In this document: positions 1-64,000 of the stretch, one piece after another
Layout of the letters: the number at the start of each line of letters is the position of its first letter
Numbering within the stretch: the stretch's first letter is position 1
Assembly: GCA_965215365.1 (NCBI GenBank)
Contig: CBDCDS010000003.1
Span: 96,001-160,000 of the forward strand
Direction of reading: 5' to 3'
DNA: 64,000 bases
Source of the DNA: Gammaproteobacteria bacterium
Lineage (GTDB): Bacteria; Pseudomonadota; Gammaproteobacteria; Eutrophobiales; Eutrophobiaceae
The notes under the pieces: model-generated
What the model saw: only the letters and a program-made list of their open reading frames with translations
Databases searched by the model: none
Told to the model about the DNA's origin: nothing
Made by a program: the position numbers and the translations under genes

Positions 1-610
1 CCTCATTGCTCATGCCCGCCACCAGGCGCAACTGTTCAATGCTGTTGAAGGGCGCATCCTGTGCGCCATAACCAGCGTGTTCATAGTCTCTGTCCTCGGC
101 GCCGGGGTTACGCCGCACGCTGTCCGGGTCGCGCCAGTCCAGGATAGCGTTCAGCATCAAATCCACATCGTCGCCGGGTTGAGCAGCCTGTTCCAGCAGT
201 GCTCGCAAGAGTTCGTCATGCGCTGTATTCAGGTCAACCTTGCCAGCCTCGTTGTGGATGCGCAGGCGAATATGGCCATCGCCAAAGTCCAGTGAATAAG
301 GTGTGCCATCCTGTAACCATTGCCGCTCGGCCTCGGGTTTCAGCAAATCGGCCAGCGCCAGCCACACCCCGGCTTCCGCCACCGCCCGCGACCGGGCCAG
401 TTCCAGCGCGTGGCTGGCAAGCCTGGTTTCGGTGCGCGTGGCATAGCCGTAACCAACCGCCAGGATAGTGAGCAGGCTCAGCAGCCACAGCGCTAATACC
501 AGGGCCGCGCCGTCTTGCCCGCGGCGGCGCGGCCGCCGCTCATGCTTGTCGGCAGCAACACCTGTCCCGAGCGCGCTGCCAGATTCGCAATGAGCGTCGG
601 TCGACGACAT
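1..610 (-). CDS. gspK: Type II secretion system protein K (runs off window start)
   Basis: Hand translation, not in ORF track: G-AALVLALWLLSLLTILA prepilin-like N-terminus, AEAGV, NEAGKVDLN, AILDWRDPD, GAEDRDY, APFNSIEQLRLVAGM; ATG at 610. Confidence 0.85.
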   Translation of the reverse strand, partial: MSSTDAHCESGSALGTGVAADKHERRPRRRGQDGAALVLALWLLSLLTILAVGYGYATRTETRLASHALELARSRAVAEAGVWLALADLLKPEAERQWLQDGTPYSLDFGDGHIRLRIHNEAGKVDLNTAHDELLRALLEQAAQPGDDVDLMLNAILDWRDPDSVRRNPGAEDRDYEHAGYGAQDAPFNSIEQLRLVAGMSNE

Positions 611-715
611 AGCTTGAGGCAGCCGCATATCTCCCCTGAAAAATCAAAACTGGCTGTGCAGTATATGGATATGCTGCCATTTTTACCATGCAAAGTTCAT
701 TTGCAAAGACATTTT

Positions 716-771
716 ATGAAATAAAACTACTTAAATTATTGTAAAAATCTAAAAAAGTAGTAATATTTCAT
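716..771. promoter_or_regulatory. Inverted pair of putative RpiR/HexR-type operators upstream of the ridA operon
   Basis: ATGAAATAAAACTACTT (716-732) and AAGTAGTAATATTTCAT (755-771) in AT-rich intergenic DNA; similar sites at 10822 and 14435. Confidence 0.55.
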
Positions 772-801
772 ATTGTCTATTATCACACGGGGGTGGATTG
801 C

Positions 802-1194
802 ATGAGTTTTCAGCGTATCGGCGGCGTTAAAACGGGTAGTGGCGGGCAGCGATTGCCATTCTGTCAGGCGGTCAGGGCGGGAGATTATGTGTATGTCTCA
901 GGCCAGGTAGCCATGGATGGGCGCGGTGAGATTATTGAGGGAGGGATCGTGCCGCAAGCCCACCAGACCATTGACAATGTCGTTGCCATCCTGAAGCAGG
1001 CCGAGTGTACTCTCGCAGACGTGGTAAAAGTCAATGTCTGGCTGGATGATACCAGGGATTTTCAAGCATTTAATCGCGTCTATGCCGACTATTTCGGTGA
1101 CCACCCGCCCGCCCGTTCCTGTGTACAATCCCGGCTCATGGTCGATGCAAAAGTAGAGCTGGATGTTATTGCCTACAAGCCCATGACAAAGTAG
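802..1194 (+). CDS. RidA/YjgF/UK114 family enamine/imine deaminase
   Basis: YVYVSGQV, VVKVNVWL, FNRVYADYF, PARSCV, VELDVIAY motifs. Confidence 0.9.
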   Translation: MSFQRIGGVKTGSGGQRLPFCQAVRAGDYVYVSGQVAMDGRGEIIEGGIVPQAHQTIDNVVAILKQAECTLADVVKVNVWLDDTRDFQAFNRVYADYFGDHPPARSCVQSRLMVDAKVELDVIAYKPMTK

Positions 1195-1198
1195 CTCA

Positions 1199-2374
1199 AT
1201 GAGTTACTCGGTCTATACGTACCCCTGGAATTTTACTGCGGATAATTACCGGCGCCGGCTGGATGACATTCAAGCCCTGGGCTTGCAGGGCATCAATCTG
1301 GCTGCGAGTTACCATGCTGGCAAGTTTATTCACCCCGGCGGCGTGCGCGGTCGTGTTTATTTCCCCGAGGACGGTGTGCTTTATTTCAAGCCACGCGCGG
1401 ATTATGGGCGCATCCGACCGGTCGCCAGCAGCCTGCTCGAAGATATTGACATTTTCGCACTGCTAGGTGGCGTTGACGGCTTGCCACTGAATGCCTGGAC
1501 GGTTTTGTTGCACAACACCCGGCTGGGTCTGCAATACCCGCAGGCAACGGTCAGGAATGCTTTTGGGGACGCCTACGTCTATAGCTTGTGTCCGGCCCAT
1601 CCCGAGGTGCGCGCGTATGCCGTGGCCCTGTGCCAAGACCTTGCCGCGCATTATCCGGTCAATAGCCTGCTGCTCGAGACCCCGGGTTACATGGCCTATC
1701 ACCATGGCTACCACCATGAATTTGCACAGGTATCCCCCAACACCTGGCTGGAGGCGCAGCTGGCGTTGTGTTTTTGCGAGCACTGTCTGGTTGGGGCCGA
1801 CCGAGTCGGCATCGACGGCGCGCGCTTGCGGGGAATGATCGCAGCGGCTATTGACGACTACCTGGACGGCAGTCAGGTCAACGGCCGCAGCAGCGCGTTG
1901 ACCTGGTTGGAAAATGATGTCCCTGAGCAGGCCGAGCTCGAGGCCTTTCTGGCTTGGCGCTGTGAGGTGGTGACGTCCTTGATCAGGGAAATTCGCGCAC
2001 GAGTGCGCCCGGAAGTGAACGTCAAGGTTATCACGACCACACAACCGTCGCATGCTACCAGCGTGCTGGAGGGCCATGACCTGCCGGCGTTGCAAGCCGC
2101 CGCTGACGGCCTGGAGGCGCCGTTGTATCAGTCATCGCCGGTAGCCTGCAAAGCAGAGGCTGAACAGGTGCTGAAGCAGGTCGGCACAGCAGCCTCCCTC
2201 AGCGTTATACTGCGGCCAGGCTGGCCGGATATGCATAGTGAACAGCAGCTTGTCGAAACACTGGCCGGCGCTGAGGCGCTGGGACTTCGGGATATCAATT
2301 TTTATAACTACGACATGCTGCGACCGCGGTACTTGCAGTGGTTGGAAAATGCGCTGAAGGGTGCCTCTAATTAA
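1199..2374 (+). CDS. Hypothetical glycoside-hydrolase-like TIM-barrel protein
   Basis: 391 aa; LAASYHAG, LCPAHPEVR, CFCEHC motifs; operonic spacing. Confidence 0.6.
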   Translation: MSYSVYTYPWNFTADNYRRRLDDIQALGLQGINLAASYHAGKFIHPGGVRGRVYFPEDGVLYFKPRADYGRIRPVASSLLEDIDIFALLGGVDGLPLNAWTVLLHNTRLGLQYPQATVRNAFGDAYVYSLCPAHPEVRAYAVALCQDLAAHYPVNSLLLETPGYMAYHHGYHHEFAQVSPNTWLEAQLALCFCEHCLVGADRVGIDGARLRGMIAAAIDDYLDGSQVNGRSSALTWLENDVPEQAELEAFLAWRCEVVTSLIREIRARVRPEVNVKVITTTQPSHATSVLEGHDLPALQAAADGLEAPLYQSSPVACKAEAEQVLKQVGTAASLSVILRPGWPDMHSEQQLVETLAGAEALGLRDINFYNYDMLRPRYLQWLENALKGASN

Positions 2375-2385
2375 TAGAGGTGACC
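2359..2385. repeat. Short palindromic repeat GGGTGCCTCTAATTAATAGAGGTGACC
   Basis: Recurs at 33684-33718 and 34195-34225; supplies the TAA of the upstream gene. Confidence 0.75.
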
Positions 2386-2404
2386 ATAAATCGGAGGCAA
2401 ACTG

Positions 2405-3193
2405 ATGGAGGGTTATCGTTTTGACGACAAAATCGTGCTGGTTACCGGTGCCGCCGGGGGGGTAGGCCAGGGCTTGTGCCGATATTTTTGCGAGCGTGGC
2501 GCCAGCGTACTGGCGCAGGATAGAAACCACGCGTTATTGCAGCAGTTGGTTGACGAGTTGGGGGAAAATTGTACCTCGGTAGCTGCCGACGTGACCGATC
2601 TGCCGGCATTAAGGAAGGCCGTCGCGGCTGCGACGGACCGGGTCGGCGCGGTTGACATTCTGTTGAACAATGCCGGGGGCGCCTCTGCGACCGCCCTTGC
2701 CAACCTGACTCCGGAAGCATGGCAGCATGACCTGAATCTCAACCTGACCGGCGCTTACCACTGTGTCGAGACGGTCAAAGAGGCCATGTTTGCGCGCGCT
2801 CGGGGAGTGATTATCAATATCGGCTCCGTCAATTCACTCTCCACCCTCGGGCACCCTGCCTACAGCGCCGCCAAGGCGGGCCTGAGCAGCTACACCAAAG
2901 CGCTCGCCGTCGAGTATGGCAGCAAGGGAATCCGGGCAAACCTGCTGAATCTGGGCACCGTCAAAACCCAGGCATGGAACGAGCGATTGGCCAGGAACCC
3001 TAGAATCTTTGAAGAATTGAAGAAATGGTATCCCTTGAGAAACTTCGCAGAGCCGCAGGATGTGGCTGCCGTTTGCGGCTTCCTGGCCTCGCCGGATGCG
3101 CGCTACATCACCGGCGCCATCATTCCTGTCGATGCCGGTCTGACTGCCGGCAATACCGTGCTGGCCGCGGCGCTGACGCTTGAGGAATTTTAG
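2405..3193 (+). CDS. SDR family oxidoreductase (candidate N-acetylhexosamine dehydrogenase)
   Basis: TGAAGGVG, NNAG, YSAAK catalytic motif. Confidence 0.9.
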   Translation: MEGYRFDDKIVLVTGAAGGVGQGLCRYFCERGASVLAQDRNHALLQQLVDELGENCTSVAADVTDLPALRKAVAAATDRVGAVDILLNNAGGASATALANLTPEAWQHDLNLNLTGAYHCVETVKEAMFARARGVIINIGSVNSLSTLGHPAYSAAKAGLSSYTKALAVEYGSKGIRANLLNLGTVKTQAWNERLARNPRIFEELKKWYPLRNFAEPQDVAAVCGFLASPDARYITGAIIPVDAGLTAGNTVLAAALTLEEF

Positions 3194-3329
3194 CCCGCAG
3201 ATCTCACCAAGACCAGCGCGGGCGCATCAAGCGCAGTGGGTTAGGTGGAAAGAGCAGCAGTATTACCATAACTTATTGATAGCAATTATGTTTCACAAAG
3301 CAACAAGCGACTTGGTGGGATCTGCGGGC
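3193..3329 (+). mobile_element. Internally deleted MITE copy (137 bp)
   Basis: Both terminal inverted repeats present (GCCCGCAGATCTCACC ... GGTGGGATCTGCGGGC); middle deleted at ACCAAG microhomology. Confidence 0.85.
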
Positions 3330-4634
3330 CAGGTGACGCTGACTCTGGAGCCGCTGCTGTCAGCCCCCTTGGAGGCAGGCACCAAAGGGCTTCCGTGCGC
3401 TGCCTCCGGGATAATGTTAGCGGAGGTCCCGGAACGTAACTGGAACCTGCTGCAAGGCTGCATCCCACTGCCTAGCGCCGTGCTCAAACAGCGGGTGCTG
3501 GAGCATAACGCCAAGTGGATGCAGGATTTTCAGGCACGCGCCGGCTTGTTGCTGGCGCCACATGGAAAAACCACCATGGCACCACAGTTGTTTGACTTAC
3601 AGCTGCGCCATGGCGCCTGGGGCATTACGGTGGCAACGGTGCAGCAGCTGCAGGTTTGTCGCCGGTTCGGTGTGCAACGCGTACTGATGGCGAATCAGTT
3701 GCTATCGAGCAACGATATTGCCTATGTGGCCGCGGAGCTGCGCCGGGATCAGGCGTTTGAATTTTATTGTCTGGTCGATTCTGTCGCCGGTGCAGAGCGC
3801 CTGCAACGGCATTTGGAATACGCCGGCGCCGCGCCGCCATTGCGTACATTGGTGGAGGTGGGCATGGTCGGTGGGCGCACGGGATGCCGCACGGCGCACG
3901 CGGCAATCCGGGTCGCGCAGCGTATCGCCACGCTGTCCCGGCTCTCCCTGCACGGGGTGGAGTGTTATGAGGGTATCATCGCCACCGGCGACCCGGCGCA
4001 AGACGAACAAGCGATTACGGCCTTGCTCGAACGCGCGCTGGATGTTTACCATGCCTGCAAAACGCAGCAGTTATTTGCCGATCAACACTGTGTGCTGCTC
4101 AGTGCCGGCGGCTCAGCCTGGTTTGATGTGGTGGCTGCTACATTTGGCCGTGTGCGCGACGAGACAGTCCGGGTCATTGTCCGTAGCGGTTGCTATCTGC
4201 CGCATGATTCATTGTTCTACCAGCGCCATTTCCAGGGCTTGCGGGCGCGGCGCCAGACACAGGCCGAGCCGGAAGATGCTCTCAAGCCGGCTCTGGAGGT
4301 CTGGGCCAGTGTGCAGTCGGTGCCGGAGCCGCAGCTGGCGGTGCTCAGTGTGGGCAAACGCGATGTGTCCCACGACCTGGAACTTCCCGTGGTGGAAAAG
4401 TGGTTCCGTCCCGGGGTGTCCGCAGCGCCGGCGCCGCTGACGGGGAGCGCAACCATCCGGGCGCTGCATGATCAGCACGCCTGTCTGCATTTTTCCGGGG
4501 GAACCGATCTGGCTGTAGGTGACATGCTCGCCCTGGGTGTGTCTCATCCCTGTACGACCTTCGATAAATGGCAGTTGCTGTGGCTGGTGGATGACGACTA
4601 TAACGTTACCGGCGGCATACGCACGTTCTTCTGA
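3288..4634 (+). CDS. PLP fold-III D-serine dehydratase-like amino acid deaminase (candidate hexosaminate ammonia-lyase)
   Basis: APHGKTTM PLP lysine, GGRTGCR, CYEG, SAGGS, RSGCY, HDQH, SHPCTTFDKW; start is ATG 3288 (inside MITE) or GTG 3333. Confidence 0.85.
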   Translation: MFHKATSDLVGSAGQVTLTLEPLLSAPLEAGTKGLPCAASGIMLAEVPERNWNLLQGCIPLPSAVLKQRVLEHNAKWMQDFQARAGLLLAPHGKTTMAPQLFDLQLRHGAWGITVATVQQLQVCRRFGVQRVLMANQLLSSNDIAYVAAELRRDQAFEFYCLVDSVAGAERLQRHLEYAGAAPPLRTLVEVGMVGGRTGCRTAHAAIRVAQRIATLSRLSLHGVECYEGIIATGDPAQDEQAITALLERALDVYHACKTQQLFADQHCVLLSAGGSAWFDVVAATFGRVRDETVRVIVRSGCYLPHDSLFYQRHFQGLRARRQTQAEPEDALKPALEVWASVQSVPEPQLAVLSVGKRDVSHDLELPVVEKWFRPGVSAAPAPLTGSATIRALHDQHACLHFSGGTDLAVGDMLALGVSHPCTTFDKWQLLWLVDDDYNVTGGIRTFF

Positions 4635-4643
4635 GTCACTGAC

Positions 4644-6146
4644 ATGTCTCAGTGCCATGATGTTACTATGCCGCAACGCTATGATCTGGTATTGCGTGGC
4701 GGCGAGCTCATAGACGGCAGTGGTGCCGCCCGCTCCCGTGCCGATGTCGCGGTGTGCGATGATCGAATCGCACATGTCGGCCGGCTGCACCGGCCGGATG
4801 CCGCGCGGATACTTGATATCAGCGGCAAGATTATCTGCCCGGGTTTTATTGATGTGCACACCCATGACGACCGGGCCTGTATCGACACCCCAGCCATGCG
4901 CCCCAAAACTAGCCAGGGGGTGACCACGGTGGTGGTTGGTAATTGCGGCCTCAGTCTGGCGCCGTTGATGGGCGCGGGCCGCCTGCCGGAGCCGTTGAAT
5001 CTGCTGGGCGAGGAGTCGGCATTTGAATTTGGCAATTTTCAAGACTATGTCGATGCCGTGAAACAAGCAAAACCAGCAGTCAACGTGCGGGCGCTGACAG
5101 GGCATTCGACCTTGCGCGTGGCGGTCATGCGCGAACTTGATAAAAAGGCCACCGCGCGCGAGCTTGACTCCATGTTGAAACTTCTTGATGACGCCCTAGA
5201 TGCCGGCGCCGCCGGCCTTAGCAGCGGCGTATTCTATCCGCCAGGCAGCGCCGCCGACCTAGAAGAGCTGGCAGCCCTGGCAGGACTCGTAGGGGAGAAA
5301 CAAGGAGTCTATGCGGTGCATCTGCGTGATGAATATGATCGGGTGCTCGAAGCTATGCAGGAGGCGGTGGACACCGCGCGCACGGGTCGGGTTCCCATGG
5401 TCATTTCCCATCACAAATGCGCTGGCGTGCAGAACTGGGGCAGAACGGCTGAGACCCTGGCGCTGCTTGATACGGCATCGCAGCAACAGGCCATCAACAT
5501 CGACTGCTACCCCTATACCGCCGGTTCCAGCGTGCTTGCTCCCGAACTGGTGGACGGCAGGATAAAAATTCTGGTCACCTGGTCGGCCGCCCAGCCTGAG
5601 CTGGGCGGGCGCTATCTTGATGATATTGCGGCACACTGGCGATGCAGCCAACAGCAGGCTGCCGAACGCCTGATGCCCGGTGGCGCCTGCTATTTTCAGA
5701 TGCACGAAGATGATGTGCGCAGAGTACTGCAACACCCGTCCTGCATGGTCGGCTCGGATGGTTTGCCGAACGATCCGCGCCCCCATCCCCGGTTGTGGGG
5801 AACGTTTCCCCGGGTGTTGGGACATTACGTGCGTGATGAAGGGTTGCTGCCGTTGGAGACGGCCATCCACAAGATGAGCGGTTTGTCGGCCTCGGTATTC
5901 AACATTTCGGCGCGGGGTCTGGTGCGGCCGGGTGCCTATGCTGACCTGGTAGTGTTTGATGCGGAAAAAATCCGTGACAACGCAACCTACGAAGCGCCAT
6001 GCGTAGCGGCCAGTGGAATCGACCATGTTCTGGTGAATGGCGAATTCGTACTGGACCAGGGAGAGGCAACCGGCCGCCGCGCCGGCCGATTTATCTCGCA
6101 TAAAGAAGGCGCGCATGCGGGTTTAGAGATTTCTGAAAGTTCTTGA
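4644..6146 (+). CDS. N-acyl-D-amino-acid deacylase (D-aminoacylase)
   Basis: PGFIDVHTHDD, GVTTVVVGNCG, HLRDE, SHHK, GSDG, PHPRLWGTFPRVLG. Confidence 0.9.
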   Translation: MSQCHDVTMPQRYDLVLRGGELIDGSGAARSRADVAVCDDRIAHVGRLHRPDAARILDISGKIICPGFIDVHTHDDRACIDTPAMRPKTSQGVTTVVVGNCGLSLAPLMGAGRLPEPLNLLGEESAFEFGNFQDYVDAVKQAKPAVNVRALTGHSTLRVAVMRELDKKATARELDSMLKLLDDALDAGAAGLSSGVFYPPGSAADLEELAALAGLVGEKQGVYAVHLRDEYDRVLEAMQEAVDTARTGRVPMVISHHKCAGVQNWGRTAETLALLDTASQQQAINIDCYPYTAGSSVLAPELVDGRIKILVTWSAAQPELGGRYLDDIAAHWRCSQQQAAERLMPGGACYFQMHEDDVRRVLQHPSCMVGSDGLPNDPRPHPRLWGTFPRVLGHYVRDEGLLPLETAIHKMSGLSASVFNISARGLVRPGAYADLVVFDAEKIRDNATYEAPCVAASGIDHVLVNGEFVLDQGEATGRRAGRFISHKEGAHAGLEISESS

Positions 6147-6156
6147 GGAGAATACT

Positions 6157-7782
6157 ATGATGATGAAAAAACTGTTCCAATGCTGCATCGGCCTGGTGTT
6201 ATTATCGGCGCTGTCGGAGGTGGCGCCGGCCGCGCAGCCTGAGCTTACAGTGATTCCACAACCACTGTCCTGGCAACCGACTCCGGCTGCGTTCACAATC
6301 GATGCCGGCACCACCGTAATTGCCACTGAAGACGCAGCGGCGTCGGCTTCCTGGCTTGCCCGACAGCTGCGTCAAGTCACCGGTTTTGAATTGCCCGTCC
6401 GGCGCGCCAAGGCTGCGGGTGATTCCGGCGCGCTCAGTTTGCGGCTGTTAGCGCCGCCGTCACAGCAGCCGGAGCTGGGCAAGGAGGGTTACCGCCTGCT
6501 GGTGGAAAATGGCCGGATAGAGATCTCCGCCAACGCGCCGGCAGGTCTGTTTTACGGTGTGCAGACACTGCTGCAGATGCTGCCTCCGGCCATTTACGCG
6601 CGGCAAGCCCGTTCCTTCAGCCCGGACGAACTTGCTATTGCCGGCATTGCGATAACGGACCGCCCCAGGTTCGGTTGGAGGGGGCTGATGATCGATGTCT
6701 CCCGTCACTTTTTCTCCAAGGAACAATTATTCAAAACCCTTGACGCCATGGCCATGCACAAACTCAATGTGCTCCATCTGCATCTGACAGATGACCCGGG
6801 TTGGCGTCTGGAAATTGATCAGTATCCGAAACTTGTCGATGTGGGTGCGGTCGGCGATATGTCCAATCCCGAGGGTCCGGCCCGGTGGTATTTTTCAAAA
6901 GATGAAATGCGCGAGATTATCGAGTATGCCAGACAGCGCCATATCAGGGTGGTGCCCGAGATCGATATGCCGGGTCACGCCTTGGCCGCGGCCAAGGCGT
7001 ATCCGCAATTTTTCGACGGCTACAAAACCTTCAATCCCGGCAACAAGGATACCTACGAATTTGTCAGAAACATTTTAACCGAAGTGATGGAGCTGTTTCC
7101 CTCCGGCTACCTCCACTTCGGCGGCGATGAGGTCAGAGACCATCGCTGGGCCGAACTGCCCGAGATTGCCGCCCTCATGCAGGAACATGGTTTTACCGAC
7201 CTGCATGAAGTAGAAGGGTATTTTGACCGTTTTGTCGCGGACTTCATCGTCGAGCAGGGCTACACGCCCATCGGTTGGGACGAAGTGGTTAATTTTGACG
7301 TCAATCCGGCGACGGTGGTGCAATGGTGGTTGCATCTTCGGCCCGAGACGCTGGACCTTGCTATCAAGAAGGGTCATCAGGTCATCATCTCGCCCACCAA
7401 CTACCTGTATTTCGACTATCCCAACTACGTGGGAGAGCCGGGCGCCCCCTGGGAAGGGAACGAAAACGGCCCCAATTCGGTGGAGCTGATTTACCAGTGG
7501 GAACCGGTCCCCGATACCTGGACGTCCGCGCAGGAAGCGCAAGTCCTGGGGCTGCAAGCCAACCTGTGGACGGAGTTGATCAAAACCAACGAGTATTATG
7601 AATACATGATCTTTCCCAGGTTATCTTCTTTGGCAGAAATAGCCTGGAGCCCAAAAGGGGACAAAGATCTGGAGGGTTTCCAGCGCCGCATCGAAATTCA
7701 GTGTCAACGCTATGAGGCAATGGGGCTCAACTACCGCAAGTACGAACAATGGCCCAGTGACTTCAGGTACATGAGACACTGA
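6157..7782 (+). CDS. GH20 beta-N-acetylhexosaminidase, secreted
   Basis: Signal peptide; WRGLMIDVSRHF, HLHLTDD, PEIDMPGH, HFGGDE catalytic motif. Confidence 0.93.
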   Translation: MMMKKLFQCCIGLVLLSALSEVAPAAQPELTVIPQPLSWQPTPAAFTIDAGTTVIATEDAAASASWLARQLRQVTGFELPVRRAKAAGDSGALSLRLLAPPSQQPELGKEGYRLLVENGRIEISANAPAGLFYGVQTLLQMLPPAIYARQARSFSPDELAIAGIAITDRPRFGWRGLMIDVSRHFFSKEQLFKTLDAMAMHKLNVLHLHLTDDPGWRLEIDQYPKLVDVGAVGDMSNPEGPARWYFSKDEMREIIEYARQRHIRVVPEIDMPGHALAAAKAYPQFFDGYKTFNPGNKDTYEFVRNILTEVMELFPSGYLHFGGDEVRDHRWAELPEIAALMQEHGFTDLHEVEGYFDRFVADFIVEQGYTPIGWDEVVNFDVNPATVVQWWLHLRPETLDLAIKKGHQVIISPTNYLYFDYPNYVGEPGAPWEGNENGPNSVELIYQWEPVPDTWTSAQEAQVLGLQANLWTELIKTNEYYEYMIFPRLSSLAEIAWSPKGDKDLEGFQRRIEIQCQRYEAMGLNYRKYEQWPSDFRYMRH

Positions 7783-7816
7783 TAGGCGCCTGCCTGATAA
7801 CGCGGCCACACATTAC

Positions 7817-8443
7817 TCAAGCAGTCAGGCTGTCGCGGCAGGCGGCGACTAGCGTGGCCGCCGCCGCGCTGAGCTCAGCTAAGGATTTACCTGGCTTGTA
7901 GAGTGCCGAGCCGATACCAAATCCGTTGGTGCCGTGGCGCACATACTCCTTCATGTTGGCGCTGTTGATACCGCCCACCGCACACAAGGGAAACTGCGCC
8001 GGCAGCACGGCGCGCACAGCCTTAACGGCAGCCGGCGGCAGCAGCTCGGCCGGGAACAGTTTTGCTGCATCAGCGCCCGTTGCGAGGGCCGTCAGGAGCT
8101 CCGATGGCGTCAGGCTGCCCGGCATGGAGACCATGTTCAAGCGTTTTGTTGCGGCAATGACTGCCGGATTGGTATTGGGAGAGACTACCAGCTGCGCGCC
8201 GGCCTGATGCACGGCGCTGACCTCAGTGGCACTCAGTACCGTGCCGGCGCCAATCAGCGCCTTGTTGGCATAGTTTTTTGCCAACAGCTGAATTGAGGCG
8301 CAGGCGTCAGGGGAGTTCAACGGCACTTCCATCATTACTATGCCCACTTCCAGCAGCGTCTCAGCGACAGGTAGCGCCTCAGCCGGCGTGATGCCGCGCA
8401 AGATGGCAATTAACGGCAGAGTTTTCATATAATCATTGAGCAT
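7817..8443 (-). CDS. dgoA: 2-dehydro-3-deoxy-6-phosphogalactonate aldolase
   Basis: PLIAILRG, EVPLNSP, GAGTV, KLFPAE, AVGGI, FGIGSALYKPG. Confidence 0.9.
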   Translation of the reverse strand: MLNDYMKTLPLIAILRGITPAEALPVAETLLEVGIVMMEVPLNSPDACASIQLLAKNYANKALIGAGTVLSATEVSAVHQAGAQLVVSPNTNPAVIAATKRLNMVSMPGSLTPSELLTALATGADAAKLFPAELLPPAAVKAVRAVLPAQFPLCAVGGINSANMKEYVRHGTNGFGIGSALYKPGKSLAELSAAAATLVAACRDSLTA

Positions 8444-8495
8444 TTTTTATAACCTGCTTACATGTGGTGACCTGAGCGGCGCGCCAGTTTCCATA

Positions 8496-9222
8496 GCCCG
8501 CAGATCTCACCGAGTGATGCGAAGATCGCGCCGGATTGGTTCTGCCTGCGGGTGCCTGCGCCCGAAAGCATAGCGGTAGCTATGGTTGAGGAAGCACGTG
8601 CCCGCAGGCAGAACCAAGACCAGCGAGGGCGCATCAAGCGCAGTGTGTCAGGTGGAAAGAGTAGCAGTATTACCATCACTTATTGAGAGCAATTATGTTT
8701 CACAAGGCAACAAGCGACTGGGTGAGATCTGCGGGTTAGCCCGCAGATCTCACCGAGTGATGCGAAGATCGCGCCGGATTGGTTCTGCCTGCGGGTGCCT
8801 GCGCCCGAAAGCATAGCGGTAGCTATGGTTGAACAAGCACGTGCCCGCAGGCAGAACCAAGACCAGCGAGGGCGCATCAAGCGCAGTGTGTCAGGTGGAA
8901 AGAGTAGCAGTATGATCATCACTTATTGAGAACCATCATGTTTCATAAGACGACAAGCGACTGGGTGAGATCTGCGGGTTAGCCCGCAGATCTCACCGAG
9001 TGATGCGAAGATCGCGCCGGATTGGTTCTGCCTGCGGGTGCCTGCGCCCGAAAGCATAGCGGTAGCTATGGTTGAGGAAGCACGTGCCCGCAGGCAGAAC
9101 CAAGACCAGCGAGGGCGCATCAAGCGCAGTGGGTTATGCGGAAAGAGCAGCAGTATGATCATCACTTATTGAGAACCATCATGTTTCATAAGACGACAAG
9201 CGACTGGGTGAGATATGCGGGT
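8496..9222 (+). mobile_element. Three tandem 241-bp MITE copies (8496-8736, 8739-8979, 8982-9222) separated by TA
   Basis: 243-bp period; TIR RCCCGCAKATCTCACC; internal 17-bp inverted repeat (8536-8552 / 8601-8617). Confidence 0.95.
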
Positions 9223-10110
9223 TAGCCCTTGTATCGACGCCTGCTCCGACGTGACGGACCAGGTGGGAATGTCAAATAAGGCAAACGCCTGCTCATACTG
9301 GCGCAACAGCGACCGGCTGCCAACCAGTGTGACGCCCTGCTTAACCGGGCAAAGCTCTAAGCCGGCGCCGATTTCCGCGCCGATTAACAAGCCGGACAGG
9401 TAGCTGGCATGGGTGCCGCAAAGTGATTCTTGCGTCAGCAGGCGCGACCGGATGGAGAACACATGGTGGGCAAATCCCCCCGGTTTTTTGCTGACGCGAA
9501 TCCCTTCTTCAAAGGCATCCGCAGCAAAATCCTCGTGCCGGATTATTGCTCGCACGGAGGCCGCGCGTCTGATTGAGGCAAACAGTTCGCCGGTCAGGAA
9601 CGTGGCAAAGTCGCGGATCGTAGCGCCGTCGTAACGCACCCACTTGCTGTGGGTGCCGGGCAAACACACTATGTCGCCACCGGCCGTTGCTGCCGTTCCC
9701 AGAACCTGGGTTTCCTCGCCGCGCATCACGTCCGTAAACGCCAGACTACCACAGCTCAGGCCGGGGACAATGAACGTCGGGTGGTCCTGCATATCGGGAA
9801 CCCGCACCAGATGTTTACCCAGATCGTCAACCGTAGCCGGACACTTCAGGTAGTTGGTCTCAACCCAGCCCTCGCGGCTGCCGACCATGCCGGACATAAA
9901 CACCGGCAGGCCCGGCGCATGTTCAAGCCAGCTACCGCAGGCATCGTATAAAACACTGGCAAAGCCACCTTGCTGTACCTTGAATATACCGTGGTCGTTG
10001 TCCGTTTGCGCGCGCACCGCTCCATCCGCAGCGAGCAGGTACGCCCGGAAGTGGCTTGAGCCCCAATCTACCGCCACCATGGCTGCATCCCCCGACATAA
10101 TTGCTGCCAT
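9166..10110 (-). CDS. dgoK: 2-dehydro-3-deoxygalactonokinase with C-terminus replaced by MITE sequence
   Basis: VDWGSSHFRA, SGMVGSREGW, DVMRGEETQ, PGTHSKW, FLTGELF, YLSGLLIGAE; RBS GGGAGG before ATG 10110. Confidence 0.9.
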   Translation of the reverse strand: MAAIMSGDAAMVAVDWGSSHFRAYLLAADGAVRAQTDNDHGIFKVQQGGFASVLYDACGSWLEHAPGLPVFMSGMVGSREGWVETNYLKCPATVDDLGKHLVRVPDMQDHPTFIVPGLSCGSLAFTDVMRGEETQVLGTAATAGGDIVCLPGTHSKWVRYDGATIRDFATFLTGELFASIRRAASVRAIIRHEDFAADAFEEGIRVSKKPGGFAHHVFSIRSRLLTQESLCGTHASYLSGLLIGAEIGAGLELCPVKQGVTLVGSRSLLRQYEQAFALFDIPTWSVTSEQASIQGLTRISHPVACRLMKHDGSQ

Positions 10111-10460
10111 TATTCCTCCCGGTGTAACAGCAATGGCAGTAGCGCTGGCGCTTGCCCGGCGCGCACTGCAACCACCAGCGGCGCCCAAGCGCCGGCGTTG
10201 GCGGTGATACGCAAGCGAATCAGGGTCGGCAGGCGCGCGGCATCGCCCCATTCATCATGCCAGGCAGGTTCGGTATTCGGGGCATTGTGGCCGAAATAAT
10301 CCAGCGCAATCCCCTCTATATCTTCCAGCAGGGTGACTTTTTCCGCATCATCAAAGATGTCTTCCTCAAGCATGTCCTGGTCTCTGGTTAACGGCGTGTA
10401 GTCGAGCAACAAGGTCTCCCGTCCGCTTCTGAGTCTCAGAAAATACACGCCGCCGCCGGC
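10110..10460 (-). pseudogene. gspJ: 3' fragment of type II secretion protein J
   Basis: LLEDIEGIALDYFG...AWHDEW...LPTLIRLRI...WAPLVVA resembles GspJ C-terminus; no prepilin N-terminus. Confidence 0.65.
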
Positions 10461-10612
10461 TCAGCCTCAACGCGCCCTTGAACCTGCGGCGGCGCCTGGG
10501 TTGACAGCCGACTGCAAGCCCCCGCCGACAGGAGCAACAACCCCACCGCACCTGCTGTCACAAAGCTCTGAGTAGATATAATCCGCAAACTGAATGACCC
10601 AATGCCATACAT
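10460..10612 (-). pseudogene. N-terminal stub of a lipoprotein gene, joined out of frame to the gspJ fragment
   Basis: GAVGLLLLSAGAC lipobox-like signal followed by a short linker, then frame ends. Confidence 0.35.
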
Positions 10613-10821
10613 TACAAAACCATTTCCCACGGCCGGCACTCCGCTTGCGTTGCATGAAAAGAATGTAAAGAATTGTAATAATTATAACACAATTACAGAC
10701 AGCCCCCCCCTAATATCAACAAGAAAGTTAAGCTGTTTTATTTTTCAAATAACGTAGCAGGACTACAAACAGCGGCAACAACCTGTTGTGCTATTTCGAC
10801 GGCACTGGCGGCGCGCGACAC

Positions 10822-10838
10822 TTGTAGTTTATTTACAT
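10822..10838. promoter_or_regulatory. Putative RpiR/HexR-type operator
   Basis: TTGTAGTTTATTTACAT upstream of first GH123-like gene. Confidence 0.5.
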
Positions 10839-10928
10839 TGATTTTTAAGTGCAATAATAAATTACATTTTTGGACAGCGCTCTGCTATGCTTGCTGCCGT
10901 GCAGGGTCAAGCTCTGGGGGATTGCGCC

Positions 10929-13157
10929 ATGTTCAGATACATATTCGGCTGTGTGGGCCGTTGCTTGGGGGCGCGCCTGCCGGCGCCTGTGCGATGGGTT
11001 CTGCCACTACTGTTTCTGGTGGCGCCGCCAGCCTTTGCACAAACCGAACGCGCGCCGTCTTTTCCCCCTGGCACCGAAATCGGTGAGCTGGTTTTCAAAA
11101 AAGGTGTGCCCACAGGCGACATTGTCCTGCCGTCAGCCAGGGGGGGTGATGTTGATCCTGCAATCAATAACGGTGAACTCAGCGATTACAGCTTCGATCC
11201 GGCAAAATTACCGCCCGGCCTGGACTTTAACCGATTTACCCGCATCCTCAGCGGCACACCGAAATATACCATGCAGAAGCGAACCTATCATTTGTGGGTG
11301 CACGACGATGACGAGAACTGGTCGAGGTCTGATGCAGATTCCCTGCATTTCAGTATTGAAGTCATGGATGACAAGCAACAAACCGCCGTAAACAGCGTTG
11401 AACAGGCCGCTAAAGAAGAGGTCGCAAGTGCGCCGGCCAGGTTTGCCGCCGATTGACGATTACATCTACTATCAGCAGCAGGACTTGAAGAGGTCGCAAG
11501 TGCGCCGGCCAGGTTTGCCGCCTCCTTCGAATCCGAATTCCAATGGTTCAATAAGGATAAAAGACCCGGACTGTCAGGGGCAACTACATGGAACAGTACC
11601 GTTTGGCGCGGAGAACGCATACAGAAGCACATCCTGGTGACGCGCGCATCATCACGCGACAGGATTTCCATCAGCGCCGGTGATTTTGAAAGCCCGGCGG
11701 GCGTTATCCCGGCTGAGGCGTTGACGTTTCGCTATCCGCAATTTGTCAAGGGCGATATTGAGGCGCGTGATTGTGAAGGCTACCCGCAGCGCGCCGAAGC
11801 CGTATTTCTGTCCGACGCGTTGTTTCCACAACAGCCGCGACGGCAGGCGGGTTCCTATCCGGTCATGATCTGGGCGTCAATCGATATACCGGCGGACTCC
11901 CGACCCGGCGAGTATGTCGGCAATATTACCGTGAGTGCAACGTCAGGAGAGCAGCAAACCCTGCAGGTGGCATTGCGTGTGACACTATGGGCTATGCCCT
12001 CTCAACGACCGTTCCATTTGGACCTCTGGCAATTTCCCGTATCCGTGCTGGACCGTTACAACGATGCCAACGCAAGAAAGATAAAAGTCTGGTCTGAGCA
12101 ACACTATGCATTGTTGGAACCCACCTACCGCTATCTCGCAGAATTAGGCCAGCGCACTGTTACCACCTATATCAAGGAAGGCGCGTTTGCCGCGCCGTCA
12201 ATGATCCGCTGGATTGCCTTAGAGGGCGGCACGCGCTGGGATTATGACTACGCTGTGTTTGATGCACATGTCGAGCGTCTTGCCGAATGGGGTATTGATG
12301 ACCAAATCAGCGCGTTCTCCCCGATAGGGTGGAACAAGGATGAGCTGCCCTTTTGGGATGCAGCCACCGGCGCCAGTAAAGTATTCAAGTACAGTATAGG
12401 CTCAAAAGAATATAACGCCTTGTGGAACCACTTTCTCACCGATTTCAGAAAACATCTGGTTGAAAAAGGCTGGTTTGAAAAAACCGTGCTGTATATGGAT
12501 GAGGTGCCCAAAGAAGAAATGGAGTCGGTCATCGGTCTGATTCGCTTCAATGACAAGGATTGGAAAATCGGTCTGACCTACGGCCATGCCCCGGGAGTTA
12601 ACGTCATCGCCAGTCTGTATGACGTATCCGGATACTACGAAAGCGAAATTGAAGTACAGACGTACCCGGGGCAGGTCACCACGTTTTACACCAGTTGCTC
12701 GCTCCAACGCCCGAACAACTACGTGGCCGCCGATGCCAATCCGGCGGACATGACGGCCATGCCCTAGTATGCCATGTACCGGGGACACGACGGTTATTTA
12801 CGCTGGGCCTTCGACAACTGGAAGTCTTATGAGCCGCTGGACTTGCAGGAGGGCTCGTTTACAGCAGGCGATTTTTCCTTCGTTTACCGAAGCAGCAACG
12901 ACAAGGATATGACCATGATACCCAGCGTCAGGTCGGAACTGCTGCGGGACGGCATTGAGGATTATGAAAAGGCGCTGACACTGTACAAGACGATGCTGAA
13001 ATGCAAAAAAGAGGATTTACTGAGCGGTCTGGAGGAGACGATCAACACTTTTTCAACCGAGCGGTTGCTGGCCGGACAGGCGAGTGAGCTGATCATCCAG
13101 GCGCGTAGGCAACTGCATGAACTATCACAATCGACAACGCCTGACCTGTGTCAATAG
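10929..13157 (+). pseudogene. Ig-like domain + GH123/DUF4091 beta-N-acetylgalactosaminidase-like gene with two in-frame stops
   Basis: ORFs 10887, 11637 and 12774 share one frame; signal peptide, LPPGLDFN..LSGTP Ig motif, WRGER, FHLDLWQ, YMDE, GYLRWAFDNW, LRDGIEDYEK; stops TGA 11454 and TAG 12765. Confidence 0.85.
11415..11522 (+). repeat. Perfect 36-bp direct repeats (11415-11450, 11487-11522) around a 36-bp unique insert
   Basis: GAAGAGGTCGCAAGTGCGCCGGCCAGGTTTGCCGCC twice; flanking bases differ on both sides. Confidence 0.95.
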
Positions 13158-13162
13158 CCTCA

Positions 13163-14311
13163 TCAGGGCCACAGACTGTGCGTCTGCAATGCTTCAAGCA
13201 ACCGCGCGACCGTCCATATCTCAATACCGTCCTCGGTTCGGAAGGTACGAGCACCGTCATAAACCAGCACGCGGCGCGCCAGTCCCGGCAGTTTTTCGAT
13301 TGCGCGTAATCCTTTCAGCAAACCGGTGTTATAGCGACTTGCCGCCTTCGTCTCAATAGCGAGATATTCGTTGTCACGGGTCAGCAGAAAATCGACTTCT
13401 GTCCGGGATTCGAGCGGCGCCCAATAATAAATGTCATCAAACACCGGCTGTTCCGCCGCGTGCGCGCGCAGGAGGCCTAGTATCCAACCCTCGAACAAAG
13501 CGCCTCGTTCCTCCATTGATACGGGCCCGAACTGGCGTTTCACGGCTCGCACCAAACCCGGGTCCACCCAGTAGAGTTTCGGGCGCCGCCGTTCCCGCAC
13601 CCGCAGTTTTGCTTCATAAGCGGGCAACCTCCAGGTGAGTAGTGTGTCTTCCAACACATCCAGGTAGCCGCTAACGGTCGTACGCGCCACGCCGGCGTCC
13701 CGGGCAATGCCGGTTACATTCAGGGTCTGTCCATGCAACAGCGCGGCAACCGGCAGGAAACGCACGAAACCGGGCAGGTTGCGAACAGCCGCCTGCGCAC
13801 GAATCTCTTCCCGCAGGTACAGTTGTGTATAGCTTTCCAGCACTTCACGGCGGTCCTCGGCCGCCCATACCAGGGGAATGCTGCCGTGCCTGAGCACATC
13901 GTCCAGCTTGAAATCGGCGCCGAGTTCCTGTGGAACCAGCGGATACATGGCTTTGCGGCTTGCGCGCCCGGCCAGCAGGTTCGTCCCCGCGGTCTTGAGT
14001 TTGCGGGCGCTGGAACCCAGTAGCGCAAAACGCAGCCCGCGCCCCTCAATCAGCCGGTGCACTTCATTCAGGAGAGAGGGTATGCGCTGCACCTCGTCGA
14101 TAACAATCCACTCGTCACTTGCGACATTGGTGGTCAGCTGCCGGAACAGCGATGGGGCTGCCAGCAGATCATGGAACAACGCTTCATCCAGCAAGTCGAT
14201 GTGCAGAGCGCCGGGCAGGATGTCTCGCGCCCATGAGCTTTTGCCAACGCCGCGCACACCGAACAGAAAAAAGCTGCGCGCAGGTAACCGAGTGATCCTT
14301 TGGTATAGCAT
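13163..14311 (-). CDS. AAA+ ATPase (AAA_14) with DUF4143 domain
   Basis: GVRGVGKS Walker A, IDEVQR Walker B, LGSS, LAGRA, KLYWVDPG, EVDFLL..LAIETK. Confidence 0.88.
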   Translation of the reverse strand: MLYQRITRLPARSFFLFGVRGVGKSSWARDILPGALHIDLLDEALFHDLLAAPSLFRQLTTNVASDEWIVIDEVQRIPSLLNEVHRLIEGRGLRFALLGSSARKLKTAGTNLLAGRASRKAMYPLVPQELGADFKLDDVLRHGSIPLVWAAEDRREVLESYTQLYLREEIRAQAAVRNLPGFVRFLPVAALLHGQTLNVTGIARDAGVARTTVSGYLDVLEDTLLTWRLPAYEAKLRVRERRRPKLYWVDPGLVRAVKRQFGPVSMEERGALFEGWILGLLRAHAAEQPVFDDIYYWAPLESRTEVDFLLTRDNEYLAIETKAASRYNTGLLKGLRAIEKLPGLARRVLVYDGARTFRTEDGIEIWTVARLLEALQTHSLWP

Positions 14312-14434
14312 AAAGTCAAAAATAGCCGAAAAAAGACGATATAGCAAGCAATATTTGAAAAACTATGGATACAGTGGGTGCTCCCAAGACACCGACAGTC
14401 CTTGGCCGTTGTGTCGAGGTTGAGTTTCATCAAA

Positions 14435-14451
14435 ATGTAGCAATATTACTT
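14435..14451. promoter_or_regulatory. Putative RpiR/HexR-type operator
   Basis: ATGTAGCAATATTACTT upstream of second GH123-like gene. Confidence 0.5.
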
Positions 14452-14543
14452 TCTGAAAAACATTTTGAAAACTTATTGCATTTTTATGGCGGCTGGTTTA
14501 GCATCGGCATAGAAGATTTGATTTAGCGTTGGGGGACGTGGTT

Positions 14544-16973
14544 ATGAGCAAATTTTTGACGAGGGGTGATCTGCATCATCGGCGAGTCCGGGGGCGGATA
14601 TCATCTGCGTTATTATTGTTAAGCTGTTGTCCGAACCTGATACTCAAAAATCTAGGCGTGAGCTTGCCGTGGGTTTTTCTGCTGCTGTTCCTTGTTGTCC
14701 CGCAAGCTTTTGCGCAAACCATCACACTCACGGCAACGGCCGGGCAGGGCCGGGTGGAGTTATCCTGGACACGAATAACCGGGGCAGGAGGGTACGATCT
14801 GTATTTTTGCGAGGGTGCCACCTGTACCGTCCCCACCTCCTCATTCCGCTACCCCCGGTTTGTCGCCGGTCATACCGAGGCGCGCAGTTGCAGCGTGGAT
14901 TACCAGCAAGAGAATACAACCGCTTACCTGTCCGATGCGCTGTTTGCCAAGCCGCCCCGGGCATTGCCGCCGCGGTGGCCCGAGCTGGTGTGGATGGCGG
15001 TGGATATCCCTGCCGACACTCCCGCCGGAGACTACTCCGGTACGGTGACTGTCAGCGCAGTCTCGGCAGAGACTACCACTGCCATGACCACGCTTGAGGT
15101 CTCGATTCAGGTTGTCCCGTGGACTCTGCCCGATGCAGAAAACCGGCAGTTCCACTTGGACTTGTGGCAGTTCCCCGTGTCCGTGCTGGATCGGTATAAC
15201 GATGCCAATCCGGATGACCTCATAGAGCTCTGGTCTGAGGCGCATTACGCCTTGCTGGAGCCCACCTACCGTTATCTGGCCGGCCTCGGCCAGCGCACCG
15301 TGACCACCTACATCAAAGAAGGCGCGCTGGGCGCGCCGTCCATGATTCAGTGGACGCTCAAGAGAGACGGCAGTTGGGAATACGATTATTCAGTATTTGA
15401 TACCTATGTGGAACGTCTTGCCGGCTGGGGGATCGATCGGCAGATCAGTGCATTCTCTCCGTTAGGCTGGAACAAAGGTGAGGTCCCCTATTGGGACGAG
15501 GCCAGTCAAAGCAAGATAACCTTCAGCGCCGAGGTAGGGTCCGCTGACTGGAATGAGCGCTGGGAGCATTTTCTGACGGATTTCCGGGCGCACCTGTTGG
15601 AAGAAGGATGGCTCGATAGAACGGTCATCTATTTGGACGAATCTTCCGCGGCAGAGGTGCAGGCCGTGCTCGATCTGGTAGGGAGTATTGATGATAACTG
15701 GAAAGTCGGGTCGGCTTATATCGGTTCCGGGCAGGACGGCCCCGGCGCAAGCATTCTCAGCAAGCTGTATGACGCTTCGGGTTCATTGGAGTACCGGTCT
15801 GCCATCGGCAGAACTTATGTGGACACCGGGCTGGTAACGGGCGAAACCTACCGCTATGCAGTGGATGCTGCCGCAGGTCCCGGCAACGCCAGCGCTCTTT
15901 CTTCCCCCGTTACGCTGGTGGCGCAGGTCCCCGCCGTGCCGGGACCACCCACCGACTTGACGGCGCTGAACATGTCGGGCGGAATTCAGTTGAACTGGAC
16001 CGAGCCCGCAGCAACCGGCAGCAGCGCTCTGACTGGCCATAACATTTATCGCTGCATCGATGTTGGCACTTCCTGTGCGCCGGCCTGGTTTGACAGTGTG
16101 ATCTCCGGCGCCACCTACACCGACTCCGATGTAACGGCGAGTACGAGCTATCGTTATACGGTGGAAGCCTGTAACGCCACCGGGGGCGGGAACCATTCCG
16201 GCGAGATAGCGGCGACGAGTGAGGTTACGGTCAATGTGCAGCCGAGTGACTCCCGTGATACAGCCGGAACCGGCGCAACGCCGCAAGCTCAGTCAGCGCC
16301 GACTGTGCCGACCGGTGTGACGGCGTTTGCCGCAAGCGCCACGGCAATTCAACTCGGCTGGGAGGGGAGCGCCGCCGCCGGCTTTGACGTGTACCGTTGC
16401 GTCGGGTCGCAGACCTGCACGCCTGACATCTATCTGGGCTGGGCTTATGCGGATAACCATGTCCCCGACCCGGCGCGGATAAGCACGTTCTACACAAGTT
16501 GCGCGCAACCGCGCCCGAACAGCTTCGTCGCTGCCAACGCAGATCCGACAGACCTGTCCGCGCTGCCCTGGCATGCGCTGCAAAGACGCCGGGACGGCTA
16601 CCTGCGTTGGGCGTTTGACAACTGGAGAGTTCCTGAGCCGCTGGACCTGCGTGAAGGGGCCTTTACCGCCGGGGATTACTCACTGGTTTACCGGAGCAGC
16701 AATGACAGGAGCATGACAGTCGTGCCCAGTATTCGTGCGGAGCTGTTGCGCGCCGGCATTGAAGACTTTGAGAAGGTGCAGGTATTACGTAACAGCTTGT
16801 CGGACTGCGCGGCGGACGAACTCGCCGGCAGGTGGCTGGAGCGGCTGGAGATGACGGTGGATACCTTCTCTGCCGCGCCGCTGGTGGCCGGCCGGGCCGC
16901 TGACCTCATCCGTCAGGCGCATAACCGGCTTGATGAAATCTCCTTGCAACTGACGCCGGACCGGTGTCGGTAG
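14544..16973 (+). CDS. Chimeric secreted protein: GH123/DUF4091-like domain interleaved with fibronectin type III domains
   Basis: Clear similarity to 11637-13157 paralog (FHLDLWQFPVSVLDRYNDAN, YLDE, GYLRWAFDNW) with FN3 segments at about 14720-14843 and 15800-16450. Confidence 0.85.
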   Translation: MSKFLTRGDLHHRRVRGRISSALLLLSCCPNLILKNLGVSLPWVFLLLFLVVPQAFAQTITLTATAGQGRVELSWTRITGAGGYDLYFCEGATCTVPTSSFRYPRFVAGHTEARSCSVDYQQENTTAYLSDALFAKPPRALPPRWPELVWMAVDIPADTPAGDYSGTVTVSAVSAETTTAMTTLEVSIQVVPWTLPDAENRQFHLDLWQFPVSVLDRYNDANPDDLIELWSEAHYALLEPTYRYLAGLGQRTVTTYIKEGALGAPSMIQWTLKRDGSWEYDYSVFDTYVERLAGWGIDRQISAFSPLGWNKGEVPYWDEASQSKITFSAEVGSADWNERWEHFLTDFRAHLLEEGWLDRTVIYLDESSAAEVQAVLDLVGSIDDNWKVGSAYIGSGQDGPGASILSKLYDASGSLEYRSAIGRTYVDTGLVTGETYRYAVDAAAGPGNASALSSPVTLVAQVPAVPGPPTDLTALNMSGGIQLNWTEPAATGSSALTGHNIYRCIDVGTSCAPAWFDSVISGATYTDSDVTASTSYRYTVEACNATGGGNHSGEIAATSEVTVNVQPSDSRDTAGTGATPQAQSAPTVPTGVTAFAASATAIQLGWEGSAAAGFDVYRCVGSQTCTPDIYLGWAYADNHVPDPARISTFYTSCAQPRPNSFVAANADPTDLSALPWHALQRRRDGYLRWAFDNWRVPEPLDLREGAFTAGDYSLVYRSSNDRSMTVVPSIRAELLRAGIEDFEKVQVLRNSLSDCAADELAGRWLERLEMTVDTFSAAPLVAGRAADLIRQAHNRLDEISLQLTPDRCR

Positions 16974-16991
16974 GGAACCAGAGGGTTATTC

Positions 16992-19900
16992 ATGAAAAAT
17001 ACTTTGTCCGTACTGTCACTGTTTCTGCTCTTTTTAAGCGCACAACAAGCTCATACTCACATGCCCCAGGCACCGTCGGATTTGACTGCAACGTCGGTCG
17101 ACAATGGTATCCGGCTGAGCTGGACGGCGCCGCCCAATCCCGGCGAAATAGCGGGTTACACCATCTATCGTTGTGAGGAAGGTGAGACGCCCTGCACGCC
17201 GACATTGATTAAATGGGTGGCGCATCCCGGAGATACGCCCCCACCGCCAACTTCATACACCGATGGCGGTGTTGCGGTCGTGGATGGCGTTATGATTGGG
17301 CTGGTCGCAGGCACAACCTACCGCTATCAGGTCACTGCAAGTTACACTATGGATTATCATGAAAGTTTCAGATCCAACGCAGTCACAGTACTGGCAGAGG
17401 GTGGCGCCGACCCGGCGCCTGAGCCTGAGCCCGAGTCTTCGATGTACCCCCCGGCGCCACCAACCGGGCTTACGGCAACACCCGGTGTGGACAGTATCGA
17501 CCTGAGCTGGAATGCCCCGTCCGATGATATAGCAGGCTACAGTATCTACCGCTGTGAGGAAGGCGAGACACCCTGCCAGCCAGAGTGGATTGCCTGGGTC
17601 GCGAACGAGGGTGATGTTCCCCCGGCGCCAACCTCATACACCGATGGCGGCGCGGCGGTCGTGGACGGCGTTATGGTCGGGCTGGTTGCAGGCACAACCT
17701 ACCGCTATGCCGTGACCTCAAACAATGTTGACAGCGCTGGCGACTATTATGAAAGTGACGACCGGTCTGAGGAAGTCACGGCGCTGGCAGCAGGTGATAC
17801 CGAACCGGAACCAGAACCCGAGCCCAAACCGGAACCAGAACCAGAACCAGAACCAGAACCGGCGAAGCCGGCAGTGACTCCCGAAGAAAAACAGGCGGCC
17901 CTGGAAGATGTCTCCGCCACTATGGGTCGTAATATGTTATCCGGCATTGTTACCACCATCGGTAACCGTTTTACCGCAGCGCCGGATGCTTCAAAATTTT
18001 CCTTGGCCGGCCGGCAGATGACCCTTGATGACTTGGCCGCGCGCGGGCGCGTGCTGGTACTGCACTCGGAAGATGACGATTACGAAGAGCAGGGTTTCAG
18101 CCTGTCGGCCGGCTTGCAACCGTATCGCGACGGCACCGGGTTGTCCCTGTCGGTAGCCCCGCGCTGGGGCGGCTCGGCCGCAGGCACAGCCGCCATGCTG
18201 TCCCCCGAGGGGTCCGGATTGTACAGCCGGAGCATTGCAGCACAGCGGCGCCGAGGCTCACTGCACACGGCGCTGAGCTACGGTTTTGCGAAACCGGAGA
18301 CAGGCGGCGTCACCACCCCGTTTGCGGAATTTGATGTGACCGATGGCGCCGGTTACAGGGCGAGACTGGGTACTCGCTACCAGTTGTCAGCCGCCGGTAA
18401 TACGTTAAAGCTGGAACTCTCGTCCGACCTCACGACAATGCCCACCCATGCGGCTGCGGCTGCCGACGACAGCCCGGCGCACGAGGTATGGCTGACGGCT
18501 GCCTTGCAGGGGCGCCCCTTTACATCCTCAGACGGGCGCCGCCGACGCGCGGGCCGGATCCTGGCGCAGGCGGATAGCGTCGATAGCACGACCACTAACC
18601 CGCAGCCGGACGAAGCCGCTGAGGACACAGTGGAAATAGAGGAAATCCGCGTCATCGGCAGCAGGTTTCAACGCAGCCTCAGCGATGCGCTGGATGAAAA
18701 ACGCCGGGCTGATGAGATTATCGAAGCGCTGTCGGCTGAGGATATCGGCGCGCTGCCGGATACCAGCGTGGCGGAATCCCTGGCCAAACTGCCCGGTGTT
18801 TCATATACACGCAATGCTTTCGGCGCCAATAACCTTTCCATTCGCGGCCTGGGCGCGGTATTAACCAACGGCACTTTGAATGGCCGCGACCTTGCCAGCG
18901 AATGGGGCGACAGAAGTGTATCCTTCAACATGTTTCCCGCCGAGTTGATAGCCCGCGCCAGTTTATACAAGGCGCCAGCTGCGAGTCACGTGGAGGGTGG
19001 TATCGGTGGCACCTTGAACCTGCGCACGGCCCGCGCCCTGGAGTGGGGCGAACGCTATGTCGTAGCCAATGTGCGCGGCCGCTACAACGACCTGGCTGGC
19101 GACCTCCCGGACAGCGAGGAGTTCGGTTATCGCGGCAGCGTTGCCTACCTTGATCAGTTTGCCAATGATACCGTTGGCATTGCCATCGGCTATGCCGGGC
19201 AATACGCCCCGCTGGTCGGCGCTGACTCGCAGATCTACGAATCGAGAACAGTCGGGTTTGGTGGCGCCATTGATGGCATCCCGGCAGGCGTCGGCGCCAC
19301 CAACGATTTCAATATCCCTTATGGAGCCGAATACAGCTTTTTCAGCGGTGCCAGTGAGCGCCATTCGGTTCTGGGCGCCATTCAATGGCAGCCCGTTGAG
19401 AATTTCGAGATTAACATCGACGCGTTCTTTTCCGCATTCGAGCAGAGTAACAGCGGCGCTGGTCTGCGGCTGGCCGGCGGCCTGGGTTCATTTGGTAACA
19501 GGTGGAGCAACGTGCAGACGGACGGTTTTAATGTTGCCGGAGCAACTGTAGCCTGTCTGCATGATGAGCAGCCCAACAACTGCGCCGATCGAGGTTGGGG
19601 GCAGGACCTCGGCGCATTTAACGCGCGTGATGACGGTGACAGTACATTGCACAGCTATGGCATCGAAGGTCAATGGTCTGCCGGCGCGCTGACACTGGTG
19701 TATGATTTTTCCTGGTCCAAAGCGGAGGGTGAAGATGCCTATACCACCGTTGGTTATCGGCCCTATAACGGCATGCCGGATGCACTCGAACTGGTGCGGC
19801 CGGTTGCAACTTTCGGAGAAAATGATGCAGGTGCTGCCTTTCTGACCTCGCCGCTGGATTTTACCGATCTGGCCACCAACCGGATCGATGCTTTGCGTCT

Positions 19901-21227
19901 TATTGAAAACGAGCGGGAGGATGAGATATTCACCTATAAATTCGACGCTGAATATGCGGTTGATTATCCATTCCTTACCGCTTTCAAGGCGGGTATCCGG
20001 CTGGTTAATCGCGACAACCTGCTGGTTCGGCGTGATGCTCGTCTTGACCCTTCGCCGGCGACTATCGCCGCGGCGGTGGCCATCAATCCCGACTTTGTTT
20101 TCGGCGTTTATGACCAGTCGCAGGCGGCCTCCGCCTTTGACGCCAATCCGGTCCTCGTGCTGGATACCCGGGCGGTACAGAATACCGTATTCGCCGGCAT
20201 TGAAGGTGAAGAGCAAGCCAGTGGCGGCCATTTTATTGAAGAAGACATCAAGGCTTACTACCTGCAGGCGGATTTCGAGACACAGACCGTATTCGGCATT
20301 CCCGCTTCGGGCAATTTCGGCGTGCGCGTGGTTACCACCGACGTTGACACGCAGGGAACCACCAACGTCGATGATGTCCTGATGCCCGTCTCCACCAGTG
20401 ACAAATATACCGAAGTATTACCCTCGGCCAATATCAACTTCTTTCCCACCGATGATATCGTCGTCAGGCTGGCCGGCGCCCGGGTATTGGCGCGTCCGGC
20501 AATCACCTTTTTGAGCCCCGGCACCGATAAATATGGCGATGAGATTTACAGTGGCGCCAACGGTGGCGGCAATCCGTTGCTCAGACCCTATATTGCCAAC
20601 CAGTTCGACCTGAGTGTCGAGAGGTATTTTGACGAAGATACGGCGCTGGCACTGGCATTTTTTTACAAGGACATGGACACCTTCATCACCCAGGCCAGGG
20701 TTGTCTCAGGGCCACCGGACGAAAGAGTCACGTCATTTATTGCCGCAAACGGCGCTGGTGGTCATATTCTGGGTGTTGAAGCAACCGCACAACATACGTT
20801 CACCGGCTTGCTGCCGGAAGGTTATGGAGACATCGGAATATACGCTACCTATACCTGGACTGATTCCAATGTGGAATTATCCGAGACCTTCAATTCCGGC
20901 ACCTTCGGCTTGGATGGGCAATCAGAACATCTGGGCAATTTAACCTTGCACTACCATCGCCACAAGCTCGGCGCCCGCATCTCATACCGATACCGGTCTG
21001 AGTTTACCCGACCGCAGCGGCCGGCGCGCGCCTTCACGATAAATCGCGCCGAGGGTGATTTGTCGTTCCAGGTCAGTTACGATATGAATACGCAACTGCG
21101 CCTGTTCGTGGAAGGCTGGAACCTGTTGGATGAGCCTCGGGACAACTACCACGGTCTGAAAAGCCTGCAAGGGCAATACACACAATTTGGCCGCAACATA
21201 CAGCTAGGCGTCAGTTACCGGTTTTGA
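16992..21227 (+). CDS. Fusion ORF: two FN3 domains, Pro-Glu linker, partial autotransporter-like barrel, TonB-dependent receptor
   Basis: Signal peptide; two FN3 with YRCEEGETPC; GLSLSVAPRWG; IEEIRVIG TonB box, SAEDIGALPD.SVAESL..LPGV plug, GNPLLRP, terminal YRF. Confidence 0.85.
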   Translation: MKNTLSVLSLFLLFLSAQQAHTHMPQAPSDLTATSVDNGIRLSWTAPPNPGEIAGYTIYRCEEGETPCTPTLIKWVAHPGDTPPPPTSYTDGGVAVVDGVMIGLVAGTTYRYQVTASYTMDYHESFRSNAVTVLAEGGADPAPEPEPESSMYPPAPPTGLTATPGVDSIDLSWNAPSDDIAGYSIYRCEEGETPCQPEWIAWVANEGDVPPAPTSYTDGGAAVVDGVMVGLVAGTTYRYAVTSNNVDSAGDYYESDDRSEEVTALAAGDTEPEPEPEPKPEPEPEPEPEPAKPAVTPEEKQAALEDVSATMGRNMLSGIVTTIGNRFTAAPDASKFSLAGRQMTLDDLAARGRVLVLHSEDDDYEEQGFSLSAGLQPYRDGTGLSLSVAPRWGGSAAGTAAMLSPEGSGLYSRSIAAQRRRGSLHTALSYGFAKPETGGVTTPFAEFDVTDGAGYRARLGTRYQLSAAGNTLKLELSSDLTTMPTHAAAAADDSPAHEVWLTAALQGRPFTSSDGRRRRAGRILAQADSVDSTTTNPQPDEAAEDTVEIEEIRVIGSRFQRSLSDALDEKRRADEIIEALSAEDIGALPDTSVAESLAKLPGVSYTRNAFGANNLSIRGLGAVLTNGTLNGRDLASEWGDRSVSFNMFPAELIARASLYKAPAASHVEGGIGGTLNLRTARALEWGERYVVANVRGRYNDLAGDLPDSEEFGYRGSVAYLDQFANDTVGIAIGYAGQYAPLVGADSQIYESRTVGFGGAIDGIPAGVGATNDFNIPYGAEYSFFSGASERHSVLGAIQWQPVENFEINIDAFFSAFEQSNSGAGLRLAGGLGSFGNRWSNVQTDGFNVAGATVACLHDEQPNNCADRGWGQDLGAFNARDDGDSTLHSYGIEGQWSAGALTLVYDFSWSKAEGEDAYTTVGYRPYNGMPDALELVRPVATFGENDAGAAFLTSPLDFTDLATNRIDALRLIENEREDEIFTYKFDAEYAVDYPFLTAFKAGIRLVNRDNLLVRRDARLDPSPATIAAAVAINPDFVFGVYDQSQAASAFDANPVLVLDTRAVQNTVFAGIEGEEQASGGHFIEEDIKAYYLQADFETQTVFGIPASGNFGVRVVTTDVDTQGTTNVDDVLMPVSTSDKYTEVLPSANINFFPTDDIVVRLAGARVLARPAITFLSPGTDKYGDEIYSGANGGGNPLLRPYIANQFDLSVERYFDEDTALALAFFYKDMDTFITQARVVSGPPDERVTSFIAANGAGGHILGVEATAQHTFTGLLPEGYGDIGIYATYTWTDSNVELSETFNSGTFGLDGQSEHLGNLTLHYHRHKLGARISYRYRSEFTRPQRPARAFTINRAEGDLSFQVSYDMNTQLRLFVEGWNLLDEPRDNYHGLKSLQGQYTQFGRNIQLGVSYRF
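17802..17862 (+). repeat. Hexanucleotide (GAACCR) tandem repeat encoding a Pro-Glu linker
   Basis: EPEPEPKPEPEPEPEPEP. Confidence 0.85.
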
Positions 21228-21349
21228 TGTCATCGATTCGCTCAGGCGCGCGCCGGATTATGCTGGTATAATCCACCTTCGCAGCGCGGTGGTGTTTTGG
21301 CTGCACAGGGCGTCAGTTTCTCTTTCCATCAGCGCGGAGCGGCACTGCA

Positions 21350-22264
21350 GTGAAACCTCCCGTCAACAAGGCCTTAACAGTCAATAACATCACCGACTTT
21401 ATTTCCATCGTCAGGCAGTCCTACCCGGAGTTAAGCAAATCCGGCCGCAAGATCGCCAATTTGCTGATGGAAAAACCCGAGCAGTTTATCAGAGCCAGTG
21501 TCAAGGAGGTGTCTGTTCTCACCGGCGTCAGCGATGCCACCGTAGTCCGCTTCGGCAGGAATCTGGGCTGTAACGGGTTCAAAGACCTGAAGCTGTTACT
21601 GGCCCAACATCTGGCCGTGGAACAGGCCCACAAAGATGCCGCGTCGGGTCAGACCCGGCCGCCGGCCGGTACGTTTGAAGAGCAGATTCATCATTCCGCG
21701 CTGGAGGCGTTAAATCGTGCCAGCCTTGATATCAAGCCGGATATCATTGACAAGGCTGCTATTGCGATTTCACAGTCCAGACGGGTATTCGTCTATGGCA
21801 TCGGCGGCAGTTCCGGGATACTGGCAGCCGAGATACATAACAGGCTGTTTCGTCTGAACGTTATGACGACCGCATTTACCGATGATTATCTGCAAAGAAT
21901 GTCCGCATCAACAGTAACCTCTGAGGACCTGATACTGGTTATTTCTGCCACCGGGCGCCCTCGTCCGCTGCTGGAAAGCGTGGAAATGGCACAGCACTAC
22001 GGGGCAAAATGCGTGGCCATTACGGACAAGAACAGCGCCTTGGCGGACCTGGCAGATAGCTGTATTCACGTGGAACTTTCGCAATCGGGCGTGCTGCATA
22101 ACCAGCCTAACCCCATGCGTTTTGCACAGCTGTTTGCTATTGATTGCCTCTCTCATCGGGTCGCTCAGCTGCTTGGCAAGACCGCGGAGGAAACATTGCA
22201 ACGAGTGCGGGCCAGCATCGCTTCCATTCAGGGCATCGCGCCGCAACAACCTATCGGCGATTGA
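21350..22264 (+). CDS. MurR/RpiR family transcriptional regulator
   Basis: HTH VSDATVVRFGRNLGCNGFKDLK plus SIS domain (YGIGGSS, ISATG). Confidence 0.92.
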   Translation: MKPPVNKALTVNNITDFISIVRQSYPELSKSGRKIANLLMEKPEQFIRASVKEVSVLTGVSDATVVRFGRNLGCNGFKDLKLLLAQHLAVEQAHKDAASGQTRPPAGTFEEQIHHSALEALNRASLDIKPDIIDKAAIAISQSRRVFVYGIGGSSGILAAEIHNRLFRLNVMTTAFTDDYLQRMSASTVTSEDLILVISATGRPRPLLESVEMAQHYGAKCVAITDKNSALADLADSCIHVELSQSGVLHNQPNPMRFAQLFAIDCLSHRVAQLLGKTAEETLQRVRASIASIQGIAPQQPIGD

Positions 22265-24317
22265 TCGAGCTTTGTCCCGGCGCCGCCGGCACGACTTGGA
22301 CCGACACCGATGTGACCGCCGGTACGATCTACCGCTATGCGTTAGGGTCAATGCGTTACCTGTGGGGCGGGTCGGGAGAGAAGAGCGTCTGGTCGAATCA
22401 GGTCACGGCTACCCCCGGAGTTGCGGGCAAGCGGACCGGCGCGCCTGCGCGCGGCACCTGCAGTGGCAGCACAAGCAGCTCGGGCGCGGCCGGGAATTTA
22501 CTGACCAATGGCGGATTTGAACAGGGCAATGCCGGCTGGGGCGTGTGGGGTGGGGCTTACGTGGCCAGCGCTGGGCAAGGGCGTTCCGCGTTGCAGGTGA
22601 GCGAACACAACGGCGCCGAGCAGACGCTGACCGGCTTGCAACCCAATACCCGCTACATCCTTACCGGCTCAGGAAGAGCAGCCGGCGTAAACGCAATGAC
22701 TATCGGAGTGAAAGAGCATGGCGGTAACGAGGAATACATGGAATTTACCAACAGCCATTACACCACCCAAGCACTGGTCTTTACCACCGGGTTTGTCAGC
22801 ACCAGCGCCAAGATTTACGTATATAAATATGCTGGAACAGAGGCCGGCTGCGCCGATAATATCATTGTGACTCAGGGCTCAGGGTCCGAATTCTCCCTGG
22901 AGTGGTCTGATGAATTCAACGGCAGCGGCGCCGTGGACTCATCGGTATGGCGGTTTGAACGCGGCTTCGTGCGCAATACAGATACGCGCTGGAGTCCTGT
23001 ATGGGATAGTTCAAAACGTTCTGTCGAAAGTCTGGGCGCCGGTTGGGCCGATGCTTACCATGTCTGGGAATTTGACTGGGATGACAAGCGCATGAGTATC
23101 TATGTCGATGGGGTGTTGATGAATGACTTGCCCTTGGCCAATAGCGTGAACGGGTCAGCCGCATGTGCCGGTCAAAACCCGTTTCAACAGCCTCATCAAC
23201 TGTTATTGAACCTGGCTCTCGGTGGCTCCCACGGCGGCGCTGTGGGTAATTTAATATTTCCCACGCGCTATTTGATTGATTACGTGCGGGTCTATTCGAA
23301 GCAGGAAGACAGTGACGATCAGGTAGCGCCCGGCAAGGAGTCGATAGTGTCTCCGGAGGTGCCACCAAGCGGGCATCCGCTGGGCGAGGATATGGCGTCA
23401 GGGCTTGATTTCTGGCGTGGCGCTGATATGTCCTACGTCAATGAGATGGAAGACTGCGGGGCGGTGTATCGCGACGGCGGGGAGGTGCGCGATCCTTTTG
23501 AGATACTGGCGGACAAAGGGGCGAATCTGGCCCGGTTTCGTCTCTGGCATAACCCGCGCTGGACCGACTACAGCACCCTGCCGGACGTTATAAAAAGCAT
23601 CCGCAGAGCCAGGGCTAACGGCATGAAGGTGTTGCTGAACTTTCATTATTCGGATGACTGGGCCGACCCGCAGCATCAGCGGATTTCCGCAGCGTGGCGG
23701 TCGGCCGGCTCAGTCGAGGCAGTGGCCGAACTGCTGTATGATTACACGTTTACCACCCTGATGACACTGCATGAACAGGGCCTGTTGCCGGACTACGTAC
23801 AAGTGGGCAATGAAGTCAACAACGGCGTTGCGCGAGCACACCCGCAACGTGACTCCTGGTGGGTCAATCCGAGCCGCAATGTGCGGCTGCTGAATGCTGG
23901 CATCAAGGCGGTCAGGGACGTCGGCGCCAAGGTGGAGGGACGCCAACCGCAACTTGTACTGCATCTTGCCGAACCGGAAGCGGTTGAACATTGGCTGAAT
24001 ACTGCCAAGCGGGTGGGACTGGCGGAGGTCGATATCATCGGCCTCAGTTATTACTCGTTATGGTCGCGTGTTCCGCTGGAACGCCTGGATAATCTGATAC
24101 GCCGGCTACGCAGTAAATTCGACCAGGAGGTCGTCATCGTTGAGACGGCCTACCCCTGGACGCTGGCAAATTATGACCGCGCCAACAATATCCTGGGCGC
24201 CGATGCAGTAGTTGCAGGATATGGCGCCACCCGAGACGGCCAACGCCGTTACCTGATTGACCTGATGCAAACAGTATTGAATGGCGGCGGGCTTGGCATA
24301 GTCTATTGGGAGCCAGC

Positions 24318-27661
<3,344 letters not shown>

Positions 27662-27762
27662 GCCCGGCGCCGAACCTGCCCGATTCACATTCCCCGGATC
27701 GAAATGGCCACCTATATCAGAGTGCTGTACACCCCGCCGGTATGTAAATTCCTACCCCACGC

Positions 27763-28233
27763 TTATTGATTTTCTGTTTCAGGATTGATGAGCAGTCTGC
27801 GAAGATTTTCTGCATCATCAATATCCCGCGGGCGCCCTGTCGCCAGTTTGTTCCTGAGCAAGTGTTCAGCGGACAGTATTTTGATGGTCACACCGTCAAT
27901 TTCCACGCTGTTTGCCGCCGCGGATGCTTCAAGGTAATCCACGCCTGAAATCCGGGTAATGATGTCTATTCGTCTTGGCGCAACGCCGATTTGGAAGATA
28001 ACGCCTTCTTCTGAAAAATCGGAGACCGAAACCGCGTCCATAGGGGCGCCAAACTCTGATAACGCACGGCATACCCTTTCCGCGTTATCCGGGTCTGCCC
28101 TGACCCAGATATCGATATCCATCGTCGCCCGGGGATAGCCATGAGAAGCAAGCGCATAAGCGCCTACCAGGATAAAATCAACGCCTTGGCCTGATAAGGA
28201 CTGCAATATGTCTCTGTAATCTTCGTTCCACAT
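27763..28233 (-). CDS. Nucleotidyltransferase-fold protein
   Basis: LVGAYALASHGYPRATMDIDIW, KLATGRPRDIDD. Confidence 0.8.
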   Translation of the reverse strand: MWNEDYRDILQSLSGQGVDFILVGAYALASHGYPRATMDIDIWVRADPDNAERVCRALSEFGAPMDAVSVSDFSEEGVIFQIGVAPRRIDIITRISGVDYLEASAAANSVEIDGVTIKILSAEHLLRNKLATGRPRDIDDAENLRRLLINPETENQ

Positions 28234-28375
28234 CGTGCCTCGGACTGAAAGAAGCAATTTCTTTTGTCAACGGCCAGACTATGCCGATACGTTCTGCTGC
28301 TGACGCACCCACATAATTGTCGTCCCGGTGGCCGGCCAGACTTGCTTTACAGACGATGTTGCGATCGAGTTGCAT
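28178..28375 (-). CDS. Small hypothetical partner of the nucleotidyltransferase
   Basis: 65 aa, overlaps NTase start, ends RLQRH..LIR. Confidence 0.55.
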   Translation of the reverse strand: MQLDRNIVCKASLAGHRDDNYVGASAAERIGIVWPLTKEIASFSPRHDVERRLQRHIAVLIRPRR

Positions 28376-28415
28376 CAGGTTACCTTAACATACGGCAGGA
28401 AATACTACCACATCT

Positions 28416-29550
28416 TGTCCAGGTTCAATACATATGAGACTCAGAGGCAGGCTGTGTGAGTTGTTGATAATACTCCATTGGGGTTAATAAACCCATACCG
28501 TCATGCGGGCGGTAGGTATTGTAGTATTGCTGATACTCTGCCAGTTTGCGGTTGATGGCCGCCACGGTCAGTGGACCCTCGTAGAACGGATAGAACTCAT
28601 AGCGGCTGGTGGCATTGGCGCGTTCTACACAGCCGTTGTATTCGGGTTTTTTCGGGGGCAGCACGTACAGGGGGATTCCTAAGTCCTGGCAAGCCTGCTC
28701 GAACTCATCTTAAGAACTCCGAGCCGCCATCGACCTGGATAGAACGGATGGGAAACGGCGCCTCTTGGCACAGCGCTTTTAAGAAGCGCCGGGCATTGCC
28801 ACTGGTGGCCCGACTGTAGGCTCGCAGCGCACTCCATTTGCTCACCGGACAGACGGCCTTGAACTCCTTCACCGTGATGCCGTCCGTGAAGCCGACACTC
28901 ATGTGGTCTATCTGCATCAACTCCCCTGGCGCCTTAGCCTTCATCCCGTAGCGCCAGCGCTTGGCATGATGGGTAAACGCCCGGCGGCGCTTAGGCTTCA
29001 CCCGGCCATAGTAAAACGCCACCGGCTTGACCCGACCCAGCCGCACCAGCTTCGCCACGATGCGCCCGACCGTACTCTCGCTCAAAGTCCAGCCCTGCTC
29101 GCGCACCCCCACCCGCCAGAGCTTACGCTTACCCCATAACGGATAACGTTGGCGAAGGTGCAAGACCTGCTGCTCGTGCTGGCGCGTCCATTGCGGCACA
29201 CGCCGCCGCCGCGGCGCACGAGAGCCACACCCCAGACCCTTCAGCCCATGTTCACGATACCGCTTCAACCAACGGTAGTAGGTCGCCCTCGACCAACCTA
29301 CTGCTGCCAGTGCCGTCGCCTCACCACACCCATCCTCGCGTAACGTCGCAACTAATTCCAACTGCTTCAAACGACCGCGCGCGTCAGCATCGGTAGTATC
29401 ATCGACGCGCCAACTGCGATATGATTTCACCCGCTTACCTTTTGATCTGCATCGGGTAGTCCTCCTGTGTAAGTTAATCGAAATCACTTTACACACTTAA
29501 CTACCCGATTTCTTTATCTAAAGAGTCTCACTTGTTTCTGAACCCGGACA
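28416..29550 (-). mobile_element. IS481-family insertion sequence with frameshifted transposase
   Basis: TIRs TGTCCAGGTTCAATAC/TGTCCGGGTTCAGAAAC; 5-bp duplication CATCT (28411-28415, 29551-29555); HTH, PGELMQID, QVDGGSEF, NGCVER; frameshifts near 29440 and 28710. Confidence 0.9.
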
Positions 29551-30190
29551 CATCTTCCAGCTGACACCGAGGAACCAGGTACGGCCGTAGCGGTCAAACC
29601 GGCGCAAGTCACGTTTATCGTTATTGCGGGTGATACGCGCCGGCTCATCGGTCAGATTATAGCCTTGAAGACGGACGGTGATATTGTCGTTGACGATATA
29701 GGCCAGGCCGGCGCTGACACTCAGCTCCGCACCCAGGGTGCTTAACTCAGAACCATCCCAGCCGAAGCCTGTGGTGAAGGCCGAATGATATTTTAAGCCG
29801 AAACGCAGGTCGAACTGGCGCCACCAGAACCACAAATCCATGGACGCCGTGTGGCTGGCCAGCCCGGCCAGACTGTAGGGATTCTCCACCGGATACAGTT
29901 CCTTGATGTTCGAGTCCGCATAAGCGTAGTTGGAATAAATGCCGGCGGAGACGCCATCCAGGGCTTTGGGCAGTAACGAGGTAAACGGCGCCTGGAACGT
30001 CAATTCGATACCACGCAGACTGCCCGATGGTTCGTTCTTCGGGCCATAGATGTAAAACACACGCCCGTCCCGGACCTCAAAATCGAGGTAGGTATAACCG
30101 ATGTAGTCCTCAATCCGCTTATAGTAAAGGGTCGCTGCCGCCAGCGACTCCGGTGCAAAATACCACTCGTAGGACAAATCTATCTGCAGG
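29551..30190 (-). pseudogene. 3' fragment of a TonB-dependent receptor, last codons cut off by IS481
   Basis: QIDLSYEWYF, GIELTFQ, YNLTDEP, YGRTWFLGVSWK; native M-W-stop lies at 28405-28413. Confidence 0.8.
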
Positions 30191-30820
30191 GTCGGGCTTG
30201 AAGTAGCGCACATCGGCCTGTTGCGCGGCAAAACTGATACCGATGGATTCGGCCTGGTAGGTTTTGAAGGTTCCGCTGAGAGTGGTTTCAAATATCTTGT
30301 TGTGGTCCAGGTCGAGTTTTAAGGTGTAGCGATGTGCATGGCGTTCTATACCGCGTCCGTTATTTTGTTCGGAATTATCCCCGCTCGAATAATCTTTCCA
30401 GGTGCCGGCCAGCGTGATACTGAGTTCCCAGACTACCGTGGATGACCTGCGCGTGGCAGCGGAAGGCACATCGCGCCGCCCCCCGGCATCAATGACTTTA
30501 ATCGGCGCCCGGTTGCCGTTTCCACCAGCCCCACCCAAAGGCGCAATGGAGACCGCCAGCGCATACACCTTGTCGTTCCCCCCCGAGTAACCGAAGCTAT
30601 TGGCGTAAGGATGGTTTTGAAAAGCGGGGCCATTGCCTGTGCCCACGGCCAGCACCAGCCGGTCATCCCAGAAGTCCCGGTGATTGGTGCCCTTGAGCGC
30701 CATGCTGCCGGACAGTGTGATGACGCTGCCAGCACTGAGTGAACCCAGTCCTGCGTTATCATCGATGGTAAAAACAGGTGCGGCAGACCCGTAGCGCCAC
30801 AGGTAACCGGGGCGCGCCAG
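30190..30820 (-). pseudogene. Internal fragment of an unknown protein
   Basis: About 200 codons of protein-like open frame, no clear start, abuts receptor fragment out of frame. Confidence 0.4.
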
Positions 30821-31350
30821 CGGACAGAGATGAAATACCATCGACCGCCCGCCCGGCGCCGGCAATCATGGAGCGCAGCGTGGCCCCCGTTTCAGCATTT
30901 TCGGAGCTCGTCGAACGGCCGTTATTCAGGGAAGACCGGCGGCCTTATATGCCGGTGGGCCCGGTTAACCCGGGGGCGCAACATGACGCCGGGCCGGATA
31001 TTTCAGATCAAATCTCCTTGTCTGGGGTCGTTATCAGTGAGGATGACAAAATTGCATTGATAGAACACCGGCAGAATAAAAAGTTGCAGCAGCTCAGACA
31101 AGGTGACAGCGTCAACGGTTGGACCCTGGCGAATATACAAGCCAACAGTGTTTTTATGACTCAACAGGGCAGAACTAGTCAGATAATACTCACTGTCAGA
31201 CCATCACAACCGGTCTTGAGAGAGCCGCAAGGAATACCGGAAAGACTGCCCGCCAATAGCGAAGAAGCAGTTGGCACCAACCCTGCACAGCCTGAGCCGA
31301 CCCGTAGAAAAACAACCAGGACAAAACCGGCTCCCAGGCAGTCAGGATAA
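30820..31350 (+). pseudogene. 5'-truncated type II secretion GspN/GspC-like protein
   Basis: FSELVERPLFREDRRP, LSGVVIS, GDSVNGWTL; lacks N-terminal membrane anchor. Confidence 0.6.
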
Positions 31351-31520
31351 CCCGAACGAATCAGGGTGTTGATCATGAGGGTTCCCATTACTTGATTCTG
31401 AAAACTTGTAAGGCTACCATCGAATGATGATCCAACATTTACGGGAACCGGAAATGCTCGATGCCGATGCCGTTGTCATTGAACACACCATCATCTTCTC
31501 TGGTAAAGGGTTAACTCGGA

Positions 31521-31799
31521 ATGGATTTTGAATGGGACCCAAGGAAAGAACAATCGAACCAGAGGAAGCATGGTGTTTCTTTCCTGGAGGCAACCAGTGT
31601 TTTTGGCGATCCGATGGAGTTGACGATTTACAATCCGGACCACTCAAGAGATGAACATCGTTTCTTGAGCATCGGACGAGCATCAAGCGGACAATTGCTC
31701 GTGATTTCCTACACTGAGCGCGAGCCTGATCGGATAAGACTCATTAACGCAAGACCGGCTACTCCGGCAGAGATAAAACGCTATGAAACAGACAATTAA
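31521..31799 (+). CDS. BrnT family toxin
   Basis: FEWDPRK..N.RKHGVSF.EA..VF.D, IRLINAR.AT. Confidence 0.9.
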   Translation: MDFEWDPRKEQSNQRKHGVSFLEATSVFGDPMELTIYNPDHSRDEHRFLSIGRASSGQLLVISYTEREPDRIRLINARPATPAEIKRYETDN

Positions 31800-32013
31800 C
31801 ACTGATGATATGAGACCGGACTATGATTTTTCCGGCGGTGTGCGTGGGAAACATTACAAGGCCTACCAAAAAGGTACAAATCTGGTTCTGTTGGAACCCG
31901 AGGTGGCCAAAGTCTTTCGCGACTCCAACGCTGTCAACCGGGCCCTGCGTATGCTGATTGAGCTGGCAAACGGAGCAACGCACAGAGCCCTGAACGATGA
32001 TGGGAGGGGTTAA
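31783..32013 (+). CDS. BrnA-like antitoxin
   Basis: DMRPDYDFSGGVRGKHY, VNRALR; overlaps toxin. Confidence 0.8.
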   Translation: MKQTINTDDMRPDYDFSGGVRGKHYKAYQKGTNLVLLEPEVAKVFRDSNAVNRALRMLIELANGATHRALNDDGRG

Positions 32014-32131
32014 GGCCACCTCTAAACCTCCATGATCAGGGCGCTGCACACCCCGACAGTATGTAAATCTGTAAAATTTACACAGCAAAAATACCACGGA
32101 GGGCATTTTTAATTGTGTTGTACTGCCTGCG

Positions 32132-33409
32132 TCATGGTCGCGGTGCCTCGGTCTGTGCGAGAGTGTCGTGCAGCCGTGTCTGCACATGGGTCATCAGTGA
32201 CGGAATGCCGGGCTCGAACCAGTCGGTCGCGGTGGTCGTCTGCCAGGTATACCCCAACGCGGCCAGCTGCTCGAGTGCCGCCGTGGCTGCTGCCTCCTCC
32301 AGGCCGAGTCCCGCGCATAACGTGGTGCGTAACGCCGCTTTATGCGCCTGCTCGGTGCCCTCGAAAACTCCGGCGACGAGCGCCCCCGCCTCGAGCAGGC
32401 CGCGCGCTTCGAGCTCCAGATAACGCTTCCCGTAATAGCGTTGGCGCCGCGCCTCGACCGGCGCGTACCCCTGTTTGACGATGGCCGGCGTGACGGTGTA
32501 ACCTTGGGCGTCATCGACCAGTGCCTCACACAGTGCCTCGCCCCAGAGCTGAATGAAATACGGGTAACATTGTGAGTCGGCCACCACGGACTCCAAGGCG
32601 GCCGGGTCAAACGTCACCGACCAGCCGGCGAGCGGTTGGGTCAAGGCCTGTGCGGTAGCCTCTGGATCCAACCGGCCAATCGGCTGCACCTCGGAGTGAT
32701 CCCAGAAGGTCGCGCTCATCTCGCCCAGATGCGCCTCGAGGTTGGGTGTCCCGGCCAGGATCAGGACGAACGGCGCGCCGGTGGCGCGCAGCTTCTGGCT
32801 GATGTTCAGCAACCGCCGCCCGATGCCCACATCGAGCGTATGCGCCTCGTCCACGGTGACCAACAGCGGTTGGGTGCGACAGCGCGCCGTCAGCCAAGCC
32901 AAGGCATGGACTGCGAGCTCCTCATCCGACACGGCGCTCAATGCGGCGCTGATCCCGGGACCATCGAGCGTGACACGCTCGAGCGACAGGCCACTCCGGC
33001 GCAGGGCGTTTTGCAGTCTCGCCATAAGTGTGCTCGGCCCTGCGGCCGTGGCGTCTGGCAGGGTCGGCGCGGCGAGCAACAGCGTCCTGATCAGAGCCGC
33101 CGGGGAATCGATGTCATCCGGTGTCAGCATGAGCGCGCTGATCCCGGCCTCGGCCGCCCGACGCTTGAAGTCCGCGAGCAACACGGTCTTGCCATTGCCG
33201 CGCGGCCCGTAGATCACCAGATCGCGCGCCGGGGCACTGTTATCTTGCAAGGGGTTTAACAGCGCATCGCAGGCGATCGTGGTCTCAGTGTCCCGCCCGG
33301 CGAGTTTGGGCGGGGTCACGCCCGTGCCGGCCTTAAATAAACCCTTTAATGCTTTTCGGTAGCGTGTGTCGCTGAACTCGTGCGGAAACGGTGCGGGCAT
33401 GGCGGCCAC
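32132..33409 (-). CDS. P-loop AAA-family ATPase
   Basis: LAGRD, GPRGNGKT, VTVDEAH, YPYFIQLWG. Confidence 0.85.
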   Translation of the reverse strand: MAAMPAPFPHEFSDTRYRKALKGLFKAGTGVTPPKLAGRDTETTIACDALLNPLQDNSAPARDLVIYGPRGNGKTVLLADFKRRAAEAGISALMLTPDDIDSPAALIRTLLLAAPTLPDATAAGPSTLMARLQNALRRSGLSLERVTLDGPGISAALSAVSDEELAVHALAWLTARCRTQPLLVTVDEAHTLDVGIGRRLLNISQKLRATGAPFVLILAGTPNLEAHLGEMSATFWDHSEVQPIGRLDPEATAQALTQPLAGWSVTFDPAALESVVADSQCYPYFIQLWGEALCEALVDDAQGYTVTPAIVKQGYAPVEARRQRYYGKRYLELEARGLLEAGALVAGVFEGTEQAHKAALRTTLCAGLGLEEAAATAALEQLAALGYTWQTTTATDWFEPGIPSLMTHVQTRLHDTLAQTEAPRP

Positions 33410-33596
33410 CTTGACAGGTCGATAGTGATGAGTATGAGTTTATCAGTACCGGAGGGCGCAATCAAGGACAGGACATGACCGTACAGGAACACCCGCCTGA
33501 CCGGTTGGATTACGGGGCCATGTGTTTCAGGGCGACTGGCGCTACGAATTACATCCTCGATAAAGTTGGAAACTTAAGGTGACATCTAAATCATAT

Positions 33597-33625
33597 TTGA
33601 CATAATTGTAATATAAAACTATCCT
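33597..33625 (+). promoter_or_regulatory. Sigma70-like promoter
   Basis: TTGACA-N17-TATCCT. Confidence 0.6.
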
Positions 33626-33683
33626 GTTTCCCAACATTTACAGGTACATTGCCCAGTATGGAAGGTGAAGGGCATAAAGCAAC

Positions 33684-33718
33684 TATAGGGTGCCTCCAAT
33701 TAATAGAGGCACCCTATA
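33684..33718. repeat. Short palindromic repeat, most complete copy
   Basis: TATAGGGTGCCTCCAATTAATAGAGGCACCCTATA. Confidence 0.8.
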
Positions 33719-33753
33719 CTTACTCAAACGCAAACCACAGGAGTCTGAAGCTA

Positions 33754-34212
33754 ATGCATATAATCAATTACATTCGGAATAGTTACCACCGCGCCGGCGC
33801 GCGCTGGTGCAATTCGCAACGCCTGCCGGGCATGGTCGTGCTGTGTCTGGCACTGGCAATCTCCGGCGCCCAGGCGCAAACGGCGGTCACCGTTACGTTC
33901 AAGGTGGACGTGACCGGTATTGAGATAGAGGACGGCGTTTATATCACCGGCAGCTTTACCGGCCCGGAGGGGCAGTGGCAGCTGCTGCCGATGACTGCGG
34001 AGGGCGGCGGCATTTATTCCCATAGCGCTGAACTCAACCCCGGCGCTGAGGGCGCCTATTATTTCCTGAGAGGAAACGATTGGAGCTTGCGCGAGTGGGT
34101 GCCGGCGGAATGCGCGCTGATGTGGGATGTGGATCGGAAATATGTGATTCCCGCAGCAGATGTGACTTACGCCTTCCGCTACAGTTCATGCGAGACGGTT
34201 ACCTCTAATTAA
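33754..34212 (+). CDS. Secreted protein with one CBM-like beta-sandwich domain, possibly truncated
   Basis: AGGAG RBS; signal ending AQA; VTFKVD..GVYITGSF..W..PM; stop supplied by palindrome. Confidence 0.6.
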   Translation: MHIINYIRNSYHRAGARWCNSQRLPGMVVLCLALAISGAQAQTAVTVTFKVDVTGIEIEDGVYITGSFTGPEGQWQLLPMTAEGGGIYSHSAELNPGAEGAYYFLRGNDWSLREWVPAECALMWDVDRKYVIPAADVTYAFRYSSCETVTSN

Positions 34213-34225
34213 TAGAGGTGACCGT
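34195..34225. repeat. Short palindromic repeat
   Basis: ACGGTTACCTCTAATTAATAGAGGTGACCGT. Confidence 0.75.
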
Positions 34226-34243
34226 AACCACTCGCCCCCTGGT

Positions 34244-34356
34244 CGTCATTCCCGCGAATGCGGGAATCCAGTCGCTCAAACAGTCGCTTGCGACACCTTA
34301 TAGAGTGTCCCTTCGGGACTTTTCCCCACTGGATTCCCGCATGCGCGGGAATGACG
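34244..34356. repeat. Inverted pair of dRS3/REP-like units (ATTCCC-N8-GGGAAT)
   Basis: CGTCATTCCCGCGAATGCGGGAATCCAG and CTGGATTCCCGCATGCGCGGGAATGACG. Confidence 0.8.
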
Positions 34357-34409
34357 GCGAGTAGAGCAGCAATGACAAACGGGGGGAGTGAGTAGTTACA
34401 AGTGACCTT

Positions 34410-36782
34410 ATGAAGATTTGGCGCAAGCAATTACTGGCATTGGCGTTATTCCCGGCAATAATCTGCGCGGGTGCCGGCGCGGCGGCAGGGGATGCCCCAG
34501 GTACTGGGCCCACCGCCGCGCCCGCCGCTATGGTCGCGCCGCCGGCTGCAATACCGATGAACGAGGGTTGGTCGTTTTTCCGTTTTGCGCCGGCTGAGAC
34601 CTTCGATCCTGAAAACCTGCCGGCCGCCGGCTGGGAACGGGTAACGCTGCCTCACAGCGCACGGCTCGAAGCGCGGGTGTTCACCGGGCAGTGGCAGGGC
34701 GATGCACTCTATCGGCGCCGGTTGTTCGTGCCCCAGGACTGGGAAGACAAGGCTATCTGGCTGCGTTTTGAAGGCGCCATGATGGTTGCCGAAATTTATC
34801 TGAACGGGGTTCCCGTGGGCAAGCATCAGGGCGGCTACCTGCCGTTTACCCTGGACCTTTCGGGGCTGCTGCGAGTGGGGGAGTATAACCAACTGCTGGT
34901 ACATCTGGACAACCGGGACAACCCGATTACCGGGCCAAAGCCGCTGGAGCTGCTGGACTTTAATTACTACGGCGGGCTGTATCGAGAGGTGCGGCTGTTC
35001 GTTCGAGAGCGCTTGCATATTACCGATGAGATGCTGGCAGACCGCGTGGCCGGCGGCGGAATTTTTGTAACGTATCCGCGCATCACCCCGACGCGCGCCG
35101 AGGTATCGGTTAAGACCCACATAGCCAATACCGGCCCGGCGCCGGGTCATTTCAAGGTTAAACACATTGTCATGGATGGGGCACAACGGGTGACTTCGTC
35201 GGTCTCCGAAGCCTTGACTTTGGGTACAATGAGTGACGTTGAGCATACCGCCGTACTGACGGTTGCTGCGCCGAAATTATGGTCGCCGCGCACGCCGGCG
35301 CTTTATACCCTGATAACCCACCTAGAAGCAGGAGGCCGGCTGCTTGACACACGCACCACGCCCATCGGCATCCGCCATATCGAAATCGGCGCCGCCGGTT
35401 TGTTCATCAACGGCGAACAGATGTTTCTGCGCGGTGTCAACCGGCACCAGGAATACCCTTACGTAGGCTATGCCCTGTCTCCCAATGCAGATTACCGGGA
35501 TGCCAAGCTCATCAAGGAAGCCGGCTTCGATTATGTGCGCCTGTCCCATTATCCGCATTCACGCCATTTCATGCGGGCTGCCGATGAAATCGGTCTGGTG
35601 TTGCTCAATGCCATTTTGGGATGGCAGTACTATAACCCGGCCCCGGCGTTTTCCGAACACGTCAAACAGACCTGTCGCGACTTGATCCGGCGCGACCGCA
35701 ATCATCCCAGCGTGCTGGCCTGGGAGTGTTCCTTAAATGAGAGCCAGATGCCAACGGCACTGGTTGATGAACTACACGACATCGTCCACCAGGAATATCC
35801 TGGCGGGCAGACCTACTCAGCCGGCTGGACGCGTCGCGGGTACGACATCTTTCTTGAAGCTCGGCAACATCGCCTGCGTCATCCGGGGCGGCCGTTGCCG
35901 AACAAGCCGTACATCGTGTCGGAGTACGGCGATTGGGAATATTATGCCCAGAATGCCGGCTTGCATCAGGAGCAGTGGCAAGACCTGTCGGCGGCCGCGC
36001 GTTCCAGCAGGCAACTGCTCGCGCACGGAGAAACCAGACTTATGCAGCAGGCGACCAATGTCCAGGAAGCGCATAACGACAACCTGTCAACCCCGGCGTT
36101 GGCCGATGGCTACTGGGTCATGTTCGATTACAACCGCGGCTACGCCGCCGACCTAGAGGCCTCAGGGCTGATGAGTCTGGAACGCATCGCCAAGCCCGCT
36201 TATTACTTTTTCCGCAGCCAGCGGGCTGCACAAGAGTTATCTGCGCGTTACGCCAGCGGCCCTTTCGTCCATATAGCCAGCGAATGGCGCGCGGACTCGC
36301 CGCGTCCGGTGCGGGTTTTTGCCAACGCCGATACGGTGGAATTATTTCTCAACGGAACTTCTCTTGGCCGTCAGACTCCCGACCGTGACCGCATTTCGAG
36401 CAATCTGCGCCAGCCGCCGTTTACGTTTGCAATCCCGTATTTTCAAGCCGGCACACTGGCAGCGGTTGCCTACGCTGACGGTGTGGAGATTGCACGTCAC
36501 GCAGTGACTACGCCCGGCGCGGCGGTGCGCGTGATGGCCGGGTTGGCGACCCAGGGTATCAGGCCGGTTGCCAATGATTTGCTGTTTGTCCACGCCAGTA
36601 TCATTGATGCCAACGGCACTACCGTGCCGGTGACCGGCATGCGTGTCAAATTTACCGTCAGTGACGATCTGGAGTTTGTCGGGCCTGACACGGCAAGCAG
36701 CGAAAATGGCACCGCGGCCGTGCTGGTAAGGGTAAAACAGGCGGATGGGGAACAATCTGTTGGCGCCAGCATGATGCAATAA
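34410..36782 (+). CDS. GH2 beta-galactosidase-like glycosidase, secreted
   Basis: Signal peptide; YYGGLYREV, RGVNRHQEYP, RLSHYPH, RDRNHPS, SLNE, VSEYG. Confidence 0.9.
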   Translation: MKIWRKQLLALALFPAIICAGAGAAAGDAPGTGPTAAPAAMVAPPAAIPMNEGWSFFRFAPAETFDPENLPAAGWERVTLPHSARLEARVFTGQWQGDALYRRRLFVPQDWEDKAIWLRFEGAMMVAEIYLNGVPVGKHQGGYLPFTLDLSGLLRVGEYNQLLVHLDNRDNPITGPKPLELLDFNYYGGLYREVRLFVRERLHITDEMLADRVAGGGIFVTYPRITPTRAEVSVKTHIANTGPAPGHFKVKHIVMDGAQRVTSSVSEALTLGTMSDVEHTAVLTVAAPKLWSPRTPALYTLITHLEAGGRLLDTRTTPIGIRHIEIGAAGLFINGEQMFLRGVNRHQEYPYVGYALSPNADYRDAKLIKEAGFDYVRLSHYPHSRHFMRAADEIGLVLLNAILGWQYYNPAPAFSEHVKQTCRDLIRRDRNHPSVLAWECSLNESQMPTALVDELHDIVHQEYPGGQTYSAGWTRRGYDIFLEARQHRLRHPGRPLPNKPYIVSEYGDWEYYAQNAGLHQEQWQDLSAAARSSRQLLAHGETRLMQQATNVQEAHNDNLSTPALADGYWVMFDYNRGYAADLEASGLMSLERIAKPAYYFFRSQRAAQELSARYASGPFVHIASEWRADSPRPVRVFANADTVELFLNGTSLGRQTPDRDRISSNLRQPPFTFAIPYFQAGTLAAVAYADGVEIARHAVTTPGAAVRVMAGLATQGIRPVANDLLFVHASIIDANGTTVPVTGMRVKFTVSDDLEFVGPDTASSENGTAAVLVRVKQADGEQSVGASMMQ

Positions 36783-36799
36783 AGGGCGCTTGTGAGGGT

Positions 36800-37525
36800 T
36801 TACTGGCTGCTTGCTTCTTTGTATGAGCGGATCAGTTGCATGGCTTCATCAATGATCAGGTGCATTGCCTGTTCTGCGGCCGCCGGGTCCCGGGCTGCGA
36901 TCGCAGCGGCCACTGCCTCGTGTGCTTCGACACTGGCAAATTCAACCCCTTTGAAGCGGTTGGTCAAGCGGATGCTGAAGCGCAAGGCGGTGCCAATCAG
37001 CTCCCGTAACTGTTGGATGAACCGGTTATTGCTGGCCATGAGCACGGCAACGTGAAAGGCAATATCCGATTCCTGCGGGTCGTCTTCCCCCCGTTCGGCG
37101 GCCTGCATGCGTGCCAGTGCGTTGCGAATCAACAGCAAATCACGGTCTGTGGCGCGGGTGGCCGCAAGCGCTGCGGCCAGCGGCTCGAACACGCGCCGGA
37201 CCTCGGTAAACTCTTCCACGAGCGAGATATCGAGTTTACGCTCCAGTAACCATCTGAGCACATCCGGGTCCAGAAAATTCCAGTTTTGCTCGGGCTCAAT
37301 CCAAGTGCCCAGACGCGGTCTGGCACCCACCAGTCCCTTGGCCGTCAACATTTTAACGGCTTCCCGGAGTATGCTGCGACTGGCGCCGAACTGTTGGCAA
37401 AGTTCTGCCTCGGTCGGAAACTTGTCGTCGGAAGAATAGGCGCCAGACACGATCGAGGTGCCCAGATCGTGCACGATGCTATACGTCAGGCTGCGGCCAG
37501 ATGCGTAATTCATGGTTAAGCTCAA
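36800..37525 (-). CDS. GntR/FadR family regulator (DgoR-like)
   Basis: PTEAEL..FGASRSILREAVKML..KGLV, WNFLDPDVL.W, DIAFH. Confidence 0.9.
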   Translation of the reverse strand: MSLTMNYASGRSLTYSIVHDLGTSIVSGAYSSDDKFPTEAELCQQFGASRSILREAVKMLTAKGLVGARPRLGTWIEPEQNWNFLDPDVLRWLLERKLDISLVEEFTEVRRVFEPLAAALAATRATDRDLLLIRNALARMQAAERGEDDPQESDIAFHVAVLMASNNRFIQQLRELIGTALRFSIRLTNRFKGVEFASVEAHEAVAAAIAARDPAAAEQAMHLIIDEAMQLIRSYKEASSQ

Positions 37526-38424
37526 GGTCTCTCCGGTATAAAACGAGATACGGGCAACCCCGAAACGCCCACCCGATACACAAAAACGTTTCCGGCCTCC
37601 GGCTGCTCGCGCAAATCGGCCTCAGCAAGCCCCTCTCTCGCAGACGTTACAAATAACAAATCCAGGTCAGCGCCACCGAAGGTAACACAAGTCGGTTGAG
37701 TGACCGGTAACTCCAGTATCGTATCTGTTTCCCCGGCAGGGGTATAGCGCACCACCTTGCCCGCACCCCAGTGGGCACTCCACAGACAGCCGTCACAGTC
37801 CGTTTCCGCGCCATCAGGGGCGCTGCCGCTGGCCGTCACTGCCAGCACCTCACGATTGTGCATTGTGCCTGATTCCGGGTCGAAATCATAGCAGTAAATG
37901 GTTCGGCGGCTGGAGTCGGCAAAATACATGCGCTCAGCGTCGGGGCTCCAGCACAGGCCGTTGGCGATACCGATACCGCTTTCATGCAGACGTAGCCGGT
38001 ATTCGGCGTCAAGACTGTACAGGTTGCCTGCGGCCTTGAGGGTGGGGTCGCCGGCTTCGACCATGGTGCCGCTCCAGAAGCGCCCCTGACGGTCAACTTT
38101 GCCGTCGTTGAAGCGCACCTCGGCAGCTAATTCGCATGGAGCTTGCAGCGGTTTGCTGTCTGTTGAAGTGGGGTCGTACAAGGCGATGCCGCGGTCAAAT
38201 GCAGCGATCAGCTCTGCGCGGCGCGCAACGAAGCCAAACGAACATAACCGGTAAGGGGTCGGGTATTGCTTCAAGGCGCCGTTGGCGGGACGGTAGTGGT
38301 ACAGCCGCCGGGCCTGGATGTCCGTCCACCAAAGCGTCTGTGTTAGCTCATCCCACTGCACGCCTTCGCCGAGGATGTTGCCAGCCTTGATGATGTCGAG
38401 CAGCGCTGGTTTCACGGCTACCAC
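37522..38424 (-). CDS. SMP-30/gluconolactonase family lactonase
   Basis: LGEGVQW, RFNDGKVD..GRFW, NGLCWSPD, PDG. Confidence 0.9.
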   Translation of the reverse strand: MVAVKPALLDIIKAGNILGEGVQWDELTQTLWWTDIQARRLYHYRPANGALKQYPTPYRLCSFGFVARRAELIAAFDRGIALYDPTSTDSKPLQAPCELAAEVRFNDGKVDRQGRFWSGTMVEAGDPTLKAAGNLYSLDAEYRLRLHESGIGIANGLCWSPDAERMYFADSSRRTIYCYDFDPESGTMHNREVLAVTASGSAPDGAETDCDGCLWSAHWGAGKVVRYTPAGETDTILELPVTQPTCVTFGGADLDLLFVTSAREGLAEADLREQPEAGNVFVYRVGVSGLPVSRFIPERP

Positions 38425-39986
38425 CAGGTCGCGTAGAGTGCTGTGAGGATCAGGATAACGCCAACTGCCGCAGTGTTAAAACCGGGGCTTGTGGCAAAAT
38501 CCGCAGCGCGGTAGTCAACTGCGCCGCCCTGTTCTCGCGCCGCCGTGCGGAAACTTAGGGAACAACCCACCGCAACCATGACACACAACAGAAAAACCAG
38601 CCCCACGCGGTCGATAAAGGGCAAGGCCGGCCACAGCAGTTTAAGCACAAAAGAAAGGAGCGCCGAACCGACTGCGGCAGTCATTGCGCCATAAGAGTTC
38701 ATGCCTTGCCAGAACATGCCCAGCAGAAATATGACAACGATGCCGGGAGTGAAAAATCCGGTAAATTCCTGGATGTACTGAAATGCCTGGTCAAAGTTAC
38801 CCAGTAATGGTTGGGCACAGATCATGCCCAGCGCCAGCGCCGCAAAGCCGATGCACCTGCCGGCAATCACCAGCTGTCTTTCATTTGCGTCGGGGCGCAG
38901 GTGGCGATAAATATCCATAGTCGAAATTGTTGAGATGCTGTTTACCATGGAGCCGATGGAAGAGAGAATCGCCGCGATCAAGGCGGCAAATACCAGCCCG
39001 CGCAGTCCTGCCGGCACCAATTTCATCATTTCCGGGTAGGCCTGGTCGGGAACGGCCAGCCCCGGCGCCAATACGAACGCGGCGATGCCGGGCAAGACCA
39101 CGATCACGGGCATCAGCAATTTCAGGTAGGCGGCCAACGCGATACCTTTTTGCGCTTCCCGTAAACTGCGGGCGGCCAGGGCGCGTTGGATAATATACTG
39201 GTTGAAGCCCCAGTAGGAGAGGTTCATAATCCACATGCCGCCGACCAGCACGGAGATGCCGGGCAGACTGATATAGTGGGGATTGTCCGGCGTCAGAATC
39301 AGGTCAAATTTTTCCGGCGCCCGCTCCATTAACTCAACAAAGCCGGCAACCGCGCCCTCGCCCTGACCCAGCGCCTGCAGTGACAGTAAGGAGATCAACA
39401 GCCCGCCGAATATCAGCAGTACGACCTGAATGATGTCGGTCAGCGCTATCGCTTTCAGGCCGCCGTAGAGCGAGTAGGCCGTGGCCAGCAAGCCGAGCAG
39501 CAGCAATCCATAGGCATAATCCAGGCCGGTGATTGCATTAATTGCCAACGCGCCCAACCAGAGTATGGACGTTAAGTTGACGAACACATAGACGCCCAGC
39601 CAGAATACCGCAAGCAGCATGCACACGCGCCGGTCGTAGCGCTGTTGCAGGTATTGCGGCATGGTGCAGATATTGTTACGCAGAAAGATGGGCAGGAAAT
39701 ACTTGCCGACGATGATAAGGGTAATGGCTGACAGCCACTCATAGGACGCAATAGCCAGACCGATTACATAACCGGAGCCGGACATGCCGATGATCTGCTC
39801 GGCGGAGATATTGGCGGCGATCAGGGAGGCGCCTATGGCCCACCACGGCAAGGTTCTGCCGGCTAGGAAGTAGTCGTTAGTGTCTTTTTGATGGCCGTGA
39901 GAATCTCGCGATACCCAGGTCGCGAGACCCACTATGGCTAGCGCGTACACGGCTATGATGACTATATCTATGGTGGCAAGCTGCAT
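38418..39986 (-). CDS. Sodium/sugar symporter (SSS family)
   Basis: YFLAGR.LPWWAIGASLIAANISAEQ, YWGFNQYIIQR; many TM helices. Confidence 0.92.
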   Translation of the reverse strand: MQLATIDIVIIAVYALAIVGLATWVSRDSHGHQKDTNDYFLAGRTLPWWAIGASLIAANISAEQIIGMSGSGYVIGLAIASYEWLSAITLIIVGKYFLPIFLRNNICTMPQYLQQRYDRRVCMLLAVFWLGVYVFVNLTSILWLGALAINAITGLDYAYGLLLLGLLATAYSLYGGLKAIALTDIIQVVLLIFGGLLISLLSLQALGQGEGAVAGFVELMERAPEKFDLILTPDNPHYISLPGISVLVGGMWIMNLSYWGFNQYIIQRALAARSLREAQKGIALAAYLKLLMPVIVVLPGIAAFVLAPGLAVPDQAYPEMMKLVPAGLRGLVFAALIAAILSSIGSMVNSISTISTMDIYRHLRPDANERQLVIAGRCIGFAALALGMICAQPLLGNFDQAFQYIQEFTGFFTPGIVVIFLLGMFWQGMNSYGAMTAAVGSALLSFVLKLLWPALPFIDRVGLVFLLCVMVAVGCSLSFRTAAREQGGAVDYRAADFATSPGFNTAAVGVILILTALYATWW

Positions 39987-40093
39987 TGTCAGAATTACCG
40001 GTGAAATGTGACTGAGAGTTGCAAGTCAGTCATTATATATGATATATCTGATAAAAGTGTAGCAGGTAACTTGAAGACAAGGTTTATGCAGAC

Positions 40094-40900
40094 ATGCAGA
40101 CAACACAACAACATCAATCAGACCTCGCGCCCACCGCGGCGGCGCCACAGTTCCCCGATCTCAAGGGGCGCACCGTATTTATCACCGGCGGCGGTTCCGG
40201 CATAGGCGCGGAATTTACCCGTGCCTTCGCCCGCCAGGGCGCCAGGGTGGCCTTCGTTTCATTACGCCAGGAGGTCGCCGACAAACTTTGCGATGAGGTT
40301 GAGCGAGCGACTGCGACCCGACCGTTTTACCGGCGTTGTGACATACGCGACATTACCGCCCTGCAGGAGGCCATGGTCGCGGCGGCTGACGCGTTAGGCC
40401 CCATCAGCATACTGATCAATAATGCTGCCAGAGACACGCGCCACACGCTCGCCTCAATGCGCGCAGATGAGTGGGACGACTTGTTGAACATCAACCTGCG
40501 CCCGTACTTTTTTACCTCCCAGGCCGTGCAGCCGGCCATGACCGAACTGGGCTACGGCAGTATTATCAACATGGGTTCCAACTCTGCCAACATGGGGCTC
40601 ACCGGTTATCCTGCTTATGTCGCCTCAAAAGCTGCCATTGTCGGCATGACCAAGGCGCTGGCGCGGGAGCTGGGGCCGGCTAATATCCGCGTCAATGCCC
40701 TGATATCCGGTTGGGTGCTCACGGCGCGCCAGAAGCAGTTGTGGGCGACGGAGCAAGCAGTCGCCGAGTGTCTGCAACAGCAGTCATTGAAGACTGCGCT
40801 GACCGAACAGGACATTGCCCATACGGCCCTGTTTCTGGCCTCCGACGCCGCTGCCATGATTACCGGTCAAGCGCTCGTTGTCGATGGCGGACGGGCCTGA
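40094..40900 (+). CDS. SDR aldose 1-dehydrogenase (galactose/xylose type)
   Basis: TGGGSGIG, NNAARD.RH, YVASK, GWV.T.RQ..LW. Confidence 0.85.
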   Translation: MQTTQQHQSDLAPTAAAPQFPDLKGRTVFITGGGSGIGAEFTRAFARQGARVAFVSLRQEVADKLCDEVERATATRPFYRRCDIRDITALQEAMVAAADALGPISILINNAARDTRHTLASMRADEWDDLLNINLRPYFFTSQAVQPAMTELGYGSIINMGSNSANMGLTGYPAYVASKAAIVGMTKALARELGPANIRVNALISGWVLTARQKQLWATEQAVAECLQQQSLKTALTEQDIAHTALFLASDAAAMITGQALVVDGGRA

Positions 40901-40920
40901 GGTCAGGGCCCCGACTCGCC

Positions 40921-42693
40921 ATGCCAACCAACAAAAAGCTACGCAGCCGCGACTGGTTCGACAACCCGGATATGCCGGGGATGACAGCTCTGTACCTGGA
41001 GCGATACCTGAATTATGGCCTGACCCGGGAGGAGCTGCAATCGAACCGGCCGGTCATCGGCATCGCCCAGACCGGTTCTGATCTGGCGCCGTGCAACCGC
41101 TTGCACCTGACATTGGCAACACGGGTCAAGGAGGGTATCCGCGATGCCGGCGGCATACCCCTGGAATTTCCGGTCCACCCCATCCAGGAAACCGGCCGGC
41201 GACCCACTGCGGCATTGGACCGGAACCTGCAAAGCATATCCTTGATCGAGGTGCTGCACGGCTACCCGCTCGATGGCGTCGTGCTGACCACGGGCTGCGA
41301 CAAAACCACCGGCGCGTTACTGATGGGCGCGGCGAGCGTCAACCTGCCGGCCATTGCCTTGTCGGTCGGGCCGATGCTGAATGGCTACTACCTGGGTAAT
41401 TGCGTGGGTTCCGGGTCGATCATCTGGGACGCGCGGCGGCGCTTATCGGGCGGCGAGATTACCAGGGAGGAATTTATGGAGCTCGTGGCCGGTTCCAGTC
41501 CGTCTGCCGGTCATTGCAACACCATGGGCACGGCGCTGACCATGAATTGCCTGAGCGAGGTGCTGGGCATGACCTTGCCTGGCTGCGCCTCGATTCCAGC
41601 GCCGTACCGCGAGCGCCAGCAGCTGGCGTATCTGACCGGCAAGAGAAGTGTTGAGATAGTCTGGGAAAATCTCACGCCTGACAGGATTCTGGGACGCAAA
41701 GCATTCATAAACGCCATTGCGGTGTGTGCCGCCATCGGTGGTTCGACCAATGCCCCGATTCATATCAATGCCATCGCCCGCCACGCCAACGTGCCGTTGG
41801 ATATGTCGGATTGGCAGGAGCAGGGACAGCAAATACCCTTAATCGTCAACTGCCAACCTGCGGGGGAGCAGCTGGCGGAAGATTTTCACCGCGCCGGCGG
41901 CTTGGCGGCGGTGCTCAATGAAATGCTCAAGGCCGGATTGCTGCATGGCGACCAAACCACCGTCAGCGGCAATACCCTGAGTGAAAACTATGCCGGCTGT
42001 ACGATTGTTGACGCAAAAACGATCAAGACCGTGCGGGAACCGCTACAGTCCCGGGCCGGGTTCATGGTGTTCAACGGTAACCTGTTTGAATCGGCGCTTA
42101 TGAAAGTGTCTGTCATCGATCAATCGTTCCGGGATGACTATTTATCAGACGCCGACGACCCCGACGCCTTCGAGGGGGAAGCCGTAGTATTTGATGGCCC
42201 GGAAGACTATCACGCGCGTATCAACGACCCGTCCCTGCGTGTTTCAAAAAGAAGTATCCTGGTGATGCGCGGCGCTGGTCCTGTTGCCTATCCCGGCTCT
42301 GCCGAAGTCGTCAACATGCAACCCCCCGATGCCCTGATCAGACAAGGTATCCCGGCCCTGCCCACGATTGGCGACGGCCGCCAGAGTGGCACCTCCGCCG
42401 CGCCCTCAATTCTGAACGCCTCACCAGAGGCAGCGATGGGAGGCAATCTGGCGATACTGAAAAATGGTGACAGGATACGCATTGACTTGAACAAGCGCCG
42501 GGTTGATGTCCTCATTGACGAGGCCGAGATCGCCCGCCGCCACAAAACCTTTCAGTTGCGCATACCAGAGCATCAAACCTGGTGGCAGCAGTTATACCGG
42601 CAACATGTATCGTCGCTCAGTACCGGCGCAGTATTCGATGAAATGCTTGCCTATCGGGACACAGCCGGAATAATACCGCGCCACTCACACTGA
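40921..42693 (+). CDS. IlvD/Edd family sugar-acid dehydratase
   Basis: LRSRDWFDNP, IGIAQTGSDLAPCN, TGCDKT, HCNTMGTA, GDGRQSGTS. Confidence 0.9.
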   Translation: MPTNKKLRSRDWFDNPDMPGMTALYLERYLNYGLTREELQSNRPVIGIAQTGSDLAPCNRLHLTLATRVKEGIRDAGGIPLEFPVHPIQETGRRPTAALDRNLQSISLIEVLHGYPLDGVVLTTGCDKTTGALLMGAASVNLPAIALSVGPMLNGYYLGNCVGSGSIIWDARRRLSGGEITREEFMELVAGSSPSAGHCNTMGTALTMNCLSEVLGMTLPGCASIPAPYRERQQLAYLTGKRSVEIVWENLTPDRILGRKAFINAIAVCAAIGGSTNAPIHINAIARHANVPLDMSDWQEQGQQIPLIVNCQPAGEQLAEDFHRAGGLAAVLNEMLKAGLLHGDQTTVSGNTLSENYAGCTIVDAKTIKTVREPLQSRAGFMVFNGNLFESALMKVSVIDQSFRDDYLSDADDPDAFEGEAVVFDGPEDYHARINDPSLRVSKRSILVMRGAGPVAYPGSAEVVNMQPPDALIRQGIPALPTIGDGRQSGTSAAPSILNASPEAAMGGNLAILKNGDRIRIDLNKRRVDVLIDEAEIARRHKTFQLRIPEHQTWWQQLYRQHVSSLSTGAVFDEMLAYRDTAGIIPRHSH

Positions 42694-42710
42694 AGCGCGT
42701 GCGCAACAGC

Positions 42711-42735
42711 GCATCACTTGGTGAGCTCTGCGGGT
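42711..42735 (-). mobile_element. Solo MITE end remnant at the accessory/core boundary
   Basis: GCATCACTTGGTGAGCTCTGCGGGT followed by TA. Confidence 0.65.
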
Positions 42736-42819
42736 TAATGGCATCGTTAAGGGTTTCTTAACAGTCCGAAACAGGTTATTATCTACCGTCACTGGCTTAT
42801 CAAACAACCGGAGCATCCC

Positions 42820-43452
42820 TTGGACCCTTACACTTCCGAAGCGCAGCGGATAGAAGATATTAAAAAATGGTGGCGTGAGAACGGCTTGTCGGTCGTGCTC
42901 GGTCTGACTCTGGGTGTCTCCGGCATCTTCGGCTGGCGTTACTGGCAGGGCGCGCAGGCAGGGCAGGCAGAGGCGGCGTCGGCGTTGTACTCGGATATGG
43001 TCGCCGCATTGCAGGACGAGAACGATACCGGGGCACAGGAATTTGCCGAGCAAATCCTGGCGGACTACGACGGCACTGCCTACGGCGTGTTCGCGTTGAT
43101 GACTCTGGCCCGACTGGCCGTAGCCGATGCTGATCTGGAGGGGGCCGAAGCGCGCCTGCGCCGGGCGCTTGCACAGTGCAAGGATGCCGCGCTGGCGCAC
43201 GTCATTCGCCTGAGACTGGCCCGAGTGCTCATCAGCCGCAATGAACCGGAACAGGCTGGCGCCGTGCTGGAGGTGCGGGAGCAGGGCGCGTTTGCAGCCG
43301 GATATAACGAATTGCTGGGCGATATTGGCGTCATGCAGGGCGACCTGGAAACGGCGCGTGACGCCTACCAGCGCGCCCTCGACACGGCGCGCGCCGCCGA
43401 CCGCGATATGACCACGGTGGAGCTCAAGCTCGATAATGTCGGGCAGTTGTAG
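42820..43452 (+). CDS. yfgM: YfgM family TPR membrane protein
   Basis: IKKWWRENG, single TM helix, LRLARV, GD motif; precedes bamB-der. Confidence 0.88.
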   Translation: MDPYTSEAQRIEDIKKWWRENGLSVVLGLTLGVSGIFGWRYWQGAQAGQAEAASALYSDMVAALQDENDTGAQEFAEQILADYDGTAYGVFALMTLARLAVADADLEGAEARLRRALAQCKDAALAHVIRLRLARVLISRNEPEQAGAVLEVREQGAFAAGYNELLGDIGVMQGDLETARDAYQRALDTARAADRDMTTVELKLDNVGQL

Positions 43453-43477
43453 CCGGTCGTGAAAAAAATGCGGGTCA

Positions 43478-43716
43478 ACCCGCATATCTCACCAGATCGC
43501 TGGTTGTTTTATGCAACATTTTGCTATCAATAAATTATGGTAATACTTCTGCTCTTTCCGCATAACACACTGCGCTTGATGCGCCCTCGCTGGTCTTTTC
43601 TACGCCTGCGGGCACCGGCTCACTCAACCAGAGAACCACTATGCTTTCGTTCGCCGGCACCCGCAGGCGTAGAAAATCCGGCGCGATCTTCGCATCATCT
43701 GGTGAGATATGCGGGT
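43478..43716 (-). mobile_element. Diverged MITE copy (239 bp) at bamB start
   Basis: ACCCGCATATCTCACC ... GGTGAGATATGCGGGT-TA. Confidence 0.9.
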
Positions 43717-44926
43717 TAAGCCACTCGTCGCGCTACTGCTGGCGCTGGTGTTGTCAGGCTGCGCGGCAACGGAAACGGTCACCAATTATTTCAAGGGGGG
43801 CAGTGATAATGCCGACCCGCCCAATCCGCTGTACGAATTCAGGCCGCTTATCAACGTCATTAACCTGTGGCAGAAGAACAACGGCATCGGCACCGACGAA
43901 CAATACCTGAAACTGGCTCCGGTGGTGGTCAACCAGCGTCTGTATGTGGTCGATTCAGCCGGCTACATCAGCGCCCTAGATGCCACTAACGGCAAACGCC
44001 TGTGGCAGGAAAAAATTGCCGCAACGGCATCGATAGACGGGGACTCAGGCTGGTTCAAAGGCGGGGATATCCGCATTACCGGCGGCCCCGGTTACGGAGA
44101 GAACACGCTCATGGTCGGTTCCATGGAGGGAGAGGTTGTATCACTCTCGGTGGAAGACGGCAGTGAACTGTGGCGCACCCGGGTCTCGAGTGAAGTATTG
44201 TCCGCCCCGCAACGGGAGGCCGGCATCGTGGTGGTGAGAACCATCGACGGCAAGGTGTTCGGCCTCGATGGCGATAACGGCCGGCGCCTGTGGATTTACG
44301 ACCGTACCGTGCCGCCGCTGACGCTGCGCGGTACCAGCACTCCGGCCATCGACGGTGGTATCGTAGTGGCCGGGTTCGACGGCGGCAAGATGGCCGCGCT
44401 GGAATTGCGCACCGGTAAACTGCTGTGGGAAGCCAGTATTGCCGCGGCGCGCGGGCGTTCCGAACTGGAGCGCATGGTCGATATCGACTCACAACCGACG
44501 ATCGTGGATGGCGTCGTCTATATCGCCACGTTCCAGGGCCATGTGGCCGCCGTGCAACTCGAGTCCGGGCGCATTATGTGGAGCAACGATTTGTCTTCCT
44601 ATGCCGGCTTCGGCACCGATGAGCAGAACATATATGTTGCCGATGAGGACAGCCACGTGTGGGCGCTGGACCGCTTCAGCGGGTCGGTGCTGTGGGAACT
44701 GGAAGACCTGCACGCGCGCTCGATCACCGCGCCGGTGGCCGTGGGCGATCAAATCGTGGTGGGAGACCTGGAAGGCTACCTGCACTGGCTCAGCAAGCAA
44801 ACCGGAGCCTTCAGCGCCAGAACCCGGCTGTGCAGGGAACCCGTCATCGCCAGACCCATTGTAGTGGGCAACATAGTTTACGCGTATTGCAGCGATGGCC
44901 GGCTGGCAGCTTATACCTACCGGTAA
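43709..44926 (+). CDS. bamB: Outer membrane protein assembly factor BamB
   Basis: LSGC lipobox, PQQ-like propeller repeats, LTLRGTS.P, ELERMVDID. Confidence 0.92.
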   Translation: MRVKPLVALLLALVLSGCAATETVTNYFKGGSDNADPPNPLYEFRPLINVINLWQKNNGIGTDEQYLKLAPVVVNQRLYVVDSAGYISALDATNGKRLWQEKIAATASIDGDSGWFKGGDIRITGGPGYGENTLMVGSMEGEVVSLSVEDGSELWRTRVSSEVLSAPQREAGIVVVRTIDGKVFGLDGDNGRRLWIYDRTVPPLTLRGTSTPAIDGGIVVAGFDGGKMAALELRTGKLLWEASIAAARGRSELERMVDIDSQPTIVDGVVYIATFQGHVAAVQLESGRIMWSNDLSSYAGFGTDEQNIYVADEDSHVWALDRFSGSVLWELEDLHARSITAPVAVGDQIVVGDLEGYLHWLSKQTGAFSARTRLCREPVIARPIVVGNIVYAYCSDGRLAAYTYR

Positions 44927-46300
44927 ATGTCCCCCGTCATCGCCATCGTCGGCTGCCCGAATGTGGGCAAGTCAACGTTATTTAACCGTCTGACCCGTTC
45001 GCGCGCGGCGCTGGTCGCCGATAAACCGGGAGTCACCCGGGACCGGCAATACGGCTATGCCGATTTGCGTGCGTCCGCTATCCTCTTGATCGATACCGGC
45101 GGCATCGCCGGCAGTGTGGACGACCCCGACCCGTTGCACGGGGCGGTGGGCGAGCAAACCCGCCACGCCATGCTCGAGGCGGATGCCGTGCTGTGGCTGA
45201 CGGACGGCCGCGCCGGGCTGAGTGCCGGCGACCTGGAACTGGCCGCAACCCTGCGCACCCTGGCCAAACCGATCTTTTTTGTGGTCAATAAAATTGACGG
45301 CCTCAGTGCTGACCACGCGCTCGCCGAATTTCACGCCGTCGGCGGGTTTGCCCCAGCCATTCCCATCGCGGCGGAAACGGGTGCCGGTATTGACAAGTTG
45401 CTGGACCGCATCGCCGCCGCGTTTCCTGAAAACGCGGCGCCGCCGGAGGCGCATCCCGGCGCCACCAGAGTGGCTATCATCGGCCGTCCCAATGTCGGTA
45501 AATCGACGCTGCTGAACCGTATCTTGGGCGAGCAGCGGGTGCTCACCTCGGCCCGGCCCGGCACCACCCGGGACAGCATCACGGTGCCGTTACAGCGCCG
45601 GCACAAGGATTACTTGCTGACCGACACGGCCGGTATTCGCAGACGCCACAAGGTGACTGACAAGGTGGAAAAATTCAGCGTGATAAAAAGCATCAAGGCC
45701 ATGGAAAACTGTCAGGTCGTCATTTTGATGACAGATGCCCGCGACGCCATCTCCGGCCAGGACCAAACCCTGCTTGGCCTCATCAGCCAGTCTGGCAAGT
45801 CGCTGCTCATCGCAGTCAACAAGTGGGACGGTCTCAGCGGTCGGCAGAAGGCGGATATCCGGCGCCAGCTGGAAAGAAAAACTGCGTTTGTTGACTATGC
45901 TTGTGTGCACCCCATATCGGCCCTGCACGGCACGGGTGTGGGCAAGCTGTTCGACAGTATCGACCGCATCACCCGCTCACTGCGCCGGGAGTTCAGCGCC
46001 GCGTCCATCACCGCGCTGCTGCGGGAAGCGGTCAGCGCCAACCCGCCGCCGCTGGTGCGCGGGCGCCGCATCAAGCTCAAGTATGCCCATCCGGGCGGTT
46101 ACGACCCGGTGCGTATCATCATCCACGGCAACCAGACCCGCGCCACCCCCGCCCACTACCAGCGTTATCTGGCCAGGTTCTTCCGCAACAAAATGAACCT
46201 GACCGGCACCCCGGTATTCATCGAGTTCAAACACGGCGACAATCCCTACCGGACGCGCCGCCACCCCGCACAAAAATGCCGGTCAACCAAACCCCGCTAA
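44927..46300 (+). CDS. der: Ribosome biogenesis GTPase Der/EngA
   Basis: Two G domains (G.PNVGKS, DTGG/DTAG, NKID/NKWD). Confidence 0.95.
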   Translation: MSPVIAIVGCPNVGKSTLFNRLTRSRAALVADKPGVTRDRQYGYADLRASAILLIDTGGIAGSVDDPDPLHGAVGEQTRHAMLEADAVLWLTDGRAGLSAGDLELAATLRTLAKPIFFVVNKIDGLSADHALAEFHAVGGFAPAIPIAAETGAGIDKLLDRIAAAFPENAAPPEAHPGATRVAIIGRPNVGKSTLLNRILGEQRVLTSARPGTTRDSITVPLQRRHKDYLLTDTAGIRRRHKVTDKVEKFSVIKSIKAMENCQVVILMTDARDAISGQDQTLLGLISQSGKSLLIAVNKWDGLSGRQKADIRRQLERKTAFVDYACVHPISALHGTGVGKLFDSIDRITRSLRREFSAASITALLREAVSANPPPLVRGRRIKLKYAHPGGYDPVRIIIHGNQTRATPAHYQRYLARFFRNKMNLTGTPVFIEFKHGDNPYRTRRHPAQKCRSTKPR

Positions 46301-46547
46301 TGCCGGTCCGGTAGGGTATACTTTTTTTGACTTTTCCTGACCATTATATTAGTATAGGGACGGAAATCAAAAAGTATGATTTTTCATTTCCTTCATTTTC
46401 AATCATTTACATGATTGCTGTTACTGGCAGCACATCCCTGTACTGCACGGCCACCTCGTGTTTGTGAGAGGTGACCTGTAATTCGGTGCCGATGAGTTGT
46501 TTTACTCAACCATCAGGAGACAGACAATGAAACGAGATACACTTTTA

Positions 46548-46571
46548 CCCCCCCCCCCCCCCCCCCCCCCC
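46548..46571. repeat. C24 homopolymer in a short leader ORF
   Basis: 24 consecutive C, 21 nt after RBS-led ATG 46527. Confidence 0.9.
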
Positions 46572-46680
46572 TGCTAGAGTTCACCCCGCGGCGGGGACTC
46601 TCTCGCCTGTGCAGCTCCGCTGTACCCCCTTCCAGGGTCAAGCGCTGCGCGGGCGATCACGCTTGAAAGGGGAGATCCTC

Positions 46681-47247
46681 ATGACACGATTCTTTGCCAA
46701 TCCCATTGCCCTGACCCTTCTGGCCGCCGCGCTGGTGGCAACACTGCTGGCCGCGCCCGCGACGGCGCAGACGCCGCAGTGCACAAAGCAAACCTGTACG
46801 GTGGTGGTGACCGGCAACATCAACGGCTATCACATACAGGGCTGCGGCGGTGATTACCTGCGCTACCATGTGCGGCGGGAAACGACCAATCCCGCCATCA
46901 CCTCCTACACTTCTTTTGGCAACATAACCCTTGACATCTACCACAGCACGATCAACACGAGTGGTCGGGAATCGGAAACATATGAAATCAACCAGCTGGA
47001 ATGGCGGAGGGATGGCGGCAGTTGGCAAGCTATCACAGGCCCGAGGATCGGTCTTGCGGTGTCAGAACTGAACACGGACGTCACCCTGGACATCCGACCT
47101 AGGGCCAGAGCTACGATCAGGGGCTTCGCTGCCGGCATGATGTCCTACGCGATCAACGAGGTGGGCAGACCTAATTTAACCCGCTATTCCACCCGCCTCA
47201 CCTCGGTCAACTCCTTCATCTCGACTGGTGAGGGGTGCGCGCCCTGA
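46681..47247 (+). CDS. Hypothetical secreted protein
   Basis: GGGGAG RBS, signal peptide ending ATA-Q, four Cys in mature part. Confidence 0.65.
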   Translation: MTRFFANPIALTLLAAALVATLLAAPATAQTPQCTKQTCTVVVTGNINGYHIQGCGGDYLRYHVRRETTNPAITSYTSFGNITLDIYHSTINTSGRESETYEINQLEWRRDGGSWQAITGPRIGLAVSELNTDVTLDIRPRARATIRGFAAGMMSYAINEVGRPNLTRYSTRLTSVNSFISTGEGCAP

Positions 47248-47303
47248 CGGCCCCTCGGCGACCCAACCCACCCCGGGGCGGCCTTGCGGTCGCCCCTTTG
47301 TCT

Positions 47304-47380
47304 TGTCCAGGACAATATGTATTGAACCTGGACACTCACACAGCCTGCCCCCTGAGTCTCATCTGTATTGAACCTGGACA
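47304..47380 (+). mobile_element. IS481 end remnants
   Basis: 47315-47334 and 47335-47380 match the reverse complement of 28416-28435 and 28416-28460. Confidence 0.8.
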
Positions 47381-47385
47381 AGCGT

Positions 47386-47414
47386 TTTACCCCGGATGAA
47401 ATCTTCGGTATGAT
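47386..47414 (+). promoter_or_regulatory. Promoter for tRNA-Lys
   Basis: TTTACC-N17-TATGAT followed by GC-rich discriminator. Confidence 0.55.
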
Positions 47415-47426
47415 TCGCCCCCGTAC

Positions 47427-47502
47427 GGGTCGTTAGCTCAGTCGGTAGAGCAGCTGACTTTTAATCAGTTGGTCGCAGGTTCGACTCCTGCACGACCCAC
47501 CA
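47427..47502 (+). tRNA. tRNA-Lys (TTT)
   Basis: GGGTCGTTAGCTCAG, anticodon loop CTTTTAA, GGTTCGACTCC, CCA end; 76 nt. Confidence 0.97.
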
Positions 47503-47521
47503 CCCTGAAGAGGAGGTTGCG

Positions 47522-48079
47522 ATGTCTGTCAATAATACTGAAAGAGAATACGGCGTTGTCAGTAAAAGTTGGCATTGGCTGACAGTGGTTATCGTTATCG
47601 TCTTGTTCGTGCTCGCGTCAAGGTCCGAAGACCTGCCACGCGGACCGGAAAAGCTGGAACTGGTGTTGCTGCATGCCTCGTTCGGTTTGCTGCTGCTGTT
47701 TGTGCTGGCGGCGCGCCTGCTCTGGCGCTGGTGCAACGCGACCCCGGCGCGCCTGCCGCATATCCCAACCTGGCAGCATGTTATCTCCAGAGCCGTCCAC
47801 TACGGGTTGTACATCGTCCTCATAGCCCAGGCCTTAGTCGGCATGGCCCGGTTTGCCACGGCCGGCTTTGAGGTGCCGTTCTTCGGCCTGTTCAAGGTGG
47901 CGTTTCCCATGGGTAAAGATGAAGCCATGAACGAACTGATGGGGACCATGCATGAGATCCTGCCGTGCATCCTGCTGGCACTGCTGGCACTGCATGTACT
48001 TGCAGCCCTGTATCATCACTTCCGGTTGCAGGACGATACCTTGCGGCGCATGACCTGCGGTATGAAGTCGGCAGATTAA
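47522..48079 (+). CDS. Cytochrome b561 family protein
   Basis: YG.V.K.WHW, H.SFG, VHYGLY, HVLAALYHHF..DDTL.RM. Confidence 0.9.
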   Translation: MSVNNTEREYGVVSKSWHWLTVVIVIVLFVLASRSEDLPRGPEKLELVLLHASFGLLLLFVLAARLLWRWCNATPARLPHIPTWQHVISRAVHYGLYIVLIAQALVGMARFATAGFEVPFFGLFKVAFPMGKDEAMNELMGTMHEILPCILLALLALHVLAALYHHFRLQDDTLRRMTCGMKSAD

Positions 48080-48153
48080 CGGAGGCTTGAATTTTCGGCA
48101 ACCGGCCACCATTTTCCCCTTGCCTCAATCCATTATTTTGAGCATATAGCGCC

Positions 48154-48540
48154 GTGCCGATTTATGAGTATCAATGTCAGACCTGTGGTCACAGGTTGGA
48201 GAAATTACAGAAGATCTCCGCCGCGCCGTTGACCGATTGCCCCGCGTGCGGGCGCCCACACCTGCGCAAACTGGTGTCTGCGGTGGCCTTCCGGCTCAAG
48301 GGCGGTGGGTGGTACGAGACGGATTTCAAGGACGAGCAATCCCGCCGCAACATAGCCAAGGATGATGACAACGCCGCCACCAAGGCCGACGGGGCCAAGA
48401 CCGACGAGGCCAAAGCCGACGGCACCAAGCGCGCGGACGCCGCCGGTGACACCACGAAAAAGCCGGACAGTCACAAGAAAGCCAGCGTCAAACCCGACAC
48501 AACCGGTTCCGGCGCTACGCCTGCTGCCCCCGCCGGTTGA
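48154..48540 (+). CDS. FmdB family zinc-ribbon protein
   Basis: PIYEYQC..CGH, CPACG, FRLKGGGWYETDF. Confidence 0.9.
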   Translation: MPIYEYQCQTCGHRLEKLQKISAAPLTDCPACGRPHLRKLVSAVAFRLKGGGWYETDFKDEQSRRNIAKDDDNAATKADGAKTDEAKADGTKRADAAGDTTKKPDSHKKASVKPDTTGSGATPAAPAG

Positions 48541-48570
48541 GTTGTTGCGTATCCCCCAGGAGGCATATCT

Positions 48571-48648
48571 GTGAATGCCAAACAATTGATAGATGAGGCT
48601 ACTTCCCTTCCTGTCGAAGAGCGCGCGTTAGTAATAGAGGGTGCCTCC
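48571..48648 (+). pseudogene. N-terminal stub of an addiction-module antitoxin, cut at a palindrome remnant
   Basis: MNAKQLIDEATSLPVEERALV then TAATAGAGGGTGCCTCC. Confidence 0.55.
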
Positions 48649-48822
48649 TGGCAACCGGATTTGAATTTTTTGAGTAAATCTATAGACTACAGCCCTTTGC
48701 TACTAACCATCCAACGGGGGATAGGCGAGCCGGACCTTACACTGCCGGGTGCTGACACATTATTGTGCGCGGCGCTTGCAACGGCTTGAACCAGCCCGTC
48801 CGAATTTACCAGGAGAATTGTC

Positions 48823-50838
48823 ATGTCACCTTTGGACCTTGCCCTGATATGCAGTGTTATTGCTATCCTGTATGGCATCTTTTCAGTGCGCTGGATTCTT
48901 GCCCAGCCGGAAGGCAGCGAGCGTATGCGGGAGATTGCCGCGGCCGTACAGCAAGGCGCGGCGGCTTATCTCAACCGGCAATATACGACCATCGGCATAG
49001 TGGGCGTGGTTCTGTTCGTGGTGCTCGGTCTGGCGCTGGACTGGTACACCGGGGTTGGCTTTTTGATCGGCGCGGTGTTCTCTGGCGCCGCCGGCTATAT
49101 CGGCATGAACATTTCCGTACGCGCCAACCTGCGTACCGCCGAAGCCGCCAGCCAAGGTATCAACGCGGCCCTGATGATCGCGTTCCGGGGCGGCGCGATC
49201 ACCGGGCTGCTGGTGGTGGGGTTGGGCCTGCTGGGCGTTGCCGGTTACTATGCCGTACTGCACAAGCTGGGCGCGGACAGCGACACCATCCTGCATGCAC
49301 TGGTGGGGCTGGGCTTTGGCGGTTCCCTGATCTCCATTTTTGCCCGGTTGGGCGGCGGTATTTTCACCAAGGGTGCAGATGTGGGCGCAGACCTGGTCGG
49401 CAAGGTGGAAGCCGGCATCCCTGAGGACGACCCCCGCAACCCGGCGGTGATTGCCGACAATGTGGGTGACAACGTCGGTGACTGTGCGGGCATGGCCGCC
49501 GATCTGTTTGAAACCTACGCGGTAACCGTTATCGCGACCATGCTGCTGGGCAGTCTGGTGGTCTCCGGCAGCGAAAATGCAGTGCTCTACCCGCTGGCCC
49601 TGGGCGCGGTGTCCATCGTCGCTTCGGTCATCGGCTGTTTCTTCGTTCGGGCCGGGGAAGGCGGCAGTATCATGGGCGCCCTGTACAAGGGCCTGATCGT
49701 CGCCGGCGTGCTGGCCGCTATTCTGTTCTACCCGGTCACCCACTGGATGATGGCCGATGTTGCCGGCATGTCCGCCGGAGCCTTGTACGCCTGCGCGCTG
49801 ATCGGCCTGACCCTGACCGCAGCCATGGTCTGGATCACCGAATATTACACGGGCACCGACTACGCGCCGGTGAAGCATGTGGCCGCTGCGTCGGAGACCG
49901 GCCATGCCACCAATATCATCGCCGGACTCGGCGTGTCCATGAAGTCCACCGCCTTGCCGGTGCTGGCGGTGTGTGCCAGTATTTGGGGCACCTATGAGCT
50001 GGCCGGGCTGTACGGCATCGCCATTGCCGCCACCTCCATGCTGTCCATGACCGGCATTATCGTTGCCTTGGACGCCTTCGGCCCTATTACCGACAACGCC
50101 GGTGGCATCGCGGAAATGGCGGAACTGGATGAGAAAATCCGCAATATCACGGATCCGCTGGACGCGGTGGGCAACACCACCAAGGCGGTGACCAAAGGCT
50201 ACGCCATCGGCTCGGCGGGTCTGGCTGCGCTGGTGCTGTTTGGCGACTACACCCATGCGCTGGAAAAGGCAGGGGCCCACGTGGAATTTTCACTGTCCGA
50301 TCCTATGGTCATCATCGGCCTGTTCATCGGTGGCCTGATACCTTACCTGTTCGGCGCCATGGCGATGGAAGCGGTAGGGCGCGCGGCCGGTTCGGTGGTG
50401 CACGAGGTGCGGCGCCAGTTTCGCGAAATCCCAGGCATTATGGACGGTACCGGCAAGCCGGATTATTCCCGCGCGGTGGACCTGCTGACCAAATCGGCCA
50501 TCAAGGAAATGATCATTCCTTCCCTGTTACCAGTGTTGGCGCCGGTGATCGTGGGCAAGGTGCTGGGGCCCGTGGCGCTGGGTGGAATGTTGCTGGGGAC
50601 GATTGTTACCGGCTTGTTCGTGGCCATATCCATGACCGCCGGCGGCGGCGCCTGGGATAACGCCAAGAAATATATTGAAGACGGCAACCTGGGCGGCAAG
50701 GGCTCAGCGGCGCACAAGGCCGCGGTGACCGGCGACACGGTCGGCGACCCCTACAAGGACACCGCCGGGCCGGCCGTGAACCCGCTCATCAAGATCATCA
50801 ACATCGTCGCCCTGCTGATCGTGCCGTTGGTGGTGTAA
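48823..50838 (+). CDS. hppA: Membrane H+-translocating pyrophosphatase, probably K+-independent
   Basis: [33 protein letters not shown] (Lys form). Confidence 0.95.
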
Positions 50839-50910
50839 GCATGGCGTCATCCTCGACGCGCAAGCGCTCAGCGAGCCATTGATTGGGCTCGCTGAGCAGG
50901 TTGATAGCCA

Positions 50911-51390
50911 TTGGCAAAAGTACTGGCAGCGCTGGTATTCCTGCTCGCACTGAATGAGCCGCGCCAGTTTTCCAGACTGGACCTGTGGGAGAAGCAATGC
51001 AATGGCGGCGACGCGTCGGCCTGCACAAAGTTGGCCGAGACGCAGGTCGGGCTTGAGAAACTGGCGCGCTTGGACCAGCTGGCGCAGCGTTACGGCGCCA
51101 GCGCCAACCGGGATGAGTTGGAAGAAGACGGCAGACCGCGTCTGAACATCGCCTACATGCAGGTGATGCAGGACTTCATTGAGGCGGAACAGGCCGCCGG
51201 TCACGAAGAACTGTCCTACGATGAGGAGGCAGTCAGCCATTGCGCTGACCACTTCCATAATTTCTGGCTGAGTAACAAACTTTGGTGGCCCACCGACGAG
51301 AACGACGAACCGAGCTGGACCGACATTTACTATTACGCCGTCGACCACTATCACGGCGTCTGTCTGCGGCGCTATTTTAACCAGTTTTAA
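50911..51390 (+). CDS. Hypothetical exported protein
   Basis: Hydrophobic N-terminus, C..GD..AC motif, protein-like composition. Confidence 0.55.
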   Translation: MAKVLAALVFLLALNEPRQFSRLDLWEKQCNGGDASACTKLAETQVGLEKLARLDQLAQRYGASANRDELEEDGRPRLNIAYMQVMQDFIEAEQAAGHEELSYDEEAVSHCADHFHNFWLSNKLWWPTDENDEPSWTDIYYYAVDHYHGVCLRRYFNQF

Positions 51391-51442
51391 GAGTTGTACG
51401 TAGCCGCAGCGGGGCGTGGGTTATGCCGCAGTAGATTACACG

Positions 51443-52648
51443 TTACGCCGGCGCCGGTTGCACGGCTACCGGCTCGTCCCGTATCGGCCAGTGCAGCAGC
51501 GCGGCAATAAGGCCCAGCAAAACGGCCAGTTGCCACATCAGGGTATAGGAACCAGTCGCCTCGAACAGGTAGCCGCCCAGCCACGCGCCCAGAAAGCTGC
51601 CCAGCTGGTGGCTGAAGAACACGATGCCGAACAGCGTGCCGCCGTAACGCACTCCGAAAATGTCGGACACCAGGCCGCTGGTCAACGGAATTGTGCCCAA
51701 CCAAAGCAGGCCCATGGCGGCGGCAAACAGCCCCAGGGTCAACTCACTCAGAGGCAGGGCGATGAACAGCGCGATCACCAGCGCCCGGCCCAGGTAGAGC
51801 CCGCTCAACAGGTATTTTTTCCGGTAACGCCCCCCATACAGGCCGGCCAGATAAGTGCCGAGGATATTGAATATCCCGATCAGACCCAGTGCGAATGCGG
51901 CGCGCATGGGCGCTATGGCGGAGTCATGCAGAAACGCCGGCAGGTGGGTGGCGATAAAAGCCACGTGAAACCCGCATACCAGGAAGCCGCAATTCAGCAG
52001 CCAGTAGCCGGAATGCGCGCCAGCGCTACGTAGCGCCTGCGACAGGGTCTCGCCGGGCACATTTTCGCCACTGGCCTCAGTGCCGGTCTGCCGCTGGAAT
52101 ATCAGGGTCAGCAGCGGTACGATCATGACGCAGGCGGCGAGGATCAGGAACGCTACGCTCCAGCCATACAGCCCGATGAACAACTGGCTGAGCGGCACAA
52201 AGGAGAACATCCCGAACGACCCGCCGGCCGAGACGATGCCGAATGCCAGACTGCGCTTTTCCGGCGTTACCAGCCGACCGATTGCGCTCAATACCACGGT
52301 AAACGTGGTGCCGCTCATGGCCAGCCCGACCAGCATCCCCAGGCTCAGGTGCAGACCGGTCGCAGTTGACGTGAACGCGGTGAGAACCAGACCGGCCATG
52401 TACATCAGGCTGGACAGGATCAGCATGCGATAGCTGCCGTACTTGTCCGTCAGCATCCCGGCCAATGGTTGTGCCAGGCCCCAGATCAGGTTCTGAATGG
52501 CAATAGTCAGCCCGAACGTGGTGCGGGTCAATTCCAGGTCGGTCACCACCGGCTGCAGGAACACGCCGAACGACTGCCGGATACCCATACTCACGGCAAC
52601 GATAGTGCCGCCAACGAGTATCAGCAAAACGAATTGAGACTGGCGCAT
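51443..52648 (-). CDS. MFS transporter
   Basis: GIRQSFG.F, QNLIWG, GFLVCGFHV.FI.THLP, HQLGSFLG. Confidence 0.92.
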   Translation of the reverse strand: MRQSQFVLLILVGGTIVAVSMGIRQSFGVFLQPVVTDLELTRTTFGLTIAIQNLIWGLAQPLAGMLTDKYGSYRMLILSSLMYMAGLVLTAFTSTATGLHLSLGMLVGLAMSGTTFTVVLSAIGRLVTPEKRSLAFGIVSAGGSFGMFSFVPLSQLFIGLYGWSVAFLILAACVMIVPLLTLIFQRQTGTEASGENVPGETLSQALRSAGAHSGYWLLNCGFLVCGFHVAFIATHLPAFLHDSAIAPMRAAFALGLIGIFNILGTYLAGLYGGRYRKKYLLSGLYLGRALVIALFIALPLSELTLGLFAAAMGLLWLGTIPLTSGLVSDIFGVRYGGTLFGIVFFSHQLGSFLGAWLGGYLFEATGSYTLMWQLAVLLGLIAALLHWPIRDEPVAVQPAPA

Positions 52649-52712
52649 AGTTGTTCGGTTACGTCCGGCGGGGTAATGACCTTGTCGAGCTGCCGGCTAT
52701 TTCCGGTCACGT

Positions 52713-53783
52713 TCAGTGCCGGGAGCACACCGGCGGTGCTTGTTCGTCCAGGTTCAGCAGCCTGAAATAGTTCTCTCCCAGCGCGATGTTGCGGAAGGCG
52801 GCGTCATCAAGGTAGCCGATGATGCGACTGGTGGCCTCAAGTTCCTCTTTGTACACGTCGAAATTCTTGTTGCCGGAGGCAACAAAATCAGTGCCGGGTA
52901 GCACCCGGTCGGAGTAGGCGTTCAGGAACGGCACGTAGCGCGTCCGTTTGGCCGGATCGGAAAAGATATTATCTTCGAGCACGCGCCAGGAAATATCGAC
53001 CATGAGTTTCGGATACTGGTCCAACAGCACTTTCAGAATGTTGATGTGCGTGTCCGCAGAAATATCGACCAGCTCCCTAGACAGGCCAAGATGCATCCAG
53101 ATGATGCGGTTGTCGGGATAGCGTTTTAACAGCTCCTCAATCCAGGTCAGGTATCGGGTCGGTTCCTCATCGTTGCCCAGATCCGAGTGGATGGCGATGG
53201 GCATATCACGCGCACGTAATTCTGCCATAAACGGTTCCCATTCCCTGATTTTCTCCAGCGGCACAGGTTCATGTCCATTGCCGTACAGCGCCTGCTTGAC
53301 CAGATTGACTTCCCCCATCCACCTGAACAGTCCGGGAAACTCCCGGTCCAGCAAGCGCATGCCGGCCAGTACGGTTTCCGGACTGGCAAGGTCAGGAAAA
53401 GTCATGGACAAGGTGGCATGCACAGAACTTGTGCCCTCGGCCAGGTAACTCAGCGCGTTGGCAAAATCATTCTTCAGGGTCGGCGTCACCGGCGTGCCGG
53501 GACAATCGAGATAATAGGTGCAACTCGAGGTAATCGGCAGCATTTGTCCGATTCCATAAATGTTCACAAAACGCACCCCGGTTTGTTCCAGATACCCGAT
53601 TACCTCTGCAAACGGCAGCGACGGTCCGCCGAAAGGACGAAAGTGCAAATGAGTATCCACCACAGTCGTAACCGGCTGCGCGCCGCGCGCAAAGCACGCA
53701 CGCGCCGCTGCGTCAATATCCGAGGCCCGCACATCCGCAAGGCCACACCCGAAAACAACCAGCACCACGACGCGCGCCAGCAT
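52713..53783 (-). CDS. Amidohydrolase family protein, probably exported
   Basis: VDTHLH, GEVN, IHSD, WMHLG, GTDF. Confidence 0.8.
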   Translation of the reverse strand: MLARVVVLVVFGCGLADVRASDIDAAARACFARGAQPVTTVVDTHLHFRPFGGPSLPFAEVIGYLEQTGVRFVNIYGIGQMLPITSSCTYYLDCPGTPVTPTLKNDFANALSYLAEGTSSVHATLSMTFPDLASPETVLAGMRLLDREFPGLFRWMGEVNLVKQALYGNGHEPVPLEKIREWEPFMAELRARDMPIAIHSDLGNDEEPTRYLTWIEELLKRYPDNRIIWMHLGLSRELVDISADTHINILKVLLDQYPKLMVDISWRVLEDNIFSDPAKRTRYVPFLNAYSDRVLPGTDFVASGNKNFDVYKEELEATSRIIGYLDDAAFRNIALGENYFRLLNLDEQAPPVCSRH

Positions 53784-53911
53784 CAGCTTGCCACAGCGCA
53801 GATGTTCATAAAGCATAGTGCGCACATTATATTTCAAAATTGCACACATAGTCGCTCAGATTTAGGCAGTGTATCATTGATTAAATACCGACGAATGAAT
53901 AGATATTGTGT

Positions 53912-54205
53912 ATGATGTTCAGCCAAGCTATCGAATTAGAGAACAAGTATGAAGATGATGCTGATGATGTGCATCATCTGCGCGAAGTCACCATGGCAGC
54001 CATACCCAACGGCAGGCTACAGAAAAGGTACAATCCCGACGCTGACGACGGTATCTGGTTGGCGGGAAGGAATGCCCCTACGCTGGGGGAAGATTTCAGG
54101 GTGAGAGTGAGTTTCAGCAGGTTAAAATCGAAGGCAGCATGGCGAGTTCAAACCCTGACTTATGATGAGTCAGATCAGGGGTGTGCAGGGTCATGGCACT
54201 CATAG
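53912..54205 (+). pseudogene. Remnant (C-terminal third) of an SfiI-family restriction endonuclease
   Basis: IPNGRLQKRYNPD..GRNAPTLGEDFRVRVSFSRLK...WRVQ resembles the SfiI C-terminus as recalled; no catalytic core. Confidence 0.7.
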
Positions 54206-55203
54206 ATATTTCAAAAAAACTGGAGCCTGATAATATTTATTGTGGCGACAGCAGGGTGCTGCTAAAAGGAATTGAAGCAGAATCCATCTCTCTAAGTGTT
54301 TGGTCTCCCCCGTACCATGTTGGAAAAAATTATGAGAAAGATCTTACTTTTACTGAGTGGAAAGCATTGCTGAGAGAGATCATCCATTCCCACTTTCCTG
54401 TTATAAAACCAGGTGGTTTCCTGGTCATTAACATCGCCGACATCTTATGTTTCAAAGATGATTCCATGCCCAGGATAATGGCAGAAAACGTATCCCGAAG
54501 AAAAGTGGCTCTCTCCAGGGAAGAAATAATCAGGATCATGAAAAAATATCCGGATTGGAACAGACATAAATTGGCCAGTCATTTTAATTGTAGTGAGCAA
54601 ACGATAGACAGGCGACTTAACGGCAACAATGTAAGGGGAGGTAAATATCAGTCTCAGACGCGCGTTTGTCTGGTGGGTGGTTTTATTGAAAAAGCAGCTT
54701 CGGAGGCTGGTTTTTATCTGTATGATCGTCGTATCTGGCTTAAAGATGCGGCTTGGGAAAATTCAAAGTGGCATACCATATCCTATCGCTCAGTGGATGA
54801 ATCCGAATATATTTACATATTCTGGAAACCCGGTATCACAAAGGTAGATCGGGCGAGATTGACCAGGGAAGAATGGATTAACTGGGGTTCCAGGGGAGTC
54901 TGGGAGATTTCGTCGGTTCGCAGTAACTCAGATCATGATTCAAAATTCCCGGTCGAGCTACCCAGAAGGGCAATCAGACTTTTTACTGATCCGGGCGAAG
55001 TAGTGCTCGATTGTTTTGTCGGCAGCGGCACCAGCGTAGTTGCCGCCTTTAGTGAGGACAGGCAATACATCGGCATAGACAAGGAAAGCACATCTGTGGA
55101 AATTGCTCGGAAAGCCGTGGAATCGTTGCATGGACGCAAAAAAGAATCGGTGCAGATGGAGTTAATGATTCGAGATATCGAAGCTGTTTATAATGCAGGG
55201 TGA
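54193..55203 (+). CDS. Beta-class N4-cytosine DNA methyltransferase, M.BglI-like
   Basis: SVWSPPY motif IV before DCFVGSGT motif I; HTH-like insert FNCSEQTIDRRL. Confidence 0.88.
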   Translation: MALIDISKKLEPDNIYCGDSRVLLKGIEAESISLSVWSPPYHVGKNYEKDLTFTEWKALLREIIHSHFPVIKPGGFLVINIADILCFKDDSMPRIMAENVSRRKVALSREEIIRIMKKYPDWNRHKLASHFNCSEQTIDRRLNGNNVRGGKYQSQTRVCLVGGFIEKAASEAGFYLYDRRIWLKDAAWENSKWHTISYRSVDESEYIYIFWKPGITKVDRARLTREEWINWGSRGVWEISSVRSNSDHDSKFPVELPRRAIRLFTDPGEVVLDCFVGSGTSVVAAFSEDRQYIGIDKESTSVEIARKAVESLHGRKKESVQMELMIRDIEAVYNAG

Positions 55204-55856
55204 TAACTTCAAAACGAGACAGAGAACAGATTATGGAAATTTCCTTAAACGACTTCAGCTATTTTTTTCAACTTACCGGCAACGACGGCGGCCTTGCGTC
55301 GATGGAAATGCAATTCAGGCCTCATCTGTACAAAGGACAGGATGTTGACGACATAAAGGCGGCGACTCGCAGTTGCATGGACAGATATCTGGAGGTGCTT
55401 GAGCCGCTTTTTAGCGATGTTATTGATGGAAAAAAGGAACCTCAATTAACCGACAGTCCCGATCACGTCACCACCGGTTACCTTTACCGGGGACGTTTTA
55501 AGAAGAGGTGGCTGCGCGCGCCCGAGAAAGGCCTGGTGGCTATATTCGGGGAGGCGGCACTGGAACCGCACAGTGGCATTTCCCAATACCAAGAACAGGA
55601 AGTCAGGGTCTTGTATTCCTTTTACAAGGACGTGAATCGCCTCAGTGATGTGACCGTGAATATCAGGTTTAATGTGAGTCACATCCTGAACGTATGTTTT
55701 TTTCGGTTTACTCAAGGGCTGGAACAGATTCACCTTGGGCAAAAAGCCAGCGCCAACATGCAGCAACTTGAAGAAACGCTGAAAATCGTGACCGAACGGA
55801 AAAATGTGGATTATTACGACATGATGACACGTTCATTGGGCAGGGACTCGGGTTAA
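55200..55856 (+). CDS. Hypothetical protein coupled to the methyltransferase
   Basis: 218 aa, GTGA overlap, similarly AT-rich. Confidence 0.65.
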   Translation: MITSKRDREQIMEISLNDFSYFFQLTGNDGGLASMEMQFRPHLYKGQDVDDIKAATRSCMDRYLEVLEPLFSDVIDGKKEPQLTDSPDHVTTGYLYRGRFKKRWLRAPEKGLVAIFGEAALEPHSGISQYQEQEVRVLYSFYKDVNRLSDVTVNIRFNVSHILNVCFFRFTQGLEQIHLGQKASANMQQLEETLKIVTERKNVDYYDMMTRSLGRDSG

Positions 55857-55877
55857 CAGACGCGGAGACACTCGATC

Positions 55878-55970
55878 ATGAACGGTATTCACGATATAGG
55901 CGGCATGGACAACATGGGCCCGGTGCCTATCGAAACCAGCGAGCCGGTGTTCCATGCGGATTGAGAAGCG
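55878..55970 (+). pseudogene. nthB: 5' remnant of nitrile hydratase beta subunit
   Basis: MNGIHDIGGMDNMGPV..E..EPVFHAD-stop-E; conserved Trp codon reads TGA. Confidence 0.75.
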
Positions 55971-56142
55971 TTGGCGCAACGCAAACATGCGGTGCAGGCA
56001 GCACATCAGCGCCAGCATGAACACAGCCATTGAATTGGACGGAATAACAACATCAGTGTGGCCTTATACCATTTCCGCAACAACGGGAATCCGGTAAAAT
56101 AGCGCTTCTGGCAGGGACACTTCATTCTCAACCCCCCCGGAG

Positions 56143-56655
56143 GTGGCTATGTTTTCACAAGAAGACAAGAAGTTTTTTTATAACTACTCGATCGTGATCG
56201 GTCTGCTGGCCGTGGCGATCATCCTGTTCCTGGTGATGGCGCTCTACCTGGGCGTCGATGAGGATGCCGTGGCGCGCAAGCAGGCGACCAAGGTGTCTGC
56301 GAATACCGTGCCGGTAGGCGTGGTAAGTCTGGTCGGCGAGGAAACTGCGGCAATAGCGGTGGCTACCGTTACTGAGGTAGCCACTATCGAGACCCCGGCC
56401 GAGATGGGAGAGCGAGTGTATAAGGGTCTGTGTATCTCCTGCCACAATGGCCTGCCCAATATTCCCAAAGTCGGAGACATCGCCGCCTGGGAAAGTCGCA
56501 TTGCCCAGGGAATGGCGCTGCTGTATGAGCGCGCCATCACGGGCTTTATCAGCGAAGGAGGCGTCATTGCCATGCCGCCCAAAGGTGGCAACATGAACCT
56601 GACAGATGAAGAAGTAAAGGCCGCCGTGGACTACATGGTGGCGAACAGCCAATAA
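56143..56655 (+). CDS. Cytochrome c5 family protein
   Basis: N-terminal TM, CISCH heme motif, W..RIAQG, MPPKGG. Confidence 0.9.
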   Translation: MAMFSQEDKKFFYNYSIVIGLLAVAIILFLVMALYLGVDEDAVARKQATKVSANTVPVGVVSLVGEETAAIAVATVTEVATIETPAEMGERVYKGLCISCHNGLPNIPKVGDIAAWESRIAQGMALLYERAITGFISEGGVIAMPPKGGNMNLTDEEVKAAVDYMVANSQ

Positions 56656-56705
56656 CCCAGTTCCGGCGGTAGGCCGACTTCCCACTATTTCCAGGCCGTC
56701 TGTCC

Positions 56706-57587
56706 ATGCGCGCCCTGCTGGTATTTGTCGTAGTCTTTGTCAGCGCCATCCTTGCCGGCACCCTGCTTGCTTACCCCGTTTATGAGTTTTTTTCCTCATT
56801 CGGCGCATTACCGTTCAGGAAGGTAGTTTCCCGTACTACGCAGCTCAGCGGCCTGCTGTTCAGCCTGCTCTATTTTTGCTACTACCGCGGCTTGTCGTTA
56901 CAAGGGCTGGGACTGCGCTTGCGGCGCGGCCACATCCGCTTGTTGCAAGGGCTGGCGGCGGGCTATGCCATGGTCGCGATCATCGAAGTCACCCTGGTGT
57001 TGTTGGGTATCCACGACCTCAATGAAAGCCGGTTATTCTCGTTCTCAAGCCTGTTTCCGGGCCTGTTGCAACTGTTGTTCACGGGGCTGCTGACCGGCCT
57101 GCTGGTAGCTGTTATTGAAGAGATTATGTTCCGGGGCGCTCTGCTTGGCGGGTTGTCCCGACAGACTCATCAGGCCGTTGCCCTGATACTGGTAAGTCTG
57201 GTTTATGCCGCAGTCCATTACCTGAAATTCCGCGACCTGCCAGCGGATGCGGCCATTCACTGGTACACCGGCATTACCATGCTGCCCGCAGCTCTGTTCC
57301 AGTTCGCCGACCCGGCCCGCTACGATGCCATGCTCACCCTGTTTTTCCTGGGCCTGCTGCTGGGTCTGATACGCCTGTACACCGGCAACCTGTTACTGTG
57401 TATTGGTTTCCACGCCGGGGTAGTCAGCGCAGAAAAACTGGTCCAGCACGTTGTTGACTTCATGCCCTACAGCCCGCATGCCCACCTGGTCAACCGCTTC
57501 GACCCGTTCGTGGGCAATCTGGCCTCGGTATGGTTACTGGCCTTCAGCGTATTGTTTTATTTCATCTGCCGCCGCCGGTGCCGGTGA
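56706..57587 (+). CDS. CPBP/Abi family intramembrane metalloprotease
   Basis: EEIMFRG, YAAVH, IGFHAG. Confidence 0.85.
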   Translation: MRALLVFVVVFVSAILAGTLLAYPVYEFFSSFGALPFRKVVSRTTQLSGLLFSLLYFCYYRGLSLQGLGLRLRRGHIRLLQGLAAGYAMVAIIEVTLVLLGIHDLNESRLFSFSSLFPGLLQLLFTGLLTGLLVAVIEEIMFRGALLGGLSRQTHQAVALILVSLVYAAVHYLKFRDLPADAAIHWYTGITMLPAALFQFADPARYDAMLTLFFLGLLLGLIRLYTGNLLLCIGFHAGVVSAEKLVQHVVDFMPYSPHAHLVNRFDPFVGNLASVWLLAFSVLFYFICRRRCR

Positions 57588-57635
57588 GCGAGCAGGTGCC
57601 CATAACCTAAAGGGCGGTCAAAACCCTTGCCCTGT

Positions 57636-58265
57636 TCACCCGCTCTCCTGCGCGGCATAACCAAACACCTTGGGACGAAAGCCCTTGTCATTGATGATGC
57701 TGGCGCTGGCGCCGGTGGCGCGGATGACGAACAGTCCCTGCCGTATCGCATAGGTCTGCACCGACCGGTCTGCCTTCAGGTAGGCCACTGCCCCGTACAG
57801 CCGTTTGTCCTCTAAGCCGCGTGCATACGGGGCAAACTTGTGCAGCTTCATCACGAAATAATCCACGTCATCCACCCGCAACGTGGTCTTAACCTCCACC
57901 ACCACCGCCTCGGCGCCATTGTTGGCGACGATGTCAAACTCACAGCGGTCACTGTCGTAGCGCACCGGCCAACGGGTGTCGGTCTCATCCACCCTGATAC
58001 CCCGCTCTTCGAGCAGGGGAATCAGGTCGCCCTCCACCAGACTCTCGATCAACGTGCCCCATTGGTTGGAGAATAACGTATCGAGCTTCTTGAAGCGCTG
58101 ATCGAAGTAGCGGTCGCGGCGGGCGTTTTCTTTTATTCGCCGTTCGGTCTCTTTTGCTTGTTCCTTCAATAGCCGGTCGAGATCCTGCTGCGCTGCGCGT
58201 AATTCCTGCATGCCAGCCCAGAACGCCTCAGGCGTGGCGTGTTCATGCAGTGTTTTGTTGTCCAT
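57636..58265 (-). CDS. Coiled-coil + PD-(D/E)XK nuclease-like protein
   Basis: GGAGG RBS; WG.LIESLV, EFDIVA.N...VVVEVKT. Confidence 0.8.
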   Translation of the reverse strand: MDNKTLHEHATPEAFWAGMQELRAAQQDLDRLLKEQAKETERRIKENARRDRYFDQRFKKLDTLFSNQWGTLIESLVEGDLIPLLEERGIRVDETDTRWPVRYDSDRCEFDIVANNGAEAVVVEVKTTLRVDDVDYFVMKLHKFAPYARGLEDKRLYGAVAYLKADRSVQTYAIRQGLFVIRATGASASIINDKGFRPKVFGYAAQESG

Positions 58266-58396
58266 GACAGATACCTCCGTATCGGTTAGGTTGATGGGTT
58301 TGATAAAGCGGGCGGCAGCGAATGCAATCGCACCACCCACTGCGGTATTTTACACGGGTGCAGTGGGTGATGCAAGCTTTGACCTGCTCTGGTGCA

Positions 58397-58424
58397 TTGT
58401 CGAATGCTCATTTCAGGATATAAT
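58397..58424 (+). promoter_or_regulatory. Sigma70-like promoter of TPR-lolB-ispE
   Basis: TTGTCG-N16-TATAAT. Confidence 0.55.
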
Positions 58425-58438
58425 CGCGAGGGTATCTA

Positions 58439-58679
58439 GCCCGCATATCTCACCAAGTGATGCGAAGATCGCGCCGGATTGGTTCTGCCTGCGGGTGCCT
58501 GCGCCCGAAACCATAGCGGTAGCTATGGTTGAGGAAGCACGTGCCCGCAGGCAGAACCAGGACCAGCGAGGGCGCATCAAGCGCAGTGTGTTATGTGGAA
58601 AGAGTAGCAGTATTACCATAACTTATTGAGAGAGATAATGTTTCACAAGGCAACAAGCGACTTGGTGAGATCTGCGGGC
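58439..58679 (+). mobile_element. Full 241-bp MITE copy
   Basis: TA-GCCCGCATATCTCACC ... GGTGAGATCTGCGGGC-TA. Confidence 0.95.
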
Positions 58680-58692
58680 TAGTGAACCGGCC

Positions 58693-60453
58693 ATGAAAAC
58701 ATCTCAGCGCCTTGCAAAAATCGCCCTGCCGGGCTTTATCGCACTCGTGGTGGCGTCTTGCGCGCCGACCAGGCAGGGCCCGGTGACACCCACCGCGCCT
58801 GAGCCGGTTGGCGCAAGTGGCGCACCGCCGGCCCGCAGCACCCGGGTGGAGCCGGTGCGCCCGCAGCTTGAACTGACCGAAGACCTGCTCTATAAACTGC
58901 TGCTTGCCGAAGTCGCAGGACACCGGGGTCGACTGGATATATCCATCGAGAATTACCTGAGCCTGGCCCGCAGCACCCGCGACCACCGGCTAGTTGAGCG
59001 CGCCGCGCGCATCGCAGTCTATGCCCGGGACGACGCCGCGGCGCTGACGGCGGCCCGCATCTGGGTGGAACTGGACCCGCACAATCCCGACCCGCACCAG
59101 GTGCTGGCCATTATGAAACTGCGTTCCGGCGACTTGGGCCAGGCGGTCACGCACCTGCAGGATATTTTCTCTTATTCCGCGGGCGCCTCCGACGAAAAGC
59201 TATGGATGATCGCCAACCTGCTCGGCAGTGAGAAAGACAAGGGCGCGGTGCTGGAGGTGATGGACAAGCTGGTAGCCTCGCAGGATAATTCTGCCGGCGC
59301 CTTGTATGCCTTCGCCCATGTTGCCGCGCGGCTGGAAGACTTGGAACGGGCGCGAAAATTGCTCGAAGACACCCTGGAGCTGGCGCCGGATAATGACAAT
59401 GCGGCGCTCAGCTATATCTCCATTCTGCAACGGCTGGAGCGCCGCCAGGAAGCCTTGTCATGGTTGCAACAGGAACTGGCGCGGCGCGGGGAAAATGGCT
59501 TTAACCTGCGCATGGCCTATGCGCGGCTGCTGATGGAAGTCAGGCAGTATGACAAGGCCTTGTCCCAGTTTGAGTTGCTCAGTGCCCGTGAACCTGAAAA
59601 CACGGACGTGTTATATGCCCTGGGATTGTTATACCTGCAAAGCAATCGTCTTGAGCAGTCCGAGACTTTGTTCAAAAAGCTGTCTAGGCAGGACCACCTG
59701 ACGGACTCCGCCAATTATTACCTTGGGCGCATTGCGGAGGAAAAGCGCAACTATAACGAAGCCGGCGCCTGGTATCAGGGCGTGCATAAAGGTGAGCACT
59801 ATTTTGACGCGCAGATCCGGCTCGCCATGCTATTGGCGCGCGACGGCCGGCTGGACGCGGCGCGCAAGCACCTGCGCTCCATCCGCCCACAAAGCGCGCA
59901 ACAGGCGCTGGCCCTGATCCGGGCCGAGGGCGATATGCTCATCGCGGCGGAACAGTATGAAGCGGCGGTTGCAATTTACACCCGGGCGCTGGGAGACCGC
60001 TATGATGCCGACTTGTTGTATGCCCGGGCCATGGCCGCAGAAAAACTCGGGCGGCTGGACCTGCTGGAGGCAGACCTCAGAGCCATACTCGAACGGGAAC
60101 CGGAGCACGCCCAGGCCCTGAACGCACTGGGCTACACCCTGGCAGATGCCACCGACCGCTACGACGAAGCCTACAATTTGATCAAGCAGGCCCTGGCGCT
60201 GAGGCCCACCGACTTTTATATCCTGGACAGCATGGGTTGGGTGCTGTACCGGCTGGGGCGGCTCGATGAGGCGATTGAATACCTGAGAAAAGCCCTCAGC
60301 ATCCGCCAGGACCCGGAAATCGCCGCACACCTGGGCGAGGTGCTGTGGGTCAGGGGGGAACGGGAGCAGGCCATGCAGGTCTGGGAAGCGGCCTTGCAAC
60401 AAACTCCCGAAGACAGCCGCTTGCTGGACGTGATTGAACGGTTCAATCCGTAA
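58693..60453 (+). CDS. TPR-repeat lipoprotein upstream of lolB
   Basis: VASC lipobox, LLLAEVA..RG, ALNALGYTLAD, DSMGWV, EIAAHLGEVLW. Confidence 0.9.
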   Translation: MKTSQRLAKIALPGFIALVVASCAPTRQGPVTPTAPEPVGASGAPPARSTRVEPVRPQLELTEDLLYKLLLAEVAGHRGRLDISIENYLSLARSTRDHRLVERAARIAVYARDDAAALTAARIWVELDPHNPDPHQVLAIMKLRSGDLGQAVTHLQDIFSYSAGASDEKLWMIANLLGSEKDKGAVLEVMDKLVASQDNSAGALYAFAHVAARLEDLERARKLLEDTLELAPDNDNAALSYISILQRLERRQEALSWLQQELARRGENGFNLRMAYARLLMEVRQYDKALSQFELLSAREPENTDVLYALGLLYLQSNRLEQSETLFKKLSRQDHLTDSANYYLGRIAEEKRNYNEAGAWYQGVHKGEHYFDAQIRLAMLLARDGRLDAARKHLRSIRPQSAQQALALIRAEGDMLIAAEQYEAAVAIYTRALGDRYDADLLYARAMAAEKLGRLDLLEADLRAILEREPEHAQALNALGYTLADATDRYDEAYNLIKQALALRPTDFYILDSMGWVLYRLGRLDEAIEYLRKALSIRQDPEIAAHLGEVLWVRGEREQAMQVWEAALQQTPEDSRLLDVIERFNP

Positions 60454-60483
60454 GCCGGTCGCGTCATCATTTCCGTGCGCCTA

Positions 60484-60724
60484 ACCCGCAGATCTCACCA
60501 AGTCGCTTGTTGCCTTGTGAAACATGGTTGCTCTCGATGAGTTATGATAATACTGCTGCTCTTTCCACATAACCCACTGCGCTTGATGCGCCCTCGCTGG
60601 TCTTGGTTCTGCCTGCGGGCACGTGCTTGTTCAACCATAGCTACCGCTATGGTTTCGGTCGCAGGCACCCGCAGGCAGCACCAATCCGGCGCGATCTTCG
60701 CATCACCCGGTGAGATCTGCGGGC
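60484..60724 (-). mobile_element. Full 241-bp MITE copy in codon 3 of lolB
   Basis: TA-ACCCGCAGATCTCACC ... GGTGAGATCTGCGGGC-TA. Confidence 0.95.
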
Positions 60725-61305
60725 TAGTCCCCGCGTTGCTGCTGGCAACTTTGCTGGCCGCCTGTGCACAGGCGCCGGTGGAACCTGCCATGACGCCCGT
60801 CTGGGAGGCGCGTAAGGATACCCTGATGCAGCTGCAAACCTGGGACCTGCAGGGCCGGATCGCGGTGCGCACGCCCGCCGACTCCGGCTCGGGTTCCTTG
60901 TACTGGACGCAGCAAGACGATGCCTACGCACTGCGGGTGGTTGCCCCGTTCTCCGGCGGCATGTATGAACTCACCGGCGCTAGCGGCGCGGTGTCATTAC
61001 TCACACCGGATAAAACCCTGTTGCAAGCCACGGACGCAGAGACGCTGCTGCAGCAAGCGGCAGGCTGGCATTTGCCGGTATCCGAACTGGTGTACTGGAT
61101 ACGGGGTGTACCGGCGCCGGCGCTGGCGGTGGAGCAACTGCTGCTGGACGCAGAAAACCGCATCACCACCCTGGGTCAGGGTGGTTGGTCGATACGTTAT
61201 AAAAGCTACACCGGCGTCCGCGGCATCAGCCTGCCGGCAAGGCTGGACCTGGAAAACGAACGGGCGCGGGTACGCCTGTCGATCCGGGAATGGAAGTTGC
61301 CATGA
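60544..61305 (+). CDS. lolB: Outer membrane lipoprotein LolB with MITE-derived N-terminal extension
   Basis: LAAC lipobox, W.LQGRIAV, GWHLPV..L.YWIRG.P, LPARL; between TPR gene and ispE. Confidence 0.85.
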   Translation: MIILLLFPHNPLRLMRPRWSWFCLRARACSTIATAMVSVAGTRRQHQSGAIFASPGEICGLVPALLLATLLAACAQAPVEPAMTPVWEARKDTLMQLQTWDLQGRIAVRTPADSGSGSLYWTQQDDAYALRVVAPFSGGMYELTGASGAVSLLTPDKTLLQATDAETLLQQAAGWHLPVSELVYWIRGVPAPALAVEQLLLDAENRITTLGQGGWSIRYKSYTGVRGISLPARLDLENERARVRLSIREWKLP

Positions 61306-62159
61306 GCCAGGTGCGGGGAGCGCCGGAAGCTTGGCCGGCGCCGGCGAAGATCAATCATTTCCTGCACGTTACCGGGCGCCGGGATGACGGCTACCACCTG
61401 TTGCAGACGGTGTTCCAGTTCTTGCAGCTGGCCGATGAATTGCAGTTCAATATCACCGACGACGGCCGCATCACGCGTGCCGGCAATTACCGGCAGGTGC
61501 AGGAGCAGGACGACCTGGTAGTGCGGGCCGCGCAACGCTTGCAGGCGCTCACCGGCAGCACCAGGGGCGCGGCAATCCGCGTCGATAAAAAGATCCCCAT
61601 CGGCGGCGGGCTGGGTGGCGGCAGTTCCGATGCGGCCACCACCCTGGTGGCCCTGAACTGCCTGTGGGGCACCGGTTTGACCACAGACCAACTCGCCGAA
61701 GCGGGGCTTGCTCTGGGCGCGGATGTCCCGGTATTCGTGCGCGGGTTCGCCGCCTGGGGAGAAGAGGTGGGGGAGCAACTGCAACCCGTGCAACTGCCGG
61801 AGCACTGGAATTTGTTGATCTACCCCAATGTTGCGGTGGCTACCGCACAGATCTTCAACGCGCCGGCGCTTGAACGTGCAACGCCCAGGGTCACGCCCGA
61901 CGACTTCCGGCAGGGCCGGTGCGGCAATGACTGCGAACCGGTAGTGCGGCACATCTATCCTGAAGTCGCGGCGGCGCTGGATTGGCTCAACGCCCGGGCC
62001 AAAGCCCGCTTGTCCGGCACCGGGGCAACCGTGTTCGCAACGTTTCCGCAACGGCATCAGGCTGTGAGGCTGCTGCAGGAGCTGCCGGCCAGGTGGCAGG
62101 GCTTTGTGGCCAGAGGATGCAACCGCTCGCCGCTCAGGGACAGACTGGCCCAGGCATAA
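61302..62159 (+). CDS. ispE: 4-diphosphocytidyl-2C-methyl-D-erythritol kinase
   Basis: PAPAKIN, GYHLLQT, GGGLGGGSSDAA, LGADVP, SGTG. Confidence 0.95.
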   Translation: MSQVRGAPEAWPAPAKINHFLHVTGRRDDGYHLLQTVFQFLQLADELQFNITDDGRITRAGNYRQVQEQDDLVVRAAQRLQALTGSTRGAAIRVDKKIPIGGGLGGGSSDAATTLVALNCLWGTGLTTDQLAEAGLALGADVPVFVRGFAAWGEEVGEQLQPVQLPEHWNLLIYPNVAVATAQIFNAPALERATPRVTPDDFRQGRCGNDCEPVVRHIYPEVAAALDWLNARAKARLSGTGATVFATFPQRHQAVRLLQELPARWQGFVARGCNRSPLRDRLAQA

Positions 62160-62265
62160 CGGGCCAGCCGGCGCAAAAATGCCTGTCGGCCTGAATTGAC
62201 CCGGCAAATATGCTATGCTGACCGCACTTTTTGTCGGAGTGTCTGCCCGTGTCTGAAATTTACCC

Positions 62266-62910
62266 ATGACTGCCTTGCGCAAATACATTATTGCCGGTTT
62301 GCTGGTGTGGTTGCCACTACTCATCACCGTAGCCATCATCAAGTTTGTCGTTGACCTGCTCGATGGCACTGTGTTGCTGTTGCCGCCGGAGTACCGGCCG
62401 GAAGCGTTGTTGGGTTTCAGCATTCCGGGCTTTGGCATTGTGCTGGCTTTCGTGATTCTCGTTGTGACCGGCATGTTTGCCGCCAACCTGCTGGGCCGGC
62501 GTCTGGTGCAGCTTTGGGAGTCCTTGCTGGGGCGCATCCCGCTGGTGCGCAACATCTACCACAGCGTGAAACAGATCGCCACCACCCTGCTGGCCACCCA
62601 GAGCAAGTCATTTCGCAAGGTGGTGCTGGTGGAATACCCGCGTAAGGACAGCTGGTGTATCGGCTTTTTGGTGAATGAACAGGTTGATACAGAAGCAAGC
62701 ATCACCGACCGCAAGCTCCAGTCCATTTACCTGCCGACTACGCCCAACCCCACCTCCGGTTTCAACCTGTTGCTGCCGGAGGAAGAAATCACGGAACTGG
62801 ACATGTCCGTGGAAGACGGATTCAAGTTCATCATCTCCATGGGCGTGATTGTACCGGACGGGAAGATCAGGCAGTTATCTCAGTCCGTACAAGGCGCGCC
62901 CCCCCTTTGA
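62266..62910 (+). CDS. DUF502 domain membrane protein
   Basis: [32 protein letters not shown]. Confidence 0.9.
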
Positions 62911-62950
62911 TCTCTCCACTTCCTGTGGTCAGCAACGGATAAAGTCACTC

Positions 62951-64000
62951 ATGCGCAGTCATTATTGCGGACAGTTGCGCGCCGACATGGTCGGTGAGGA
63001 AGTCGCCTTATGCGGTTGGGTGCACCGGCGCCGCGACCACGGCGGGGTGATCTTCATTGACCTGCGCGACCGCGAGGGGCTGGCGCAGGTGGTCTATGAC
63101 CCCGACCACGCCGAGCCTTTTGCCGTGGCCGAGACGCTCAGAAACGAATACGTGGTGCGCGTGACCGGGCGCGTGCGCCGGCGCCCGGACGGTACGCTCA
63201 ACCGGAACCTGCCGACCGGCGCGGTAGAAGTGCTGGGTCACACGCTGGAGGTGCTGAACCCGGCGCAGACCCCCCCGTTCCAACTGGACGACGAGAACGT
63301 CAACGATGATATTCGCCTGCGCTACCGCTATGTGGATCTGCGCCGGGAGGCCATGCAGGACAACCTCAAACTGCGCAGCCGGGTGACCCGCGCGCTGCGC
63401 GCCTACCTGGACGACAAGGGTTTTCTCGATATCGAGACTCCGGTGCTGACCCGGGCCACCCCGGAGGGCGCGCGCGATTATCTGGTGCCGAGCCGCACCC
63501 AGCGCGGCGCTTTCTTCGCCTTGCCGCAGTCGCCGCAGCTGTTCAAGCAGCTGCTGATGATGTCAGGGCTGGAACGCTACTACCAGATCGTGCGCTGCTT
63601 CCGCGACGAAGACTTGCGCGCCGACCGGCAACCGGAATTCACCCAGCTCGACATGGAACTGTCGTTCGTGACCGAAGATGACATCACCGCCTTGACGGAA
63701 GACATGATGCGCACCCTGTTCAGGCAGGTGCAAGGCATCGAACTGGCAGATCCCTTTCCGCGCCTGAGCTATCGGGAAGCCATGCAGCGCTACGGCAGCG
63801 ACCGGCCGGACCTGCGTAACCCGCTGCAACTGGTGGAGGTGGGCGACCTGATGCAACAGGTGGAGTTCAAGGTGTTTTCCGGCCCGGCCAACCAGGCCAA
63901 CGGGCGCGTGGCTGCGTTGCGCCTGCCCGGCGGCGCCGCGCTGACCCGTAAGGCCCTCGACGACTACACCGCTTATGTCGGCAAATACGGCGCCAAGGGG
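62951..64000 (+). CDS. aspS: Aspartate-tRNA ligase (runs off window end)
   Basis: Hand translation: [68 protein letters not shown]. Confidence 0.96.

Follow-up and report, generated by a model that had tools for sequence, protein, structure and literature searches.

The closest described system is the ong cluster of Pseudoalteromonas, which comprises a GH20, a D-aminoacylase-like GlcNAc1A deacetylase, a fold-III PLP deaminase, RidA and KdgK (PMC9537276). OngB deacetylates GlcNAc1A and OngC deaminates GlcN1A to KDG, D-Ser and D-Thr also being deaminated by OngC, and growth is abolished by knockout of either ongD (RidA) or kdgK (PMC9537276). The chemical logic that the initial annotation had proposed for the locus studied here, namely deacetylation of an N-acetyl amino-aldonic acid followed by PLP-dependent beta-elimination and RidA action to a 2-keto-3-deoxy acid, has been demonstrated by experiment for the homologous enzyme types of ong (PMC9537276). 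Its assumption that the pathway type was undescribed beyond glucosaminate was overstated, as publications from 2022 and 2025 describe an N-acetyl gluco version that uses the same four protein families.

The locus lies in a 64,000-nucleotide stretch of DNA (the window) from the genome, 97.6% complete, of an uncultured gammaproteobacterium. It has the GH20, the D-aminoacylase-like deacetylase, the fold-III PLP enzyme and RidA in common with ong, but carries a DGOK-family kinase and DgoA in place of KdgK and KdgA, and an SDR and a TIM-barrel protein in addition. Judged from sequence, we consider it somewhat better than an even bet (roughly 0.55) that the locus encodes a pathway parallel to that of ong (GlcNAc1A) but of galacto configuration, leading from GalNAc to DgoK/DgoA, and as such is a probable variant of a known pathway type. 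The stereochemistry of its substrates is suggested by the kinase and aldolase families and by the genomic context.

Locus layout and surrounding genes

Profile matches confirmed that all genes named in the initial annotation are real, and coordinates together with family matches bear out its description of an operon converging on dgoK-dgoA with GH123-like genes adjoining. The plus-strand operon runs from RidA through the TIM protein, the SDR, the PLP enzyme and the D-aminoacylase-like amidohydrolase to GH20, with intergenic gaps of 4, 30, ~0 to 140, 9 and 10 bases, the third varying with the start taken for the PLP gene, and dgoA and dgoK lie convergently on the minus strand. No inner-membrane transporter is encoded within the source-genome operon, and the best counterpart there of the SSS gene found in congeners is a paralogue with only 26% identity.

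DgoA (7817..8443, minus strand) is assigned as 2-dehydro-3-deoxy-6-phosphogalactonate aldolase (NF006600, 254.5 bits, cut-off 207) and stays below the cut-off of the eda family (TIGR01182, 140 versus 156 bits); it scores 155.8 bits against the E. coli KDPGal aldolase (2v81) versus 73.3 bits against the E. coli KDPG aldolase (1eua). DgoK (9166..10110, minus strand), a 2-dehydro-3-deoxygalactonokinase (PF05035, 291.4 bits), starts with ATG at 10110 behind GGAGGA and matches 3t69 (164.7 bits) and 3r1x (148.9 bits) in the PDB, both annotated as 2-oxo-3-deoxygalactonate kinases. Each is the only member of its family genome-wide (PF01081 for DgoA, DGOK for DgoK). Between the two genes a dispersed repeat of 243 bp occurs three times in tandem (8494..9228; TRF: period 243, 3.0 copies, 96% matches); blastn with it gave 180 matches in the genome, 48 of them at least 200 bp long. 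The last tandem copy supplies the final codons and stop of dgoK, and the DGOK profile match stops at residue 346 of the long dgoK ORF, which has 361 aa.

The operon's GH20 gene (6157..7782, plus strand; PF00728, 365.4 bits, and PF02838, 94.5 bits) encodes a secreted beta-N-acetylhexosaminidase with a signal-peptide-like N-terminus. Its proposed operon membership holds for the source genome, where alone it is the last gene, but not for the conserved module, as it is missing from the modules of all four congeners. Both predicted GH123-like genes are present, but only one is intact. The first, with an Ig-like N-terminus (10887..13157, plus strand; PF05345, PF22680 and PF13320 on three pieces), is broken by TGA (11454-11456) and TAG (12765-12767) into stop-to-stop ORFs at 10842-11456, 11457-12767 and 12768-13157, all in one frame, and is probably a pseudogene. 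The second (14529..16973, plus strand; PF13320, 175.7 bits, with PF00041 (fn3) and PF22680) is, by family, a candidate beta-N-acetylgalactosaminidase that may be linked to the pathway, although neither GH20 nor GH123 is conserved with the module. Its gene is directly 5' of that for a Xanth-Caul type TonB-dependent receptor (16992..21227, plus strand; TIGR01782, 525.4 bits over residues 550-1411), which has an N-terminal extension of ~550 aa with two fn3 stretches. An RpiR/MurR-family regulator (21350..22264, plus strand; PF01418 and PF01380) belongs to the same family as OngR.

Pfam and NCBIfam matches describe galacto-rich surroundings in the window, comprising the two GH123, a GH53, two GH2 and a De Ley-Doudoroff-like galactose oxidative set (36800..42693) of GntR, SMP30 lactonase, SSS symporter, XylB-like SDR and IlvD/Edd-family sugar-acid dehydratase. 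The set reaches 954 bits for NF009560, with below-cut-off scores for L-arabinonate dehydratase (522) and XylB-like (268).

Kinase inventory and linkage to dgoKA across genomes

The DgoK/DgoA pair could in principle adjoin an ordinary ong-type gluco cluster, converting GlcNAc or GlcNAc1A to KDG, merely for the sake of the neighbouring galactose or galactan genes. This reading, which we regard as improbable, draws on the presence of the four ong protein families with an RpiR regulator and a TonB-dependent receptor nearby (PMC9537276), and on the arrangement in the source genome: dgoKA is convergent, not co-transcribed with the operon, and the nearby galactose oxidative set itself requires DgoK/DgoA, so that adjacency in this genome alone is weak evidence. 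The genomic inventory argues against it. Neither a KdgK-type kinase nor a second KDPG-type aldolase (PF01081) is encoded in the genome, whose four above-cut-off PfkB matches resemble ribokinase, HldE and two nucleoside-kinase-like proteins; LPMO_10 and GH18 were likewise not found by genome search. Among the 49 window ORFs of at least 100 aa that were scanned, 13 of which lack any Pfam match, none matched a nagA, nagB, aga or PTS family. The initial annotation's statement that such genes are absent is thus right for the window but does not extend to the genome, where searches for nagA (TIGR00221) and agaS were negative but nagB is encoded elsewhere (278.5 bits, cut-off 236.9) alongside a BadF-type kinase, a PIG-L deacetylase and MFS transporters. 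A separate route for GlcNAc is thus probable.

Comparison with other genomes also weighs against the gluco reading. The five-gene core retains its order in four congeners and five distant genomes, an arrangement that is beyond chance. In three of the four congeners (L096, L097, L098) the genes run co-directionally as RidA-TIM-SDR-PLP-DAA-(SSS)-DgoK-DgoA, DAA being the D-aminoacylase-like gene; in the fourth (L095), dgoKA was not found within 20 kb of the module. An L-fucose oxidative set adjoins the module in congeners. Two Undibacterium loci (L013, L018) begin with DGOK (142.8 and 137.5 bits) followed by RidA-TIM-SDR-MFS-PLP-DAA, Lysobacter L040 has SDR-PLP-RpiR-DAA-DgoK-DgoA, and in Niveispirillum L006 the five-gene core is followed by TBDR-GH20-DgoK-DgoA, this GH20 being 27% identical to that of the window. 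Five Burkholderiales loci read DgoA-DgoK-RidA...PLP-RpiR-DAA or DAA-DgoK-DgoA. Across the 80 PLP loci compared, DGOK occurs in 10 of 32 with DAA versus 1 of 48 without, and together with the co-directional congeners this agrees with the expectation that homologous clusters accompany dgoKA rather than kdgK/eda. Homologues of the regulator recur within or beside the module (67% identical by the L098 module, 49% in L006), and in 25 of the 80 loci an RpiR gene separates the PLP gene from the deacetylase gene. The GntR and SSS proteins of the window's galactose set are 60% identical to products of genes adjoining the module in L040.

Deaminase, deacetylase and RidA

The OngD-like RidA-family enamine/imine deaminase (802..1194, plus strand; PF01042, 106.8 bits; TIGR00004, 111.8 bits, cut-off 106.25) starts with ATG at 802, preceded by the ribosome-binding-like run GGGGGTGG, with GTG at 793 as alternative, and is 76-82% identical across the four congeners and 77% in L006. 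The OngC-like PLP enzyme of fold-type III (3333..4634, plus strand; PF14031, 64.9 bits, and PF01168), D-serine-dehydratase-like and proposed to be a D-galactosaminate ammonia-lyase giving KDGal, likely starts with GTG at 3333 (433 aa; homologues have 429-433 aa). The in-frame alternatives of the long ORF, ATG at 3288 and TTG at 3180, are provided by a partial copy of the 243-bp repeat, ~136 bp long, between the SDR and PLP genes (3193..3328; blastn, C3:99193-99328, 83.8% over 136 bp). The PHGKT and SHPCTTFD motifs of the PLP enzyme are invariant in the homologue alignment.

The OngB-like, D-aminoacylase-like subtype-V amidohydrolase (4644..6146, plus strand; PF07969, 138 bits), proposed to be an N-acetyl-D-galactosaminate deacetylase, keeps the metal and catalytic residues C101/H226/H256/D372. 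In the PDB it scores 499.9 bits with AfDam (1m7j), 499.2 with KleDacyl (9g5m), 463.1 with BbDam (3gip) and 436.4 with PpOngB (9kb1), and is thus nearer to the proven N-acetyl-D-amino-acid acylases AfDam and KleDacyl than to PpOngB. At the specificity-setting pocket positions taken from PMC12017989 it has F197, A260, S296, D304 and Q352; the corresponding residues are A, A, S, Q, G in PpOngB and F, M, T, L, M in AfDam. This makes the pocket polar yet distinct from that of OngB, and its difference from PpOngB at three of the five positions is a further point against a gluco substrate. The pattern F/Y-E-A-G-S-(S/T)-D-Q occurs in 34 of 35 aligned PLP-linked deacetylase homologues, the exception (L024) having T at the D position; as the comparison set includes no KdgK-linked loci, this pattern does not separate DgoK-linked loci from others.

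These similarities raise the question whether the module acts on ordinary N-acetyl-D-amino acids such as N-acetyl-D-Ser or N-acetyl-D-Thr instead of a sugar acid. The top deacetylase scores do fall on proven D-acylases (PMC12149444), OngC accepts D-Ser and D-Thr (PMC9537276), the nearest PDB entry of the PLP enzyme (3gwq, 332.7 bits) is annotated 'D-serine deaminase', and 22 of the 32 loci with PLP and DAA lack DGOK within the stretches examined. Set against this, M254, L298 and M346 of the hydrophobic AfDam pocket are A, D and Q in the window enzyme, and DgoK, DgoA, SDR, TIM protein and GH20 would be left without a role though co-operonic in several lineages, which makes a D-amino-acid substrate very improbable.

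SDR, TIM protein and the proposed route

The SDR (2405..3193, plus strand; PF13561, 189.5 bits), a classical oxidoreductase, may act as an N-acetylgalactosamine 1-dehydrogenase. It scores below the subfamily cut-offs of NF005474 (337.5 bits, cut-off 361) and glucose 1-dehydrogenase NF005559 (195, cut-off 215), its nearest PDB entry is an unnamed SDR (5tt0, 251.6 bits), and no characterised close relative is among its NCBIfam and PDB matches. SDRs are common sugar 1-dehydrogenases. The TIM protein (1199..2374, plus strand; 391 aa) is an uncharacterised, cytoplasmic, glycoside-hydrolase-like (beta/alpha)8 protein whose sole family signal is a sub-threshold GHL10 match (21.8 bits, cut-off 27.9); no PDB sequence matched at E<=1 and no signal peptide was found. 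It has 845 homologues, and among the best 120 every named one is a 'hypothetical protein'; an alignment shows a conserved CxCxxC motif (C191/C193/C196) and an invariant E160. In its AF2 model (pLDDT 91.2) the predicted fold best matches Cwp19 (Z 26.2), the PgaB C-terminal domain (Z 23.8) and GH42 (Z ~21), and is glycosidase-like, unlike known lactonase folds. The scheme of the initial annotation assigns this protein no step. We place it among the upper steps of the module, which lead from sugar to acid, with lactonase or cytoplasmic glycosidase as candidate reactions.

An unlikely variant would have a galacto amino-sugar acid feed DgoK/DgoA from an entry substrate other than SDR-oxidised free GalNAc, for example an imported GalNAc/GalN glycoside cleaved by the TIM protein or an imported pre-formed sugar acid, with the SDR and TIM protein serving other steps. 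The glycosidase-like fold without signal peptide would suit this variant, as would the Burkholderiales versions, which have a dipeptide-type ABC transporter instead of SDR and TIM, suggesting direct acid import, and the distant TIM homologues (35% identity), whose neighbours are PLP and RidA together with different oxidoreductases, a deacylase of the AspA type and an Amidohydro_2 protein. Conversely, SDR and TIM are always paired and adjoining in the 10 loci with TIM of at least 40% identity, including the congeners, where the SDR is 74-81% identical with TIM as neighbour every time; this pairing fits a two-step sugar-to-acid conversion, and the SDR score is near the glucose 1-dehydrogenase cut-off.

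In the favoured GalNAc route, GH123 and GH20 would free GalNAc extracellularly or in the periplasm, and after uptake the SDR would oxidise it at C1 in the cytoplasm, with the lactone opening spontaneously or aided by an enzyme. The D-aminoacylase-like enzyme, by OngB homology, would then deacetylate N-acetyl-D-galactosaminate, the PLP enzyme, by homology to OngC, would act on D-galactosaminate by eliminating its C3 hydroxyl and its amino group, and the OngD-like RidA would hydrolyse the enamine/imine to ammonia and 2-keto-3-deoxy-D-galactonate, presumably of galacto configuration throughout, which would be handed to DgoK and DgoA. This DgoK/DgoA pair would also serve a De Ley-Doudoroff-type galactose route, whose gene set, 27 kb away, must share the single pair. 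Overall, the locus looks like an as yet undescribed galactose-type counterpart of the glucose-type pathway published in 2022.

Gene content of the operon and its nearest precedent

ORF listing and profile scans of the window bore out the gene list proposed in the initial annotation. The + strand carries, spaced 4 to 30 bases apart save for one repeat insertion, the genes for a RidA protein (802-1194; PF01042, TIGR00004), a 391-aa (beta/alpha)8 glycoside-hydrolase-like protein, here called TIM (1199-2374; matched only by GHL10, below its cut-off), a classical SDR (2405-3193), a fold-type III PLP enzyme of the D-serine-dehydratase-like family (PF14031/PF01168; long ORF 3180-4634), a D-aminoacylase-like amidohydrolase (4644-6146) and a GH20 enzyme with a signal-peptide-like N-terminus (6157-7782). 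The PLP gene likely starts at the GTG at 3333, because its homologues are 429-433 aa long. Converging with this operon on the - strand are dgoA (7817-8443; NF006600) and dgoK (9166-10110; PF05035). Farther along the window come two GH123-like genes, a TonB-dependent receptor (TBDR) and an RpiR regulator, as well as one GH53 and two GH2 genes. The genome measures 2.73 Mb at 97.6% completeness, and the base composition of the region is unremarkable. Going by the names borne by the members of its Der GTPase cluster, the organism falls into an uncultured gammaproteobacterial lineage.

Scans of positions 500-10900 were uninformative for both promoters (6 promoter-like sites vs 5.0 +/- 2.4 in shuffles) and terminators (16 terminator-like sites vs 9.4 +/- 3.1). 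An operator shared by the regions upstream of RidA and of dgoK/GH123, considered on account of ACTAC...GTAGT inverted pairs at 726-761 and 10762-10828, was dropped, given that chance alone would yield about 1.5 such pairs from half-sites present 47 and 31 times in the window and that the two spacings differ (36 vs 67). Additionally, the region carries a 243-bp dispersed repeat with an internal inverted repeat, with three tandem copies in the dgoA-dgoK gap (8494-9228) and a partial copy between the SDR and PLP genes (3193-3328). Genome-wide, it gave 180 blastn matches, 48 of which are of at least 200 bp, often in tandem runs of 2-3. This repeat provides the final codons and stop of dgoK and accounts for a spurious extension (MFHKATSD...) at the N-terminus of the PLP ORF. 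It resembles a MITE/REP-like element and may influence the expression of both dgoKA and the operon.

The closest precedent is the ong cluster of Pseudoalteromonas prydzensis ACAM 620, which serves the catabolism of GlcNAc1A, the oxidised chitin monomer (Jiang et al. 2022, PMC9537276). According to the sections of that paper dealing with the cluster, it encodes OngA (GH20), OngB (a putative D-aminoacylase), OngC (a fold-III PLP 'D-amino acid deaminase'), OngD (RidA) and KdgK, together with OngR (RpiR/MurR), an SSS transporter and TonB-dependent receptors. There, GlcNAc1A is deacetylated by OngB, GlcN1A is converted to KDG and ammonia by OngC, KDG is phosphorylated by KdgK, and growth on GlcNAc1A requires all of these genes (PMC9537276). 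The initial annotation had known the glucosaminate analogue only; as these sections indicate, an N-acetyl gluco pathway was already published. Since the same four enzyme families occur in the window operon and in ong, the pathway type is known and the question becomes which epimer is degraded. That the module degrades an N-acetyl-2-amino-aldonic acid we regard as highly probable.

The likeness extends over a GH20 with a signal peptide, a D-aminoacylase-like subtype-V amidohydrolase with Cys/His/His/Asp, a fold-type III PLP deaminase and a RidA protein, the latter two matching at the family level (PF14031/PF01168 and PF01042/TIGR00004, both present in the window cluster), as well as an RpiR-family regulator and a TBDR nearby and an SSS transporter that ong shares with congeners of the window genome. 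In ong as in the scheme proposed here, deacetylation and deamination precede phosphorylation, which then acts on a 2-keto-3-deoxy acid. In contrast to ong, however, the window combines a DGOK-family kinase and a DgoA-type aldolase in place of the PfkB-type KdgK and KdgA, contains the SDR and TIM in addition, and belongs to a genome without LPMO and GH18. The substrate would differ both in being the C4 epimer and in being made intracellularly by a dehydrogenase, whereas the ong acid is made outside the cell by an LPMO.

Kinase, aldolase and the configuration of the substrate

The aldolase gene dgoA scored above the cut-off of the DgoA model NF006600 (254.5 bits, cut-off 207) and below that of the eda model TIGR01182 (140 bits, cut-off 156), and against solved structures it reached 155.8 bits with the E. 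coli KDPGal aldolase 2v81 vs 73.3 with the E. coli KDPG aldolase 1eua. The dgoK product is a full-length DGOK member (PF05035, 291 bits), whose sole solved relatives are 2-oxo-3-deoxygalactonate kinases (3t69, 3r1x). From these family assignments we infer that DgoK and DgoA are probably stereospecific for the galacto configuration at C4. Each is also the only one of its kind in the genome, with dgoA as the single PF01081 aldolase and dgoK as the single DGOK gene, while the four PfkB kinases above cut-off resemble ribokinase, HldE and two nucleoside-kinase-like proteins. No PfkB-type KdgK was found in the cluster, and no separate KDPG aldolase in the genome. With one PF01081 aldolase and no KdgK-like PfkB kinase, the genome would therefore leave KDG, the gluco counterpart of 2-keto-3-deoxy-D-galactonate (KDGal), with neither kinase nor aldolase in evidence. 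Oxidised chitin, the substrate of the ong pathway, is likewise unlikely here, since neither an AA10 LPMO (PF03067) nor a GH18 chitinase (PF00704) was matched in the 97.6%-complete genome. We consider it probable that the acid degraded by the module is galacto-configured.

The phosphorylative GalNAc (Aga) pathway of Proteobacteria proceeds through AgaK/PTS, AgaA, AgaS and tagatose-6-P kinase and aldolase. Like the window scheme it has GalNAc as the presumed nutrient and loses acetate and ammonia, but the window scheme involves no phosphorylation ahead of deacetylation and deamination and no tagatose-6-phosphate branch. The absence of nagA/nagB, aga and PTS genes claimed in the initial annotation holds for the window, where none of the nagA/agaA, agaS/nagB, kinase or PTS families of the Aga/Nag pathways was found, and at the genome level nagA (TIGR00221) and agaS (TIGR02815) gave no match; a nagB above cut-off, however, exists 1.3 Mb away (G000:C3:1400082-1405428, locus L104), together with a BadF/BadG-type sugar kinase and a PIG-L-family deacetylase, and adjoined by two MFS transporters and FucU. 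This nagB set is plausibly a separate, non-canonical GlcNAc route without a nagA-type deacetylase.

The lower half of the scheme, with its bona fide DGOK and DgoA members, matches the De Ley-Doudoroff pathway, in which KDGal is likewise converted via KDPGal to pyruvate and GAP, and the proposed start through a sugar 1-dehydrogenase, a lactone and an acid is also alike. The two differ in that the 2-keto-3-deoxy acid would arise here from PLP-dependent elimination of ammonia after deacetylation, not from a galactonate dehydratase. A De Ley-Doudoroff-like galactose set is itself present at 36800-42693, comprising GntR, an SMP30 lactonase, an SSS symporter, a XylB-like SDR and an IlvD/Edd-family dehydratase in place of the enolase-type DgoD. 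Lacking its own kinase and aldolase, this set must depend on the single dgoK/dgoA, which lies at a distance of 27 kb.

The initial annotation had set as a check whether homologous clusters carry dgoKA rather than kdgK/eda, and the comparative loci agree with its expectation. Within the genus, the TIM gene occurs in 5 of 22 other genomes, compared with none of 18 genomes outside it. Four of the five congener loci were fetched (the fifth match, in G007, lies on a 1.8-kb contig), and three of these four (L096, L097, L098) show RidA-TIM-SDR-PLP-deacetylase-(SSS)-DgoK-DgoA on one strand, while in the fourth, L095, the five-gene core of RidA, TIM, SDR, PLP enzyme and deacetylase is followed by other sugar genes, with dgoKA not found within 20 kb. 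A GTDB scan by PLP-enzyme alignment listed 80 loci from other taxa, with identities of at most 51% among the matches listed. The deacetylase gene adjoins the PLP gene in 32 of these 80, and DGOK was present in 10 of these 32 vs one of the 48 without the deacetylase.

Gene order varies among these loci, with SDR-PLP-RpiR-deacetylase-DgoK-DgoA in Lysobacter (L040), the five-gene core followed by TBDR-GH20-DgoK-DgoA in Niveispirillum (L006), DGOK-RidA-TIM-SDR-MFS-PLP-deacetylase in two Undibacterium loci (L013 and L018; DGOK by Pfam at 142.8 and 137.5 bits), and DgoA-DgoK-RidA-ABC transporter-PLP-RpiR-deacetylase or deacetylase-DgoK-DgoA in five Burkholderiales loci. As the arrangements differ between lineages, the dgoK linkage arose or was kept independently. 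Furthermore, DGOK lies elsewhere in four of five examined genomes whose cluster has none adjacent. For comparison, ong clusters carry kdgK, and those of Vibrio, Klebsiella and Serratia also kdgA, according to the cluster sections of PMC9537276. A crude tblastn search for PfkB, a weak one in that its queries were the four PfkB proteins of this genome and not KdgK, turned up no such kinase in loci with the deacetylase, its sole matches being L076, a locus without the deacetylase, and a stretch of 40 residues in L061.

Proposed deacetylase, SDR and the GH-like barrel

The deacetylase gave its highest sequence scores with D-acylases (500 bits) and a lower one with PpOngB (436 bits), the GlcNAc1A deacetylase that has been solved with its substrate and whose specificity-setting residues are named in the structural part of Wang et al. 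2025 (PMC12017989). In a HMMER alignment, its C101, H226, H256 and D372 align with C96, H220, H250 and D366 of the solved D-acylase AfDam, the equivalents in PpOngB being C97, H222, H252 and D368 (PMC12017989, same part). Conservation extends to the metal ligands, catalytic Asp, and carboxylate and acetamido anchors; the enzyme has these, along with the fold, in common with D-acylases. It differs from them in a polar side-chain pocket (A260, S296, D304, Q352) and in its context of sugar-acid catabolism.

The five specificity positions are occupied by F197, A260, S296, D304 and Q352 in the window enzyme, compared with F191, M254, T290, L298 and M346 in AfDam and A193, A256, S292, Q298 and G348 in PpOngB, the PpOngB positions being mapped through the AfDam HMMER alignment and the equivalences stated in that part of PMC12017989 rather than aligned directly. 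An OngB-type sugar pocket is not matched, with two of the five positions in agreement, and neither is the hydrophobic AfDam pocket (F191, M254, L298, M346, with T290), of which F alone is kept, the rest being A, D, Q and S. By its residues, the predicted pocket is polar and sugar-acid-enzyme-like, yet distinct from that of OngB. Of the 35 PLP-linked homologues aligned, 34 show the pattern F/Y-E-A-G-S-(S/T)-D-Q, the exception being L024, with T in place of D; the pattern does not split DGOK-linked from other loci. Read from sequence, it would mark a third specificity class, which cannot alone name the epimer.

The SDR has no characterised close relative; its closest PDB entry (5tt0) is an unnamed SDR, and a glucose 1-dehydrogenase subfamily model scores it just under its cut-off. 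We infer that it is a GalNAc 1-dehydrogenase because oxidation is the only missing step, because the SDR is missing from the Burkholderiales versions of the module, where an ABC importer is carried instead, and because it always adjoins TIM.

TIM itself had 845 homologues at E<=0.001, and the best 120 of these 845 are all 'hypothetical protein' where named, 18 of these 120 carrying a precomputed PF02638 match. It has no sequence match in the PDB, its GHL10 score of 21.8 bits lies under the gathering cut-off of 27.9, and its exact sequence is absent from the ESM Atlas, where the homologue P0159 falls into unnamed clusters only, the nearest named ones being of GHL10/GH42 type (scores 0.90-0.92). 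The structure model is confident (pLDDT 91.2) and, as modelled, resembles Cwp19 (VIA Z 26.2, rmsd 3.0, 288 aligned), the PgaB C-terminal domain (Z 23.8, rmsd 3.6, 314 aligned; Foldseek E 1e-12 for the shared fold) and GH42 beta-galactosidases (Z about 21). A CxCxxC motif is conserved, E160 is invariant, and E306 is kept in 90% or more of the sequences; a comparable Cys cluster binds zinc in the GH42 enzymes of Thermus.

The modelled fold suggests a cytoplasmic glycosidase, while the genes with which TIM co-occurs point to the upper, sugar-to-acid half of the pathway and to a possible lactonase. A lactonase of known fold was discarded, as no amidohydrolase or beta-propeller match was obtained and the fold is glycosidase-like. 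Among 400 sampled genomes of the phylum, two had TIM homologues (35% identity), and in both (L107, 5518-15077, and L108) the TIM homologue (35%), a PLP enzyme (34%) and RidA occur together. In L107, the one locus of the pair scanned with Pfam, they are accompanied by two GFO/IDH/MocA oxidoreductases, two xylose-isomerase-like barrels, an AspA/AstE-type deacylase, an Amidohydro_2 protein and sugar ABC transporters. These two loci may represent another amino-sugar oxidative pathway, partly built from non-homologous families.

Neighbouring genes and a proposed oxidative GalNAc route

Two GH123-like genes do lie beside the operon, as had been noted initially, yet one of them is broken and the linkage is not conserved. 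The first (10887-13157), whose N-terminal domain is Ig-like, forms one reading frame that TGA (11454) and TAG (12765) interrupt; it is probably a pseudogene of recent origin, though perhaps the result of a sequencing error. Between it and the candidate GH123 at 14529-16973, which is intact (PF13320, 175.7 bits), lies a gene for an AAA_14/DUF4143 ATPase (13163-14347, - strand). The GH20 stands in the operon only in this genome and not in the four congener modules; together with the broken GH123 this makes the GH123 link suggestive context and not a conserved linkage. The operon contains no inner-membrane transporter, and the sole counterpart in this genome to the SSS gene seen in congeners is a 26%-identical paralogue, the symporter of the galactose set. 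That symporter and its GntR share 60% identity with genes on the flanks of the Lysobacter module.

Several further features were observed around the operon. The TBDR (16992-21227, 1411 aa) has an unusual architecture, in which the plug domain is preceded by about 550 extra N-terminal residues that include two fn3 domains and a Pro-rich stretch. The GH53 galactanase ORF (22144-24372, 742 aa) begins with a region of about 420 aa without Pfam match; as the longest ORF shares 120 bases with the end of the RpiR gene, the true start probably lies further in. At 54000-56000, GC falls to 0.47 vs about 0.58, over an N6/N4 DNA methylase gene (54181-55203) and an unannotated ORF, which may form a small restriction-modification island. 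In the congeners L095-L097 (e.g. L097:1624-8892), the module is adjoined by an L-fucose-type oxidative set consisting of an aldo-keto reductase, an Amidohydro_2 lactonase, a UxaA-like dehydratase, an SDR, an FAA hydrolase, an FMN-dependent dehydrogenase and IclR. Oxidative routes seem to be preferred in the genus for Fuc, Gal and probably GalNAc, all of them sugars typical of mucins and glycolipids.

In the scheme we propose, GalNAc would be oxidised to its lactone by the SDR, the lactone would yield N-acetyl-D-galactosaminate, the deacetylase would convert this to D-galactosaminate, the PLP enzyme with RidA would release KDGal and NH3, and DgoK and DgoA, shared with the galactose route of the same island, would lead to pyruvate and GAP. 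A galacto counterpart of ong is the most economical reading, and we put the whole scheme, including the SDR step, at slightly better than even (about 0.55). Mucins, glycosphingolipids, chondroitin and many microbial polysaccharides have GalNAc among their major sugars. No description of an oxidative GalNAc route was found in a literature search that took in few subscription journals; the supplements of PMC9537276 list ong clusters in terrestrial bacteria, among which DgoK-type clusters may occur. The sections consulted of PMC5507952 and PMC13260240 do not describe such a route, the archaeal glucosaminate route proposed in PMC12343721 differs in being phosphorylated, and GalNAc catabolism is said, in a passage of PMC9537276, to start with phosphorylation.

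Taken as one joint claim, and a tentative one that falls somewhat short of an even chance, this would be the first GalNAc route started by oxidation, with a GalNAc 1-dehydrogenase, an N-acetyl-D-galactosaminate deacetylase and a D-galactosaminate ammonia-lyase as new activities, and with a new cytoplasmic GH-like family, maybe the first GH-barrel lactonase, travelling with amino-sugar-acid modules, the module being found across Gamma-, Beta- and Alphaproteobacteria. TIM is a separate and tractable target in its own right. If the reading is true, it would give annotation-ready functions to widespread genes labelled 'D-serine dehydratase', 'D-aminoacylase' or 'hypothetical protein', account for DgoK/DgoA beside the module in Burkholderiales, Lysobacter, Niveispirillum and this uncultured lineage, and offer a compact seven-enzyme route from GalNAc to pyruvate and GAP usable in engineering. 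It would also mean that the D-aminoacylase scaffold has diversified toward sugar acids a second time.

What the first reader, a model, noticed from the sequence alone, without database searches (positions are those of the whole stretch)
11415..11522. 36-36-36 repeat-spacer-repeat inside a gene: possible off-target CRISPR spacer acquisition
Seen: an exact 36-bp duplication of coding sequence (EEVASAPARFAA) brackets a 36-bp unrelated insert GATTGACGATTACATCTACTATCAGCAGCAGGACTT. Deleting one repeat plus the insert restores a continuous Ig-GH123 frame. The insert adds a TGA, yet in another frame reads like foreign protein (IDDYIYYQQQDL). Known: Cas1-Cas2 inserts spacers of this size and duplicates a repeat-length target, whereas IS target duplications are far shorter. 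Inference: a gene knocked out by ectopic adaptation, which is also how a new array could start.
Basis: partly seen in the sequence, partly recalled or inferred. Interest (0 to 1): 0.8.

Follow-up and report, generated by a model that had tools for sequence, protein, structure and literature searches.

The report
Off-target CRISPR spacer inside a gene
A 36-base piece of the bacterium's own DNA sits inside a sugar-cleaving enzyme gene, flanked by a 36-base duplication, which is the footprint the CRISPR memory-writing enzyme leaves when it misses its proper array; natural examples of this are rare.

Summary
The insert is not foreign. Its only other copy in the genome is an exact 36/36 match inside a TonB-dependent receptor gene (C3:2360856-2360891), with a 5'-TTT flank on one strand. 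The genome has a complete type I-G system (Cas4g/Cas1g-Cas2) and a type III-A system with its own Cas1-Cas2. Both arrays have 37-nt repeats and spacers that are commonly 36 nt. Published type I-G adaptation gives mostly 36-bp spacers with a TTN PAM. Of 19 repeat-gap-repeat candidates genome-wide (periods 50-100), only three are isolated two-copy units, and all three have period 72. A second one also has a self donor with a TT flank. Orthologs lack the 24 codons. Contigs from two studies carry a junction. Best reading: off-target Cas1-Cas2 integration, confidence about 0.8. Caveats: the duplication is 36 nt, not 37; the target does not resemble a leader-repeat junction; and the gene has a second stop (TAG 12765-12767), so the insertion need not be what killed it.

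The parts
11415..11450 (+). copy 1 of the duplicated 36-nt target sequence (codes EEVASAPARFAA in the gene's frame)
   Evidence: 100% identical to 11487-11522; these are the only two copies in the genome
11451..11486 (-). 36-nt spacer-like insert, an exact copy of C3:2360856-2360891 (TonB-dependent receptor gene). The strand is given as the crRNA-like sense inferred from the 5'-TTT flank of the donor
   Evidence: the loose ends at 11451 and 11486 read the donor's flanks, so the donor copy is still in place
11487..11522 (+). copy 2 of the duplicated 36-nt target sequence
11454..11456 (+). in-frame TGA introduced by the insert
10887..13157 (+). Ig-like (He_PIG) + GH123 N-terminal + GH123 catalytic gene, now a pseudogene in three open pieces (10887-11456, 11457-12767, 12774-13157)
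   Evidence: the G001 ortholog has one open frame of 756 aa
12765..12767 (+). second, independent in-frame stop (TAG) where the G001 ortholog has Trp (AMPWYAM)
14529..16973 (+). intact GH123 paralog (814 aa, with an fn3 domain) about 1.8 kb downstream of the broken copy's frame (context: may make loss of that copy tolerable)
   Evidence: (75% DNA identity over 356 nt)

Best explanation
The unit is the product of an off-target (non-array) full-site integration by a Cas1-Cas2 integrase. The most likely enzyme is the type I-G Cas4g/Cas1g-Cas2 module encoded next to array A. Inferred steps: a 36-bp prespacer was cut from the organism's own TonB-dependent receptor gene next to a 5'-TTT PAM. Its two 3' ends attacked the two strands of the GH123-family gene 36 bp apart. 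Gap filling then duplicated those 36 bp on either side of the spacer, giving 36-36-36. The donor stayed intact, so this was a copy and not a move. Because 36+36 = 72 the frame is kept, but the insert carries an in-frame TGA. The duplicated 'repeat' is ordinary coding sequence without the hairpin of the real repeats. It is therefore unlikely to be processed into crRNA, which would explain why a self-matching spacer is harmless here. Shown: the anatomy, the donor, the PAM-type flank, the cas content, the array dimensions, two further period-72 units, absence from orthologs, and presence in contigs of two studies. Inferred: which integrase acted, the order of events, and that the unit makes no crRNA.
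For: (1) The geometry is exact: 36-nt duplication and 36-nt insert with unambiguous boundaries. (2) The insert is an exact 36/36 copy of one distant locus in the same genome, inside a TonB-dependent receptor gene, and the match ends at the insert's ends. (3) The donor flank is 5'-TTT on one strand. TTN on either side of a random 36-mer of this genome has probability 0.10. (4) The genome encodes Cas4g/Cas1g (822 bits against the I-G model) plus Cas2 with a complete I-G interference set, and a III-A locus with Cas1 and Cas2. (5) Array A has 37 copies of a 37-nt repeat and 36 spacers of 35-39 nt (11 are 36 nt). Array B has 32 copies of a 37-nt repeat and 31 spacers of 31-38 nt (10 are 36 nt, the mode). 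(6) Passages of PMC6547450 state that the G. sulfurreducens I-U (now I-G) Cas4/1-Cas2 module acquires spacers of predominantly 36 bp, that more than 80% of all spacers have a TTN PAM, and that about 30% of unique spacers come from the chromosome. (7) Of 19 repeat-gap-repeat candidates at periods 50-100, only 3 have exactly two local copies, and all 3 have period 72. The other 16 have 3 or more local copies, meaning tandem or multi-copy repeats. (8) The second unit (C3:1190469-1190580) has a 36/37 donor in a DUF547 gene. Its splits compatible with TTN include D=36/I=36 and D=37/I=35. (9) This adaptation machinery demonstrably takes self DNA: array A spacer 18 is an exact 36/36 match to C3:645672-645707. 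(10) Orthologs in G001 and G007 have a single copy of the linker and no insert. (11) In runs X1, X2 and X4 (one study), 60-nt k-mer contigs cover each junction 30+30. In X5 (another study), a 2234-nt contig runs from 11250 through copy 1 to 11480.
Against: The duplication is 36 nt, whereas all 37 + 32 canonical repeats are 37 nt, so the staggered cut is one base short of the native one. The target sites of the three units show no resemblance, in register, to the leader-repeat junction of either array: 13-24 of 76 identities against a null mean of about 18.7. Passages I read say off-target sites tend to mimic that junction in P. furiosus and S. thermophilus in vitro. The TTN PAM was not measured in this organism: no protospacer was found for any array spacer other than A18, and A18's flank is GAT, not TTN. 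With only two donors the PAM statistic is weak (roughly 0.1 x 0.1-0.2). The third unit has no donor and an exact duplication of 34 nt; it reaches 36 only if one mismatch is allowed. No experiment links any Cas1 to these events.
Confidence: 0.8

Rival explanations
1. The mechanism is the same (off-target Cas1-Cas2 integration), but it was carried out by the type III-A-associated Cas1-Cas2 next to array B, not by the I-G Cas4/1-Cas2.
For: Array B also has 37-nt repeats, and its most common spacer length is exactly 36 (10 of 31). Its Cas1 (324 aa) and Cas2 appear intact. Arrays A and B hold related spacers, so both modules have been active against the same targets.
Against: No Cas4 was found among the ORFs of the III-A locus that I scanned, and from general knowledge (recalled) type III adaptation has no known PAM selection. 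Yet both in-genome donors carry TT at the positions expected for the I-G TTN PAM. The locus also holds a truncated Cas1-like ORF and two cas2 genes, which hints at rearrangement.
Confidence: 0.12
2. A Cas-independent event: a 36-bp tandem duplication with 36 bp of 'filler' DNA copied from a distant locus during break repair or template switching.
For: Templated filler insertions at repaired breaks exist in principle (general knowledge, recalled). The target shows no leader-like motif.
Against: There is no microhomology between the donor flanks and the junctions. The sizes match the CRISPR unit of this genome. Two more units have the same 72-nt period and none occurs at any other period from 50 to 100. 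Both donors carry TT flanks. Repair-associated filler would not be expected to have a fixed length.
Confidence: 0.05
3. An assembly or sequencing artefact.
For: The best-holding runs (X1-X4) may be the data the genome was assembled from, so they are not independent (warning).
Against: k-mer contigs built independently of the assembly contain both junctions in X1, X2 and X4, with contig depths similar to the flanks. A run from a different study (X5) has one contig running through the left junction. An artefact would not copy exactly 36 nt of a distant gene and duplicate exactly 36 nt of the target, and would not do so twice in one genome.
Confidence: 0.02

Closest known systems
Off-target ('non-canonical') spacer integration by Cas1-Cas2 and 'neo-CRISPR' loci (Nivala, Shipman & Church 2018, Nat Microbiol). 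I could not read the paper itself; I know it from passages in papers that cite it and from recall
   Same: A spacer-sized fragment is inserted outside any array with duplication of a repeat-sized stretch of the target, giving a repeat-spacer-repeat unit that could seed a new array.
   Different: That work used E. coli type I-E with over-expressed Cas1-Cas2. Natural evidence was described by a citing preprint as 'circumstantial' in two other species. Here the events are natural, in a host with type I-G and III-A systems. The donor and its PAM-type flank are identified, the spacers are self-derived, and the target does not resemble the native leader-repeat junction. I could not check the distribution of duplication lengths in that paper.
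Canonical type I-G (formerly I-U) adaptation by Cas4/1-Cas2 (PMC6547450, passages; PMC10274657, passages)
   Same: A predominant 36-bp spacer, a TTN PAM, some spacers taken from the chromosome, and the PAM end joined at the spacer side.
   Different: Canonical integration occurs at the leader-proximal 37-nt repeat of an array. Here it landed in coding sequence and the duplication is 36 nt.
Self-targeting spacers in genuine arrays (PMC7708048, search listing and start of abstract only)
   Same: The spacer is derived from the host's own chromosome. This genome also has one in array A (spacer 18).
   Different: A self spacer in a real array is made into crRNA and can cause autoimmunity. The ectopic unit lacks the repeat hairpin and probably makes no crRNA.
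'Ectopic spacer acquisition' in Streptococcus thermophilus and S. mutans type II-A arrays (PMC7999890, PMC5338259, PMC8265633; search listing and starts of abstracts only)
   Same: Integration away from the leader-proximal repeat.
   Different: Those events are still inside the CRISPR array, at internal repeats. Here the target is not a CRISPR repeat at all.
Target-site duplications of insertion sequences and casposons (general knowledge, recalled)
   Same: A direct duplication of the target flanks an inserted piece.
   Different: Those elements are hundreds to thousands of bases long, encode or depend on a transposase or casposase, have terminal inverted repeats, and make much shorter duplications. 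Here the insert is 36 nt, and the repeat finder reported no inverted repeat in or beside the unit.

Membership tests
Off-target Cas1-Cas2 full-site integration product (neo-CRISPR seed) | Direct duplication of a repeat-sized stretch of the target on both sides of the insert | tested here: met
   36-nt exact duplication. The native repeats are 37 nt, so the size is one base short.
Off-target Cas1-Cas2 full-site integration product (neo-CRISPR seed) | Insert of spacer length, unrelated to its flanks | tested here: met
   The insert is 36 nt, and 36 is the modal or near-modal spacer length of both arrays. The insert has no similarity to the flanks.
Off-target Cas1-Cas2 full-site integration product (neo-CRISPR seed) | cas1 and cas2 present in the genome | tested here: met
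   Cas4g/Cas1g + Cas2 at array A; Cas1 + Cas2 at array B.
Off-target Cas1-Cas2 full-site integration product (neo-CRISPR seed) | Insert traceable to a protospacer with the cognate PAM | tested here: met
   Exact donor at C3:2360856-2360891 with a 5'-TTT flank. TTN is the published I-G PAM. The PAM was not measured in this organism.
Off-target Cas1-Cas2 full-site integration product (neo-CRISPR seed) | Target site resembles the native leader-repeat junction | tested here: not met
   In-register identity of 13-24 of 76 against a null mean of 18.7 for all three units, both orientations, both arrays. This is a reported tendency, not a strict requirement.
Off-target Cas1-Cas2 full-site integration product (neo-CRISPR seed) | Recurrence: further units of the same geometry in the same genome | tested here: met
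   3 of 3 isolated two-copy units among 19 candidates have period 72. One further unit has a self donor.
Off-target Cas1-Cas2 full-site integration product (neo-CRISPR seed) | Integration shown to depend on Cas1-Cas2 | not testable with these tools
   Needs genetics or biochemistry.
Functional CRISPR array | Repeats that match the host's CRISPR repeat family and fold into its hairpin, a leader, and several spacers | tested here: not met
   The duplicated sequence is coding DNA unrelated to repeats A and B. Repeat A folds into an 8-bp stem at -13.8 kcal/mol, while the ectopic copies give different, scattered folds. There is only one spacer.
Transposable element with target-site duplication | Terminal inverted repeats and a transposase, or multiple copies of the element | tested here: not met
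   No inverted repeat in or next to the unit. The 36-nt insert is a fragment of a receptor gene present once elsewhere.
Tandem or slippage duplication | The intervening sequence is part of the repeated unit or related to the flanks | tested here: not met
   The insert is unrelated to the flanks and has a distant donor.

The most novel reading that the evidence does not exclude
This genome records ongoing, natural off-target activity of a type I-G Cas4/1-Cas2 integrase that uses self DNA. There are three ectopic repeat-spacer-repeat units in one 2.7-Mb chromosome. One breaks a gene, one adds 24 in-frame residues to a Ser/Thr kinase, and one duplicates a promoter-like element. If such units are common wherever adaptation is active, Cas1-Cas2 is an unrecognised source of 72-bp insertional mutation and protein-coding novelty. 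These units would then be the real-world starting material from which new arrays (able to take further spacers) arise.
Probability: 0.12. Interest if true: 0.85.

Novelty: new member of a known kind. Interest (0 to 1): 0.6.

Why it matters
Off-target integration by Cas1-Cas2 is well documented only under over-expression in E. coli and in vitro. In the passages I could read, the evidence for it in natural genomes is called circumstantial. Here the full chain is visible in a wild genome: donor, PAM-type flank, spacer-length insert, repeat-length duplication, matching cas genes, recurrence, and an uninterrupted ortholog. This gives a concrete cost of adaptation, namely insertional mutation of host genes by self-derived spacers. 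It also gives a concrete candidate for how arrays are born, and a simple search recipe: isolated two-copy repeats at the genome's own repeat+spacer period whose gap has a distant donor. That recipe can be run on any genome to measure how often this happens. The one-base shortfall (36 vs 37) bears on how repeat length is measured when the ruler motifs inside the repeat are absent.

Tried and rejected
Foreign origin of the insert: rejected, because it is an exact copy of a self gene.

Protospacers, to measure the PAM in this organism. The whole of array A against 50,697 phage records gave only four marginal, GC-rich hits in Gordonia phages (E 2e-3 to 6e-3) to one spacer, which I treat as chance. 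The cores of 5 of 36 array A spacers against viral contigs gave 0 exact matches each. Array A against 23 genomes of the genus, including its own, gave only related arrays and the known self match. Eleven spacers extracted from four relatives' arrays, blasted against this genome, gave 0 hits.

Donor for the third unit: no match in this genome, in phages, or as an exact match in viral contigs.

Strains with or without the insertion in metagenome contigs: 0 exact matches to the 36-nt repeat.

Leader-like motif at the targets: none.

Position of donors relative to ori and ter: the cumulative GC skew changes sign many times, so neither can be placed.

The two perfect 72-bp tandem arrays (C3:2120406, 6.1 copies; C3:2323419, 11.1 copies) as possible amplified repeat+spacer units: rejected. 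They are strings of REP-like hairpins with n x 72 + about 8 nt, and related units are scattered over the genome.

Orthologs of the kinase, to test unit 2: similarity of all hits ends at residue 287-317, at or before the insertion (from about residue 313), so they say nothing.

A more permissive scan (29 or more of 34 identities, periods 60-85) went from 147 raw hits to 11 after filters. It found no new unit; units 1 and 2 were recovered and unit 3 was dropped by the neighbour filter.

Run X5 has no cover at 11481-11508 and its right-hand contig ends at 11509. I cannot tell whether copy 2 differs there; I draw no conclusion from this.

Contig depths (junction contigs 39.8/41.5 vs flanks 43.9/41.8 in X1; 156/158 vs 143/144 in X2; 95/107 vs 151/123 in X4) are one figure per contig and cannot give allele shares.

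Nivala et al. 2018 is not held. Supplements are closed, so the native G. sulfurreducens spacer-size figure (Supplementary Figure S1 of PMC6547450) was not seen.
Full report
THE OBSERVATION. Window 11415-11450 and 11487-11522 are identical 36-mers, and 36 unrelated bases (11451-11486) lie between them. The limits are sharp. The bases before the two copies differ, the bases after them differ, and the donor match described below ends exactly at the insert's ends. The window is G000:C3:96001-160000. In the whole 2.73-Mb genome the 36-nt repeat occurs only at these two places.

THE GENE. The unit lies in ORF 10887-12767. Upstream of the unit the protein has a He_PIG Ig-like domain. Downstream it has the GH123 N-terminal and catalytic domains, and ORF 12774-13157 carries the end of the catalytic domain. 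The 72 added bases keep the frame, but the insert supplies a TGA at 11454-11456.

Same-genus orthologs were found in 2 of the 30 other genomes searched (G001 and G007); 8 further genomes matched only the insert, through their own TonB-receptor genes. Aligned at protein level, G001 and G007 have one copy of the linker and nothing corresponding to the insert, and the sequence resumes at FAASFESEFQWF in all three. The 24 codons are therefore specific to this lineage.

The gene carries a second lesion: TAG at 12765-12767, where G001 has Trp. It is a decaying pseudogene, and which lesion came first is unknown. An intact GH123 paralog (14529-16973) lies about 1.8 kb downstream, in a cluster with GH20, KDPG aldolase and 2-keto-3-deoxy-galactonokinase genes.

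THE INSERT IS SELF DNA. The insert has exactly one other copy, 36/36, at C3:2360856-2360891 on the other strand. That copy lies inside an 831-codon frame with Plug and TonB-dependent receptor barrel domains, where it encodes IDDYIYYQQQDL. On the strand opposite to the receptor gene's coding strand, the donor is preceded by 5'-TTT.

THE GENOME'S CRISPR SYSTEMS. Array A (C3:474890-477583) has 37 identical copies of a 37-nt repeat and 36 spacers of 35-39 nt (4, 11, 12, 6 and 3 for lengths 35 to 39). Array B (C3:1081905-1084179) has 32 identical copies of a different 37-nt repeat and 31 spacers of 31-38 nt, with 36 the mode at 10.

Beside array A lie Cas2, a 572-aa Cas4g/Cas1g fusion (822 bits), a 120-aa ORF of no known family, an AAA ATPase, the I-G Cas3-extension protein, Cas3g, Csb2 and Csb1/Cas7g. 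This is a type I-G system complete by gene content. Its leader is on the cas side, and the crRNA sense is the minus strand (orientation inferred from the ATTGAAGC repeat end and the AT-rich flank).

Beside array B lie Cas6, Csm6, Csm1-5, a MntA/HepT pair, a CARF protein, Cas2, Cas1 (324 aa), a 254-aa ORF with only the N-terminal part of Cas1, and a second Cas2. This is a type III-A system with its own adaptation genes.

FIT TO KNOWN TYPE I-G ADAPTATION. In passages of PMC6547450, the G. sulfurreducens I-U (now I-G) Cas4/1-Cas2 module expressed in E. coli gave new spacers of 'predominant spacer length of 36 bp'. More than 80% of all spacers had upstream TTN, about 70% of unique spacers came from the plasmid (so about 30% from the chromosome), and only TTN licensed interference. 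In passages of PMC10274657, the non-PAM end is integrated at the leader side and the PAM end at the spacer side. The insert here is 36 bp with a TTT flank. If one applies the orientation rule, the crRNA-like sense of the unit is the window's minus strand, and the virtual leader side is the right flank (inference).

RECURRENCE. I scanned the genome for direct repeats (29 or more of 30 identities) at every spacing from 50 to 100. There were 191 raw hits, and 19 remained after removing long runs and dense clusters. I then counted copies of each repeat and gap. Sixteen of the 19 have three or more copies within 1.5 kb, meaning internal repeats of repeat-rich genes or multi-copy families. Only three are isolated pairs, and all three have spacing 72: the finding, C3:1190469 and C3:2240836.

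In the unit at C3:1190469 the apparent repeat is 40 nt and the gap 32 nt. The gap plus adjoining bases matches C3:2503717-2503753 at 36 of 37, inside a DUF547 gene. The donor's ends happen to coincide with target bases, so ten splits are possible (duplication 35-40 nt, insert 32-37 nt). Those with a TTN flank include 36/36 and 37/35. This unit lies in a Ser/Thr-kinase ORF, keeps the frame, has no stop, and adds NATWQELLDSYL plus a repeat of NNNGEHTTGPVQ.

The unit at C3:2240836 duplicates 34 nt exactly (36 nt with one mismatch) around 38 (or 36) nt that have no donor in the genome. The duplicated stretch looks like a promoter (TTGACA, 17 nt, TAGCAT) and resembles the promoter regions of two paralogous genes. 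I count it as a candidate only.

TTN on either side of a random 36-mer of this genome has probability 0.10, so two donors with TT flanks are suggestive but not decisive.

SELF DNA IN A GENUINE ARRAY. Spacer 18 of array A is an exact 36/36 copy of C3:645672-645707, the AT-rich spacer between an unassigned ORF and dnaN. Its flank is GAT, which by the published rule would not license interference.

IS IT REAL DNA? Five public runs hold the stretch, and four were laid. In X1, X2 and X4 (one study, possibly the source of the assembly) the k-mer contigs have exactly the structure expected. A left-flank contig ends 30 nt into copy 1. There is a 36-nt contig for the repeat and a 36-nt contig for the insert. 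A 60-nt contig (11421-11480) covers the first junction and another (11457-11516) covers the second. A right-flank contig starts 30 nt before the end of copy 2. The 60-nt contigs have 30 letters on each side of a junction, one short of the tool's 31-letter rule for 'bridging'. That is the maximum a 31-mer graph can give here, because the next word lies wholly in sequence that occurs twice in the genome.

In X5 (another study, another organism label) a 2234-nt contig runs from 11250 through copy 1 to 11480. Positions 11481-11508 are not covered, and I draw nothing from that. Loose ends at 11451 and 11486 read the donor's own flanks, so the donor locus is intact in the same samples. No variant letters were reported.

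WHAT DOES NOT FIT. The duplication is 36 nt while every native repeat is 37 nt. Passages I read describe repeat length as set by ruler motifs inside the repeat in I-E, I-B and II-A systems, with shifted second-site attack when these are altered. A one-base shift at a site lacking such motifs is therefore plausible, but I could not check off-target duplication lengths in the primary paper.

The three targets do not resemble either leader-repeat junction, although in vitro off-target sites of P. furiosus and S. thermophilus integrases do. The duplicated sequences do not fold like repeat A. That argues against crRNA production, not against integration.

COMPARISON WITH WHAT IS KNOWN. Off-target integration with creation of repeat-spacer-repeat units was reported for E. 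coli over-producing Cas1-Cas2 (Nivala et al. 2018; known to me from citing passages, and from recall). [quoted passage not shown] My searches listed no paper describing a natural off-target unit in a type I-G host or one with an identified self donor. This is a limited full-text search, not proof of absence. 'Ectopic acquisition' in streptococci (listings) means internal positions of a real array, which is a different thing.

VERDICT. Best explanation: off-target Cas1-Cas2 integration, confidence 0.8. Within that, I favour the I-G module over the III-A module by about three to one, on the TT flanks. It is a new, unusually well-documented natural member of a known kind of event. Interest 0.6.

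Noticed in passing
window 12765-12767: Second in-frame stop (TAG) in the GH123-family gene where the G001 ortholog has Trp. The gene is a pseudogene with two independent lesions.
   Followed up: yes
G000:C3:1190469-1190580 (outside the window): Second period-72 repeat-insert-repeat unit, in frame and without a stop, inside a Ser/Thr-kinase ORF. The insert matches a DUF547 gene at C3:2503717-2503753 at 36 of 37 and is read in the same frame as in its donor.
   Followed up: yes
G000:C3:2240836-2240941 (outside the window): Third period-72 unit. It duplicates a promoter-like 34-36 nt (TTGACA, 17 nt, TAGCAT) that also occurs, at 97% identity, upstream of two paralogous genes at C3:386738 and C3:2381496. 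No donor was found for the insert.
   Followed up: partly
G000:C3:476178-476213 (array A spacer 18) and C3:645672-645707: A genuine array spacer that is an exact self match to the AT-rich region directly upstream of dnaN. Its flank is GAT rather than TTN.
   Followed up: partly
G000:C3:2120406-2120841 and C3:2323419-2324214: Two perfect tandem arrays (6.1 and 11.1 copies, 100% match) of one 72-nt unit made of REP-like hairpins, in opposite orientations, with related units scattered over the genome. The period equals that of the ectopic units, but the structure is unrelated.
   Followed up: partly
L006 13379-15718 (G000:C3:1079378-1081717): The type III-A adaptation region reads Cas2, Cas1 (324 aa), a 254-aa ORF with only the N-terminal part of Cas1, then a second Cas2. 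A MntA/HepT toxin-antitoxin pair sits between csm5 and the CARF gene.
   Followed up: no
L004 1492-1764 (G000:C3:1530960-1531232): A stray 90-aa ORF matching only the first 76 positions of the Cas1 model, far from any array, with an AbiEii toxin-like ORF about 0.7 kb downstream.
   Followed up: no
arrays A and B (G000:C3:474890-477583, 1081905-1084179): The I-G and III-A arrays hold related spacers (A16 with B06; A36 with B29 and B07; 88.9-92.3% identity over 26-30 nt). These are GC-rich and repeat-like, in the same polarity relative to each array's crRNA sense. Several array B spacers also resemble each other.
   Followed up: no
window 11481-11508 in run X5: In the run from the second study, the contig through the left junction stops at 11480 and the right-hand contig starts at 11509. 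Copy 2 may differ there, or the short contigs were filtered out.
   Followed up: no
G000:C3 whole contig: Cumulative GC skew changes sign about eight times along the 2.63-Mb contig, so ori and ter cannot be read from it. dnaN lies at about 645.7 kb.
   Followed up: no
G000:C3:1189532-1204925 and relatives: The kinase hit by unit 2 belongs to a locally amplified family: 4 matches in this genome and up to 6 in the same-genus relatives searched (up to 8 in a same-class genome). The kinase domains are conserved and the C-terminal parts unrelated.
   Followed up: no
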